From Catajapyx aquilonaris (Eukaryota), in the NCBI GenBank assembly GCA_000934665.2, contig JYFJ02000715.1, positions 1-64,000 of the forward strand: a DNA stretch of 64,000 nucleotides, given 5' to 3'. Below are positions 1-64,000 of this stretch, in pieces (the first letter of the stretch is position 1; every line of letters starts with the position of its first letter). The notes below the pieces were generated by a model that made no database searches, was not told where the DNA came from, and saw nothing but the letters and a program-made list of their open reading frames with translations. A program made the position numbers and the translations under genes.

Positions 1-28
1 GTGTGTAAGTCACTCTGGATGCACTTAC

Positions 29-1769
29 ACTCAGACATGAGCTTTTCGCGCTGCACCTTGATTGCTTCTTCTTTAGAGGTCAACTGAAAATAATATTAAT
101 TATTATTTATGCCTTTTCAACAGGTGCCACTTTTCCACTTTTCTTACCTTTTCAGTTGAGGAATTGAAATTTCTCAGTACTTCTTTCCCCTTCTTCAACT
201 CCATCTGACGTGTCTCTAGTTCGCGTTTCTTCTCTTCTTCTATCTTTGATAGGCTTGCATTCTTCTTTTTCAGTCTCATAATCGAGGCTACAGTTTTTTC
301 CCTCTGCTGTTCAAACTCCTTCCGCTGCTTGTCTTTCAGTGCCATGTGATTCTTCTTATTCTGTGTCTTTTCATTTTGCCTTACCTTCTCTAGATAAGCA
401 ATTTTAGGCGGTTTTTCCAATTCCACGGTCTCTCTCTGATGTTGATATGATGGAATCATTTTGTCTGCAATATGTAGTGGGTAGGCCTCCTCTTGAATCA
501 TAGCCTTTGGTTCATACATATCATGCGGTGTCTTTTGGGGCCTGAAATCCAGTTATGCCATTATTTACACATGAAAAGAAAAACCAAATCAACAGCACAG
601 TAATAAGTTCATTTAGTATCATAATTATTTTGAAGAGGAACATGCATACAGCCAAATAAAAAGCCATGGCTGCAGTTTAGCAACCATTAATCAACAGAAA
701 TGCAATATGGGGTGTGTCGACTAATAAGGGGGACTGGGAAGGGGGTGGGGTGTTAGCTTCCCAGTGGCTCCTGACCTTTGTTGAAAGGGAATGTGTCCGT
801 ATATACTAGACCTTCTCACAAATTTGTTGAGTTAGCCCTGGTGTAGGGGCCACTGCTCATTTTATAAGCCGGTTCCGGAATGAAAAGCAGGACATTGCTA
901 CATTGCTAGGGAAGTCAGGACTTCCAGTCATTGCTCTAATTCTAATAATGCAAGATATGACAAGTCATTGCAAAAATGTACCACCTGAAATAGGCCTTAT
1001 CCTTGAATGTCAGGATGAGCCTCTAACTTGCAAGGATAGCCCACGTCATGAGTTACTTTGGAGCAGGCAGACACCCTGCTGATTGATACTGGCATATGCT
1101 TTATGCATCAAAATATGGGAGCATAAATACACTTATCCCCCCAAAAATGCTAGAAATAACTTCAACATACAGTTTCTTGGTCTTCTCACGGAAATAATGC
1201 TTTTTTTGCTGCAAAGTGGCCTCATCATAGAATGCCATTATATCCTCTGCCTTCGCCTTTTCTGGTTGCATCTTCCTAGGATCACTTTGATGGGCAGTCC
1301 ATTCCTCATATGGTTTCATGGGATTTCTTCTCATACCAATCATTTCCTCCTCTTCCAGTTCACTCTGGTCTGTCTCAATATCTGGATCCTCCCTCTCTTC
1401 TGGTCTATTGATATTTTCCACCTGGACTCTCGGTTTCTCAAACCTGACGGGCCTGTGTGAGAGCTGTTCCCTTGAATGCGCAATGCTGTGAGCAGAAGAC
1501 ATCACAGCATCACTGGTGGGTCTTTCCTGCAACCGATTGTCTCTTTTGGTTGTTTTGAAGGCATGCTTGCTCTTCGTCTTGTTCTCTGATAATGTGGGAT
1601 AGATGTCAAAAATTATGTATTACTTATTTCATAATATGGTGCTGATGAGAAAAGAAGTCCTTTGATCACATTTACCTGGACTGATTTGGGTTTTGGAGCT
1701 TGAAGTGGAGCATCCATATCTGTATTGCAGGCGAGGGAACTTGTACATCAAGGGCTTGGTCTTGTACAT
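29..1769 (-). CDS. Uncharacterised coiled-coil protein, 5' part; the gene continues beyond the left edge of the window
   Basis: Exons 1769-1676, 1585-1171, 541-148 and 83-29 join in one frame across GT-AG introns (MYKTKPLMYKFPR...ENKTKSKH...LPQKTPHDMYEPK...LTSKEEAIKVQREKLMSE). The downstream part is E/K/R/Q-rich and heptad-like. A gtaagt donor follows base 29. The true start could lie further upstream. Confidence 0.7.
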
Positions 1770-2092
1770 GTTTCTTGGCTAGTGGAAGAACAACAATGCA
1801 TAAATATACAAAAGGAGACGTTGTATTGACTCGTTGACAGCACATCAAGGAAAAAGTCTCGTTGCTGCAAAAACTTTGAAGTGCAAATAATAATTATTTG
1901 AATTTTTGATCTACAAAATGTTTAAGCAGAAATGGTAAGTATATATTCGAGGATTGTGTTATTACATCAATCGCTGTTGCAGTTTTGCTACTTTACACAA
2001 TGCAATAACACAAATATACTATAAAACACTGATTAGATTAATATTGCAGACATTTTAGATAAAAACGTGACACATTTTTCAAAACGTCCCTC

Positions 2093-2094
<2 letters not shown>

Positions 2095-2142
<48 letters not shown>
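2095..2142. repeat. (GA)n microsatellite
   Basis: About 24 GA units with one interruption, in the divergent promoter region between the first two genes. Confidence 0.95.
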
Positions 2143-2194
2143 CCCTCAGCACCAATTGGCAACACTGCATTGGAACACTTTGTTTGGAACCGTT

Positions 2195-2208
2195 GTAGTC
2201 ATGGCAAC
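2195..2208. promoter_or_regulatory. Candidate RFX X-box
   Basis: GTAGTCATGGCAAC has a perfect GGCAAC half-site and an imperfect left half. It lies ~430 nt upstream of the coiled-coil gene ATG. Confidence 0.35.
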
Positions 2209-3330
2209 CATAAGGTCTTAATTTGTTGACACGTCAATCCGCGTTCTTTTTAAAAAATAAAAAGTCAGTAACGAAATTTTAAAAAATCTGCCCCGAGAGG
2301 AAACCGAACCGGTTCCACATAGCCCGCCATTTGGTTGCCCCATCTGACTAAATAATGTAGAGAGAACAATCTATCGTCATCGTTTCTTCCATTTGTTGCC
2401 TTATTTTTGTTGACACCTGTACCTGTACTTCAAGCCCACCTAAATAGAACGCGGCAGCATATCCTTGTTGACATATGAAATCAGATGATCAAAACCGGCT
2501 GTTCGATTCGAACTGGTGCTGGAGGTGTTCCGATGGGGGGATCCCTAGCTAGTAGCCTATATACATACCACGTACGTACAGTACAGTACCCGCTGATGGC
2601 AAGGTACAGTACGTTCGAAGGCGGCGACACGGATGCGGCTCACTCATCAACTGACGTCCTTCCTTGATCACTGTCGGCCTCCGAATGAAACAAGATGGCG
2701 GATGCTCACAAAGTCCACGTGAAATGCTCGTTCCGGGACCGGCTGATCGGGAATATCCTCGGAGAAGGGCCGCCTTGGCTCAAATACCAGATAGAAAACT
2801 GATGGCATTTCGAAAATAAATATAAACCAGAAAAAAAACAACAACACATTAATACTGTAGCTATAAAAATGTACTGTAGTATTCATGTTCATGTTTTATT
2901 ATTGTTGCACTGTGCTGTTCCCCAGGAGGTTAGGTTGCCTGCCAGACACCTCCAAGGTGCAGGTCAGAGACCCTCCCGACGCAGGTGAAAGGGAACTCCC
3001 CATGCTGGGATCGAACCTTTCACTCAGCAAGACGAGACGTTATACCATCTCAAACATCTCTCAACATCTCTCAAACATATCATCAACTGATATTATTATA
3101 ATAAGAAGAACAATGGCCAAACAATTAATATCTGCTGGCGCCTCCCACAGCGGCCGTATTCATGGAAACGTAGGTCTATCGTTATTGTTATTTTATAAAA
3201 TAGTGTTTATTGACACGACCGTTGGGACGTTGTTTCCTTACGGAGGTAATTTTTTTTTTACAGCGAAAAAGTTGTACAAAGGTAATAGCTAATCATAATC
3301 TGAGTTTATTAATATGAGCTAATAATTATA

Positions 3331-3505
3331 CAGTCGATTCTGAATATAGGAGACTTCAAGGGGCGGGGAAATCAGTATCCTATAACCGAGGTTTCCTATT
3401 ATAAGCAACTATACACAGTGCCTTATGGAAGTATGGCGCGACCAGCCTTTCGAGTTATAACCAAGAGTCTGTTATAGCCGAGGCTCTCATATCCGGAGTC
3501 GACTG
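3331..3505. mobile_element. Tc1/mariner-pogo-type MITE (family A), short internally deleted copy
   Basis: TA|CAGTCGATTCTGAATAT...ATATCCGGAGTCGACTG|TA: terminal inverted repeats with a TA duplication. Internal sequence is shared with the copies at 32776 and 47025. Confidence 0.8.
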
Positions 3506-3668
3506 TATTATACAAGCGATCTTGACATGTACAGTGTTTGAAAAAATGTGTTCCATCACATTGCATTCTGTACATAATGGAAGGAATTGGGGCAAATGTC
3601 TTTGATAATGTCAATGTGAAATATTCATAGTTTCAGATAGTATCTATAGGCTATACATTTCATAACCA

Positions 3669-6600
3669 ATGCTGGACGTGACAGCTTGCAATCTTATCAA
3701 AATGGATGGAAACTACCTAAAGGTGAGATTTCATCATTATTCGGAGCATTATATTTAACATCATATATACCTATAACGCATGTTTTTTAAAACCAGGTTA
3801 CTGGTAATGCGGTTCAGCCTCATTCCATCGCCAAGTGTAAAAGGGAAAATCAATCACAAGCCATCAGCAGCATATCGTCTATAGGCATGCCAATCGAAGG
3901 TAATCCTAACTTCTGCAGGAGAAATAAGGGCATCCTCGACGACTTCCATGTGAGTTACATGTTTTATAATGGTGCTCTCGTAGCTCTTCTCGTGTAACCT
4001 ACATTATTGTATTAATAATAAAATTTTCACTTTCAGAGGATCCAGAATCAGATAGAGTGCCATATTAATGCTAGGTTTTCACATTGCAACGGCCGACCTA
4101 CAATAAGCCCCCCAGGAAATAACCCGGTAAGTTTAGTACCCTACAAAGAGTAATTATTATACAGGCATCTTTGCATTAAACGCAAGCCTATATACATGTC
4201 ATGAAGGTTGTGTCGCATGAGTTGTGATGTAATACATAGTACAAGGATTATTGTTGCAGAGAAAAAATATCATTTCAAGAAAGACTGTATATTCTCAAAT
4301 CCTATATAATTATTCGATCAAATTTCTTTTAAAGAATTCGGTATGGATTTTTTATATATTCAATGTTCAGTACGGAATAGATGACGCACTATAACTTTGG
4401 CTAGGTTGAAAACAGCGTTAGTCGCAGATCCATCAGCTGATTTTCTTATTTTTTTACGACTTTCGAAGGGTCTGTTGTTCGTGAGAGTTTGCTACAGATT
4501 CTCTCAATTCCTACAACCAAACTGCATCGGCAATGACATATGGTTGATAATGTCGGGCCCCTCAATTATTATTAAGTTGTTTCCATTTCAATCCTGCGTA
4601 GTCACTATTCATCCAGAAGATGCAGATGTTCCAGAAGCCTAGCAGACCAAGCTCCTTAGAAATAGACCCGAGGGTCAAGTTGCCAGTAATCGTCAAAAAG
4701 TGCCCCAAGCCCACCCCGCATCCATTGACAGTCTTGTCCCTGCGACCGGGCAAGGAACCTCGCCAGGTGTCACAAGAGGCAATGCCAAGCTTAATGGGCG
4801 AAGAGTTCCACGGCAGGTCGCAAACTAACACGAGCAATCGAGGCACTAATCGTCGGGGAACTAAAAAGTCAGCCATTACCACCAAGAAGAGCTCAACTGT
4901 CCAACCCGTGGCAACCAGGAAGACGCTCCCAGACTACAACCTTCAGGTAAAGACGTCAGTACCTGAACGGACAACGATGCAAACTGTGGTGAGCTGCACC
5001 ATTCCATCAGAACCCGTCAAAAAACTGCCCGAAGTGGAAGTGGTCAGCAAGAAGAGCCGTCCAGTATTCCTGCCCAAATTCTGGACCGAAAAGCCAGTGG
5101 AGGTGACAGAAGACTACAATCAGGAGTTGAAGCAGAAGGCTATCGAACTGCCGGAGGTAAATGTGTTTCATTCAATTAGTTTCATGACTTGATTCGATGC
5201 GTGTATAACGTGTGGTTGCGTGTTTTGATAAAATTCCAGACAAGTTGGCTTCCCAATAAGCGTGACGCTAAGCTCCCCATCACGTATGCTCGTCCTCCAA
5301 AAAAACGTGATGATCATCATGGCAAACACTTGGACGTTTATGGCAAGGGCTGCGTAATACATATTCCAGAGGGTCACTGGAACCACCTATCGAAAGAAGG
5401 CACCTTCGACCCTCAAATTGTTAAGTGGCACGTGTACAGAATTTTCTTGAGGCAATGCAAGGACATGGCTGCTAACACGAGCACTGTTGCGACATGCGTT
5501 CCGTCTGTGGACAGTTTGAGGACGCGTACGGCCGGGACAGGATCTCCTACTACTACACCAATGAAACCCGTGAACCCCATAGCCGTTTTCTCAGCAGCAA
5601 TTTTGATCATGACCGATGAAATATCCGGGGATAGGACCAACACACCTGCTCTGAACAGTATTTTAGCTTTGAATAAGGAACAGCCCGCTGATCCCAAGTT
5701 CTACAAGGCGAAGTGCAGCCTGTCCAACTTCATAAGGGAATATCTGCAAGTGTTTAAAAAGCGGATCGTTTATTGGGCTGAGAGTTACGAAAACGTATTC
5801 CAGTACGGAAATGAGCTGAAGAAGTCTATGGCCGTCGACGCTTTGCTGCGAGATTTGGTCGATTTAGACGTGCAGGTAATGAAGGATGGAGAGTGTGGGG
5901 TGCTGCAAGCAGATATTGAAGGCACTCCGGATGACGATCGGCACGTATTGACATATCTGAGAAATTTCTCCGGAGATATAGAAGAGCAAGATAAGTACGT
6001 GGTTGACAGTTACGTCGGCAGACGCTTGCAACATTCAGTGAAGAAAGTTGAGAAGTGGCTGGATAAATTCGGCAGGCGTATAAAGGTGGAGAGTCTGGCT
6101 GCCTCAGAAGCAGCAACGGAACATAGAAAGGAGCAAACCGCAGGATATGAAGATGGATATGAGTGCAAAGAGATTGTTGTAATTGATGTAGACAATTATT
6201 CTGAGAATGAACGAGAGGAAATATGTAAGCGTATGAATGTCGCAGGCGTCGCCGTGATGTCCCCCACGAATGTTCAGACACAATGCTATTTGAGAACAGG
6301 CATGTCATGTCCTACTGTTAACATGGTGAAGCCCAAGAAGGTGATTGATATTATGCAAGAGAAACCTCTTACTGATCAGCCAAAGAAGGTGATTGATATT
6401 ATGCAAGAGAAACCTCTTACTGATCAGCCAAAGAAGGTGATTGATATTATGCAAGAGAAACCTCTTGCTGATGATCAGCCAAAGAAAGAGACGACATCAA
6501 GCCCGGTAAAAGTCAGAAAGAAAATACTCCGAAATTCATCTCCCGCGAGAGTGAAAAAATCTGCACATAACATGGTAGAAGACCTTGTCCGTCAGTTGAT

Positions 6601-6982
6601 GGCGGATTGGCATTCTTCCAACTCGGATCAGTTTGAACCATTGGAGATTTGCACTGGCAGTGCGACAGACGAGCCAGTTTGGGACGACGAGAGCGTCATT
6701 CAGTCTTCGGAAATGTGCCCTGCAGTAGAGCTTGGAAAGAAGAAGGTCATGGCTTGGTTAAGTAATCACGATATGCAAATGATGCAACCACCACCATATT
6801 TGGTAATAAGCCTATTTTTTTATGATGTGGGAAGTTTTAATCAGCATGTCTGTTATATATTAATCAATGTCTTTCTTTTTTTTCAGTCACAAGAATATGA
6901 AGATTCTGATTTCTCCTTTTGGGCATATCCAAGGAATCGGAAGAAGCAGCAAACAACCCTTGCCAAATGTGAGAAGAGATAA
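3669..6982 (+). CDS. Uncharacterised ~836-aa protein with an internal 16-aa tandem repeat
   Basis: Exons 3669-3722, 3797-3949, 4037-4126, 4602-5156, 5240-6802 and 6887-6982. All five introns are GT-AG and phase 0, and the frame stays open, including a 1563-nt exon. I do not recognise the family. Confidence 0.75.
6332..6487 (+). repeat. Coding tandem repeat, 48-nt unit x3 (PKKVIDIMQEKPLTDQ)
   Basis: Three nearly identical copies of ccaaagaaggtgattgatattatgcaagagaaacctcttactgatcag; the third carries an extra codon. Confidence 0.95.
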
Positions 6983-7359
6983 TAACGCATTATTATCATT
7001 TGGTGGTCATAAGCAAAGACATTTGTTTTATTTACAAAGAGAGCTAATTTTGGTAACCTGCAATTTACGTAACATAGCGAAAGAATGTCTATTTCGTTTT
7101 GCAAAACCCCATGGTGTCACTAATTCTTATGGCAGCACAAAAATTTTATGTACTTTTTACCCGAATAAAAATATATGCCGAATGGTTGTCCATGTATAAT
7201 GTCCGTGTGCTCTAAATGACATGCAAAGGTTGGAATTAATATCTTCTTATAATAATTGGTCGAGTGCAAAATAAGAAGCAGCGAAGTAAGTGGAACCGTA
7301 ATATGGCCTTCTGTATTTTGCTGAGGTGTTTAACGTACAGTAATTTATGCATTGATAAA

Positions 7360-8919
7360 TCACTGATGCTCTTGGAACTGCGCGATGATAATGAGGAATG
7401 TAAAGCAAGCATTCGCCATCTGAAATATATAAATAACTGTAAGAAACTCATCTCCTTAATATGTAATGTAATAACACTATATTACCGAAATGACGATCCC
7501 GCTTCTAACTTTGAAGAAGGAGGCTGATATCTCCACCTCAGGATGAGTCATTTTAGAGACCAAGGAGTGGATTTCCAGCTGACTTCCCAAATCAAGTGTT
7601 GACCTCTCCAAACCACGTACGTCGTGCAGGGTTGCGGTAGCCTGTACCAATGGTATTGTATCAGTCGCAAAAGCATATTAATATATTATCATAATCATAT
7701 CATGACATAAATTAAGGCATGCTTACAGTAGGGCACTTTATGTAGAGGTGTCATTATTTGGCCTTCAAATAGTATATTACACTCTCTCTTATGTGGCAGA
7801 TGCAGTCTACGACCCATCGCCTCGCCTTATGTTAAATCATAAATGGGCAAGGCAATATGGTTCGGCTGGGTGCATAGTCAGGATATTATTTTGAAAGACA
7901 CTGTATTATCTCATTAATGAGGCTGTCGAGACCAAATAATACCTCTACAAAAAGTGACAGTTTGATTCTCAATTAACACTAGAAGTTTGTGTAGTACAAC
8001 ATACCTCATGTGGTAGTCGCTCCAACAAGCACGTGACAAGCATGAGGATGGTCACTTTGGTAAAGAAAGCATACAAGAGAGCAGGTATTGTGGACTGAAG
8101 AGAATACCACAGCATGTGTGTAACGGTAGACACTACAATCACGAGTGCGTACAGGTAAGATATGGCCACTGACAGTCCATAGCACCTGTTCACATCACTG
8201 ACCAGGTCGCACAGCTCGTCAAAAGCTCCACTCATCTGGGCCAATCGTGGTGGTACCTTCCAGAACTTGAGGTGCTGGACGGTGTTCAGCGAACCGTACG
8301 CACGAGGCATACTTGCTACTACCTCGCGAATGGAATTGTTGACCAGCTTGAACCTCATTCGAATTGACTCAGAGAAGAAGACCACATGCATCAGCAGTAC
8401 GAAGGGAGCATGGCACATGATAAGGTAGGGCACCATGCCTAAGATGGCACCCATCCACGATGATGAATAATTCATGTGGTAGAACACACAGAGTGATATT
8501 GTTATCAGCAAGTAATACACCAAAAACACTACGGTCACTGCAAGAGTAACCTTCCTGACCCGCCTGTTGATATCACCAGTTCCTGACAGGATACTGTCAA
8601 AGGCTTGAAATTTCTGAAATAACAGGTGTATCCTTTCGCCATGGCAGGTGGTAATGAGAGATATGCTTACAAAGGTCAGGGTCACAGTGAAGCATGCGTT
8701 GATGTCAAGGATGTCCCCAACTGTTCCAGAAGTGAAGCGGAGCCTCCAGAATCGACCGAAGGCATCCCAGATCACCATCACAGTCAGGTACAGTACTAAA
8801 GAGGCATACCGGACAAATCTTTTGCCAAAAGTTTCTTTTGGGCGGGGATGAAGGCGGCAGAAAATTCCAAAAAGACGGGAGAAAATGGCCAGAGGCCAGA
8901 ATGAGTCATGAATGTCCAT
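7360..8919 (-). CDS. Gustatory receptor (7TM chemoreceptor, GR family), ~376 aa
   Basis: Exons 8919-8005, 7641-7486 and 7419-7360 with phase-0 introns near the 3' end, as is typical of GRs. Multiple TM segments. N-terminus FWPLAIFSRLFG; C-terminus EISASFFKV...TFLIIIAQF matches the GR TYxxxxxQF motif. Confidence 0.9.
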
Positions 8920-11900
8920 GGCAGAGCAGAGGACTGTTATCTTCTTGAGCTGCCCTAGTATTTTACATGTTGCTTTCAATCCATTTCATTATTTAATCAT
9001 TAATCTAATGGTTGACTTGGTGTTCAAAGGCACACCCTGCTCTCTGAAGATTAATGGCAAAGTCAACTGTTCCATCACCAGTGAACTTTTCAATAGGAAT
9101 TAAGGTTTGATGACAATGCTGGGAGTGGGAGTATTACTTGTCACTGCATTATTTATAACAAATGCCTGTGAATGTACGAATATGTGTGCTCTTAATGCTA
9201 ATCAATATGGAGCACTCTACAAATGCCCAGCAAGGTTCATGGACATATTGGATTTGACTCCCAAGGTCATCTAAGCTCACGTGAACATAAAATTAGGCCA
9301 ATAGCTGTTAATACTGACTGTTAAGCCTCAAGGAGTCAAAAGATGAATGTTTAATGAAGTTCAAAAGTGTTTGTTGAACCCAAAAATGTACGCAAGGGTG
9401 ATAGCAGATTTGGGCTGTAAGGTTATCCGAAGATTGTGACAACTAATTAATCCCGAGAAACTGGAAATCATTTCCCTGACCACAAAATGCATTAAACACT
9501 GACTTGCAAAATAACATTGTATATGTATTAAAATACAAATGTATACTTTTAAAACTCTTCATTTATTGAAGAATAATTCCTATAAGGTTTAGTGCAAGAA
9601 TCCGCCTTGACCTGCTCCACACACAACTTACAGTAGCTACACAATAACTCTGGACGTGTTGCTTTACCACTAATGTCTTACTCGTCTTACTCATTCTGAC
9701 CAATATGGGTTTCACATTATTGAAGAGACCATTGCAAGTCTGTTTAACGGCTAGGAGAATCTCAAGATAATTGAAAGGGCCAGAGTTACCATGTAACTGC
9801 TGCAACAAGATACATAAATCACTGGACACAATTTTCGTTACATTATAACCTATATGACACACTATTTACCGACAGTAATAAATGTCTGTTCTCCTGGATG
9901 CAAACAGTATAAGTATCCTGTGGTATATGATCGGAGACTTTCATGTGTGTATACTGCATGTCTCAAAATTTAGTTCAATGAGGGCCATTCTCAAAGCAAA
10001 CCGTCATGAAATTATCCTGGAAGTGACCAGTGGAAACACAAAAAAGCCCAGTCAGGGCGGTTGATAGAAGGATTCAAACACAGGATGTCCCAAACAGCCG
10101 ACTCTACATTAGACTCAGCCACCGCGGCATCGCAAGCACTTCATTTGCTACAGCCACTCTCAGTGCATGGTCTTCCTGCCTGCATTATTGTTGCAATATC
10201 ACACTCTTTTTCTACCTTTGTATCCATAAGAACAGACTCTAAGCTACGATTTGCATACTGCAGCAGGAAGTGATACCATAACCCGATGTGAAAAGGGGCA
10301 TAGGTAGGCAAGTGGTGCCTAATGGCCTCTAGTGAATTGGTTAGTGCCTGCAAAGCATGCGCCTTCATCACACTACATCCACCCATTGCTGTAATCCTCT
10401 CTTATTCATTAGTTGTTTTTAAAATGCCGACACTACCTTTCCTCGGGAGGTCAGCAAATCACAGTCCTACAATCACATTAATTATTTTCTTGACTTTACC
10501 ATGACTTCCTCCGATTCCAATGAGTGAGAGGGCACATCAGTGAGCAACGAGCAAACTACTGCATTGCAGGGTGCAGTAATCTATGCAATGAGTAATTTTT
10601 GTAATTTGAAAATACACATTCAAATGCCATGTATCGCACGGTTAATGCCACATGTTTGATGAACTTATTGCCTTCTTCTTATGCTACAAGCAATCTCTTT
10701 TACCACAGTTTACAACCCATACTTTGCAGGGTTAACATATTGCATTCCACATAATTCACACTTATTGCACATGGTGGACAACACTGCAGGGCATCCCAGA
10801 ATGTCATGCAAAGCTAGAAATAACAGCTGCGCCATCATTTGAATGTTACCATTTGAATGTGCTTGTCATTGGTAACCAAGGTTTATTTTAAGGAATTCTT
10901 GATGTAATCATATGCTACAAATCAGTGGTACTACAAAAAGCAGTCAAATTCCTACAAGTATTATGAATGTCTTCGATGATTCCTTCTCATCAGCTACAAA
11001 TACAAATCATCATCTAAACTGAAAAAATCAATTGCATTATAAGTTATGGCAATAACACATTGTTAAATACTGTAGCATATACTGAAGTTAATGTTTTGAA
11101 AAGTACAACCCATAACTAAATACCCTCGAAGCATGACTTTTTTTGTTGCATATTTCCAATAGATATTGGAAAGTAGAATCACAACTTAATGTAGGCTACA
11201 CTTATGAAATACTGGATTAGTGTATAAAACTGGAGAAAGGACTAATGACTTAAAATATTGACACTCACGAATAGACTACACATAAACATATATGCAAAAA
11301 CAAAAATAATACTTTGGCAAATTAGCTTGACTGAAAATTGATATACCGTAGAAATACACCGACAATGAATCCCAGGCTATAACTTCATTTTTTCAACACT
11401 ATTTTTAACACATCACATTTGCATTAATGTAGTCTGTCTGACGAATCGTTAAATTGTTAATATAAGACTATTAACAAAATTGCTTTCCTTATTCAGTTGA
11501 GCAATTGAATGCAATATTGTGCACATTTTCTGGCAATGCATGACAGTCCTGGAACAGCCCCGTACATTCAATGTAACACTTACGACCTACAATGAACATG
11601 GTAACAAAAATAAATATCTGATTTACCGAATAAAATGAATGCCTTGTGACTACAACTTTGCATGTGGTACATCATATACATACTATACACACAGGAGGAA
11701 TACCATGCGACCTGTCTGGTTTTCCACATATAACATGCCATTTTGCACTTGAAGTGACGTCTCACACCACGTGATGGATTTAGACGATTACGTGAGAGTT
11801 TAAGCAACTTCCGGGCTTTCAATTGCACTCTTTGTAGTAATAATTACTGCAACACAAAAACAGATCTGATGAGATCAGGCCAGATATTTTTAAAACTGAA

Positions 11901-12210
11901 TTTTAAAGGAATTTTACTGACCAGTTCCACAAAACAAATTGCGCAGAAACAAATCACACTGCTATTTCTCACCCGTCACTTCCAGATTAGATGCAAGATG
12001 GCACCTTGACTAAATGAAAAAGACAGGCACATAGTACATCTCCCTGTCACACACAGAATGAGACAAAACATCATAACGTATTTTTTATCACTGGAAGAGC
12101 ACAAAATTTTCATTTAGGTGTGTACCTGACATGGCAATACTTTCCAATCAAAATAAGAGACCAAGAAGACATTTTGTCTCACTCCTAATATGACATCCGT
12201 TTTATGGATG

Positions 12211-13200
12211 CTAGTCATACGAGTTGGGTGCGATGTGTCCCCCAACATAGATGTTGTCGTACAGATGACCGTAGAGATCATCGTCAGGGTGGTGGATGGC
12301 ATGTCTCAGGTTTCGAATAAACTCTCGTTTGGACATCTTGTTCTTCACATGTGGACTCGAGAGGTCCACCGAAAGGAGAATCAGGGAGAAGCACACTATG
12401 TACACTGCATCTGTGATAAAAAAAACAAGTGTTAATTATCCAATTCTCTCCACACATAGCACACTGCCAGATCATCATGCTGAGAAACTAATAATCCTAA
12501 CCTGCTGTGAGTCCAAGCTGCGGGTTGCACTCAATAAATCTTTTGGAGAACCTGTCAAGCATGACTTGAAGGTACTGTGAGCGGTCATTGGGAGCCTGCA
12601 GTTGAGTGAAGAAGCGGCGAAGAGCATTAGGCAAGAATTGGTTTTCGTAGTTGTGCAGCCTGACCAACTCGTCCAGCACATCCCGACGTGATTCGAGGTA
12701 CGTCCGCACCTGGCGGCGGTTCAGAGCACAAGTCTGGTGCAAGAAGAGGGCCACCTCTTTGCAATCGTCCGACACCAGGTTACGATGATGGAAATAGGCC
12801 ATGCCCTAATTAACAAAACGTGGTCAATAGTAAAAAAAGGTAGTGACGCAACAATCGGTGAACTTACAGCAAAACAATCGGCATTGAAGGTGAGCGACCC
12901 CTCATCTAACCACATGTAGAGTTTCCTGAACGATGGGCAGTCCGCTCGTGGCATGTCCCGATAGGCAGTGACATGACCCCACTGGTCCTTGCACAAGGTC
13001 TGCCACAGCACCTCATCTTGCGCCAAACCTTCCCACACACACGCAGCCAGGCAGAGGTCAGTCGCATTCAGATGGGACAGAACGGCCAGGCTCAGCTCCG
13101 GTGGCAGCTCGGCCAGATCCGGAAACTTCTGAACACCCCTCCGACGACTCTGAACCGACTGATGGTCGGGCTCTATCAACCGCCGGATGGTCTGACCCAT
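12211..13200 (-). CDS. FBXO8: F-box only protein 8 (F-box + Sec7 domain), 278 aa
   Basis: Exons 13200-12868, 12805-12502 and 12410-12211. F-box FPDLAELPPELSLAVLSHLNATDLCLAACVW; Sec7-like LPNALRRFF...FSKRFIECNP and DAVYIVCFSLILLSVDLSSPHVKNKMSKREFIRN. Probable 5' UTR intron 13234-13514. Confidence 0.95.
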
Positions 13201-13559
13201 ATTTAGAACTGATGACCGCTAATCAGGTTACACCTAACGGAACAAAAAATTAAAATCAATACACATGTTTCCGTACACCGAATGGAACTAAAATCAATAC
13301 AATCTGGAACATGCACTATGGACAATTACATGTGTTACATTAAAACAACCTCAATTTAGGAACATAATTTCTGCAAAATTTTTGCAAAAAACGACGCACT
13401 TTTTTCGAACACCCACATACTTTGAAACCCTCTGTGTTGTCCCACAAAAGTGATTGTCCTTTTTATATACAATTACATGGTGAGTGTACAGTCATATTTG
13501 GGCAGTGTAATTACCGTCTCATCACTACTTCCACGTCTCCTGAAACCAGCAAACGACAA

Positions 13560-13830
13560 ACACATTGCAAAGAATAATAATTCGCAAGAAAATAAAAAAA
13601 ATCGGGACGAAATCAAAAACAAAGATGGCCGCCATAATTAAAGTGCGTCGAACATTCCGAATTTCTTTGGCTATCTCTCTAAAATTTTAATTTAATCAAA
13701 TACTAAAATACGTCACCATCTGATCACATTTTGATATTAAAATTAATAAGTTTAATTTGCACTGGATTGGCTACACTGCGACGTCGAACATCCGTCGAAC
13801 GTCATTATCAGGTATTGCGTCTTTTTATGT
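13560..13830. promoter_or_regulatory. Putative bidirectional promoter between FBXO8 and the FBA F-box gene/CEP44
   Basis: Lies between divergent 5' UTR splice donors (13514 on -, 13907 on +). Contains a YY1-like AAGATGGCCGCCAT at 13622-13635. Confidence 0.5.
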
Positions 13831-13990
13831 CACGTTCTAATGACATGTCGGCCGGCTAAAAGTAGTTGAAATAATTACACTTGGCCTAAAGTTGACAAGA
13901 AGAACGGTAAGATTATTATCAGTACGGTACTTACAAAACTTGGATAAGGCACAACAAGTACTGTACATTAAATTGGTGGGTGTAGAGGCA

Positions 13991-14812
13991 ATGCTGGCTG
14001 CGGTGAGGTCCTGGATGCGGCCTGAAGCAGCTGCGACCACAACTGGGCTGTCCATTAACAAGTGGTTGCCGCCTGAGCTGATCCTGCACATACTGAGCTA
14101 CGTGGATGCCCAGACGTTGGTGTTTAGCTGCCGACTTGTTTGTCTGCAGTGGCGTGGAACCGTGGAGGATACGCAACTATGGCGGCTTCTACTGGCACGA
14201 TCTGGAGTGCAGCTGCCGAAGCTGCCGAGGACCGCACCGCACTGGCCGGTGTACTACTGGATTGCACAGAAGGCGCCGTTCAACCGTAACCTGATATGGA
14301 ATGCATGCGGTGCGGATGGATTGGATGGCTGGACCATCCTGCAAGACGGGGGCCACCAGTGGAAGGTGGAGGATCCGCCAAGCGGGGCTGATGCGGTTCC
14401 TGAAGAAGTTGGGGAGACCATGTGCTTTGCGACTTCATATGGCCCATGCGTGATGGAGCAAACCGTTAACTTGTGGAGGGAAGGATTGGTTCCGTTCTTG
14501 CTCGATTCGCTCCAGCCGGTCATTGCGGTCTCGGAGTTCAATGCAGCGCGGTTTGATTGCGGGTGTGTGTACAACATGGGGGCGCAATTGCTTGATTACC
14601 GTGGAAGAGTCATTAAGGAGATCGGGGTCGACAGCAGGACTGAGCAGTGGCTTGGAAAGGAGTGGAAGAAGGAAGAGAGGAAGTTTGAGGACTATGGGAA
14701 AGGCGTCAAGGCAATTCGTTTTGTACATGGCGGTCAGGACACGCAGTTTTGGGCAGGGCATTACGGGAGCAAGATGACTGGAGCTTCTGTCGTTGTCTTG
14801 CCACCACAGTGA
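13991..14812 (+). CDS. FBXO6: F-box + FBA (sugar-binding) protein of the FBXO2/FBXO6/FBXO44 family, 273 aa, intronless CDS
   Basis: F-box LPPELILHILSYVDAQTLVFSCRLVCLQWR. FBA hallmarks RNLIWNAC, DGGHQWKVE, CFATSY, ARFDCGCVY and FVHGGQDTQFWAGHYGSKMTGASV. Exact orthology within the family cannot be resolved by eye. Confidence 0.9.
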   Translation: MLAAVRSWMRPEAAATTTGLSINKWLPPELILHILSYVDAQTLVFSCRLVCLQWRGTVEDTQLWRLLLARSGVQLPKLPRTAPHWPVYYWIAQKAPFNRNLIWNACGADGLDGWTILQDGGHQWKVEDPPSGADAVPEEVGETMCFATSYGPCVMEQTVNLWREGLVPFLLDSLQPVIAVSEFNAARFDCGCVYNMGAQLLDYRGRVIKEIGVDSRTEQWLGKEWKKEERKFEDYGKGVKAIRFVHGGQDTQFWAGHYGSKMTGASVVVLPPQ

Positions 14813-15707
14813 ATGAAAGAAATTGTATTGGAATCACTTGAGGTCAAACATGATCGAGAAAAAATGCTTATTAAAAGGGGTTGTAAGATCTCGTAGGTGC
14901 TTAATGTTGTTCTGATAAAATCAATGCATTTGTTGAACATTACTAGCCAATTTTCTGAGTGATGTGTGATGGCAAGTGAATAACTGATGGCGACATTTGA
15001 TTTCTACAAGTAAATATCTGAATCTCATGTTAAAGCTATGTAATTTACTGGAACTAAATTGTGTGTGAAAATTCATGTTTGTGTCATTTGGTCAAATTTT
15101 CACTCAATATGTCTCATCACTACAATTATTGCCAATGCGAAAGTGTAAGTTATGTTGTTTTTTTTTTTCATTTGAGTTGAAAATGTATTTAGCTTCTTGT
15201 TCTGCATTTTATGCAGCATGTGTCATTCATACTAATGCGCTTTATTTCCCATTTATCATGTGTTTCGCAATGATGTGGCTTTATCAGCAATTGTTCGACT
15301 CGACATTCTGCTGATAGGCAGAAAATAATGCCATCTACGATGTAAAACTAGCTTACAACTTTGAAAATGCCTTGGGAAGTTGCGACTTCTCAGCTCATTT
15401 TGGTATATTGCATTGTTGTAAACATAACCTGTAATAAGAGGTAGTATTAATAGGCCTTTGCAGCTGTAATAATTAATTTTTGAATAAATTATTATTATCA
15501 GTTAATGCTGCATTCACGACTTTATATGAGCCACTTTTTTTTTTTGCACTCCTAAGCAGTCACTGTATTGTTCATGGTTGACGTAGTTACAAGGTTTGTT
15601 TGTTGTTTTTTTGACTTGACAGTGGTGTCTATGTCCATGTTTGGGCACAGTTGGGGCATTCATGTAATGTTGATCATCAAACATTACTTTCCAGCCATAT
15701 GCAGCCA

Positions 15708-16629
15708 ATGGATACCTTGCGCAATGATCTGAAGAAACTCTACAGAGAACTCCTCAAGCTTGGCCATGAAGCTTCAGACGACACCATAGCAGGGTAAAGT
15801 CAGATTATTAGTAGTATGTTAGCCTTGCTGACGTATCAATAAAATTTGTGGCTTCTTCATGTAGGTTGTAAGCTCTATTGTCTATTCAATATTATAAAGG
15901 TGCGTTTACATGTAAGTGATTTGACGAGCGAAGTGTTCGCCGAGCAGTAACAGCGTTGAGTAACCCAAGTAACCAGTATTGTTTGAGGCGAAAATCGATT
16001 GTTACTTCCACCTGTTTCTCCATTAACCTATATGCATCTCTTGCTTTGCAGTCTTGCAAGTGGAAATCCTGTCCACTATCTGATCGTGTTCTCCTACATA
16101 TGCAACCAATGCGACCCAGTAATCCGTCAAGAAATCCGCGATAGCACATGCGAGACCATCCTGTACGACATGTGCCAAGCTGGTCAACCTGGAGTCGAGG
16201 CCCTCTACAAGGTTATGTACGGGTTCTGTCACATGACACCCATCATAGTCCCGCACCAGTTTATGATGAAGAGGTTTGCCCACCACAAAGTTCGCATGTG
16301 TATTAAACTCATGGAAGTGCTGAGGAAGAAGGAGAAGAAGTTCAAACCGCAGATTAAATCATCAGTGTCGACACCTGGAGACTCTGCGCCAAATCTGGAA
16401 ATCACCGGCACAAAAGCTATCAGCTGTGTCCTGGAGGATCCAGTGAAGCTGCTTCAGGTACGCCACACCATTTTTGTCTGTACGGCAGGTGTTTGTAAAA
16501 CCCTTGTCTTTTTTTTGCCTGCAGCGCTCGCTGTCTCAGATGTCTTTCGAAATGATGTCGGTGAACAACCACCTTGAGCGGATCGAGCATCAACTGACCA
16601 TGAACGGCGACCCTGTGATTGTAGACTAG
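15708..16629 (+). CDS. CEP44: Centrosomal protein CEP44-like, short form (~198 aa)
   Basis: Exons 15708-15793, 16052-16457 and 16525-16629 join in frame. GLASGNPVHYLIVFSY and VEALYKVMYGFCHMTPIIVPHQFMMKRFAHHKVRMCIKLMEVLRKK align by eye with the CEP44 N-terminal domain as I recall it (human GLIKGDPAASLPIISY / [46 protein letters not shown]). Short C-terminal coiled coil. Confidence 0.8.
15899..16007. mobile_element. PIF/Harbinger (Tourist-like) MITE, family C, partial, in CEP44 intron
   Basis: Begins GGTGCGTTTACATG and shares internal sequence with the copy at 32604. Confidence 0.6.
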
Positions 16630-16787
16630 ACCTGATTATGCATACACAACAACAGCTGATTAAACAAGCATTGCGCATACCATAGTTATAATTTACCCCA
16701 TCCAGTAATGGCAGGAATGCAAGCTTGGCGTTTCAAGTCATTTTCGTGCCTCCTCTATGCAAAAAATTACATGGCATACTTTATACA

Positions 16788-16790
<3 letters not shown>

Positions 16791-16850
<60 letters not shown>

Positions 16851-17086
16851 TCATACCCCGTTATCAGCCGGCGGCTCTTTAGGGGATACATATACAGTAT
16901 ATATTTTTGACTATAAGGAGGTGGCTGTGGCCTATTAGTTTAGGAAACAACTCCGGAATTCTCCTGCAGGAACCGTGGGAAACCACAGAAAACCACGGTT
17001 GGAGTTGCCGGCACCGGGATTCGAACCCAGGACCTCCCGATTAGCAGTCGGATACCATATCCCCTCCGCCAACACTGCTTCGGTGC
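16791..17086 (-). mobile_element. tRNA-derived SINE with (ATT)n tail
   Basis: The minus strand reads A-box-like TGGCGGAGGGG, then B-box GGTTCGAATCC, then a body (CGTGGTTTTCTGTGGTTTCC...) and ...CGGGGTATG before a (ATT)20 tail. A related copy lies at 47077-47295. Confidence 0.8.
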
Positions 17087-17104
17087 ATACTTTATACCAT
17101 TTAC

Positions 17105-17630
17105 CATTTAAATTGTCTGGCAACCTTGGGGCCAACTGGTAGTGTCATATCGTACTACGTCCAAGAGGGAGAGGGAGGACCGGGCAGTGTTGCCAAATAT
17201 ATGATTCCAATTTAAATTGATTGGCAACCTTGGGGCCAACTGGTAGTGGCATATCGTACTACGTCCAAGTGGGAGGTGGGGAGGACCGGGCAGTGTTGCC
17301 AAATATATGATTCCAATTTAAATTGTCTGGCAACCTTATGGGGCCAACTGGTAGTGGCATATCGTACTACGTCCAAGTGGGAGGTGGGGAGGACCGGGCA
17401 GTGTTGCCAATATGATTCCAATTTAAATTGTCTGGCAACCTTGGGGCCAACTGGTAGTGGCATATCGTACTACGTCCAAGTGGGAGGTGGGGAGGACCGG
17501 GCAGTGTTGCCAATATGATTCCAATTTAAATTGTCTGGCAACCTTGGGGCCAACTGGTAGTGGCATATCGTACTACGTCCAAGTGGGAAGTGGGGAGGAG
17601 GACCGGGCAGTGTTGCCAAATGTATGATTT
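17105..17630. repeat. Tandem array, ~103-106-nt unit x5
   Basis: Unit ccaatttaaattgtctggcaaccttggggccaactggtagtggcatatcgtactacgtccaagtgggaggtggggaggaccgggcagtgttgccaa(ta)tatgatt, starting near 17105, 17207, 17313, 17418 and 17521. Confidence 0.95.
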
Positions 17631-18930
17631 CGAACAGTTTTCCCTCCTCCCACTTGGTTCTGGAGGTGTGGGCCAGGTGGCAGCACATCTTCCCCCCACC
17701 CAGCTGATCAGGGCGACGGTGTCTCCACCTGTCCAGTCGCCCCGAACCACTCTCCACGCACAACAACAACAAACACAAAAGAAAGAAGAACAACACAAGG
17801 GCACAAGTAGGGGGGGGGAGGCCAAAAGGGGGGGGTTTATACTTACTTCAATTGCACATTACATCTTCTCTGTACACACACTTTACGCATCCTGCCCAGG
17901 ACAGAAGGCGCACTCTCTTTCAACCGACCTTCACGCAACAAAAGTGCGTATGTAATCAGTGTATACACACAAAGGGGCTGGGTGAAAGGGAAGAGAGAAC
18001 AGCTGTTCGAATGACCTCCTTTGTTGCCCCTTTTTTGGTTGAAGATGGCCTGATCAAGCCTTGCCTTGCATTGTTGCTCTAACGTGTGGCGGAATGATGT
18101 GAAAAGCCAGAGCGGTTGGAGCGCAGGGTTTGGAGGGGCAAAAATTGGAATGTAATTATGTAGAGCAGAAGTCTGATCGGTGGAGGCAACGTACTCTAAC
18201 AGTACATTCCGGTAATGTGTCGCAAGTCGCAACTAGGGCTCGTTGTTGTGTTTTCTCGGTTGTAAACACTCTATAGTTAGGGTTGTACTATTAACCGCAA
18301 AATGTGGCGTCCGCAACTTTGTGGATTCCGTAATATTGCCCAAATTAACGGTTATCTGACGATGCCCCATGTCATATCGACTGTACGACCCTTTAGTGTA
18401 ATTACAGCTGCCTAGTTTGTCGGCACAAAATTTACAGGAAAATGGGTGATGTCTTTGCCCCACTTTGAGTGTCGTACTAACTACGGTACCCATTCTTCCA
18501 GTGCCAAAATTAGTGCATATATTTATGCAGAGATCTTTTCATGCAATGTTAAAAGCTGCGGTTGGATCAGGCAGTTACTAGTAACTGATTAGTGTGCTGT
18601 TTTTATTTAAAATGTTCAGGTGCATGAGAAATTGCGAAGTAAGTCGCCTGTTGAAGTTGGGTGTGTTTTGACAGTATGAGCAGTTCTGGCGGATGTCCCG
18701 AGTTCAAAGTCCATTGGGCACTATAAGTTTCCAAACGGCATCCGTTACTACCAGTAAATGTGTGTATAAAGCCAACGGAATCAGCACTCTTGTTTACTAG
18801 TTAGTTTCACTGATTGGGTTGGACAAATGAGCTGATTCAGTGTTGACATGGCAAGTGCATATTAAGGGATTGCTGATTGGGTGTTGTCCGTTTTTTTTCC
18901 CCAGAGAGCCTGACCCTGGGTAGCAGAAGG

Positions 18931-21900
18931 ATGTCGGCTGAGTCCCCCCAGCACCGAAGGGGGAGCAAGCCAGCTGGCCATGTCATCAGGCCACAGCCGG
19001 TCAGCGACAAGTCATTCATCGAGAGTGTCGCTGGCTTTATTAACGAGGTCGTGCCCCAGGTAGGTTGCCCTGACGATCAGTACAGAGCAGACGTGATATG
19101 TCCGTTGTATTTCAGGCGTACACCGGCCTTCCCCAGTCTGATACAAAGGACTCGATAACATGGGCACGCTTTGAGCAGACCGACGCCAACGACCCTGCCC
19201 TCTGTCCTGACCCGTCGTCGGACACTAATGATCCTGCGCCTCCGTTGTTGCTGACCCTTGGTTACACCTCTGGAGTCCAGGTGTGGGCCATACATTCAAC
19301 GGGGGAGGCCCAGGAGGTGTTGTCTTGGCGGCAAGGGGTCGTACGCACCCTCCGGCTCCTACCGAGTCCGGAGCCCATATTTGGAAACCCCGATACCTTT
19401 GCTTCCAGAAGACCACTAGTAGCTTTGTGTGACTCAGGGGCTGGTTCACCGCAGTTTTGCAGCTTGTCCTTTGTGTCGCTGCGGACAGGTGATCAGGTAA
19501 ATATCCTTCAATATTCTGGAAATGCCATTCGAAGAGGATTAATTGGACGGTGTTATTAATTTTTGGAAATTTTGAAATTACAGGTCAAGAGCATCAAGTT
19601 CAAGAAAGGGATAAGTGATATTGTGGTGTCGAGACGAGTTGTTGCGGCAACGTTTCCTGAGAAGATAGCTGTCTTTGATGCATGCACCTTGGAAGACCGG
19701 TTTACAGTTTCGACGTGCTTTCCCAGTCCGGGTCCGAACCCAAACCCAGTTTGTCTTGGATCTCGATGGTTGGCCTATGCAGACAAACGATTGGTACCTG
19801 CCCATCAATCCGGAGGTGGAGTTGGTGGAGAGTCATCGCAGTCATACACTGCGACGATGATCCACGCCGCAAAGACATTTACACGGGGCCTCAAGGAACT
19901 TGGGGAGACTGTCGCCAGCAGTTTGACTGGACAACATGCTCGACAACAATGCGGGCAGACCCAACAACCAGGCACAGTCACTATACTGGATGTGCGACGA
20001 GCAGGTCGTGGTGATGTGTCAGTCGATGATTCGGAGGGTGTCATTGCCCATTTTGTTGCTCACTATGCTCCAGTCACGGCCATAGCGTTTGACCCCTCGG
20101 GCAACCTTGTGTTGACGGCAGATCGGCAAGGCCATGATTTTCATGTCTTCCGAATTAACCCCCATCCTCTGGGTCCTGCTTCAGCTTCTGCACATCACCT
20201 GTACACATTGCACCGTGGCGACACAACTGCAAAGGTACAGGACATATCCTTCAGTCTGGACTCCCGTTGGGTTGCTGTGAGCACCTTGAGGGGTACCACG
20301 CACCTCTTTCCAATAACCCCCTATGGCGGTGCTGTTGGAGTGAGGACGCACACTACACATCGTGTGGTTAACCGTCTGAGTCGCTTCCATCGCAGCGCAG
20401 GCTTGGATGATGCACCGTCTTCTGGTCGCAACTCACCAATTGCAGTGCCTGATACACCAACGACAGTCATACCCTATCCGAATCCAAGGCTGCCTCCATA
20501 TCCCTACCCAACTCACCTAGCACCACTGGCACAGCTTCGGCAGCCCTTGCTGCTCACTCTACCGCAGCCAAGGAGCCCTCTGGTACGTGAACTTCATCTC
20601 GTAATTTGAGGAGTTACATACTCTGCATATTTGAGCTCCAAGTGTGCTTCCCATTGTCGTAATTCCATGTGGAAGGCCGCGTTTACATGCGAGCGATTCA
20701 CTGAGCGATGTTTGGTAGCGAAAATTCCCTGCAAACAATTGGATTCATCACTCAGCGATGTTCATCGCTCAGCTAATTGCTCGTTTGTAAATGCGGCTTA
20801 AAACACATCTGATCAGATTATACCTGTTGGGGCTAATTGTAATTGGTCAAATCCTTACACGAATGTTAATCCGACTGATATTGTGCAGGTGGGTAAGCAA
20901 CGTACGACGGACACGGACACGGTGCAGATGCGAGTGGTGTCCACGTTTGCGTTCCCGCGGGCCTGGGTTGTGGGTAGCCCGACTGGAAGCACCCGAGAGA
21001 AGACCCAACGCAAGCCTGTGGATGCCTTGTTTGTGATGGCTTGCCATGGAAGCCTGGTTGAATACACCTTAGATCCACACGTATCTCCAAACGTGCAGAA
21101 AGACAAGATATGTGATGACTCCCCAATCGAGCTTGAAGTCAAGGCTAAGGCTCAATGGAATCTTCTGCGGCCTCCCATGACCCCTGAGCTGCAACCACCA
21201 CTGCTGTCTGGCAACCCACTCCTGATAACCCAGCCGTCGCCTGTGGTGGCGGTGGTCGAGTCGCCAGATTCCCGTGAAACCGACTCGGACGAGCGATGGT
21301 TGTCACAGGTTGAGATAGTCACGCATGCAGGTCCACACCGCAGGCTCTGGATGGGTCCGCAGTTCAGCTTCAAGACATACCATCCGACTGCCAGGTATGA
21401 ATTTCGTATTCATCAGCATAACAGCCTGATTAAACGTAGCCCAAATGATGACCTCAAACTTAACAAATTTCACATTTCCAGTGACCCTGATGGGACTGAG
21501 GTGACCCCTGGAGGTAATCGTCTCAATCGCAGCAATCCTGTCAACATGCCTGTGACCACTTGTGGGTCTGTGGTTCCAGTGCTTATCGAGGCGGGATCAG
21601 GAAGTAATGCGAGATTTAATAATATTTCAGGGCATTAAAATGTTCGAGTCGATTATTTTCATTGAACCAGTTTTTCTTGCCAAGTACAATTTCGTACATT
21701 TTCCGTTTCTAGGTAGCTTTGAGCAGTCACCACAGTTGGTGGAGGTCTTTGGTGACCACAGCGGGTACTACAGTTACGGGAGTAGCGGAGGGATGTACGG
21801 AGGTGGCAGAGGGAGTGTCGGAGGGGAAGGGAAGGAGGTGGTGGACACCCAGCTGAGAGAGAACCTGGCCGAAGCGATGATGGAGAGCTGCGGTATGATC

Positions 21901-24900
21901 AACGCCAGGGATGCAGGTAAGTGTCTCGTGTTGTCTGGTGCTGTAGCCTAACATCCATCAAGAGATTTTCTCGGAAACTATCAAGTAATTGTACGGCTAT
22001 TTCTACATGAACAACTGCTGATCATATATTCTGTTTTTATTTGAAAGATAGTAACAACTAGACATATCTGAGGAAATTGTACTGGTGGATAACACGTAAC
22101 CTGTCCTTGGAAGTTCAACCGACTAACATGCATGCGTTAACCTGCCTCATACAATTTTTTTTGCATGATAACTGTGTGGCCTTAAGGGTGTGATGAAGTT
22201 TTTTACATTATACATAAAAAAACACGGGACAGCCATTCATGAGCAGAAACGAGTGCCTGCAAAAACCAGGTGCTTGATCTCCCCCCCCCCCCAAGTTTAC
22301 TTAGGGTTTTTCTTGTTACCTCTCCTTGACTTCTTTATCCTGGTTTCCGTAGCGATTACTGCAAGACTAAAGCGAGACTTGCAGAGACTGAGCGATCAAG
22401 AGAGCGACCTTGATCCTCCCTCCTCCCCTCCGCCCAGCTTTCGGGTATCTGTGGCGACCGTGAGGAAGACGGCACCGCAGTGTTGTGAAGTGAAGCCCAG
22501 GGTTGGTAGGGAGATGGGAGACGGGGAAGACGAGGAGGGGGAGATCAGGAATGTTCCGTGCACAAAGCGTGAGCGTGAGGAGAGAAAGGCCGAAGAGAGG
22601 AGACGGGAGAAGGTGGTGAGGGAGGAGAGGGAAGAGGAGGAAAAGGTAGAGGAGGAAGAGAAGGAGGCGGAGAAGGAAATGGCGAAGGAGGAGGTGAAAG
22701 AGCAGTTGAAAAGTCCGGAGGAGCCGCCGCAGCAGCAACAGCAGCGGAAAGGGAGGAAAGGAAAGAAGAAGAAATAAATGTGCCAACCGCATTGCAAGAG
22801 CTTAATGTTGTGGGCACATAATCTTCCCGAGTTATCATCAGTGAGCAGCCACTTAACATGAACTATTAATTCGCATTTAGCTGACGAACAACCAATAATG
22901 TGATTCTCCTGCACCAATGAGGACAGCAGATGGATTTGTTGTAAGGACGGAACCGATCACGATTTGAACGATACCAATGACGTAAAACAGTATGATGTTA
23001 CTGTGCACACATCATCAGTGACAGGGTAGTGTAAATGTTGACAGTATGTGAAGTAGGAAGTTTTTTGCTATTTTCCGCAGCAATAACCGGTTTGCATCTA
23101 GTCTGCCCGAAATACAATAGATGCCACCAAAATGTCATTAAATGCCTTTTTTTAAAAAAGAAAAACGATGGCGAAAGTCATACTGCCAGTAAGCGATTTT
23201 GCAATCTCGAGTCGAAATAATCTTGGGCATGTCAGCTTCTCTTGTGTGGATAATTTTTTTTTCTGTACATCAGGCTTACTACGTGGCATTTCATGGCTTC
23301 TTTTTAATCTGTGAAAATCATAGTGTCTTACAGAAAAAACTCTGTTGCGTAGATGCAATACGTACCTACACTTTTACTAAACTATGAATTTTGTCCCATG
23401 CTCAAAAAAATTATAAAAAAAAACTGCACACGATACAAAAAAAAAGTACTAAAGTTTGCATGAGTATGGCTGCGTTTACATGCGAGCGATTCATTCAGCG
23501 ATTGGGGCGTGTCGCGCTTCCAAACAATTTATTTCATCGCTGAGCAAACCGGTCACATGTAAACGCGGCATAATTGTTTGCATTGCTGTACAGTTCTGAT
23601 AAAAGAAAATCAAAGTAGTTGATGCAAATCTATGTTAAAATATTATTGTACATAGTGTGCAAATGCATAGCGTGTGTGTGTGATTTTATGAAAACTTGGG
23701 TTTTTAATATATATAATGATTCTAGTCTTTTTTTTGGGAAGGTTTTAAATAAGTAATATCAATTTTTTTTTTAATTGTGGGAAAGAAAGTCTGCTCATGA
23801 ATGAAATAAAAAAAGAAAGGAAAAAAAATCGAATCACCAGATGCAACTGTGTATATAGGACCTTGTACATATTGTATGTTTTTAGCAAGCGTAAAACAAA
23901 AAAAAGGAGAGAAGACAAGGATCTTTTACTAGCTGGACATATTTTTGTACTTCCACGCCGAAGAAAAAAAAATCATGCAGAGTTCCAGCGCAAATAATTT
24001 ATTTGCGGGGGAAAAAAAATGTGCTGTTTAGAGCATACACAGATTAATAAATAAAGGGATTCGTTTTTTTGCAAAAAATACATTACTTTTCATTCCACTT
24101 TTTTGTGTAAACTTCATCACACCTTTAGGGCTGAAATCCGCACGTTCATATTTAGGATGGTGATTATTATTATTTTTTTAGCAACTGTTTCTACCCCATG
24201 AATAAGTGCCTTTTTAAAATAATTGTCCGGTCTTGCTGTTATTACATATGTTGTGTATTTTTATTTTTTTTTGAAATGCAATCGGCCTTAAATAAGTGTG
24301 ATGAAATTTAGCTTCCACATTCCTCTCGCTTCGTGAAATAAAAAGTGCACAGTTTTCATTATTTTGCTTTAGTTTCCGTACAAGCTTTAATACATCATGA
24401 TTATCCCAAGAGTTGACTTCTTGTTACAACATGCGTGTCACAAAATATCAGTTGAAATCATATTTTTAAAACTTGTGAAACCGAGTATTACTTTTTTCCT
24501 ACAAAATATGCTCAGTTTGAATTATTACAAAAAAAAATTTATTGAATGTGACATGAGTATGAGGGAAATTCTGCACGACCAACATGTGAGCTTGTGAGTG
24601 TCACTTCAGATGTAGCTACTCGTATAGTTCAGTTGGTCTGAAATGATGCGAACTTTACGAACTCTTAGTTCGTTGGTGGCTCTTGCTCAATTCGAGTCAC
24701 GTTCGAAAGCTGCGGAAACTTGTCGGTTTCTTGTTTCTTTTCCCAACCAGTGATTGTGGGCATGTTTTTTTGTTTCCTTCTTGTTCCAGGGGGGGGACAG
24801 AGCCTCGGCAGCTGCGATGACTTAAGTTCCAGCAGCTTCGGGTCAGCCAGTCAGGCGTCACTCGATGCTTGCTGCTCCCCCTCCTACGCCGCCGAGAGCG

Positions 24901-24938
24901 TCCTCGGATTCCCCAGTGATTCTAGTGGGTCTGTGTGA
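18931..24938 (+). CDS. BCAS3: BCAS3 / rudhira (WD40 PROPPIN-like microtubule and autophagy protein), two alternative last exons (~921 or ~829 aa)
   Basis: Shared exons 18931-19059, 19116-19496, 19584-20582, 20889-21394, 21482-21603 and 21713-21916, then either 22353-22777 or 24790-24938. Motifs HHLYTLHRGDTTAKVQDISFSLDSRWVAVSTLRGTTHLFPITPYGG and WLSQVEIVTHAGPHRRLWMGPQF. Confidence 0.95.
20675..20798. mobile_element. Harbinger-type MITE, family C (BCAS3 intron)
   Basis: TIRs GGCCGCGTTTACA...TGTAAATGCGGC. Confidence 0.75.
23468..23570. mobile_element. Harbinger-type MITE, family C
   Basis: TIRs GGCTGCGTTTACATG...CATGTAAACGCGGC; internal sequence similar to the copy at 20675. Confidence 0.75.
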
Positions 24939-26083
24939 AAAAAAATTAATATTTTGGCGACTCAAAAGGAAGATTCAGGTGTGGGAGAAATGAAAGTGAT
25001 CAGTCAATGGATTTACATATAATATCTCCTTAAATGTGTGGATCCAAATGCAGAAACACCGAAGACAATATTGAAAAATCAATTGCGCACCTTTGTGTGA
25101 CTAAACGTAATGTGCAGGTTCTGCTCAGTATCATACATTTTTAAAAGGTAATATCTTTTTTTACTTTTGCATACGTGTCAGTATTACGCATTAGGATTCT
25201 ACGCTTTAGTTTCACAGAACATGTTTATTTTTTTTAATGTGCAAAAGGGACATGTGAATTTACATCTGGTAATAAGCTAAAACATCAACACAGTGTCTAT
25301 TGATTCGCATTTGCGTAAAACAGGTAATTGAAAAAAGGTCATACAGAATCTGCAAATTACGTCCACTGGTGTGAAACAGCTCAATCGTTTGTAAGGTTAT
25401 CTAACAGCGTACAAATTTATTCTGGTTTCGGGTAATAGTATTTCGCAAACTTAAATCGCGACGTCCTCCTCCCAATAAATGAAACTATCAGTACAATACC
25501 TCAATCTCTCTTTAAAACTATGTAGGCACCACATTTGCAAAAAAAAAAAAAAATTGTTGGCACAATTTGATTAATTTCCACTCTTCCATACTTTAAAAAA
25601 AAAAAAATTGCATTTGGATTTACACAAAGTAATAAAGACAAAAAATGTTTTATGTTCATTCCTCTTTAACATTTAGGGCATTGTATTTCAGTAGCCTTTG
25701 TGTTTTTTTTTTAATAACTTTTTTTCGTACGTTGCATGAATTGTGCCCATTTAGTGTAAGTCTTGTTCACAATCATGTAACTTTTGACGGTTGCTTCAAA
25801 AAGACTTATTATTTGGGTTTGGTGAAAAACAAAAACCAAAAAAAAAAAGCCTATGTATGCAGTGTGTGCAGTAATGTTATTCTGTGATAACTGCAGTTGT
25901 ACAGTAGGAAAAAGTGTGCCAATATTTTTGCCATACCTAAGCAACAAAAAAAACATGTCTTCTGTCGACTCTTTAATTTCTCATTTCCAACGTAATCATG
26001 TGTATAATTCCAATTATCTGCTCTGTCTTACATGTACGCATGAAGTAAAGGTTGTAATGAAACTTGCGGTTTTCATCTCTACC

Positions 26084-29000
26084 TCACCTGACAGTACTCT
26101 TCCGCAGCTTTGCGATCCACTCTTTGCACTCAGGAAGGATAAGCTCGGATGCTTCCATGGCAGCGCACAGTTGTCCCAACTTCTTCGGAAGGTCTTCTGC
26201 AGCATCAATCCCAGACGCCAGCGTAACCAGCTGCAATACACTAGTTTTGCAAACCAGGTCGGTGCAGTCGGGGATTGCGTTTCGTATGGCATCGAAGTCG
26301 CAATCCTCACTGCCGCTTTCCTCGGGCGGGTCAGTCGCATTCGGCCAAACTGTGCCTAGCCAGGAAGCCAGCCCCTGCGTGTACAGCTGTTTTGCTTGGA
26401 CATCATCACTGGGTCTGAACGGCAGCAAAATCCGGCATATTGAAGTAAACAGGGGTGTATCTTCGCAACAACAAATAGCTTTTACGACGACCTGGAGAAG
26501 AAAAAATTCGTGCACAGTTAGATTGATAATTGCTCTGAAGCAAGTACTGAGTTTAACAGCGAATGTCCCACAGATCATGACCACTTGTGAAGCTTAAACG
26601 CATCAGCCGAAGCAGAGCATTACCTCGTCATCTGTACAATCTCTCGACTTGCTCAGCAAACCCTGGCATATTTCCTTGCTGGCTTGAATCAGTTTCGCAG
26701 CCAGAGACGTTTGTGCTCCTCGTCCTGGCGTTGGAACCACCTTTGCCAGCAAGTTCACCATCTCTTCCTCATCGACGTTGAACTCCTGCAGCTCCGTCTT
26801 AACCACTTCTAACCAGGGCTTTCCGTCTGGTTCCAAGCAGCCGTAGTCCGCACCAGGAATGGGTCTAGGTAGAGTGGTCATGCGACGAGTGAGCTTTTCG
26901 TGCACTAGGATCAAGGGATCGCAGCAAAGGATTTCCGGATGGTGGACTTTGAGACTTCTGGCCATTTCAAAGTCCAGTTTTTGGAGGCAGTTGGTGAAGC
27001 AGAGGAAAGCGATTGCGATTGCTTCTTGGGGAGATCCTGCTTTCTGTGCTAATACCGATGCCAGCTTCAATGACGAATTGTCACCGACTTTCATGAGGAG
27101 AAGGTACGCTTCTCGAAGTTGTCCCAGAGCAATGTGGCTGAAAAAAAATAGACAAATTTTGTTAAATCACCGCACCATCATTGCAATTTCATGTCTCACC
27201 ATTTGACGCCAATTTCACTCTGCCCCGTCAACTGAGCGTGATGAATATACTTCCTGTAGAGCTCTCCGATGAGTGGATCCCCTTCAGGCAACCAATTACG
27301 AGCCATGGCCACTGCCTCCCGGCACATTCCCTTCTCCACTAGACCTCTGGCGGCACTCTCCACCTTTCCTGCCGCCAGCTTGTACATCGATGCCTTGACG
27401 TGCTCTCCTTCTTCCTCCAGTTGATGAGCATAAGATTCACACATTTCCATCCAAAACTTGCGTGATACTGACGGAGCCAGTGTCACCATCCACTCCTCGA
27501 GATGTCCGGCTTTGTTGGCCGTCTCAATCGCTTGCTTCAGATCACCTAAGGTGCAACAAGGTTATTTACACATGTTGACATCATTGTGTTCGTCATGTAA
27601 AATCTGGTTTTGCGACTAATAATATTTTACCTTTAAAAGCTCCAACTTGCACGTATTGTTCCCATACATCGTGATCTTTATGTGCCTGCATTTCCCCATC
27701 TAATGTGCGAGCCAAATCGCCATGGTCTTTTGAGAAGAATCCTAAATTCATGAGTTCCCCGGTGCCGATATTTCCTTTGCCTTCGTCCTCCAGTAGCCTG
27801 TACATTGCCTCTTGCACCACGGCCCTGCCTCGGCAATCAAGCGTGGAGCATGTGGGAAACAGGCTGCGTTTCTTCAAGTATCGATTCTTGGCCTCGTATG
27901 ACATTACGCCAATCTTGGTGTAACTCTGCCCAGGTCGTTTCTCTCTCGGATCTGATTGGACATCCGGATGTTTCTCATTTGGAATTTCTTGGCAATCTTC
28001 ACTCGGTTTTCCTTGGGTTTGAGTAACGCCAGAGGAAACATCGCCTTTCTTCTCTCCATTCACAGCCTTCAGTGCATGAAACTTCTTCTTGCCGGTGAAC
28101 TTTCCATCCTTCTCCTTTTGCGTCAGCTTCTTTTCTAAAATGAGATGGCATCAGTAGCAGGCAATTTACGTAGACCCATTACATTAAAAAAAAAAGAAAT
28201 ATCACGATGATCCCTCGCAAAGTGGCTTACTTTTCGGATCTGGCAGTGTCCTCTTCTGCTCCGACACACGCCAGACGTTGATTAAGAAGTCATCACCACC
28301 AGTGATCACCAAATCTGGATCCAGTGGGCTCCATATTCCGCAGAAGAGTCTTCCATCGTGCCCCTGAAAGTTCGCGAGTGGCTTCCCTTTGATTGCGTCC
28401 CACACTTGAGCCGATGCATCGTACGAAACGGAAAGAAGCTGTCCTTCAACATGTGGGCTCCACTGTATCCGTGCAATCTGGTTTAAGTGACCCTCCAGTG
28501 TCACAGTGCTGCGGGTCACCAATTTCTCAGTGTCACCACCGCCAAAATGAGCCGACAAATCGTACACTTTGATCACACTGTCCTTCGACGCAACTGCTAC
28601 CCAGTGGACGTATTGGGAAGGCTGCTCGGATGAAGAAAGGTGTTGCGGATGCCACTTTACACCTTGTATTACTTTATGATGAGCTGCTAATGTGCACATT
28701 AGACGGAGGGTCCTGCAGTCGTACATATCGACGACACTAGAACATCAGAAGAGGTAACATGAAGCACACTCGAGTCGTCTCGTTTCAAGTAAATTCTGTT
28801 CATTCACGAGTAAGTAATGTACATTTTAATCGGATTTAAGTGATTAAATTGGCCCGTTACTCACCCCAGCTCAGTTCCAACTGCAAGGACATTCAGCTCC
28901 GAGTTCCAGATCAGTTCGGACACATGCAGCATTGGCATCTCCGGGTTGGCTTCCCTCAACTGACAATCCAAGGACGCGGCATCTGTAATATGCAAATGTG

Positions 29001-30829
29001 ACTCATGAAATCGGCAGCTGACAACTTGGGAGTTAACTTACTCTTCTGCGGTTGACTCGGATCAAAAATGAATCCCTTCTTTCCGCAACATGTGTAGAGA
29101 AGCATGTTTGGTTTCTGGTTGCCCTCGTCCTTTTTGTATGGAAACTTTGGCGCCCAAGTGAGCGCATAAACCATCCTGGAATGATGCGCCTGGAAGATGA
29201 TCGGAGGCTTGTTGTTGCAGGCCAACACGTCGTGGATACCAACACGACCTTCCTCGGTCCCAAACGCAAGCCAGGACTCACGCCACGGGTGCCATGCAAG
29301 CTAAAAAAAATTTCATATTAATACGTAGTAGCCGAGCGGAAATCTACAGTAACTCACCACAGTGACTTTCCCTTTGATCCCCTGCCAGATTGAGGCTACA
29401 TCAGCTATGTCCTTTGACGCCATGTTCCACACTCGGATTATGTTGTCTCCGACTCCAACTGCTATTCTACTCGGATCAATCGGGGATGGCATCAGATCAT
29501 AGACGAAACCACCGATCGTTGGAATCTTGCATACGACTTTGGCACTCTTTGTATCCCAGATGACGATAGACCTGCCGAAGTAATTGGACGTTAAAATAGG
29601 AGTCGTAAAAGACCTTAGTTATAACATGATTGTTCGCAAATGAACTCAGTTGTGTAAGGCCGCATTTACATGTGAATAATTCTCTTTGTTTGGGATGAAA
29701 GTACTTTCGTCCCAAACAAAGCGAATCGTTCACATGTAAACACGGCCTAATTATGATCCATCTCACCTATCCTGAGCCGCACTCCATACCCAGTGGGTCG
29801 TACCGGAGAGATTGAACAAACCCCTTGCATGTTCTCTGTGCATTGTGTTGCATCCTTGTTTCGGTTCGTTCCGCATTTTGAAGAGATCCCAACGAAGCAA
29901 CTCGCCGTCAATCCCACTCGAGTACAGAAACTCCGGCTCTTTCCACACCAGACCGAAGAACATGGTGGCATGCTTTTTCTCCGTTGTCGTCTTTAGCTTG
30001 CTGATGGGCAAATCGATAATAAGGAGAGTGCGGCCCTGGGTGGCGGACCACACTCGGATCTGCTTGTCACGCCCAACTGTCGCAAGTAGGAGAGGCTGAC
30101 GTGCCTCGGGGACAGGCTCGGCTGGTTCGGTTTCTTCAGGGCGGAAGACATCACGGGTGACTGGACACCATGTGACGGACTGGACATCCTGGTTGTGGCC
30201 TCGCATACGATGGATTACATCTCCAGCTGTGAAAATATCACAATGGCGTAAGTAACATATGAGTTTTCACGGATTTCGCACTTACTGTCGACGTTCATGA
30301 TGTATACAAGCCCTTTCTGGCACCCAAATGCCAGCCAGTGTTGCCTGTGTGGGGAGCACTGTATGCAGTTAATCGCCTCCTTAGGGAATCGGAAGAGCTT
30401 ATGCGCGTTCTTCCTCAGGTTCCACCATACGATGGTACCGCCATCGTCGCCCGATGCCACATAATTGGGGTTGAACTGGGACCAATCCAAACAGTAAACG
30501 CTGGTCTTGTGAGCCGAGCAAGCCACGACTTCCTTGTTGTCCGAACCCCAAACACGGACCAGCCCATCCTCCCCACCCGTGACAATCCGGCACTCGTTGG
30601 AGCCTCCAGGCTCAAAACACACGCAGTTGGCTCGACCCTCGTGGGTGTAGTACAACACCTGTACTTGCGGTAGGTACGGTATGGTCCTGGGCTGTGCGGC
30701 CAGGTCCGGGTCATAGGTCAAGATGACCACATGCTGACGTGACACATACGCAAACCTGTAGTCCCCATCAGAAGCGGTTGCATTGCTCAAGTACCAGTTG
30801 GACGAAGGTGGAAAAGTCATCAAACTCAT
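26084..30829 (-). CDS. GEMIN5: Gem-associated protein 5 / rigor mortis (WD40 + TPR-like region), ~1290 aa
   Basis: Exons 30829-30286, 30226-29767, 29571-29358, 29300-29042, 28982-28865, 28736-28231, 28134-27631, 27545-27200, 27137-26624 and 26491-26084, all phases compatible. Hallmarks FPPSSNWY, PTIGGFVYDL...IAVGVGDNIIRVWN, WQGIKGKVTVLAWHP...LAFGTEEGRVG, SVSYDASAQVWD and MVTLAPSVSRKFW. The last exon may instead splice at cag|gtgagg near 26088. Confidence 0.93.
29658..29747. mobile_element. Harbinger-type MITE, family C (GEMIN5 intron), near-perfect hairpin
   Basis: TAA|GGCCGCATTTACATGTGAA...TTCACATGTAAACACGGCC|TAA, with a 3-bp TAA duplication. Confidence 0.85.
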
Positions 30830-30863
30830 CGTTGGATCTGCGGGTCACCTGCAATGTAACCAA

Positions 30864-31716
30864 CGTTAAGTCTTGTACGATTTAACTAGGGACCCGATTT
30901 AACTAATGGAACGGCTTGTACGATTTAACTGACATTAAGGCTGGTTTACCTGAGGTTAAGGCTTGTATTCATGATTTAACTGACGTTAAGAGGGATTTAA
31001 CTAGGGACCCGATTTAGCTAATGTTAAGGCTTGTACGATTTTACTGACGTTAAGGATTGTATGATTTAACTGACGTTAAAAGGCTTGTACCTTGGCTTGT
31101 ATGATTTAACTAGCATTAAGGCTTGTACAATTTAACTAATGTTAAGGCTTACAGGATTTAACTAATGGTAATGCTGGTTTAATTGAGGTTAAGGCTTGTA
31201 TGATTTAACTGATGTTAAGGCTAGTTTAACTGACGTTAAGGCTTGCATGATTTAACTGGCGTTAAGGCTTGCATGATTTAGCTGACGTTAAGGCTGGTTT
31301 AACTGAGGTTAAGGCGGGTTAAGGCTTGTACAATTTAACTAGTGTTAAGGCTTACACGATTTAACTAATGGTAATGCTGGTTTAATTGAGGTTAAGGCTT
31401 GTATGATTTAACTGATGTTAAGGCTGGTTTAACTGACATTAAGGCTTGCATGATTTAGCTGACGTTAAGGCTGGTTTAACTGAGGTTAAGTCTTGTATGA
31501 TTTAACTAATGTTAAGCCTTACACGATTTAACTGATGGTAACGCTGGTTTAACAGAGGTTAAGGCTTGTGTGATTTAACTGACGTTAGGGCTTGCATGAT
31601 TTATCTGACGTTAAGGCTGGCTTAACTGAGGTAAAGTCTTGTGCGATTTAATTCCTGTTAAGCCTTGCACAATTTAATTAAGGCATTAACCTTAATTAAC
31701 AGGCACTAACCTTAAC
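30864..31716. repeat. Degenerate minisatellite of interspersed 26-nt and 21-nt units filling the GEMIN5 5' UTR intron
   Basis: Units gttaaggcttgtatgatttaactgac and gttaaggctggtttaactgag. Bounded on the minus strand by donor aag|gttagt (31710) and acceptor ttgcag| (30849). Confidence 0.9.
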
Positions 31717-32094
31717 TTTGAAGCAACAAAAGGACGTGGTCCAATCCACGCCGGTTTCAACCCGCGTCCGAATTGTATGTGACGTCACACGACAACCCCA
31801 TCATATCGGACGCAACCACACATTTTATGTACCGAATCCGGACCGAATCGCACCATATTTATGTAATATTTGTTTAAATATAATATATTATTAATAAGCA
31901 TGATTTAATTCGGGAATTAGTGTTAGAATGTCGTGTGTGTGTCATGGCAACGGTTGGTGTCGCCGCCTGGTGGCCGCGATCTGGAACTCTTTCTTCGAGA
32001 CGGCGGCCATTGCACGTCTTCCGCCTTCCATTTCCACTCGCTGTTCCTTTGTAGGAGAAATTTCTCTTGCATTTCCCTTCCTTCGAGTGTGTAG
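31711..32094. promoter_or_regulatory. Putative bidirectional promoter and 5' UTRs of GEMIN5 (-) and RBX1 (+)
   Basis: Less than 400 nt between the inferred GEMIN5 first-exon donor and the RBX1 ATG. Contains palindromic TGTGACGTCACA (CRE-like, ~31778) and an X-box-like GTGTCATGGCAAC (~31939). Confidence 0.5.
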
Positions 32095-34003
<1,909 letters not shown>

Positions 34004-34527
34004 AGTGGTCTTATCTTCTACACCGCTTTTGGTTTTTCCCTCCCCCCTCCACCCCCTAAATATTTTGTATCACATCCTTTGTTTTGTATAATTTGGAAGA
34101 GCCAGTACCTGGCACATTGACATTTTTCTGTCAGTTTTACCCCCCTAATCATAACTCTGGTATTAATATGAAGAGGCACCAGGTGTAAGGAACTTTGTTG
34201 CGAACATTAAACATTGGAGGGTGTGCCGTCAATTTTATTGAGATTATTAGCTGTTCCTTTTAGTTGTTGTTTTGAGGTGTGTTAGTGGGCCAGTGGTCCG
34301 ATGCAATTTGGATAATATCTGAATACATGACAACATGGAGGAAGGAGACGCAAGTATTACTCAAGATTATGATGTCCACTGCAGCGTATTTGAATTGGAA
34401 TTCTAGTGAACTTGCAGTCTTTCGACACGGATTGTCTGTTGGCTGCGATGGTAACCATTAATGAAGGGCTGATCAAAACCTGCTCCATATTTAGACCCAA
34501 CTTTTATATCATCAAAAATTAATAACT

Positions 34528-35813
34528 TCATGAATCAGGTTTCATTGGTCCGCTGCTCCCATCACTTAGGATGTGCAAGGAGTGTACCATCCAAGGAGGG
34601 CTCCATACAAAGCCAGATCCGTGGTAGACGTGAAAACAAGATGACCAGAAGAAAAAAGTAAACACAGTCAACATCATAGAAGTCACACAGAGGCATGTGA
34701 TGAGTAGAAGATATTCATGAAGGAGCAACTTGTCTTCTTTCTTGTGTTTGCGAGTCCAGTGATCTCTGACACCGTGATAGGGCTTCGGGCTTGGGCTGTA
34801 ACAAAAAAATTCAAGTCAATGAGCTAGTGTGCACCATGAACGTCTTAACTAGTATGTCAATTGTGAGTGGATTCCTTGGCCCAATACAAGGGATGAGAAA
34901 CGTGGAGATACCAACCAGTTGTGATGCAGACGGCGATTTGGATGCTCCTAGACACAACACGGCAACCCACATTTTGAACCTGTCCTCCTGGCCGCATTCT
35001 GCTCTGCAAGAAAGTACTGCATTTAATATAAGCAGATCAAAATGTGCATATCAGGCTTGCCTGAGCACATCTAATACATCCCAGGATAAGATTCCATGTA
35101 GGTTGCAGTGTGTCCTTAGAATAATTAACGTACTTGTTAACAAGTCATTACTGGTTGGTCCCTACATGTCACGGCTTGTTTTGGACCTAGGAATCCATTA
35201 GCGGATGATTGACATACTACAGGGTCGCCACGAAGTACGAGGCACATGTTTGATGAGCAAATAAAGCAAATAAAACTACCGTACACGAACACATGGAGCA
35301 ATGTATACCAAGGGAGAAAGCTGCTTCGTGTACCTTCGGTTGGGTGGTGTCCAAACCCCGGGTACTGTAGCTTTCCAATAAGTTGGTGTCCCTGGATAGG
35401 AAGTCCCCTGAACGGTCGTGTTTAATTGGCATTGCCCTCTGAGTTGTAATGCGCTCTGTTCAGCTGTCACACGGTATGTCACTAGTGCAGAATGCCTTAC
35501 TTCTAAAACAGGCCTCTCTGGTGGTTGTCTAATTGGCATCCTTGAGGAAAACTGCTGGTTGTGCAACTACTGTCCCTGCAAATGATCCGTTTGTTGATCA
35601 ACATTGCATGCTAGTGAGCCAGTATGAACATTGTGTGGCACATGATACCTTCAGTTGCCATCAGTGTCTCCTTCCTTCGTGAGCATCTGCGTAGTCGATG
35701 CGCAGCTCGAAATTGAGTGTGACTCCAGGTCGCCTTGCTTCCGTCCTCGTCTTTTCAGCAAATAAGCGTGCCAGCTTCCGCAAACTCTCTAGTCCCCCTG
35801 AATCTAAATTAGG
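34528..35813 (-). other. Candidate spliced transcript or small single-pass TM protein gene between RBX1 and DXO
   Basis: A good acceptor (ttttttgttacag) opens an exon at 34795-34528 reading PSPKPYHGVRDHWTRKHKKEDKLLLHEYLLLITCLCVTSMMLTVFTFFFWSS...PDS*, which includes a TM segment. Several short GT-AG-flanked segments lie upstream, but I could not join them into a unique frame. Confidence 0.3.
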
Positions 35814-36431
35814 CTAAAAATAAAATGGCTTGCACTGCCTGTGATTCAACTCAAGTTACTTTTTAAAATGTAACTATAGATACTGTGAAACAATGAATAA
35901 CAAGGATCAACTACATGTTCTGATCACTTAGCTCGACTGGTTAAGTTACGTATGTATAAAATATGCCTAATAAACACACGGAAATTCCAAACACATATTT
36001 CATTAGGTGCTGAAGTGCAAGGCGTACCCAAAGCCAACGTCGTTTTTAACATTCAATAGTCATTGTTAGTGAAACAAATATGAACATTGCAGTGGTAAAA
36101 CTTGACGACAAACAAGCAGGCTTCGATAAACAATGAGCCCAATAAATGCTCTTGCGAAACCCGAGACTCTCTGCGATGCGCATCTAAAGTGCGTACAACA
36201 CTAGCTCAGACTGCTTTCCAAGTCCGAAAAAATATATCGGCGGCCAGTGAGGCAATAATCCGATGCCTGTGGTGCTGGTAACACTGGTCATTTTCAAGAA
36301 AAATGGAAAAACTGCTGTATAATGTCTTGTATTTAAAAAACTGGGTTAAACTCTGAATAAAATTACAGAACATTTTTAAAAAAATTACTGAACATCATTC
36401 AGCGTGTACAATCCTGAGTATCGCAAAATGA

Positions 36432-37798
36432 TCAAACGTGATGAGAACTTCCTCCAGTGGTTACAGCATTGGTGTACCACTCGGGCAGGATAAGATCGTT
36501 AGTCTCTTCATATCTCTCCGCCGTGATTATGGGTCTGTTGGGACTCCAGCTGAAGCAGTAGTGCACCTTCGGGCTGTCAGTTGTCACAACCGACTTCACA
36601 TACTGGAGGAACTCATTCAGAAAGGTCATACAGACGGTCGGATCCCAGAAGTCCTGAAAGTGACAAATCTTGTAGTTTACGTAGCTTGGAAGGCAAGAGA
36701 AATTGGAAGAGGCTTTTACCTTTCCTTGGTTCGGAAGATCCGCTACGTCCACCTCGCCAACTTCATGGACCAGGCCGTCGTCATCACGCAAGCCACGGAC
36801 TATCTTCGTCACACCAACAGTAGTGCACTGGGCCCACCACTTCATAATCTTATGCCTGTTAAATATTTGTAAATTTTAATAGGCTTGCCTACAGTTTTAG
36901 AGAAGTCTGGCTCACCTTCGGTATGTAATGTCCTGTCCCCTAGTTTCAATAACTCGGGTAGTCTTGGCTTCCACAAACTTGTTGCTGTATTTCTTCACGA
37001 CATCTAATTCGGTAAGAGTTTCTCTCGACTCAACGCCATCCATCTCAGCCGCAAATAAGACTGAGCAGGTGGCTATTCTCGTGGTAAAAACGCAAGAGAA
37101 CTCCTCGTTCTCGTTTACAGGTACGTTCGTCTTGGGCTTGCCGTTAGCATCATCTGAAAAACACAATCGGTTCATGTTGACTGCAATTATGAACCTTGAT
37201 GAGTCGCACCTGTGAATATGTACTGCTCGAACTTAAATCCCCAAGCCTGCATGGCCTTCATCCTCTCGGTGTCATGCCGTCTCGACTTTTTCTTCTGCTC
37301 CGTGTCCATGGCGAACAAGTAAATCGTGCCGAGGAACATCGACGCGCAGATCTTCCATCCCTCTTGTTGCTCATACGGTGTGCACATTACTGCTGTCAGC
37401 AGACCTCGGTAGCACACAAACTGTGGCAGAAATCTGACATATTTCGATTAGTAAATCATCCGGTACGTTTTTCCGGTAACGGCTCACCTCTGGCATCCTT
37501 CAGGACTGCTGAAATGATGCCTCTTGGCCAGAATCCAGCGCAGAATATGCTGAAGCCCTTCCCTCTTGAGATCCGCCGTGTCCTTTTTAATCGCAGCGTC
37601 TATCCCTTGCTGCAAGTCAAGCGGTTTTGCCGGCACCTTGTTGTAATCGTAGTACTTCAACTGCGACATGTCCTGTTGAAACTGCCTGGCGCCGTTCAAC
37701 GAGAAGCATCCGAGCAATGAGGGTCGACATGTGACTTCATCTCCTCGGTCCAAATAGTAGCTCGGGTGATGCACACGGTATGGTGACACTAAATCCAT
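36432..37798 (-). CDS. DXO: Decapping and exoribonuclease protein DXO / Dom3Z / Rai1 family, 376 aa
   Basis: Exons 37798-37488, 37433-37210, 37153-36916, 36855-36720 and 36653-36432. Motifs FVCYRGLLT, WGFKFEQY, EFSCVF, AEMDG...EAKT and KWWAQC...GLRDDDG. Confidence 0.95.
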
Positions 37799-39642
37799 TG
37801 TCTGAAAGTTAAATGTCACATTTAAATTTCATTATATGTTACATTTAAATAGCATTAAGGTGTGTAAACCGGTGTAAACTTTTGAGTTATTATAGTCACC
37901 TCTTTGTGAGCTTCCAGTCAACGCTGCCTGTGAATGCAGTTGTCCACCTGCAGAAGGACTATGGCACAACTATAGAAAGCAGAGGCGACTATCATAGTAA
38001 TAGACACGAAGAAGAAATAGACTGACAGATGAAGCCAAACAAAAGTCATTATCTCCTTTTGTTGTCTATCAGAGAAAAAGCCGGTTGTGCCCGACAGCTG
38101 GCAGCACCTACCCATTTGTTTACAAATTTAAATAGATAAAATTAACTTTACGAATTATAAAATTATATTGTTCTGCTTACAGAAAAAGGTAATTAAATTA
38201 AGTTAACTTCCATATTTTTTAAAAAATTTCAGAGGGAATTTTAAATTGCAGCACCTATGGTCTAATATTAATATTATAATTAATTACATAATTATTAATT
38301 ATCCCGATTGATTATATAATTATAATTAATATGGTCTCAGTGCCGGCTATACACATTGTTTACTAATTTAAACAAATAAAGACCCACGAATTTAAATTAT
38401 TTAAAGTAGGCTGCAGATTATTATATTAAATGTAGTCTATTGCATTTTTTTCAGATTTTATTTTCATTATTATTATGGAGGAAATTATTAAATTGCGCAG
38501 CACTTACCAGTAATTGTTTACACGCATTGAAATAAATTTAACGTCATTTAAATACCGGTACGATAAAAATAAGTTTCCAGCACAAGCTATTGAATTCAAT
38601 TTATAGCATTTTTTTGGTTTCATTATTATCGTTATTTAGAGGGGAATTTTTCAATTGCGTTGTCACAGGTTTAGTGCAGATTTTTTTTTTGCGAAATTAA
38701 TTATTGGCTTGTTATACGAGATGCTATTGGCTCAATGAGTGTCGCTTCATTGAACTTGGTGCGTTGAAAGTTCTCTGAGCTGACAACAGACGGCGACGCT
38801 TCGTCTATTTTGTGGAAAATGTCATGATTGCAAATTTGTTGCGAAAAAATATATATTGCGACAAATGCTCATTACAATGCGCGATTTTTTTGAAGCACCC
38901 TGTACAACAAATGGGGCGTTGTTCAGTGCGGTAAACCATGCATGAAACCCGTGGTGCTGGTCATACACCCGTAACAAATTCGCGATTTTTTTTCTCATTC
39001 ATTATCCTCCTGCATTATTGTTCATTGGTGCACCCCATAAGTTATTGAATTAAGTGCAATAATGAAATTTTCCACTTGAAGCCGCGCAATGAAATTGCAA
39101 TAAAAGCGATTTCTTTTCCACTTGTTGCTCTGGATGAAGTTGAAGTAGACCTCGAGAGCAATTTTTTTGTGTGTGTGTGCCTGTGCAAACTAGCGCAATT
39201 TTATGTCCAGTGTTCACAATGCTGTATATTTTTGCGTCGTGCGAAATGCAAGGGGGAAAAAAGGAAGGTATAAAAATAGGCCAAAAAAAAAGAGTAGAAA
39301 CCGGTCGCATGTTCAGAGCAGGATTTAGTCATAAAGAGGCAACAATTCTGGATGCCTATTTGACCCTCCCGTGTTTCCTGTTTGATGCACACACACACAC
39401 ACACACACAAAAAGCAACGCCCTAAAGCATCACGTTGAAAATGGTCCAGTGCAGTGAGATCATCGGATGCGGTTTGTTGCAACCTCATCTCATTACAGTG
39501 AGTCTTGTTTGTTTATATTGAGGGAATAATAAGAGTTGAAGGTGATTTTATCACCACCAAGTATACTCAATAATTAAGGTAATTGAACCTACATGTCCAT
39601 ATAATCAGTAGTGTGTGAACTCAAAAAATTAGGCGGAGTGAA

Positions 39643-39886
39643 TAATTGTTTATTAGCTCAACCGAGTGCGCACCACAGTTCGCGCAGAAAGCACGGTTGG
39701 AATTATCATTGATCATCTAAGCGGGTGTACTGCGGTTGAACTTATTTCCAACGCTACGTTCGGGAGAAAATGGCCGACGTTCACGACGTTGTCAAGGCTC
39801 AAAAGGCTACGGGAGTAACTCTGGCATCGTTGTTGGTAGAGCAATAGAGCTGCGCGAGTGTGGGTGCGTACTCGTAAAAAATTATT
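39643..39886. mobile_element. MITE family D
   Basis: CAACCGAGTGCGCACC...GGGTGCGTACTCG inverted ends. Homologous to 48003-48196 and partly to 43745-43810 (acttatttccaacg core). Confidence 0.65.
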
Positions 39887-42800
39887 AAGGTGTACAGGTT
39901 TTTTTTGCTCATATTTTGGGCTGCTAATTATTGTGCAATCCTTGAGCTTCCCTAATTATCCACACTTACGTGCGAAATTATCAGGAGTTGGTCAAAGTTT
40001 GTTCATTATTATTATTACACCTGAGTCGGCTTTTAATTACGGATTCATCACCTGGCTTCTCAGCCTTCACCTGGTGACCCAGATTTTCTTGGGAGATTAG
40101 GAAAAGCTGTTTGTATTTATGTAGTTTGCAAGACCCTCTTTTCCGCATATCCGTTTCATTATGAAAGACCATATAAATATTTTACGCCGAGCATCTGCAA
40201 AACTTTTTTATTTTTAGCAAGTGAGAAATATTCTGGGAATAATTTATTATCTCCAGGACGGAAGAAATTTGCATCCTCATTAAGCAGTCACTCAATTCTC
40301 TTTGATTTGGACCTGGAAAGAAGGGGGGGAAACGGCGACAAAAAAATAAAATTAAGAAAGAAAGAGTAAGGATTTTGAAATGTGTCCCCCTCGAAAATCC
40401 CCGTTTGAAAGCAGCGAAGAATTTGTAAAATTAGGACTAGTTATTTGCATGCAGTGCAATTAAGGATGAAAATGAACCCAGGGAAGATCCGGCCAAAAAA
40501 AGGCGATGAAGCAACCGGAGAGATCCACTCAGGATTACAAGGAACCCAAAACAAAAATGTTGTGTATTGGACACCTCATAACAGATGTATTCAATTAAAA
40601 TCCTGGTGGCATTTTATCACCAATTTAATTACGGGACCTGGAATTGTAGCAACAAATCATGACTTCCCCGAATCTCATTTATTCCGTGGAAAACGAGCCC
40701 CATCTTGATTTGCAACATTTTGTAAAATATCTGCATCACGCAAAGACTTTGCCTTGTCTGTACTTCCTCACCTGCTTTTTGCACAAAAGATGCAGCACAA
40801 CAGAAGCGGACAGCTCAACCAGAAAAAAGAAGAAGAAGAAGACGAAGTACAGAGAGAAAGAGAGGAAAAAAAAATGAAGAGGCAACCCCCCCTTGGGAAA
40901 TTTGGGCCTAGGTTGGGAGCTATTGAAGCAGGATTGAGCAGCAGTTATCAAAGTGCGGGTAAAAGGGATTCGTGCAGCTTCTGGATCTCGCGGCTTTGCA
41001 ATATCTGCAGGGGAAGGATGACGACAAAAAAATATATATATATAGACACATAATGTGGCCTTGTGGGAGGCTATATATGGCTGTGGGACGAGTAAACACA
41101 TAAAGAGTCTGTCCAGCTAGTGTATGCAAATTTAGGAAACTACATGCACGTTGGTGATGGGTCACCGCGCGGTCAAAGCCCACCAGGGTGCTATAACCAT
41201 TGAAGTGAGTGACCGCTATTTGTCCTATAATATTGTTGAAAAGAGAAAGTGAAAACTACATATATAGGCGATTAGTCAACACGGACATATAAGCAGACAC
41301 ACAGAATAAGGGGATTATAGTATGATAGTGCAAAACTAGGTAGGCTACATACCTGTTGCTGGCACTAGCTCCTGTGAATCATTTCCAACAAATTACTCTA
41401 ACATTTCAGGATCATATTAACATTTGATAACTTCGATTATCCCGTATGCATGTAATAGGCTATTGAATGCGGCTTAGAATTTAAAAAAAAAAGAAAAACT
41501 GATTTTAAATTATTGTACATGACAGTTTAGTAGCCTGCAGGTCTGTGCTGGTACAATATAGCTTCAGAATAATTATGGGAAATATGTATATACATACAAA
41601 GTGCCCTGCAACCATATTCGGGGAATTTATAATAACCCAAACTGTAAAACCCTCTCCCCATATCGATTCTACATGATGTGGGAGGTGGGGGTCTACCTCC
41701 GTACCCAGAGTTGCGGGTGAGGATTGAACCCCAGTCCCGACCTTGCAGACATGTTGGTGATTTACGCACTCCTCATTAATCTGCATTTGACATGCCCTAA
41801 TGAAAGAGCAAACAGCATTCTGGAGCACGGAGTTGGGGTCTAAAGTCGGTGTGTTGGAAACAACCATCCCCACATGTACTAGCATAATATGATGAAATAT
41901 TGACAGGATTGATCATAAATTCAATCATGGTGTATAGTTTATACATATAGGACGCGCTTAAAATTTATTTATTTTTGGCCACAACTTACACCTTGTACTT
42001 GCAGAGAGGTGTTGTTACCTCCAGCAAGCGCACAGGTCGTTGACAGCATTTCATAACTCATTAACCGATCTCTTCTCATCTGTCATTATGCTCAGCTTCA
42101 GGCGAGATCCAGGGCACTTCATTTAGAGTTAATAATTGGTTTGAGCGAAGGTGAGGCATGCAGTTAATTTCTGAAGATGGCCCGGCGCATGGTGCACAAT
42201 AAATTTCGTTTGGGTTCATCATAAACCTTCAGCTGAGAGAGCCCAAGCGATGCACATGAGGAGGCCTCTAATTGAACCCCCTCCCCCTCCTCATCCTCCA
42301 GCAACGCCAAAGAGAGACCTGATTTTCGTCGTCTCGACGAGAGAGAGAACGCCGAGGATAAAACATAATTTTCCAGAAAATTCGATTAGCACTTCCGAGT
42401 TGTTATATTACACGAAATGGTTCCTAATAAAATGATAATAATCCATCCATGAACTCTGAGACAGCAAGGGCTAGAGGCTGGTCCTAACAAATATTTGCGC
42501 TCAGTTTGGCGGAATCGGTTTGCCCCCCCCCCCCCGTCCTCTTCTATTTGTTAACAGGTCTGCAAACACGCCGCTGTAATCATTCTGTAGGCGTATATGT
42601 GTATACTCTCTGAGGACTGCGGGGGAGGTCAGGGAGTGGGTTGGGGTGGTTTTCAAATAAAAAAATTAAATTCTGTGAAAACCGGCCAAGTGTGATGTAT
42701 GTATATGAGCGAACAAATAGTGCTTTCAAAATCGGGTTATATATATTTTTTAAAAAAAGTCGCAGTGGCAGTTAACCCAGTTATTCCGATGAGGGGAGGG

Positions 42801-45800
42801 GAAAAAAAGAGTGGCGCAAAATTGATTAAAGTTTTCTCCATATTTTGTAGCTAATTAGAGCCCTGTGCGCGATATTCTCCAATCGGCAAGTGAACCATGA
42901 TATCGTTTTTGACCGGAGCCGATGACTTTCCTCGCCCCGAAGGAAAGTTTCTTCTAATAGAATTAATCTTCTCATTAGAACATCGCCCCCCCTAAAGCTT
43001 CTCATTTCGCAGACCCTTTCATGCAAGAAAAGAGATACCTCCCTTTTGTAGATCCGTCTTGCTATATATAGAGAGAGAAGGTGCACTGGATATTCATAAG
43101 TGAACAAAAAAAAACGAATTGAAATGATAATTTCACTGGTTTAGTTCAAGCTGCAGGTGCACTCTAAAAAAATGTATCCAATGCAATTAATGTGTTCGTG
43201 AAAGTATAATATTGGTGTAATGGGGGTCATGTTAAAGAAATCAGTGCTGATATATCAGGGCAAATATTTTACTCGAATAGTAACCAGCAAATAATTGAAA
43301 AGCAAATTGAATGCTAAAAATATCTGTCTCCTGAAATTCAGGGAATATTCACATGTCGTTCTGCGTGTAAATAATTTCACCTTCCTAGTCGGATGGAGTG
43401 GATTGATGTTGCTAACAAAGTGAAACTCTTCATTTCGAAAATTACGAGAACCTCCTGTTATCTGCTGTGCAGGACCGTTACCGACGAGCTCAAGTCCAAT
43501 GAACTGGAGCGGGGACCAGACCTGGCTGGACACGATCTGACCTCCCCAAACGCAATTACGTCAGTTTCCAGGTGAGGGGAGGATTTACCATAATTGGCTT
43601 TGGTACCAGTGGAAAGTCTGTATTTTCTGACGAAGTGCCCTTCCCCATCCAAAGTGCGCAAATATATTGCAAAAATACTGGAAAAAGAAGAAGATGCACA
43701 TTCAGTGAATTGAAATTGTTTAGTTGTATGAGAATCTTTTTGAACGAACGGTTGGCACTATCAATGATTATAGTGGGTGTAACGCGCTGTACTTATTTCC
43801 AACGCTACCGTCCTAAGGCTGGCACTGAAAATCATGGTTGATCTTCAACAAACGAGCTTGACTCTATCTCACCGTGTTGCCTTTTCTCGTAACCACCACT
43901 ATTTTTTATTATTATTTGATATTATTTAGTTTGTCTGTCAGGTCGGAAACAGTCGCGCCTTTTGGCAGAACACACACACGCGAGGCCATTCGAATCCCAT
44001 TCAATTCGGGCCAGACTTTTCCATCAAAATGCTTTTCATTTTGTCCCGCCTCAACCTCCGCCACCTTATTACGTGGCGTTGGGGTTCCGGAAACTAACAT
44101 ACAGCCAACCTAATTGTCTTCATTTCCGGCAGTGCGGGGGGTGCAGCCATTGTGAACGCGTCCATCCGGGGGGATCTGCCCTTTTCCTGTCCACAAAAAG
44201 CTGCCCAAAAAATGGTGATGCCTTTGGTGCACCAACCCTTCTAGTTACCTAAAAAAAAAATGGATGGATAGTTTAAAAAAAAAGAGAGAAAGAGTCATGT
44301 ACAGTACCTGTTGAGCTGATAATGAACTTATCGTGTCTGTAACTGTCTGGAGGATTATGAGGCCGCTAAAGCGTCAGGATCGAAAGGTCATCTGCTTCAA
44401 TTTGGTGGGATAAAAAATGGGTTCCATTTGAGCGTAATTCCGAGAGATTTGTGTCCATGTGAATGGCGATGGGAGTCAATTGGAGTCAGATTTGATAACA
44501 TTGTCCGGGGAATTGTTGAAAGTATATATGTCACACTTCACTTGATGGGCCTGTTGTTTGACACCAAGTTCTCAGATTATGTGCAGCAGGCACATAATCC
44601 GATATTAGTGATACAGCACAAATTACAGTTAATATTCGGTTTATGCAACTTAATGGGCATCAGTTGCATGGATTTTGCAGGTTGTCATGCGCCAATAAAT
44701 CTTGCTGCACGTCTGCCAGTGTCATATCCTACAATTTTTGGTTCATGTTAAGGCGTGAAGGATATCCTGTTTGCGCAATGAAAATGGCGATTCCCCGTAT
44801 TTTATAGGGGCAACCACTAAAGCCGGAAATGTCCATAAAACATCACATTTGTCATGCACACACCAAAAAAAAATATGTGTCCGATAAGGGCTATACCTTG
44901 AGCGATCTCCTAACGTGCACATATGGAGATTTGAATCGAAAAAAAAGCCAAATCCGACGTCGACTGAGTGGACATGTATTGGACATGGTCCATCCATCCG
45001 GATTTTGTGTGACTGAAATCCGGATGCAGACTAAGCTTGTTTGCAATCGTCCGCCGCACTTTTTGTTGTCTACTTTACCAGTAAAGATTGGATTACTCGG
45101 GGAGACTTGAGTACAAAAAGGATGACAAGATGCAAATATGTGAGGCTTGGATCACTGTCAATTTGTTATCACATTCAACTTATTGCAATTTTTATATGAA
45201 AAAGCAAGGTGTACAGTTCTGTGAAAATAATATTCCACATTGTCACTCGAATAATTATTTTATTTGCATACTTGCTGCGCATGTCGTGTTATCTATATTT
45301 ACCTGACCGTTTACACGCTTTTGACCCTCTTCCTCACTGATGTTTTATTCGATTTGTAAACAGGTCAACTAGTTTGGAACTTGCACTTGATATTGCGCCC
45401 TACAGAAAGTTTTAGGACTTCAAAAGCAGCTCTGTTGGGCCGAGTAAAGGTGCTCGGGTTTCACTTCATTAGCACTAATTGGAGTGAATGATTTTACAGG
45501 AATGAAGTGTTCAGGTGATTCGAGGTTTACATTTTCGTTCCCTCCTCAGACCGAGCTAAGTACGAGTTGAAAGAAAATAAGCTTTCGTTTGCTCTCTATA
45601 TATAGATACGCAATACTGAACATGGATATAATAATAATAATAGGAATACATGCATGGATAAGTTTTTTGGCCAATAAATTGAGTGTCGATTGAAGCATTT
45701 TAGCATTTAAAATATACTTGGCGTCGTTGGAAATTATTAAATTTTCACCAGATTTATTAACAATGGGGTAAGAACTGCACCTACATAATTATTAGGTCTA

Positions 45801-46343
45801 CAAATTTGGCATTGAGAAAGTGTAGATGTTAATGCAAATAAAATTACTGGTATATGTTCTTTTCCAGTTAGCAAAACATGTACGTATCAATTTACGGCAT
45901 TTTGATTTGAGCTTACCACTAATGAAGATCGGAAACCAATCATTAGGCAAGAAATGTTTGATAAATATTTGTCGAAAACTCCTGGGAACGTTACGTAAAC
46001 ACAGATAACTTCTAACGTTCTCAATTTCCCCCCCAGAAACCCAACTGTATACTTAAGTTACAGCAGAGGCTGCCTATATATGTGGGGTATATATAACCCA
46101 CCCTCCTTTCTATTGCCCGTCTCTTATATCCCACGGCGCCACTCCAAAACTGCCTCAGAAGCTGATGGTAGGTTCCTCTTTTCCGCCCCCCCCCCCTCCA
46201 AAAAAAAACGATTCAATCAAACTCTCTGTATTTGTAAACACATTTTGGAAATGCATCTGGGCTCTTCTATGCACCAGTTCAAGTGATATTTACACACAAC
46301 ACAGTAATGATTGAATGCACATGTGCATATAAGTCCCAGAAAT

Positions 46344-46344
<1 letters not shown>

Positions 46345-46417
<73 letters not shown>
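46345..46417. repeat. (ATT)n microsatellite
   Basis: About 24 perfect ATT units. Confidence 0.95.
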
Positions 46418-47024
46418 GGAGTGTTCAGCCTGGGGGTTCAGTTGAGACGGATAGATTTAAGCTGATTTCCTGGCACTGATTAAGGTGCTATTGAGTTTGA
46501 AAACAAGGCAGTTAGGAAGGTGTCGAGGTCCGGTTTGGGTCGTGTCCTTACAGCGTGTAATTGAATGCGAACTTGTCGAGGGGGGCAGCAGAGCAGACCC
46601 AACGGTGTAAATGAGAAATTCTGGTTTTAACTGTGCCTCGTCCTAATAAAGTTCATCACTCATCCAGGCAGAGCATAGTGAGAGAGAGAGAGAGAGAGAT
46701 AGTCTCCCTATACTATATATCGCAATCGCCTTTTCTCCTACACAACTGCTAATTTCCACGGACGCACTTCCGATTTATTAAGTAGCCTTTGAAGTGCAAA
46801 TGAAGCGGCAAACGATGCAGCTAAATGGGATTTCGTTGGGCGGGTTCAGAGGGAAAAGGTGGGGAGATGGAGGGAGTTGGGGGGAAGGCGGGGCATCACA
46901 CAATCCCAAATGGACGCCTCTGACTTTTATCTACTCAGTCTTTTCATCAGAATATATTCCATGTTTTAGAAACTCACTCATAATCGCATGGTATATATGG
47001 CGCATGACGGCTAAATCTTATACA

Positions 47025-47784
47025 TAGTTGACTCCGGATATAACAGACTTCAAGGGACCGCGGAAAAGAGTATGTTTATTTATTTATTTATTTTTTATTT
47101 CATACCCCGTGCTAGAGCCTTTGGCTCCCTTAGGGGGGTGGATTACCACCATTGGATGGGACAAGGGATAGGGAAGGAAGCGGCTGTGGCCTATTTTTAC
47201 GGAAACGACCCCGGAATTGTCCTGGGGGGGGGGGGACCATGGAAAACCACAGAAAACCATGGTCAGGGTCGCTGGCCCCGGGATTCGAACCCAAAGGAAA
47301 AGAGTATGTTATAACCGGGTCTGTTATAGCCACATCGCCACTTTTGAAACAAATACACTGCTTTACATAAGCTTATAATGCACACGACTGCGTTTATTAA
47401 CGAAACTATCCACAAAAATGCAAAGTTAGCTCACCCGTAAATTAAATAGATGGGGCAACCAAAAGAAAATTAATTATCCGTAATTTTCTTCTGCCGTCTC
47501 CTTGTTGCCAAATATACCAGAAAAACAATCATTTTTAGTAGCTTAGATCAGTGACATATGCAAAATATCCCCCCCTCTCCCCCACTGCAGTATTTGAAGA
47601 ATCAAAAACAGCAAATTTTCCCTGCGAGAGGTCCAAAAAAATGGTATGTTATAGCCGAGGCGGGGTAAAAATTAGTCTGTTACATAAGGACTAAAAAATA
47701 CACAGCGCCTTGTGCGGAAATATGGCGAGACTGGCCTTTTCTAGTCTGTTATAACCGAAAGTCGGTTATATCCGGAGTCAACTG
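47025..47784. mobile_element. Pogo/Tc1-type MITE, family A, interrupted by a SINE
   Basis: TAGTTGACTCCGGATATAAC...GTTATATCCGGAGTCAACTG TIRs. Confidence 0.8.
47077..47295 (-). mobile_element. 5'-truncated tRNA-derived SINE with a 15-bp TSD
   Basis: Same family as 16791-17086 (B-box GGTTCGAATCC, gaaaaccacagaaaacca, cataccccg) with an (AAAT)n tail on the minus strand. Flanked by GGAAAAGAGTATGTT at 47062-47076 and 47296-47310. Confidence 0.85.
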
Positions 47785-48002
47785 CTGTAGACCTACATAC
47801 GGTTATATAAAAGGGGAAGTTTGTCGGTATGTCTCATTTCCCTCCCCCTGCCGCCCTTATTAACAATGGGTGACCATGGCAACGGGTCTCCATAGCAACG
47901 GGGGTTACCGTGCATGGCAACCGTGGAAAAGGTGTGTCCATGGCAACGGGATATTGCCATTAGGGTATACTCAGAGAACATGTTAGTGAAACAGATAAAT
48001 TA

Positions 48003-48196
48003 ATTATTTTTCGAGAACAACCGAGTGCGCCACACCGTTCGCGCAGGTTGCAGTGTTGGCATTATCAATGATATCTGGCACGCTGTTGGGTGTCCTGGTA
48101 AAAATAATGGGCGTTGCACTTATTTCCAACGTTGACGTATAATAATGGACCTGCGCAAGTGTGGGTGCGCACTCGGTTGAGCTCGTAAAAAATATA
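48003..48196. mobile_element. MITE family D
   Basis: ATTATTTTTCGAGAACAACCGAGTGCGC...GCGCACTCGGTTGAGCTCGTAAAAAAT inverted ends. Confidence 0.7.
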
Positions 48197-49362
48197 TAGG
48201 GAATAGGGGACATGTTTTCCGAGTATACTTTCCAACTCTTTATTTCATACCCATCCAACAAGCATGCTCCTTCTTTACCCTCACAGAGCACTATTAGCAC
48301 AGGATTTTGAAGGTGGGATTAGATACCTCGGGTAGTGCACACAAGGTCCAGGCCTCCCTCAGATTTGCTTGGCCGCACTATCGGAACCGTGCACATATCC
48401 GCTTCATCTGCCTTCTGTTTACTCCGTGCTGAAAACACAAGGGGATGCTGTAGTATTGATCTCTCTTGTACCTCCTCCTCTCTACTCTCTCTCTCTCTCT
48501 CTGGTCCTTTTTTTCTTACCCGGATTCGAGCCCCATCCCTGGCACCCTACTAAATAGAATTTACGGGCAAGTGTTAGTCAAGGCCAATGTTATTCCTATT
48601 TATTCATTCCCCGTATTTCTGGTTTTGCTGTGGGGGTTGGAGGATGACGGGTTAAGAGAAATTCCGGGGGAATATTAGGCCCATACGGAAGTGTGTGCGA
48701 CGACCACCTGCGTTTCGGCATTTTCATATGTCTCTCTGTAGGTTTTGCTTCAATATTTTGTGCAGCTTTCTCGGGTCCCATTTGTCAACCCGGATTCTAC
48801 CGCTCACGTATTTTATATGGTACAGATGAAAATAAAGAAAACGGATGAAGGCCAACCACCCGCGCAAACCCACCCTTTGAGAACTCGTCTATAAAACTAT
48901 GAGGCATTCACCTGATGCTGCATCTTTTGTGCCTTCTCTCCCCCCCTCTTGTTCAGGATTGGGTTTTGAGAGAGCCCGTTTTGAGGGGAAGGAAGAGAGA
49001 GAAAAAAAAGAATACGAGAAAAAAGAATTCTGTAACTAGGCCTATGTGCTCTATATGGGTGATGTTATGGTCTGATGCACATTTTTATGGCTTTCAGTAT
49101 TAATTTAGCTGGCGGTGGAGTGAGGAATCAGAGGGAAAAAGATCCAATCTGAAGCTGAAAATGTGAGGAGGAACCAAAAAGGCGAACCCTGGAGAAAATG
49201 TGAGAAATTGGGAATATTACTTCCCTTTTTTTCCCCTCCTTCATCCTTTACAAAAAAGAAAGTCAATACACCTTATTCAGCAGAGTGACGAATTTTAAAA
49301 TATGACGCTTGTCAAGTAGGCCTACTGGAAAATGGTACAGTGCTGGACATTAATTCCTTCAT

Positions 49363-49576
49363 ACTGCTAGCGACATTTTCCGATGCGGAAGACGTGCAAA
49401 TCGACGTGCGCGACGTGCGAGTAAGAAATGGTAGGCCTTGGGTGACGTCACTGGCTGAGAACAAGCCTTTTCTCCATTGACCCTCAGCCGATGACGTCAC
49501 TCAAGGCCTACCTCTTCTTACTCGCACGGCTCACACTCGCTTTGCACTTTGCCGCACAGAAAATGTCGCTAGCAGT
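49363..49576. mobile_element. Palindromic (foldback) MITE-like element
   Basis: ACTGCTAGCGACATTTT...AAAATGTCGCTAGCAGT ends. Inner arms GTGCGAGTAAGAA..GGTAGGCCTTG.GTGACGTCA pair with TGACGTCACTCAAGGCCTACC..TTCTTACTCGCAC. Confidence 0.75.
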
Positions 49577-52500
49577 CCAACACTATACAATTCTCGATGT
49601 ATAACATTTTTAGAATGTATTCAAAGCCTACTGCACGAATATATATTTCCACTCGATACGCTCCTCCCTGTTGGACTCCGCCACCATTGCGCGCCTTCGG
49701 CGCTTGGCATCCCCGCCAATTCGGGATTGGTATCACTGGAGAGAAGGTCGTATTTCCAATCTCCGAATGTTTCTTGGCGAAAAGAGGCTGCACTGAGCAA
49801 GAAAATTGACATGGAAGTGCGGATCGAACATTATTCTCTTTTGCACCTCTAAGCAATTTTGTAGCTGCTGCTTCAAAGGGTACCGTATAGTTTTGTGTAT
49901 AGAAAGGGAAAAGGGGTGGGGGGGAGTGAGGTAGGGTGTGCTGGATAAATCCACAAACCCAGGGCATGTTCTCGCCGAATCTGCAGGACAAAACCGGGGC
50001 TTGGAAGAAGCTCGCATAACATGCATACGAAATGACTATTTCCTTCCAGCAGTGCAGCCAATGTTATTAACGCTCGCATTTAAGCCGGCAAATCCAGAGC
50101 TTTCTCTCTCCCTTCCCCTGGAGGAGGCCACAAGTCCCCAAACTATATTGAAACTTAAAATAGGTCTAATCGCTGGCTATGAATTCAGATGAGGGACAAG
50201 ATGTTCGGCTCTGATCTGCCGCTGTCGTGTCGAGACGATTTGGGATGGGGGAGAGGGGGGGGGGAACTATTCATTACCGGGGCCTGAATACTACTAAGGA
50301 CTCGGGCCTTGATTGAATTGCTTCAGACAGGATTTGTGCCACCTGCAGTTTACCTGAAAGTCAACTCTAAGATGCTGGGCTGGGATCAGGCTGATGGGAA
50401 AACAGGCCTTGTTGTTATACTATAGGTCAAAGGATTATGTTCAATTAATAATATGCACCTGAGATATGTTTGTTAGAGAAACTATACGGAAGAACTTTCG
50501 TAATGGGCGACCAAATGTGGCAGGGGTAGGGGCACGTTGCACCAACAAACCGGAACTACCTGTTACATCGGTTTTCTAACTTATAATGCTGTCAGTTCAA
50601 TGGAAAAAATTTTATTTGACCAGAATTGTCGAAAGTGTGCAAAATGGTAATTTTCTGAGAGGCATTTGTAGCACTTACATAATCCAAACGTTCATTATTT
50701 TACATGCTTAACACCTGCGCAATTAGCATGCAAAGCCCAACATTATTGCCTAACAAAAATATGCCGCTTCATCAATTTTGAAGCAGCCACTTATGCAAGG
50801 CAATATTCCTGCAATATTCCCCTTCGCGTTTGTATTTTAATTTTTTTTAACCACTCCAGCAGCAGCTCCGCTTGACCTCAAAACAGGAACTTATTTTCGA
50901 ACAGGTAATGAATGTCCTACAGGTGAATTATCGCAGAGTTAATGGCTATTTTCACGGGCAGTCATTTGCCTTAGCAAGAGAACCTATCAGCTTTGCGACT
51001 CGCTTGTGTCGACGCTTCTCGCGTATGAAATTGGATGAAATTTTTATGAGAGAGAGAAAAAAAAGAGTTTTGTTCCTACTGCTTTTGGATCCCGGATCTT
51101 GCCTGGATGGGCTGGGCTTTTCAAGGGGGGGGTTATGACAGAGAAGAGGCGAGTATTAAAAAATTTTAAAAAATATTTAAAAGGGTGAATCCCTCTGCCT
51201 TGCATCGAACAACAATCCAGTAACACGATTTCACGCTCACACGTTAAGGCTAACCGTATGTCAACCTTAATTGTATTTTGCAGCGCCACATGTGTGTGAT
51301 ATCAGCGTTATCCAGACCTACGGGGCTGAATGTATGGCACTTAATCTGTGTTAATGCGTTCTAAAAAATTCAGGACGGAGAAGAAAAACTCTTTTCGGAT
51401 TGGAGAGTCACAAAGAGCGTTGGAGCCAATTGAAACCCGGTGTGCAGAAAGTGTGGATTACAATTTTAAATTACTATGTGCAACGGGCGTAGAAATCACA
51501 CCAGTACTTCTTACACTCTCTGTACAGTGGACGTTATGAAGTCCTTGCATGATCCGATTCTACTGAATTAAATTGTGGAATGCGCTGAATTCATCAATAA
51601 AGTAGAAATATTGTAAGTGATTACAAATCAACAGTGTGCATGAAATATAAATTCAAAACATGTAACATCTGATGTTATTCTCTGCAAAATGTGTGTCACT
51701 GTTTGTCCTGAAATTTTATTGACATGGGCAGCTTTTTTTCCAAATCTAGGACGCACTTTACTGGCAGCATATTGGAGAATATTTACGTATATGGAGCCAT
51801 GGCGCACAGCAGGGTTGGCAGGGTCGCAACATCTTACAGGATACAGTGAAAGCTCTTCCTGCAAGAGCAAAAATTTGATTTCCACGATATAACTAATTTA
51901 GCGAAGCCTTTTACTCATAAATGGGGAGGGCAGACCGGTATGAAAGGGGAATAAAAATGGATTATTGTTTTAGCAAATCAGGAGCAAGTAACAATGCCTG
52001 TCGCAAGCTGCCACAAATTGAAGTCTTTGTAAGGGAGGAGATGGCGAACGCCGCCGACAGGAAGTTGAACTAGTTCAATTATTAAGGCCTATGTCGGAGG
52101 AAACATGGATGGGAACAAAACACCACAACTAAATACTTCCAATGATGGAAGCTCCCAATGTTCACTAACTTTCTTCCTTCTATTTTCTATTTTAATTTTT
52201 TTTCTTCTTCAACATTCAAATCGAATAAAGTGCTATAGTGCTTGACATATATGTAATCCACACTTAGTTGAAACACCCTGTACCGAAATGAACTTGCGGC
52301 ATGTCGGCCGGGGATCCTGGACCATATTGTCAATAGAATGGGGTTAGTGCGTGGAATGCCCCCTGCCATTGACAGAGAAGTACAATAGGTATGTGAAAGG
52401 GAGAAGGAAATTTCCGGAGACAGATCCGATCCTTCTCTTCTCTCCGGAACTCACCCGGATCCTTTCCCATTCTTTATGCCCCCCCTTTGCCTTTAAGGAA

Positions 52501-55500
52501 AAGGTCAGAAAGCGGAAGGAAGACGGACAGCGAGAAAAGGTCGATCAACCAGCTCAATAAATGGCCAATTTCTTTCCCACAAGAAGTGCAAAGCTCCACG
52601 TTTGAAGGTGAAGAACCTACTACTCAAAATGTAGACAATGGAAGACTAAAGACAGAACAAAGAGTGTCTAAATTGATGAGAGTGTCACTCTAGGTCAACT
52701 ATATACAGCGCCATTTGACCCCTGTGGACAATGCATCATAGCTAATTATAGAATTAAATTAATTGGCACCGGATGTAACGATTTCCCAACAATGTCCTAA
52801 CTGCAATACAATTCTTGGGTTTTTGAATCTTATTGCGTGCGGATTACTCTTTAATTAATAAATTGTCATGTAAATCTCGGGCAGTTTTTTTTTGTGAACC
52901 GGGAATCCGCCTCTCAAAAACGTACAGTTTGGCCCTCTTTTTTGTTTTTTAATCGAGTTGATGAGGAATCCTAAGCTGATTGTCAATTTCGGCAAGTTAC
53001 GACTTGAGACCCACTTGGATTCACTAAGCCCTCTCTTCCTCCCCAGAGATGACGTCAGGGTATAAATTAATTTATTCATTTTCTCCACTTTTCCATTTGC
53101 GTGACTTTGCATATTAACAACATTTTAGGCGGTATTTATTTAAAACTTAGATCTTCTCCTTTTCCTGTCCTGGAAACCGCCTCTCAGGTTATTCCAGTGG
53201 ATGAGGAAAACTGTTCAGATTTACATTTTTTATATACCAGAAGCCTCTTATGTGTTGAGTGTATTCGTTTGAAGTATCATTTTTGACCATGTAAATATTC
53301 CGGGCTGTAAACATGATTCAATCTAAGTTAGAAGCACAAGATGAACTTGCTCCAATTCCAAGTGATGTTTCATCTCAGCTATATATACTCTCGTGTGGAG
53401 ACGGAGTCTGGAAATTAATAACTGGGGGAGGGAGAAAGGTGTATATATACTGTTCCTATATAGGAAAGTGACGGTACGAAGTGTGACGTTTCGGAAAATG
53501 AACTTTTCGGGTCCTCCGTTCCGCCTCCTTTCCATCAACAGAATTGACATACAGTATACACAACATTTATTCATCAGAATCCCAGCACGTGACTCGCTCG
53601 CGATTCCATTTCTGCAAAGACGTGACCTTCCCGCTTCTCGTCCTTCTCACTTTGCACTATACACGTCTCCACAAACTCTATTAATTTTTTCGGAAAGCCC
53701 TCAGATTCCGTAGAGACAAAAAAAAATACCTTGCTTACCGACATAGTTGGAGGGAATGAAATGAGCGTAACAAATCAAATTGAGCAACAAAATTGCTATT
53801 AGATTATCTCTGTAATGAATTGTAAAAAAATGTGTAAGAATAATTCATGCCATTTAAATGCCAGCATGTCCAGCTGATTTCCGGACTACATGGTATAGTA
53901 CAACATGCACTTGTCCATCGCGGCTGTTCATCTCCCAATCGCCGGCCGATAATCCTGTTTCATAGTGGATTCAAAGGTGCGGAAAGTCGGCAATTAAATT
54001 CTTTTCGTCGCCCCCCGACTGCCTGCTAATATTATTCCGCGTCGTAATTCGCAGTCACGACCAGTGATTGAAGTGTGTTGCCAGAGTTTAGGCCTGTGGA
54101 ATTGGCCTCCGACAGATGGCCAACTGAGCACAGTGAAAACGAGGATGAATCATGGAGGGAGAGTGAGAGAGGGTGGCTAAATGTTATTTAGGGATTGCTC
54201 AATAAACCGCACGCAACACTCATCGGACCGCTCCATCTCGATAATGGAGCGGAAAACCGCGATTATAACACTTGTCACTCGTTCCGACGATTCATCAACA
54301 GGAACACTCTTTTTCTCCAGATTCACCACGCACATATTTTTATTCCTTTGACGCCTAATAGGCTTATTCTCTCTGTCGGATGTTTATCCATCCTGATCGT
54401 ATGTGCAGAGGGAGTACGCGCCATCTATGCGTGAAAAATACTACCACATGGTAAATCGGCGGGCCATCTCACCAGTTGTTTGATTGTCACCATGATGATA
54501 CGTGGATTTTGCCAAATTTTAGCAACTAGTACGTGCGTATAGAAACCTTGCAAATGGTAGCCCCTTTCCAGACCGTCCCTTTGAAGTCTTCTATATACGG
54601 TTCTAGAAGGGGTTGGGTGGGGATGCTGCAACTTCATTCCCATTTGTTTTCCTTATCCCCCATTCAAATTATGCAAACCAAGTTCCAGGTGCAAATGGAA
54701 TTGGCTTGCAGTGTGCGGAAGGGTTAAGGGGAAATGCTATTCAAATTAACGCTCGCAAAATTTTCGGGGTCCCAACTGGAATAACAGACAAGATTTTATG
54801 TCAAAAGCTACGCATCGCAATTTTGAGGCCCGCGAGTCCCTCTCCCAGCAGCATTTTTGCTTTTTGCTTTTCCTTCCTTCCTTCCTCTCTGCGTATTGAT
54901 TGTTGGCACCATGTTTGTTGTAGCCAAGTTACACAGCGGTTAATGCAAGATTATTCATGGGTTTACCCAGCTGGTGTCTTGCTTGGAGAACCCATTTGCG
55001 GATGGATATTTAGCGAGCCTGACAGGAAAATGCTGGCTCGGATTTTCATATATTTAAAAAAATATCCAGGTCTTGCATATACTTGGTGTGCGCTTCGAAG
55101 TTTACAAGGTCTGACACCGTCTTTTTGAATTAAGTGTGAAGCAGTTGTGCCCGATAACGATATTTATATACGTTACAAGACGGATTCGATTTTTGCGTAT
55201 ATAGTATTCTTGTGCTATTGACTCGATAGGTTTATGTTACTCAGCGATTATGTAAACTGGCTGCCAAATGGGTCAGACACAGGCTGGTGTTTTTAAGTTA
55301 CATCCCAGAGCGAATTTCCCCACGGTATTTTTTAATCGATTATAGCGAACAGCTTCAGAATTGCGATTATTTTTTTCCATCCTAAATTACCAGCAGGCCC
55401 AGGCACCAGTGGGATAATAATGGGCCTAAATCAGCAAGCCATCACTGTTAAAAAGAGCATATGTTTCACAGGTGAGTTCACTAGCATAAAAATTTGAAAA

Positions 55501-55503
55501 CAC

Positions 55504-55572
55504 GGGGGCGAATACGCCGGGGGCGAAATTGTCGCGGGGGCCAATATGCCGGGGGCGAAAAGTCCGAGACCC
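55504..55572. repeat. Four ~15-16-nt GGGGGCGAA-type units, probably the subterminal repeats of a DNA transposon end
   Basis: gggggcgaatacgcc, gggggcgaaattgtcgc, gggggccaatatgcc and gggggcgaaaagtcc, followed by gagaccc. Confidence 0.6.
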
Positions 55573-55643
55573 TTAATAATATAACAACATGATATTTTGA
55601 ATGTGAACACTATTGCGATTCGATTCAGTAACAATCTTGTTAA

Positions 55644-55766
55644 CCTCCTCAGACCCCGGGTACAGTATAATGTACCATTGTTTTTTCCAGCACCTTCTGA
55701 CTAACTCAAAAGCGTTTAAAAAACCAAAACAAAGGTACAGTGTACTGTACTCCGGGTCTCAGGAGG
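55644..55766. mobile_element. piggyBac-like MITE with TTAA TSD
   Basis: TTAA|CCTCCTCAGACCCCGGGTACAGTA...TACTGTACTCCGGGTCTCAGGAGG|TTAA. Confidence 0.85.
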
Positions 55767-58700
55767 TTAATAATAATTTCTACAGAAATATTGGGATTCC
55801 TGCTGAGTTCGGTTCACTTTTGGAACACAAGGTGTCAATAAAAATCGTAGAAAAAAATTTCTCTAAACTCCGGGCATCCGTCGCCATCCTTCAAACCCAA
55901 TTTCTCTACATGGTGCGATCCGGGGAAAGAAAAATTTCGCCAAAAAAAAAATCTTAACACAAGTGGTTGTGTCAGATCCGCCTTCGCCAAGGCTCGCATC
56001 CCATCTGTGACCTCACAACGGAGCTTTTAGCCTTTATGTCCGAGACATCCACAACTCCTTTTCACTCGATCTCAAAAGTAAATCTCATTTGCCTCTATCG
56101 GGCGACACTTCTTCTCTCCTTTTTTTCCTTTCCAAAAAAAAGGGTGGTTCCTAAGACCATCTTTTGAAAGCGTCTTGGCAGGGCGTACTGGGAGTAGGCT
56201 TGTTAGGATAATGGTCCGAACTCATGGCATTTTGAGGTCACATCTTCCACACCTGGTGTCTGTACTGGTCTATATACACTGTGCCAACACTTATGCTATA
56301 GAGGGTTATAGTGGGTGGGGGAAGATGTTCAGGATATTCATCGTATTGATCACGAAAACTGGTGGGGAGCCTAACGGGCTGGAGAAATTGAGTGAAAAAA
56401 CTAGAATGCTGAGTCAGCATAGTTGCACAAAAAAGCACTGTCGAAAGACTTACAAATGCATGGAAATCGGTCTGAGAAAAATGACTAATAATCGCGCGAA
56501 TTTATTTACTGCATTCATTGCCACCTTGGGTACTTGTAATAAAAACCATTTCATTGCCAACAGTTTAGAGTTCCCAGCAGTAGATTTTTTGTGAAAATGA
56601 ATCTGGCTGCATGATCAGGGAGATTAAAAATTCGGCCATAAATATCATTTTCACAGCGCAAAATTATGCGTCGAGGCCTATTGAATATTTAGCGTGTCAC
56701 TGCTTTTTGCGAATTGCAAAAATTCAGATAAATCATGGCCCGAAAATGCTGATCGTCACATTGGCGTCAGTTCTCTAAACTGATCCCCTCGTGAACACAT
56801 CCATTGGAGGGGGGAGGGGGGAGGGGGAGAGAAAAAATCAAGCGCGGTAGCAATATTGAAAATGAGTGCCGCGAAAAACGTTTTGTCAATTATCGGGGCG
56901 TAATGAGTCCCGGCCAACAATCATCGAGTAACGCGAGAGCATGTTTGAAATCAGATCGAGGGTTTCTGTAACAAAATTACGATATAGAATAAATTACAGC
57001 GTGACCACCCCCGCAGGCAGGCATTAATTCATTATGGCTGAAACAAGTGTATGGTTTAATTTTATGCCGCGTTGATTGGGTCGGTATTTGCCTATAGTTC
57101 CCCCGTCAGTTCGAGTCGCCCCCCGGGGGAAGGGGGTAGGGGGGTGAATTGGTAGAGAGAGAGAGTAACAGACTACTTGTTTCAAATTACAATCGTATCT
57201 AACCAGCAGAGATGGAATTTAGCGATTTTATTGTGGTTCACCATTGGGATTTGATTAGATCAAGCGGAAGAAGTTTGAGGGCAATGTCTAATATTCCGAT
57301 TGTGCCAGGATTTCAATATGGGAAATGCCGTTGCGAACAATTGATTAGCGTTTATTAACGAGGCTTCTGAGATCAACATGTCTACATAAAAATGATCCTG
57401 TGGTTTCCAGCAGGAGTGAGTCCCCTGTAAGTTTGCTCGAATCATTACAGAGCACCCTGTGCATGGGGTCCCTGAATGTCCAGCGTGTGTAAACCAACCC
57501 TGAGGCTATGCGGACCAATCGGAGCGTGAATTTTCTTGCCTATTAGTCGGCCTATATGTTGACCCAAATTTAATCAGAGTGGGACGTCACCTCCTACTAA
57601 AATCTGCTCTCAAAAGGGGCTTAGAGAGGCCGAGTGTTCCTTTCGGTCGAGGGCGATTCCCATCCAGAGGAAAAGGTCGGAAGCTTTTCCCTTCATCCAC
57701 AAACCCTATATACCCTTTTTCCCTATGCCACATCCCCCTCAACCCCTCCTCTTTCCTTTTCCCTGCTCGCAACATTTTCGATAACCTAATTAACTTTGGA
57801 TTAATGACACGAGGAGTAAAATCGGGACCATGACGCGGGTATATATAGGGTGGGTATTGATCATATGCTGGCATCACCAGGAAAAAGCTTGGTGTGTGTT
57901 GAGTCTCCTCTTTGTCTGTGTGTCCGGATTGTCACTTGTAGACAGGTGACCTGTCACGACTGACCACATTAATCAGGCTGTCGGGGGGTGGGGCCTCAAT
58001 CCCGCAAATTGGGGAGGCAGGGCGTGAAAATACTTAACCCAACATCGACCAATGTGAAACAAGAATCAATGGGTGATGGCATCCCTTACCAATTTTTTTT
58101 CCGTATCTTCCTGGTGGGTCCTTGTCATCAGCATCTGGATGGAAATGATGAGGAAGTGGACCAGAAGTAAGTTGGAGCGCAGTTAGCTCCTCATCCGAGC
58201 CAAGCCCAGCCACCAGGCCCATTCAGAGCTCAACAAAAGCCGTGCTCCTCTGATTGACTAACGTGTTTTCTTTCCCTTGCCCTTCTTTTTTTTTTTTTAC
58301 CCCCCCTGTTCGGTCCATTTATTTCCGACGGAAAGAAGAGGATTAAAGCACAGACTGCGTTCGATCGAATTCCGATACTTCTATTTTCATAGGATGAAGT
58401 CCCAAAGACTGCAAATGGCAATTATTGATGAGGTACGGATCTGATGCAAGCAGCGTTTGTTTTGCGATATTGGACCTGCGATTTGGCCAGAGTTGAATTC
58501 TGGTAACGTGTGTTTCTGCCAATGGCTGGTTTTAGCCAATTTTTAAATAATACAGTTGAACGTCATTTTACTTGAGAAATTTGCAGGGTTGTCGCAGTTT
58601 CATGTTGATTGAGAATTGACCATACGAATGAATGTTTTTAACACAAAAAATGCGAACTACACTCTAAATCTCTTCACGCATACAATCACGCTTATAATCA

Positions 58701-59966
58701 ATATGGATAATATGGAATCACGCTTATTTTTATACGTGAAGTGGCTTTTAAACGTACGTTGATCACGCATATGACCACTGTATGCGTGACAGAATGACGT
58801 TTACAAACGTATGCGTGAGCACCTTCGATTCATCACGCGTAAAATTACGCATATATCAGGTTCTTCAATATACGAATCGAATTTTATAGCACTATCCTAG
58901 TGGGGGGGGGGGCACACCCGAAATAGCGCGTAATAACTAATAATTGGTCCATAAGCGTCAAACTCCAACCGCAACGCAGGTATTTGCCGCGCATTACATT
59001 TTGCAGGCCACTTGGAATGAATTACCATTAGCCAATGAAAGCCTGACGCTGTAGCCGTTAACGAGACTAATGTAATTGTCCGGCTGGTGGTGCAGGGGTA
59101 CGGGGGGGAATTTTTTAAATTTAAATATCTAGGATGGGGGGGCGCTAATAATGGACTTAACTCTTTGCGGAGGGTTTAGAGCCAGGGAGGGGTCCTGCTC
59201 CTAGGAAGCTCTGTTTCAAGAAAAGCATTGCCGGTTGACATTAGCGGAGTAATCACACGCCCATTAGAGACAGCGGAGTTGCCTCCTGATGCAATTTCTG
59301 GGATTTTCCCCCAGCATTACGCCCGACGACTTGGAAGGCGATCAACTTTTCCATCTATTAATAAGTTGCGCTCAACTTACATTAATAGGGAGGGGAAATG
59401 GAGGGTGCTAACAGGAGAGGAGGAGGTGTGATGAGGAGGAGCTAAGGCAGATTTCGTATTAACCAGGATGCAAAATAGTTAGGAGAGATCACGCGCGTTG
59501 TTGATCAACTGCACTGCATTTATGCTGATTATGAACTGTGGCCGGTGGAGTAGAAGATGTGGCAACCATGCGTGGCCGAGCGGGCAACCACGGTTCGTTG
59601 GGCGGAGATTAACCAATCAGGAGTGGACGCTGGGTATTATGTACAGGGGAGAAGCCAAGCGATGTCTTCAGACGATGGGCCTGTTTTGACTACATAACTT
59701 TGGCTATATACAAGAGAAAATCCACAAAGTGCAAAAAAAATCGGTTTTGCGATATTTGACACTAGTAGCGGACTCGTTGCCAAATTTTGGCAACACTGCT
59801 TGGCCCATCCCCCAACTTGGACGTAGTACGATAGGCCACTGCCAGTTGGCGCATGGGCTCTCCATCTGCACACTCCTGCCACTCTCAGCGAGAAAGTTGT
59901 ACTGCAGGCACGTTGGTGATGAGTCACTGCGCGGACAAAGTCCACCAGGGCTCTATACGGTACTAC

Positions 59967-60316
59967 CAGGGAGCATATACTACATAGAGGCGCAAACTTC
60001 TGTCGGCGCCTTTGATGTTCGCGTCTCTCTGTTTGGGGCCGTTGCCAAGGCTGGCGGCCATTTTGAAGTGTGGGGAACGCCAACGAGGTATAAATAGGGT
60101 ACAGGCAAAAATAGGGTCCGACATCTTTGATGGTTTTGGCGGCCATGGCAAGAACACGCGCGAATCAAAGATGGCGGACCCTATTTTTGCCTGTACCCTA
60201 TTTATATCTAGTTGGCGTTACCCACACTTCAAAATGGCCGCCAGCCTTGGCAGCGCCCCAAACAGAGAGACGCGGAAATCGAATGTTTGCGCCTCTTATG
60301 TAGTATATTCTCCCTG
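59967..60316. mobile_element. Foldback MITE, family B (P/Galileo-like), 7-bp TSD GTACTAC, opposite orientation to the 32921 copy
   Basis: GTACTAC|CAGGGAGCATATACTACATAGAG...CTCTTATGTAGTATATTCTCCCTG|GTACTAC. The central spacer is the reverse complement of the one in the 32921 copy. Confidence 0.85.
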
Positions 60317-60603
60317 GTACTACTCTGTCCTCTAATATTGTTGAACAGGGGAAGTGAGAGCTATGGTAACTATACTACCTAGGCGATGAATCGACTTGTT
60401 TACGTGGTTGTGAATTCTATACTGGTATAAGATTGCAGAAAATCCTAGTTTTCTGGCTCCAAATGCAATGTTTGAAACTGACCTAAAATCAGAGCGTGTG
60501 ATTTTTCCTATCATCGTTCCTATATCCGATGCAGCCTGATTTATACAGAGACAGACCTTTAATTCGGTCGCTAATGAGTGTCACGCATTGTCATAAGCCT
60601 GTG

Positions 60604-60858
60604 ACGTGACCTTTCCTCGGGGCTCTTACATGTGGCATGTGATGTGCAGATTTTCGGCCTGAAGGGCATGACGTGTGGTGTGATTAAGCTCATACACCAG
60701 CGGGTTCTATGCAGATATCTGTAACCCAGGNACGTGACCTTTCCTCGGGGCTCTTACATGTGGCATGTGATGTGCAGATTTTCGGCCTGAAGGGCATGCC
60801 GTGTGGTGTGATTAAGCTCATACACCAGCGGGTTCTATGCAGATATCTGTAACCCAGG
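60604..60858. other. 127-nt direct duplication split by a single N; probable assembly-gap overlap
   Basis: 60604-60730 and 60732-60858 are identical apart from one substitution, with an N at 60731. Confidence 0.8.
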
Positions 60859-63800
60859 TGGATATATGTGGGGGGGTAAAAAAAAAAACATAATCGCCTC
60901 TCCCCCCATTGAGTGAGTAGAAAACATGGAATTATGGAGGGGGCAAAGCTGCACATCCCCCATCTCGGTCCAGTAACCAAGCGTATCTGACAAACCCATT
61001 GAATTCTTTTATGAGTATCAGTATTTATTATGCTACATAGCTTCCCTGCAATGCACGTGCACTATGAAATTGAAAATGTTGCGGATTTTTTTTATTTCTG
61101 TTTCGTCACTCGTCCTGAATCGCCAAAAAAGGGGGACAGGAAGGGGGAAAAAAACCACCATGTGTTTGCCACACAACGAGGCTCGGCTTTACAAAACAAA
61201 TGTGCATTAGTCTCCATAATGGCGTGGGAATAAGCTATTTTGGTCAAATGTTCCCGAACAACTGTATGCCAGACGTATTTTTGGCCGTGAATTTAAAAAG
61301 CCGTGTACACTCACCGTGGTCGGAATAAACAAACATTTTCAACATTACAATACAGCGAATTATAAAGTGCAAAAAAATGGGGGTTGTTATTACTGTACAG
61401 TATAAAAGGCTATGACTAATGTTTGGCATTTTGTTATACATCCCAACGTAGCCTCTTCAAAGTATAGAGGATCTCGAGAAGAACGTTTCAGACCCTTAGT
61501 TTGAAATGAGTTATAAAAGTCGCCTTCGGACTGAGCAGCCTGCAAGAGGGATAAGGAAGCGAATGGTCCTATAAAAGAGCGATCGTGGGAAAGGACACAC
61601 TCGTTGCTTACAGTGTACCTTTTTCTTGTCCTGTTCGGAACTGGAAGTATTGGCTATCCTTTTCGATCATTCCCTTGCTGCTGGACAGACTTCTTCTAGC
61701 TGCTGGGCTCCCAACTCCTTCCCATATAGCAGCATCTCTCTTCTCAGTTGCAAGGAAGCTGAGACCGTATGAATGTAGCCGCCGGAACCCTTTATATGAA
61801 TATATTTCAACCGCCAACGAGTCGTAAGGGAAGCTAATAGTATTTCATGAATAGGGAAAAGGCAGATCCTCTCCCTTTCCTAATTATTTCCAAAAAGAGC
61901 TTTTCCTTTTCAATGCACGGAAAGAAAATTATTCCTGCAGCAGGAAAAGGAGGAAAAGGAATATATATCGGGAGGAGAAGGAGAAAAAAATGCAGGTGAC
62001 TTTTTTTTCCTTCTTTTTTTTCGGAGAGGTGGAGCAGAAATGAGCGATTTTTGGATGGGGGGGATCCCGCATTAAATCATGTGCACACGTAAGACTTACT
62101 GTTCCCGGATAATTGCAGCTTCGGCAGTCGTTTTCCACCTGTTGGCCACGTATTGATCCAGTGGAGGAGAGGCTGGAGAACATACCAATTTCTCGGAGAC
62201 CAAATCTCGGCGCTTTAATCGGGGGGGCTGGGACATAGTTGGAAGAGGCAGAGATTCGCTGTACCCATCCAGAGAAGTACGGATATGAATTTATAGCTGT
62301 TTATCTTGGAAACGTTGTACAACAGTGGACAACTTTATTTCAGAAGCCCACCATGTGTACCTGCTGATAAGTGAGCTGGAAACGAGGCCCAAACTAGACA
62401 CCGAAAAATATCAACACTTTTGCACACCACTGATTGTTAAAAGTGTGGCCATTGCACATGAAATTGGAGAGGTTTCCAAAAATAATTTCACGGCTTGTCG
62501 TTTCCAGCAGCCCAACAACTCGTGTGGATATTTTTAACGTTTATGATGACTGACACAAACTTCCTGAACTTCTAAAGACATATCTTGGCACCATGTAATT
62601 ACGCACCATGTAGATAACATATTATTTGGGAGTCCTCAATAGACTGGTGCGGTGAAATCCAGGTTAACAAAAGGGCCCGCCTGCTTAGTCAGTCTACTCA
62701 GGGTGCTTTTAGGTGTTGATCAGAACCACTCAGGTGCGAGATGGAGAATTCCTCAGGGCATTTATAGCCCTCCTTTGAAGGAACTGTTAGGGCCACATCG
62801 CGTCACGAACACCCGGGATTGGCTTGATATGTATTAATTCTACCACGATTTCTCCATCAGGAATTTGTCTCATTGTGAATATACGTTTTTACCAATGACA
62901 GTGTATTAAAGAGTTCCTTTAGTACAAAGCAGGTACTGTAGCAGCACTTGCGGTAATAGCAGCGAGCCAAAAACTATTTCATCAAATTGCGGGTAACCAG
63001 GCTGCTAAACAGGAACCGGGGGAGGTCCTCCATCAAAACGGTATAGATACTTAAACTTCCTCTTCCTCCTGTGAAATTTTAGCGGGCAGAGGGGCAGCAC
63101 ATATTTCCATCAGGTCACTTCTGGGGATTCATCCCGGAAGTGTCAAACCTAATTTCCCCTCCCATCTCCTCTGTGGTCGCCTCTGAGTTTATTTTCCTCT
63201 TCTATATATACCCCATGCATCAGCTCAACTCTTGCTTTTCCAGAGTTGGAGGGGGGGATATATTATGGGAAGAGGAAAAGGAGCAACAACAGTCCTTTTC
63301 CTCAGAATATTGCGAGTCCTGCTGACCAGACTCATTAGCCTTTGCTTCGCTTTTAAAACTAGTCAGGTTTCCGCCTACGACCTCATCATTCTTTGTAAAG
63401 CTTGGAGATAATTTAATTCCGGTTCCATGTTCCCTGCCTCTCTCCCTCTCTCCATATTCGCCAAAGATGAAGTTTGGCGTTTTCAGTGGCAAGAAACCCC
63501 ACAGATATACGTGCCTTCTCGCACAGTTGCAATATTGGGAGAACATATTGGAAAATTTTGCTCTATAGAATACATGTATTAAAGTTGCAAATAATTAATT
63601 TGTGAGTAACAAAAAAATATGGCAGGACAAACAGACTATATTTTCTGTAGACGGTAGATGGAGAAACCGTGACTGGGTGTAACTCATCGGTATATAATAT
63701 TCGAGATCATGCTCCGGCAGAAATGCATTCCGATAAAACTGAAACCGAAGAGACCCATTCTTTGTGGACTAATGTACTTCCACCTCTCCTGCTCTCCCTC

Positions 63801-64000
63801 TCTTCTTTTGTCTGTTCTGAATCCAACTCCATTATCCACTTGCTTGTTAGAAGAGGAGGCCTTCGTTCTGAAGAGCAGAAGGAGAGAGAAGAAAAAAAAG
63901 GAGAGAGCAAAGGTCGAAGGTGCAGGGCGTCACCATCCAGGCCTAAAATCCCATCCCCAAAGTGCCTCTTTTCCTCTTTTTTCTTCTTCTCTGTATCACT

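Follow-up and report, generated by a model that had tools for sequence, protein, structure and literature searches.

The question raised by this locus is whether FBXO8 and CEP44 form the same divergent pair in an arthropod as in vertebrates and, if so, what has kept them together. In human, FBXO8 and CEP44 (KIAA1712) are presumably adjacent and head-to-head at 4q34, and the initial annotation saw the arthropod arrangement as a microsyntenic pair of bilaterian age, held together by a shared promoter and hinting at a centriole or cilium role for FBXO8. FBXO8 is an ARF6-directed SCF receptor that is otherwise poorly understood; CEP44 localizes to the centriole lumen and has a role in centriole-to-centrosome conversion. 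We analyzed the 64,000-nucleotide stretch of DNA that carries the locus (the window), transcript contigs mapped to it, and FBXO8 loci from metagenomes. The reading we favor, at a probability of about 0.65, is that FBXO8 and CEP44 are an ancestral divergent pair, that an F-box/FBA gene is nested in the first intron of CEP44, and that the CEP44 transcript starts beside FBXO8.

Both genes are what they were taken to be. FBXO8 lies on the minus strand, as first proposed, and encodes 278 aa in three exons:

12211..12410, minus strand, FBXO8 exon 3: last part of Sec7 (Pfam Sec7, 45 bits), with the stop codon at 12211-12213
12502..12805, minus strand, FBXO8 exon 2: Sec7 profile positions 19-117 (Pfam Sec7, 61.9 bits)
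12868..13200, minus strand, FBXO8 exon 1, coding part: first base of the ATG at 13200 (Pfam F-box-like, 34 bits)

In the spliced model, Pfam places an N-terminal F-box (F-box-like, 34 bits) ahead of Sec7 (61.9 and 45 bits) across three collinear exons, and this order of domains within a single protein of ~280-320 aa is what identifies FBXO8. The gene model was checked against P0108, a 279-aa F-box/Sec7 protein, with which it aligns end to end (residues 1-278 with 1-279) at 85% identity. Sec7 was found in all 16 of the database matches and F-box-like in 15; two are named, as “F-box protein 8” and “F-box only protein 8-like,” and the closest relatives are FBXO8 proteins rather than members of other Sec7 families. 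An in-frame TAG can be read 21 nt upstream of the ATG, and a GTAAGT donor follows exon 1 after 12868.

Transcript structure was taken from contigs of a single public run, X1, the only one used, which carries no recorded library type; we treated it as cDNA-like because its contigs carry GT..AG joints, four in this locus including 13905>15694. For FBXO8, one contig holds the intron joint 12410>12502 and contig record 4 spans exon 2 (12502-12805), while the 5′ end of the gene is nearly uncovered, at a depth of 1.0-1.6 and then 0.

CEP44 is a short plus-strand gene of 201 aa, or 198 aa from its second Met, the length given in the initial annotation. The initial annotation had described a CEP44-like gene that is scattered among open reading frames and comes into view only after splicing, and the three coding exons agree with that description:

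15695..15793, plus strand, CEP44 exon 2, where coding begins: ATG codons at 15699 (first) and 15708 (second), contig joints at both ends
16052..16457, plus strand, CEP44 exon 3: most of the CEP44 domain (Pfam PF15007, 36.7 bits)
16525..16629, plus strand, CEP44 exon 4, coding part and stop codon: joint 16454>16522 in contig record 6

A search of the CEP44 domain profile had been suggested as a check, and exon 3 alone scores 36.7 bits with PF15007 against a cut-off of 27, covering profile positions 26-122 of 126. Among 1.84 billion representatives searched, the sole match at E<=1e-3 is P0107, which itself reaches 156 bits with PF15007; residues 7-131 of the spliced protein align with its residues 6-125 at 33% identity, and the alignment runs unbroken across the exon 2/3 junction. 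The top three Atlas clusters are all CEP44 (0.91, 0.90 and 0.89), at a recognition value of 2178 that is below the 2300 mark, and a word-based search for CEP44 relatives found none. Record 6 carries the transcript to at least 16650, and an ATTAAA follows the CEP44 stop codon at 16659.

The two coding regions are not next to each other, however. The CEP44 start codon lies 2.5 kb from that of FBXO8, and between them, on the plus strand, is a complete single-exon gene that the initial annotation overlooked and that is the nearest coding neighbor of FBXO8:

13991..14812, plus strand, F-box/FBA gene (FBXO2/6/44-like): ATG at 13991, stop codon ending at 14812, 273 aa plus stop

Its product has an F-box (F-box-like 39.2 bits, F-box 31.6 bits) followed by an FBA domain (182.7 bits, profile positions 3-175 of 175), the order that marks FBA-type F-box proteins (FBXO2/6/17/27/44). 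Homologues at E<=1e-10 number 106 and are named FBXO6, FBXO44, FBXO2 or FBXO27; the best match, 47% identical, is to FBXO44/FBXO6-like proteins of Orthoptera and Blattodea. An unspliced contig covers the gene from 13877 to 15394 at a depth of 17.9.

How this gene and CEP44 relate as transcription units depends on two contigs that begin at the same place, 13877. Record 5 continues unspliced into the FBA gene; record 6 joins 13905/6 to 15694/5 and then runs, unbranched, through all of the CEP44 exons. Two further features follow from them:

13877..13906, plus strand, 3′ end of a non-coding first exon: common to records 5 and 6, with its true 5′ limit at or before 13877
13907..15694, plus strand, CEP44 intron 1: 1788 nt, GT..AG, enclosing the whole F-box/FBA gene

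Because the X1 contigs join 13877-13906 to 15695, the CEP44 transcript would begin beside the FBXO8 promoter region, its first exon ending at 13906, ~0.7 kb from the FBXO8 ATG, which restores the proposed head-to-head arrangement at the level of transcripts. The intron has good consensus splice sites (donor CG|GTAAGA, acceptor TTTCCAG|), the sequence has no ATG from 13877 up to the FBA ATG at 13991, and the depth bins 13860-14069, 15330-15539 and 15540-15749 are wholly explained by records 5 and 6 together. The FBA and CEP44 mRNAs apparently share a first exon, judging by the 30 nt over which records 5 and 6 coincide. On its exon-1 side the key joint has 29-30 nt, below the 31-letter rule, and it occurs in one contig of one run. 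The contig start at 13877 falls exactly 30 nt before the donor, and the common start is probably the output that a k=31 graph is expected to give at a branch point.

It is also conceivable, if unlikely, that the FBA gene is the real divergent partner of FBXO8, that CEP44 has its own promoter within 14813-15694, and that the 13906>15695 joint is a minor read-through product of no regulatory meaning. The FBA open reading frame is the coding sequence nearest to FBXO8, the CEP44 ATG comes 880 nt after the FBA stop, which leaves room for a promoter, and the joint is carried by one contig, with a side of 29 nt. Read-through splicing of tandem genes is, moreover, common. Against such a promoter, the only contig that contains the start of CEP44 exon 2 is the one that carries the joint, unbranched and at a depth of 26.4, higher than the 17.9 of the FBA contig. 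No X1 contig was found at 15395-15693, where a proximal CEP44 first exon or 5′ UTR would be expected, although such a hole proves nothing. A strong acceptor stands 4 nt before the CEP44 ATG, which fits an internal exon 2 and not a first exon.

We return to the model of a CEP44 transcript that starts next to FBXO8. Under this model, one CpG-enriched region of at most ~0.68 kb would drive the FBXO8 orthologue on the minus strand and the short CEP44 orthologue on the plus strand. The CEP44 mRNA would consist of a short non-coding exon ending at 13906, spliced over 1788 nt to the first coding exon; the FBA mRNA would start at the same exon, read through its donor, and end most likely at the AATAAA at 15483, inside CEP44 intron 1 and downstream of the FBA stop. 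The plus-strand side of the promoter may in this way yield either the FBA protein, from an unspliced RNA with intronic polyadenylation, or CEP44, from a spliced one, with FBXO8 expressed from the opposite side. Both poly(A) signals, AATAAA at 15483 and ATTAAA at 16659, are located where this model would predict them.

The region between the two units can be delimited as follows:

13201..13876, no strand assigned, intergenic region and presumed bidirectional promoter: no contig at 13230-13876, CpG-enriched, with repeated motifs

If no exons lie further upstream, the FBXO8 ATG at 13200 and the first plus-strand exon, present from 13877 at the latest, are separated by no more than 676 bp, and X1 has no transcript contigs at 13230-13876. 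Start sites on opposite strands within 1 kb of each other define a bidirectional promoter pair, for which this locus is a candidate. The cDNA-like contigs support divergent transcription of FBXO8 and CEP44 from this region of at most ~0.68 kb. The CpG observed/expected ratio is 1.83 at 13561-13906 vs 0.76 for the window as a whole. A palindromic AAGATGGCCGCCAT element lies at 13622-13639 and three copies of CGTCGAAC at 13646-13800; these are the only copies of CGTCGAAC in the window, where 0.66 would be expected, and AAGATGGCSGCC, allowing up to 1 mismatch, occurs six times in the window vs 0.38 expected. With putative start sites on either side, FBXO8 and CEP44 are likely to share a promoter. 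The initial annotation, which had the genes diverge from a short promoter near 13600-13800, made a fair guess at the promoter itself; what it missed is that the FBA gene separates the coding regions.

Is the arrangement old? In human the pair is presumably head-to-head. Its adjacency in vertebrates is published: the gnathostome hand2 neighborhood is given as “hpgd, cep44, fbxo8, scrg1, sap30, galnt7” (PMC13756586), so that the same two orthologues adjoin in the vertebrate locus. Consecutive Ensembl identifiers, and joint up-regulation of FBXO8 and CEP44 in one human-cell experiment (log2FC 1.72 and 1.58), both from a supplement (PMC5989213), are only hints of a head-to-head layout in human. 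In a genome of ~15,000 genes, the chance that two given genes adjoin is roughly 1e-4, and it is lower still for the same orientation; chance is therefore an improbable reason for finding them side by side in both this arthropod and gnathostomes. The loci also differ. Arthropod CEP44, at 201 aa, has about half the length of human CEP44, which we take to be about 390 aa, and only the arthropod locus has an F-box/FBA gene nested in CEP44 intron 1. The other genes of the hand2 neighborhood were not recognized here: ORFs of at least 75 aa across the 64-kb window gave no bHLH, SAP30, HPGD or GALNT domain, in a screen that short exons could escape.

To see how widely the pair occurs, we compared 80 metagenomic FBXO8 loci, 12 representatives of which were taken for Pfam analysis with ORFs defined stop-to-stop. 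One set comprised 282 minus-strand ORFs from 11 loci, each at least 35 aa long and no more than 5 kb upstream of FBXO8, and a second added 230 of at least 70 aa on both strands in 7 loci. Neither CEP44 nor an FBA gene was found beside FBXO8 among these 512 ORFs. Searches by tblastn with the CEP44 of the window and with P0107 gave nothing at E<=1 in all 80 loci (full-length P0107 had one chance-level match, E 7.3), and phmmer with both CEP44 queries gave nothing below E 0.098 among 18 upstream ORFs. Group A, made up of related species, lacks any conserved divergent gene: upstream of FBXO8, no block of conservation was seen over 5.7 kb. Detection of CEP44 in these loci is poor, and such blanks are not proof of absence, because the sequence is divergent and may be split into short exons; the exception is where the space is filled by another gene. 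This is the case in locus groups B and C and in loci L033 and L031, which clearly have other divergent neighbors. CEP135 holds the divergent position in one locus group, and a second group has an axonemal dynein light chain there; further neighbors are a family-2 glycosyltransferase and an RNase T-type exonuclease. The FBXO8-CEP44 pair is thus not universal and not generally maintained, which weakens the idea that a shared promoter has held it together, and promoter sharing can be put forward only as a possible cause of its retention.

These results could also mean that the adjacency has separate origins in the arthropod and in vertebrates, through chance or convergent rearrangement, instead of descending from a bilaterian ancestor. 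No CEP44 was seen in the FBXO8 loci surveyed outside the window, several have other partners, and the partner of FBXO8 evidently varies by lineage; in the paper on the hand2 neighborhood, an amphioxus fbxo8-like gene is reported beside hand with cep44 unmentioned (PMC13756586). We think separate origins quite improbable, given the low odds of meeting a given pair again in a second genome. Hundreds of such ancient pairs, termed conserved ancestral microsyntenic pairs (CAMPs), have been documented, and they are mostly 5′-5′, an orientation that is enriched among them (PMC3514665); loss in many lineages is the rule for them. An ancient 5′-5′ pair is accordingly plausible for FBXO8 and CEP44, and the simplest reading, that of the favored model, is an ancestral linkage that this arthropod and the jawed vertebrates have kept and that other lineages have lost or rearranged.

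As such, the pair would be one more case of a known class, conserved divergent gene pairs, and not a new type; another ancient example carries modest weight. In CAMPs like HSPE1-HSPD1, unrelated genes have stayed adjacent and divergent through very long periods, with a short intergenic region and presumed shared regulation (Irimia et al. 2012, PMC3514665), and FBXO8-CEP44 resembles them. CAMPs are recognized by adjacency of the orthologous pair in several distant metazoan lineages; for FBXO8-CEP44, conservation is documented in two lineages only and contradicted in several. In the literature searched, we found no description of FBXO8 and CEP44/KIAA1712 as a pair that is conserved or bidirectional, but Irimia et al. 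2012 may list it.

The nested FBA gene invites a different comparison. At the cholinergic locus, an intronless VAChT reading frame lies on the same strand in the first intron of ChAT; upstream exons are spliced alternatively to yield one product or the other, and nematodes and mammals alike have conserved the layout (PMC3053374). Here the FBA reading frame (13991-14812) likewise lies within a host intron (13907-15694), and the first exon appears to be common, on the 30-nt overlap in one run. The cholinergic products act in one pathway, whereas FBA-type F-box proteins and CEP44 are not known to be functionally linked. If the structure is true, the cholinergic layout would gain a second, unrelated example, and an intronless gene that uses its host's first exon would offer a simple natural system in which to study how splicing or intronic polyadenylation is chosen.

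A centriole or cilium role for FBXO8 is speculative. In the supplements to one study, Fbxo8 shows no induction in multiciliated cells of the mouse (PMC3534086), and papers naming FBXO8 together with “cilia” include none that is relevant judging by title. It is nevertheless tempting, as a long shot, to imagine that the FBXO8 promoter has repeatedly, in different animal lineages, come to stand back to back with centriole/cilium genes (CEP44 here and in vertebrates, CEP135 in one metagenomic lineage, an axonemal dynein light chain in another), tying SCF-FBXO8 to the centriole/cilium program, and that the locus described here is a three-gene unit in which FBA competes with CEP44 through splicing vs intronic polyadenylation. 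A lasting link between FBXO8 and centriole genes, if true, would provide a testable lead on this little-understood protein, and the metagenomic loci do contain two further lineages in which FBXO8 is paired with such a gene, CEP135 in one and the axonemal dynein light chain in the other.

The FBXO8, F-box/FBA and CEP44 genes of this window are most likely served by one two-way promoter, with splicing or cleavage deciding which mRNA is made on its rightward side. The presence of a 7tm_7 gustatory receptor marks the window as arthropod-like. Gene calling by Pfam on stop-to-stop ORFs places its genes in the following order; past 38 kb, no domain was found in ORFs of at least 75 aa.

7972-8985, minus strand: 7tm_7 gustatory receptor
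13200-12211, minus strand: FBXO8, next after the gustatory receptor, 278-aa model in three exons (13200-12868, 12805-12502, 12410-12211)
13201-13876: low-G+C intergenic region, 676 bp, between FBXO8 and the shared first exon
13622-13639: palindromic AAGATGGCCGCCAT element within the intergenic region
13991-14812, plus strand: complete single-exon F-box/FBA gene (ATG 13991, stop 14812), 273 aa, between FBXO8 and CEP44
15695-16629, plus strand: CEP44, three coding exons (15695-15793, 16052-16457, 16525-16629), canonical splice sites throughout
19074-21635, plus strand: BCAS3
26606-30844, minus strand: Gemin5
36435-37828, minus strand: DXO/RAI1

The identities of FBXO8 and CEP44, as proposed in the initial annotation, are borne out. 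The FBXO8 model carries an F-box (34 bits) and Sec7 (61.9 + 45 bits) in Pfam, the domain combination by which FBXO8 is known among the Sec7 proteins of animals, and aligns end to end with a 279-aa F-box/Sec7 database protein (P0108) at 85% identity. Database relatives of its Sec7 exon all contain Sec7 (16/16), nearly always with an F-box-like domain (15/16), and those with names are F-box protein 8; a spliced contig of public run X1 confirms the 91-nt intron. Some 1.7 kb 3' of the FBXO8 stop (10500-12069) lie under RNA contigs at depth 3-16, representing either a long FBXO8 3' UTR or a separate transcript; the sole minus-strand AATAAA there is at 10887.

The plus-strand gene, described from the outset as split over exons, encodes 201 aa; starting at the second ATG gives 198 aa, the length stated in the initial annotation. 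Against the Pfam CEP44 profile, whose cut-off is 27 bits, its main exon by itself reaches 36.7. A word-based database search returned no relatives of this protein; exhaustive HMMER over 1.84 billion representatives gave a single match (E 1e-3), the database protein P0107, itself a clear CEP44 (156 bits), to which residues 7-131 of the spliced product align unbroken over the exon junction at 33% identity. CEP44 clusters also rank top in an Atlas look-up (0.91, 0.90, 0.89), where the recognition value is low. On these sequence comparisons the gene is accepted as a short CEP44 and its product is judged a divergent protein. CEP44 intron 2 contains a short repeated element (15894-15994); many X1 contigs match solely this stretch, with unrelated flanks and six loose ends, and summed X1 depth reaches 78 in bin 15960-16169.

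What had been overlooked is the gene nested between the two. Its protein scores 182.7 bits for FBA and 39.2 bits for F-box-like in Pfam; relatives at E<=1e-10 number 106, named FBXO6, FBXO44, FBXO2 or FBXO27, the top ones (Orthoptera and Blattodea) being just 47% identical. Because this gene intervenes, coding sequence alone would put FBXO8 head to head with it rather than with CEP44, whose ATG (15699) lies 2.5 kb from that of FBXO8 (13200).

Transcript evidence restores part of the proposed head-to-head arrangement, namely divergent transcription. It comes from one public run, X1, whose library type is not on record; four GT..AG joints nevertheless mark its contigs as derived from spliced RNA. 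Two contigs are central:

Contig 5 (1518 nt, depth 17.9): 13877-15394, unbroken
Contig 6 (661 nt, depth 26.4): 13877-13906 + 15695-15793 + 16052-16457 + 16525-16650

The structure of contig 6 gives the CEP44 mRNA a non-coding first exon with its 3' end at 13906 and makes 13907-15694 intron 1, so that the intronless FBXO6/44-like gene falls entirely within it and two SCF substrate receptors, the FBA protein and FBXO8, flank one promoter region. The 13906/15695 joint is held by one contig of one run, with 29-30 nt on the exon-1 side, under the 31-letter rule. Both contigs start at 13877, exactly 30 nt 5' of the donor CG|GTAAGA, and we infer that this common start is the path divergence expected in a 31-mer assembly graph. 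The FBA mRNA thus appears to use CEP44's first exon, reading through the donor; the sequence from 13877 to the FBA ATG contains no further ATG. The two contigs exactly explain the bin depths around them. No X1 contig lies at 13230-13876 or 15395-15693, so no separate CEP44 start is seen directly 5' of exon 2, although such coverage gaps prove nothing. An intronic AATAAA (15483) sits at the expected end of the FBA mRNA, and an ATTAAA (16659) lies 3' of the CEP44 stop.

The right half of the region between the genes is CpG-enriched (o/e 1.83 in 13561-13906 vs 0.76 window-wide). The AAGATGGCCGCCAT element resembles the YY1/Pho-type AAnATGGCGGC site, and CGTCGAAC occurs three times in 13646-13800, the window's only copies (0.66 expected). 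The AAGATGGCSGCC-type motif of the 13622-13639 element, at <=1 mismatch, occurs six times in the window (0.38 expected); its remaining copies form two opposed groups, 33059-33175 and 60053-60242, each ~100-190 bp across, which may mark further divergent promoters where Pfam domains were not found. In sequence terms, the CpG and motif features of 13201-13906 fit a putative promoter, whose function they do not themselves prove.

With such a promoter, a single short region would drive FBXO8 leftwards and the shared first exon rightwards. Transcripts left unspliced and cleaved near 15500 would yield the FBA mRNA, while splicing from 13906 to 15695 would remove the FBA gene and yield the CEP44 mRNA; we infer competition between the two. 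The layout recalls the cholinergic locus, where, as outlined in PMC3053374, an intronless VAChT ORF lies within the ChAT first intron and both mRNAs arise via several promoters and alternative splicing.

Human FBXO8 and CEP44 are presumably in divergent orientation. Their Ensembl ids are consecutive, and both rose in one experiment (log2FC 1.58 and 1.72; PMC5989213). The neighbours that gnathostome hand2 has retained are listed in a 2026 account (PMC13756586) as hpgd, cep44, fbxo8, scrg1, sap30 and galnt7, and an fbxo8-like gene is placed there next to the single hand gene of amphioxus. Conserved ancestral microsyntenic pairs are a well-described class: in human ~55% of them are 5'-5', and the intergenic regions are often short (PMC3514665). 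FBXO8-CEP44 is a plausible further member of this class, its nested exon-sharing FBA gene being mildly unusual; in the literature searched, no paper treats the two genes as a unit that is conserved or bidirectional.

A scan of metagenome contigs, with 12 aligned FBXO8 proteins as the query, yielded 80 loci, many of them cDNA-like and without flanks; by sequence similarity 39 are singletons and the rest form six groups. Pfam on 512 ORFs of 12 representative loci found neither CEP44 nor FBA, a search that short CEP44 exons would escape, and tblastn with both CEP44 queries against all loci gave no match. The neighbours of FBXO8 were as follows.

Group B: CEP135 N-terminal exon, divergent, ~1.1 kb upstream in 4/6 loci (flanks too short in the remaining two); L070:4609-5382, minus strand, also L068, L069, L072
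Group C: axonemal dynein light chain (PF10211), divergent, ~0.7 kb upstream in 4/4 loci of one organism; L075:8507-9230, minus strand, also L028-L030
L033: divergent family-2 glycosyltransferase
L031: divergent RNase T-type exonuclease
Group A (25 loci): no divergent neighbour seen
L079: no recognisable divergent neighbour (Pfam on ORFs)

The CEP135 exon matches PDB 7BJI (E 7e-42) and keeps ~95% amino-acid identity across its four loci. Group C and arthropod FBXO8 have a Sec7 intron position in common (profile position 117/120). Group A comprises several related species with just exon-sized blocks in common, and shows no conservation across the 5.7 kb from a same-strand trypsin-like gene to FBXO8 exon 1. 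The idea of an ancient conserved pair needs narrowing: for arthropod and vertebrates taken together it is simplest to assume ancient retention, but with other partners in the metagenomic loci the pair is clearly not retained in every lineage.

Centriole/cilium partners (CEP44, CEP135, dynein light chain) occupy 3/5 FBXO8 loci with an identifiable divergent neighbour, for which chance, if perhaps 5% of genes belong to this class, is of the order of 1e-3, on a small count and post hoc. In the mouse multiciliated tracheal cell values given in PMC3534086, Fbxo8 shows no induction: its log2FC is 0.39 and -0.53 at ALI+4 and, at ALI+12, 0.95 and 0.17, with adjusted P of 0.78-1.0. Cep135 (3.7, 3.6) and Dnali1 (4.4, 4.2) are induced, and this difference counts against simple co-regulation with centriole/cilium genes.

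Elsewhere in the window, BCAS3, Gemin5 and DXO/RAI1 have few and short introns, which together with the FBXO8-CEP44 region indicates a compact genome. A 600-codon open frame (5180-6979, plus strand) has no Pfam match, contains a threefold 'PKKVIDIMQEKPLTDQ' repeat and could represent an orphan gene or belong to a mobile element. A perfect (TAA)20 microsatellite (16790-16850) directly follows CEP44, and a tandem repeat of a 103-bp unit (4.9 copies, 95% matches) lies at 17106-17619.
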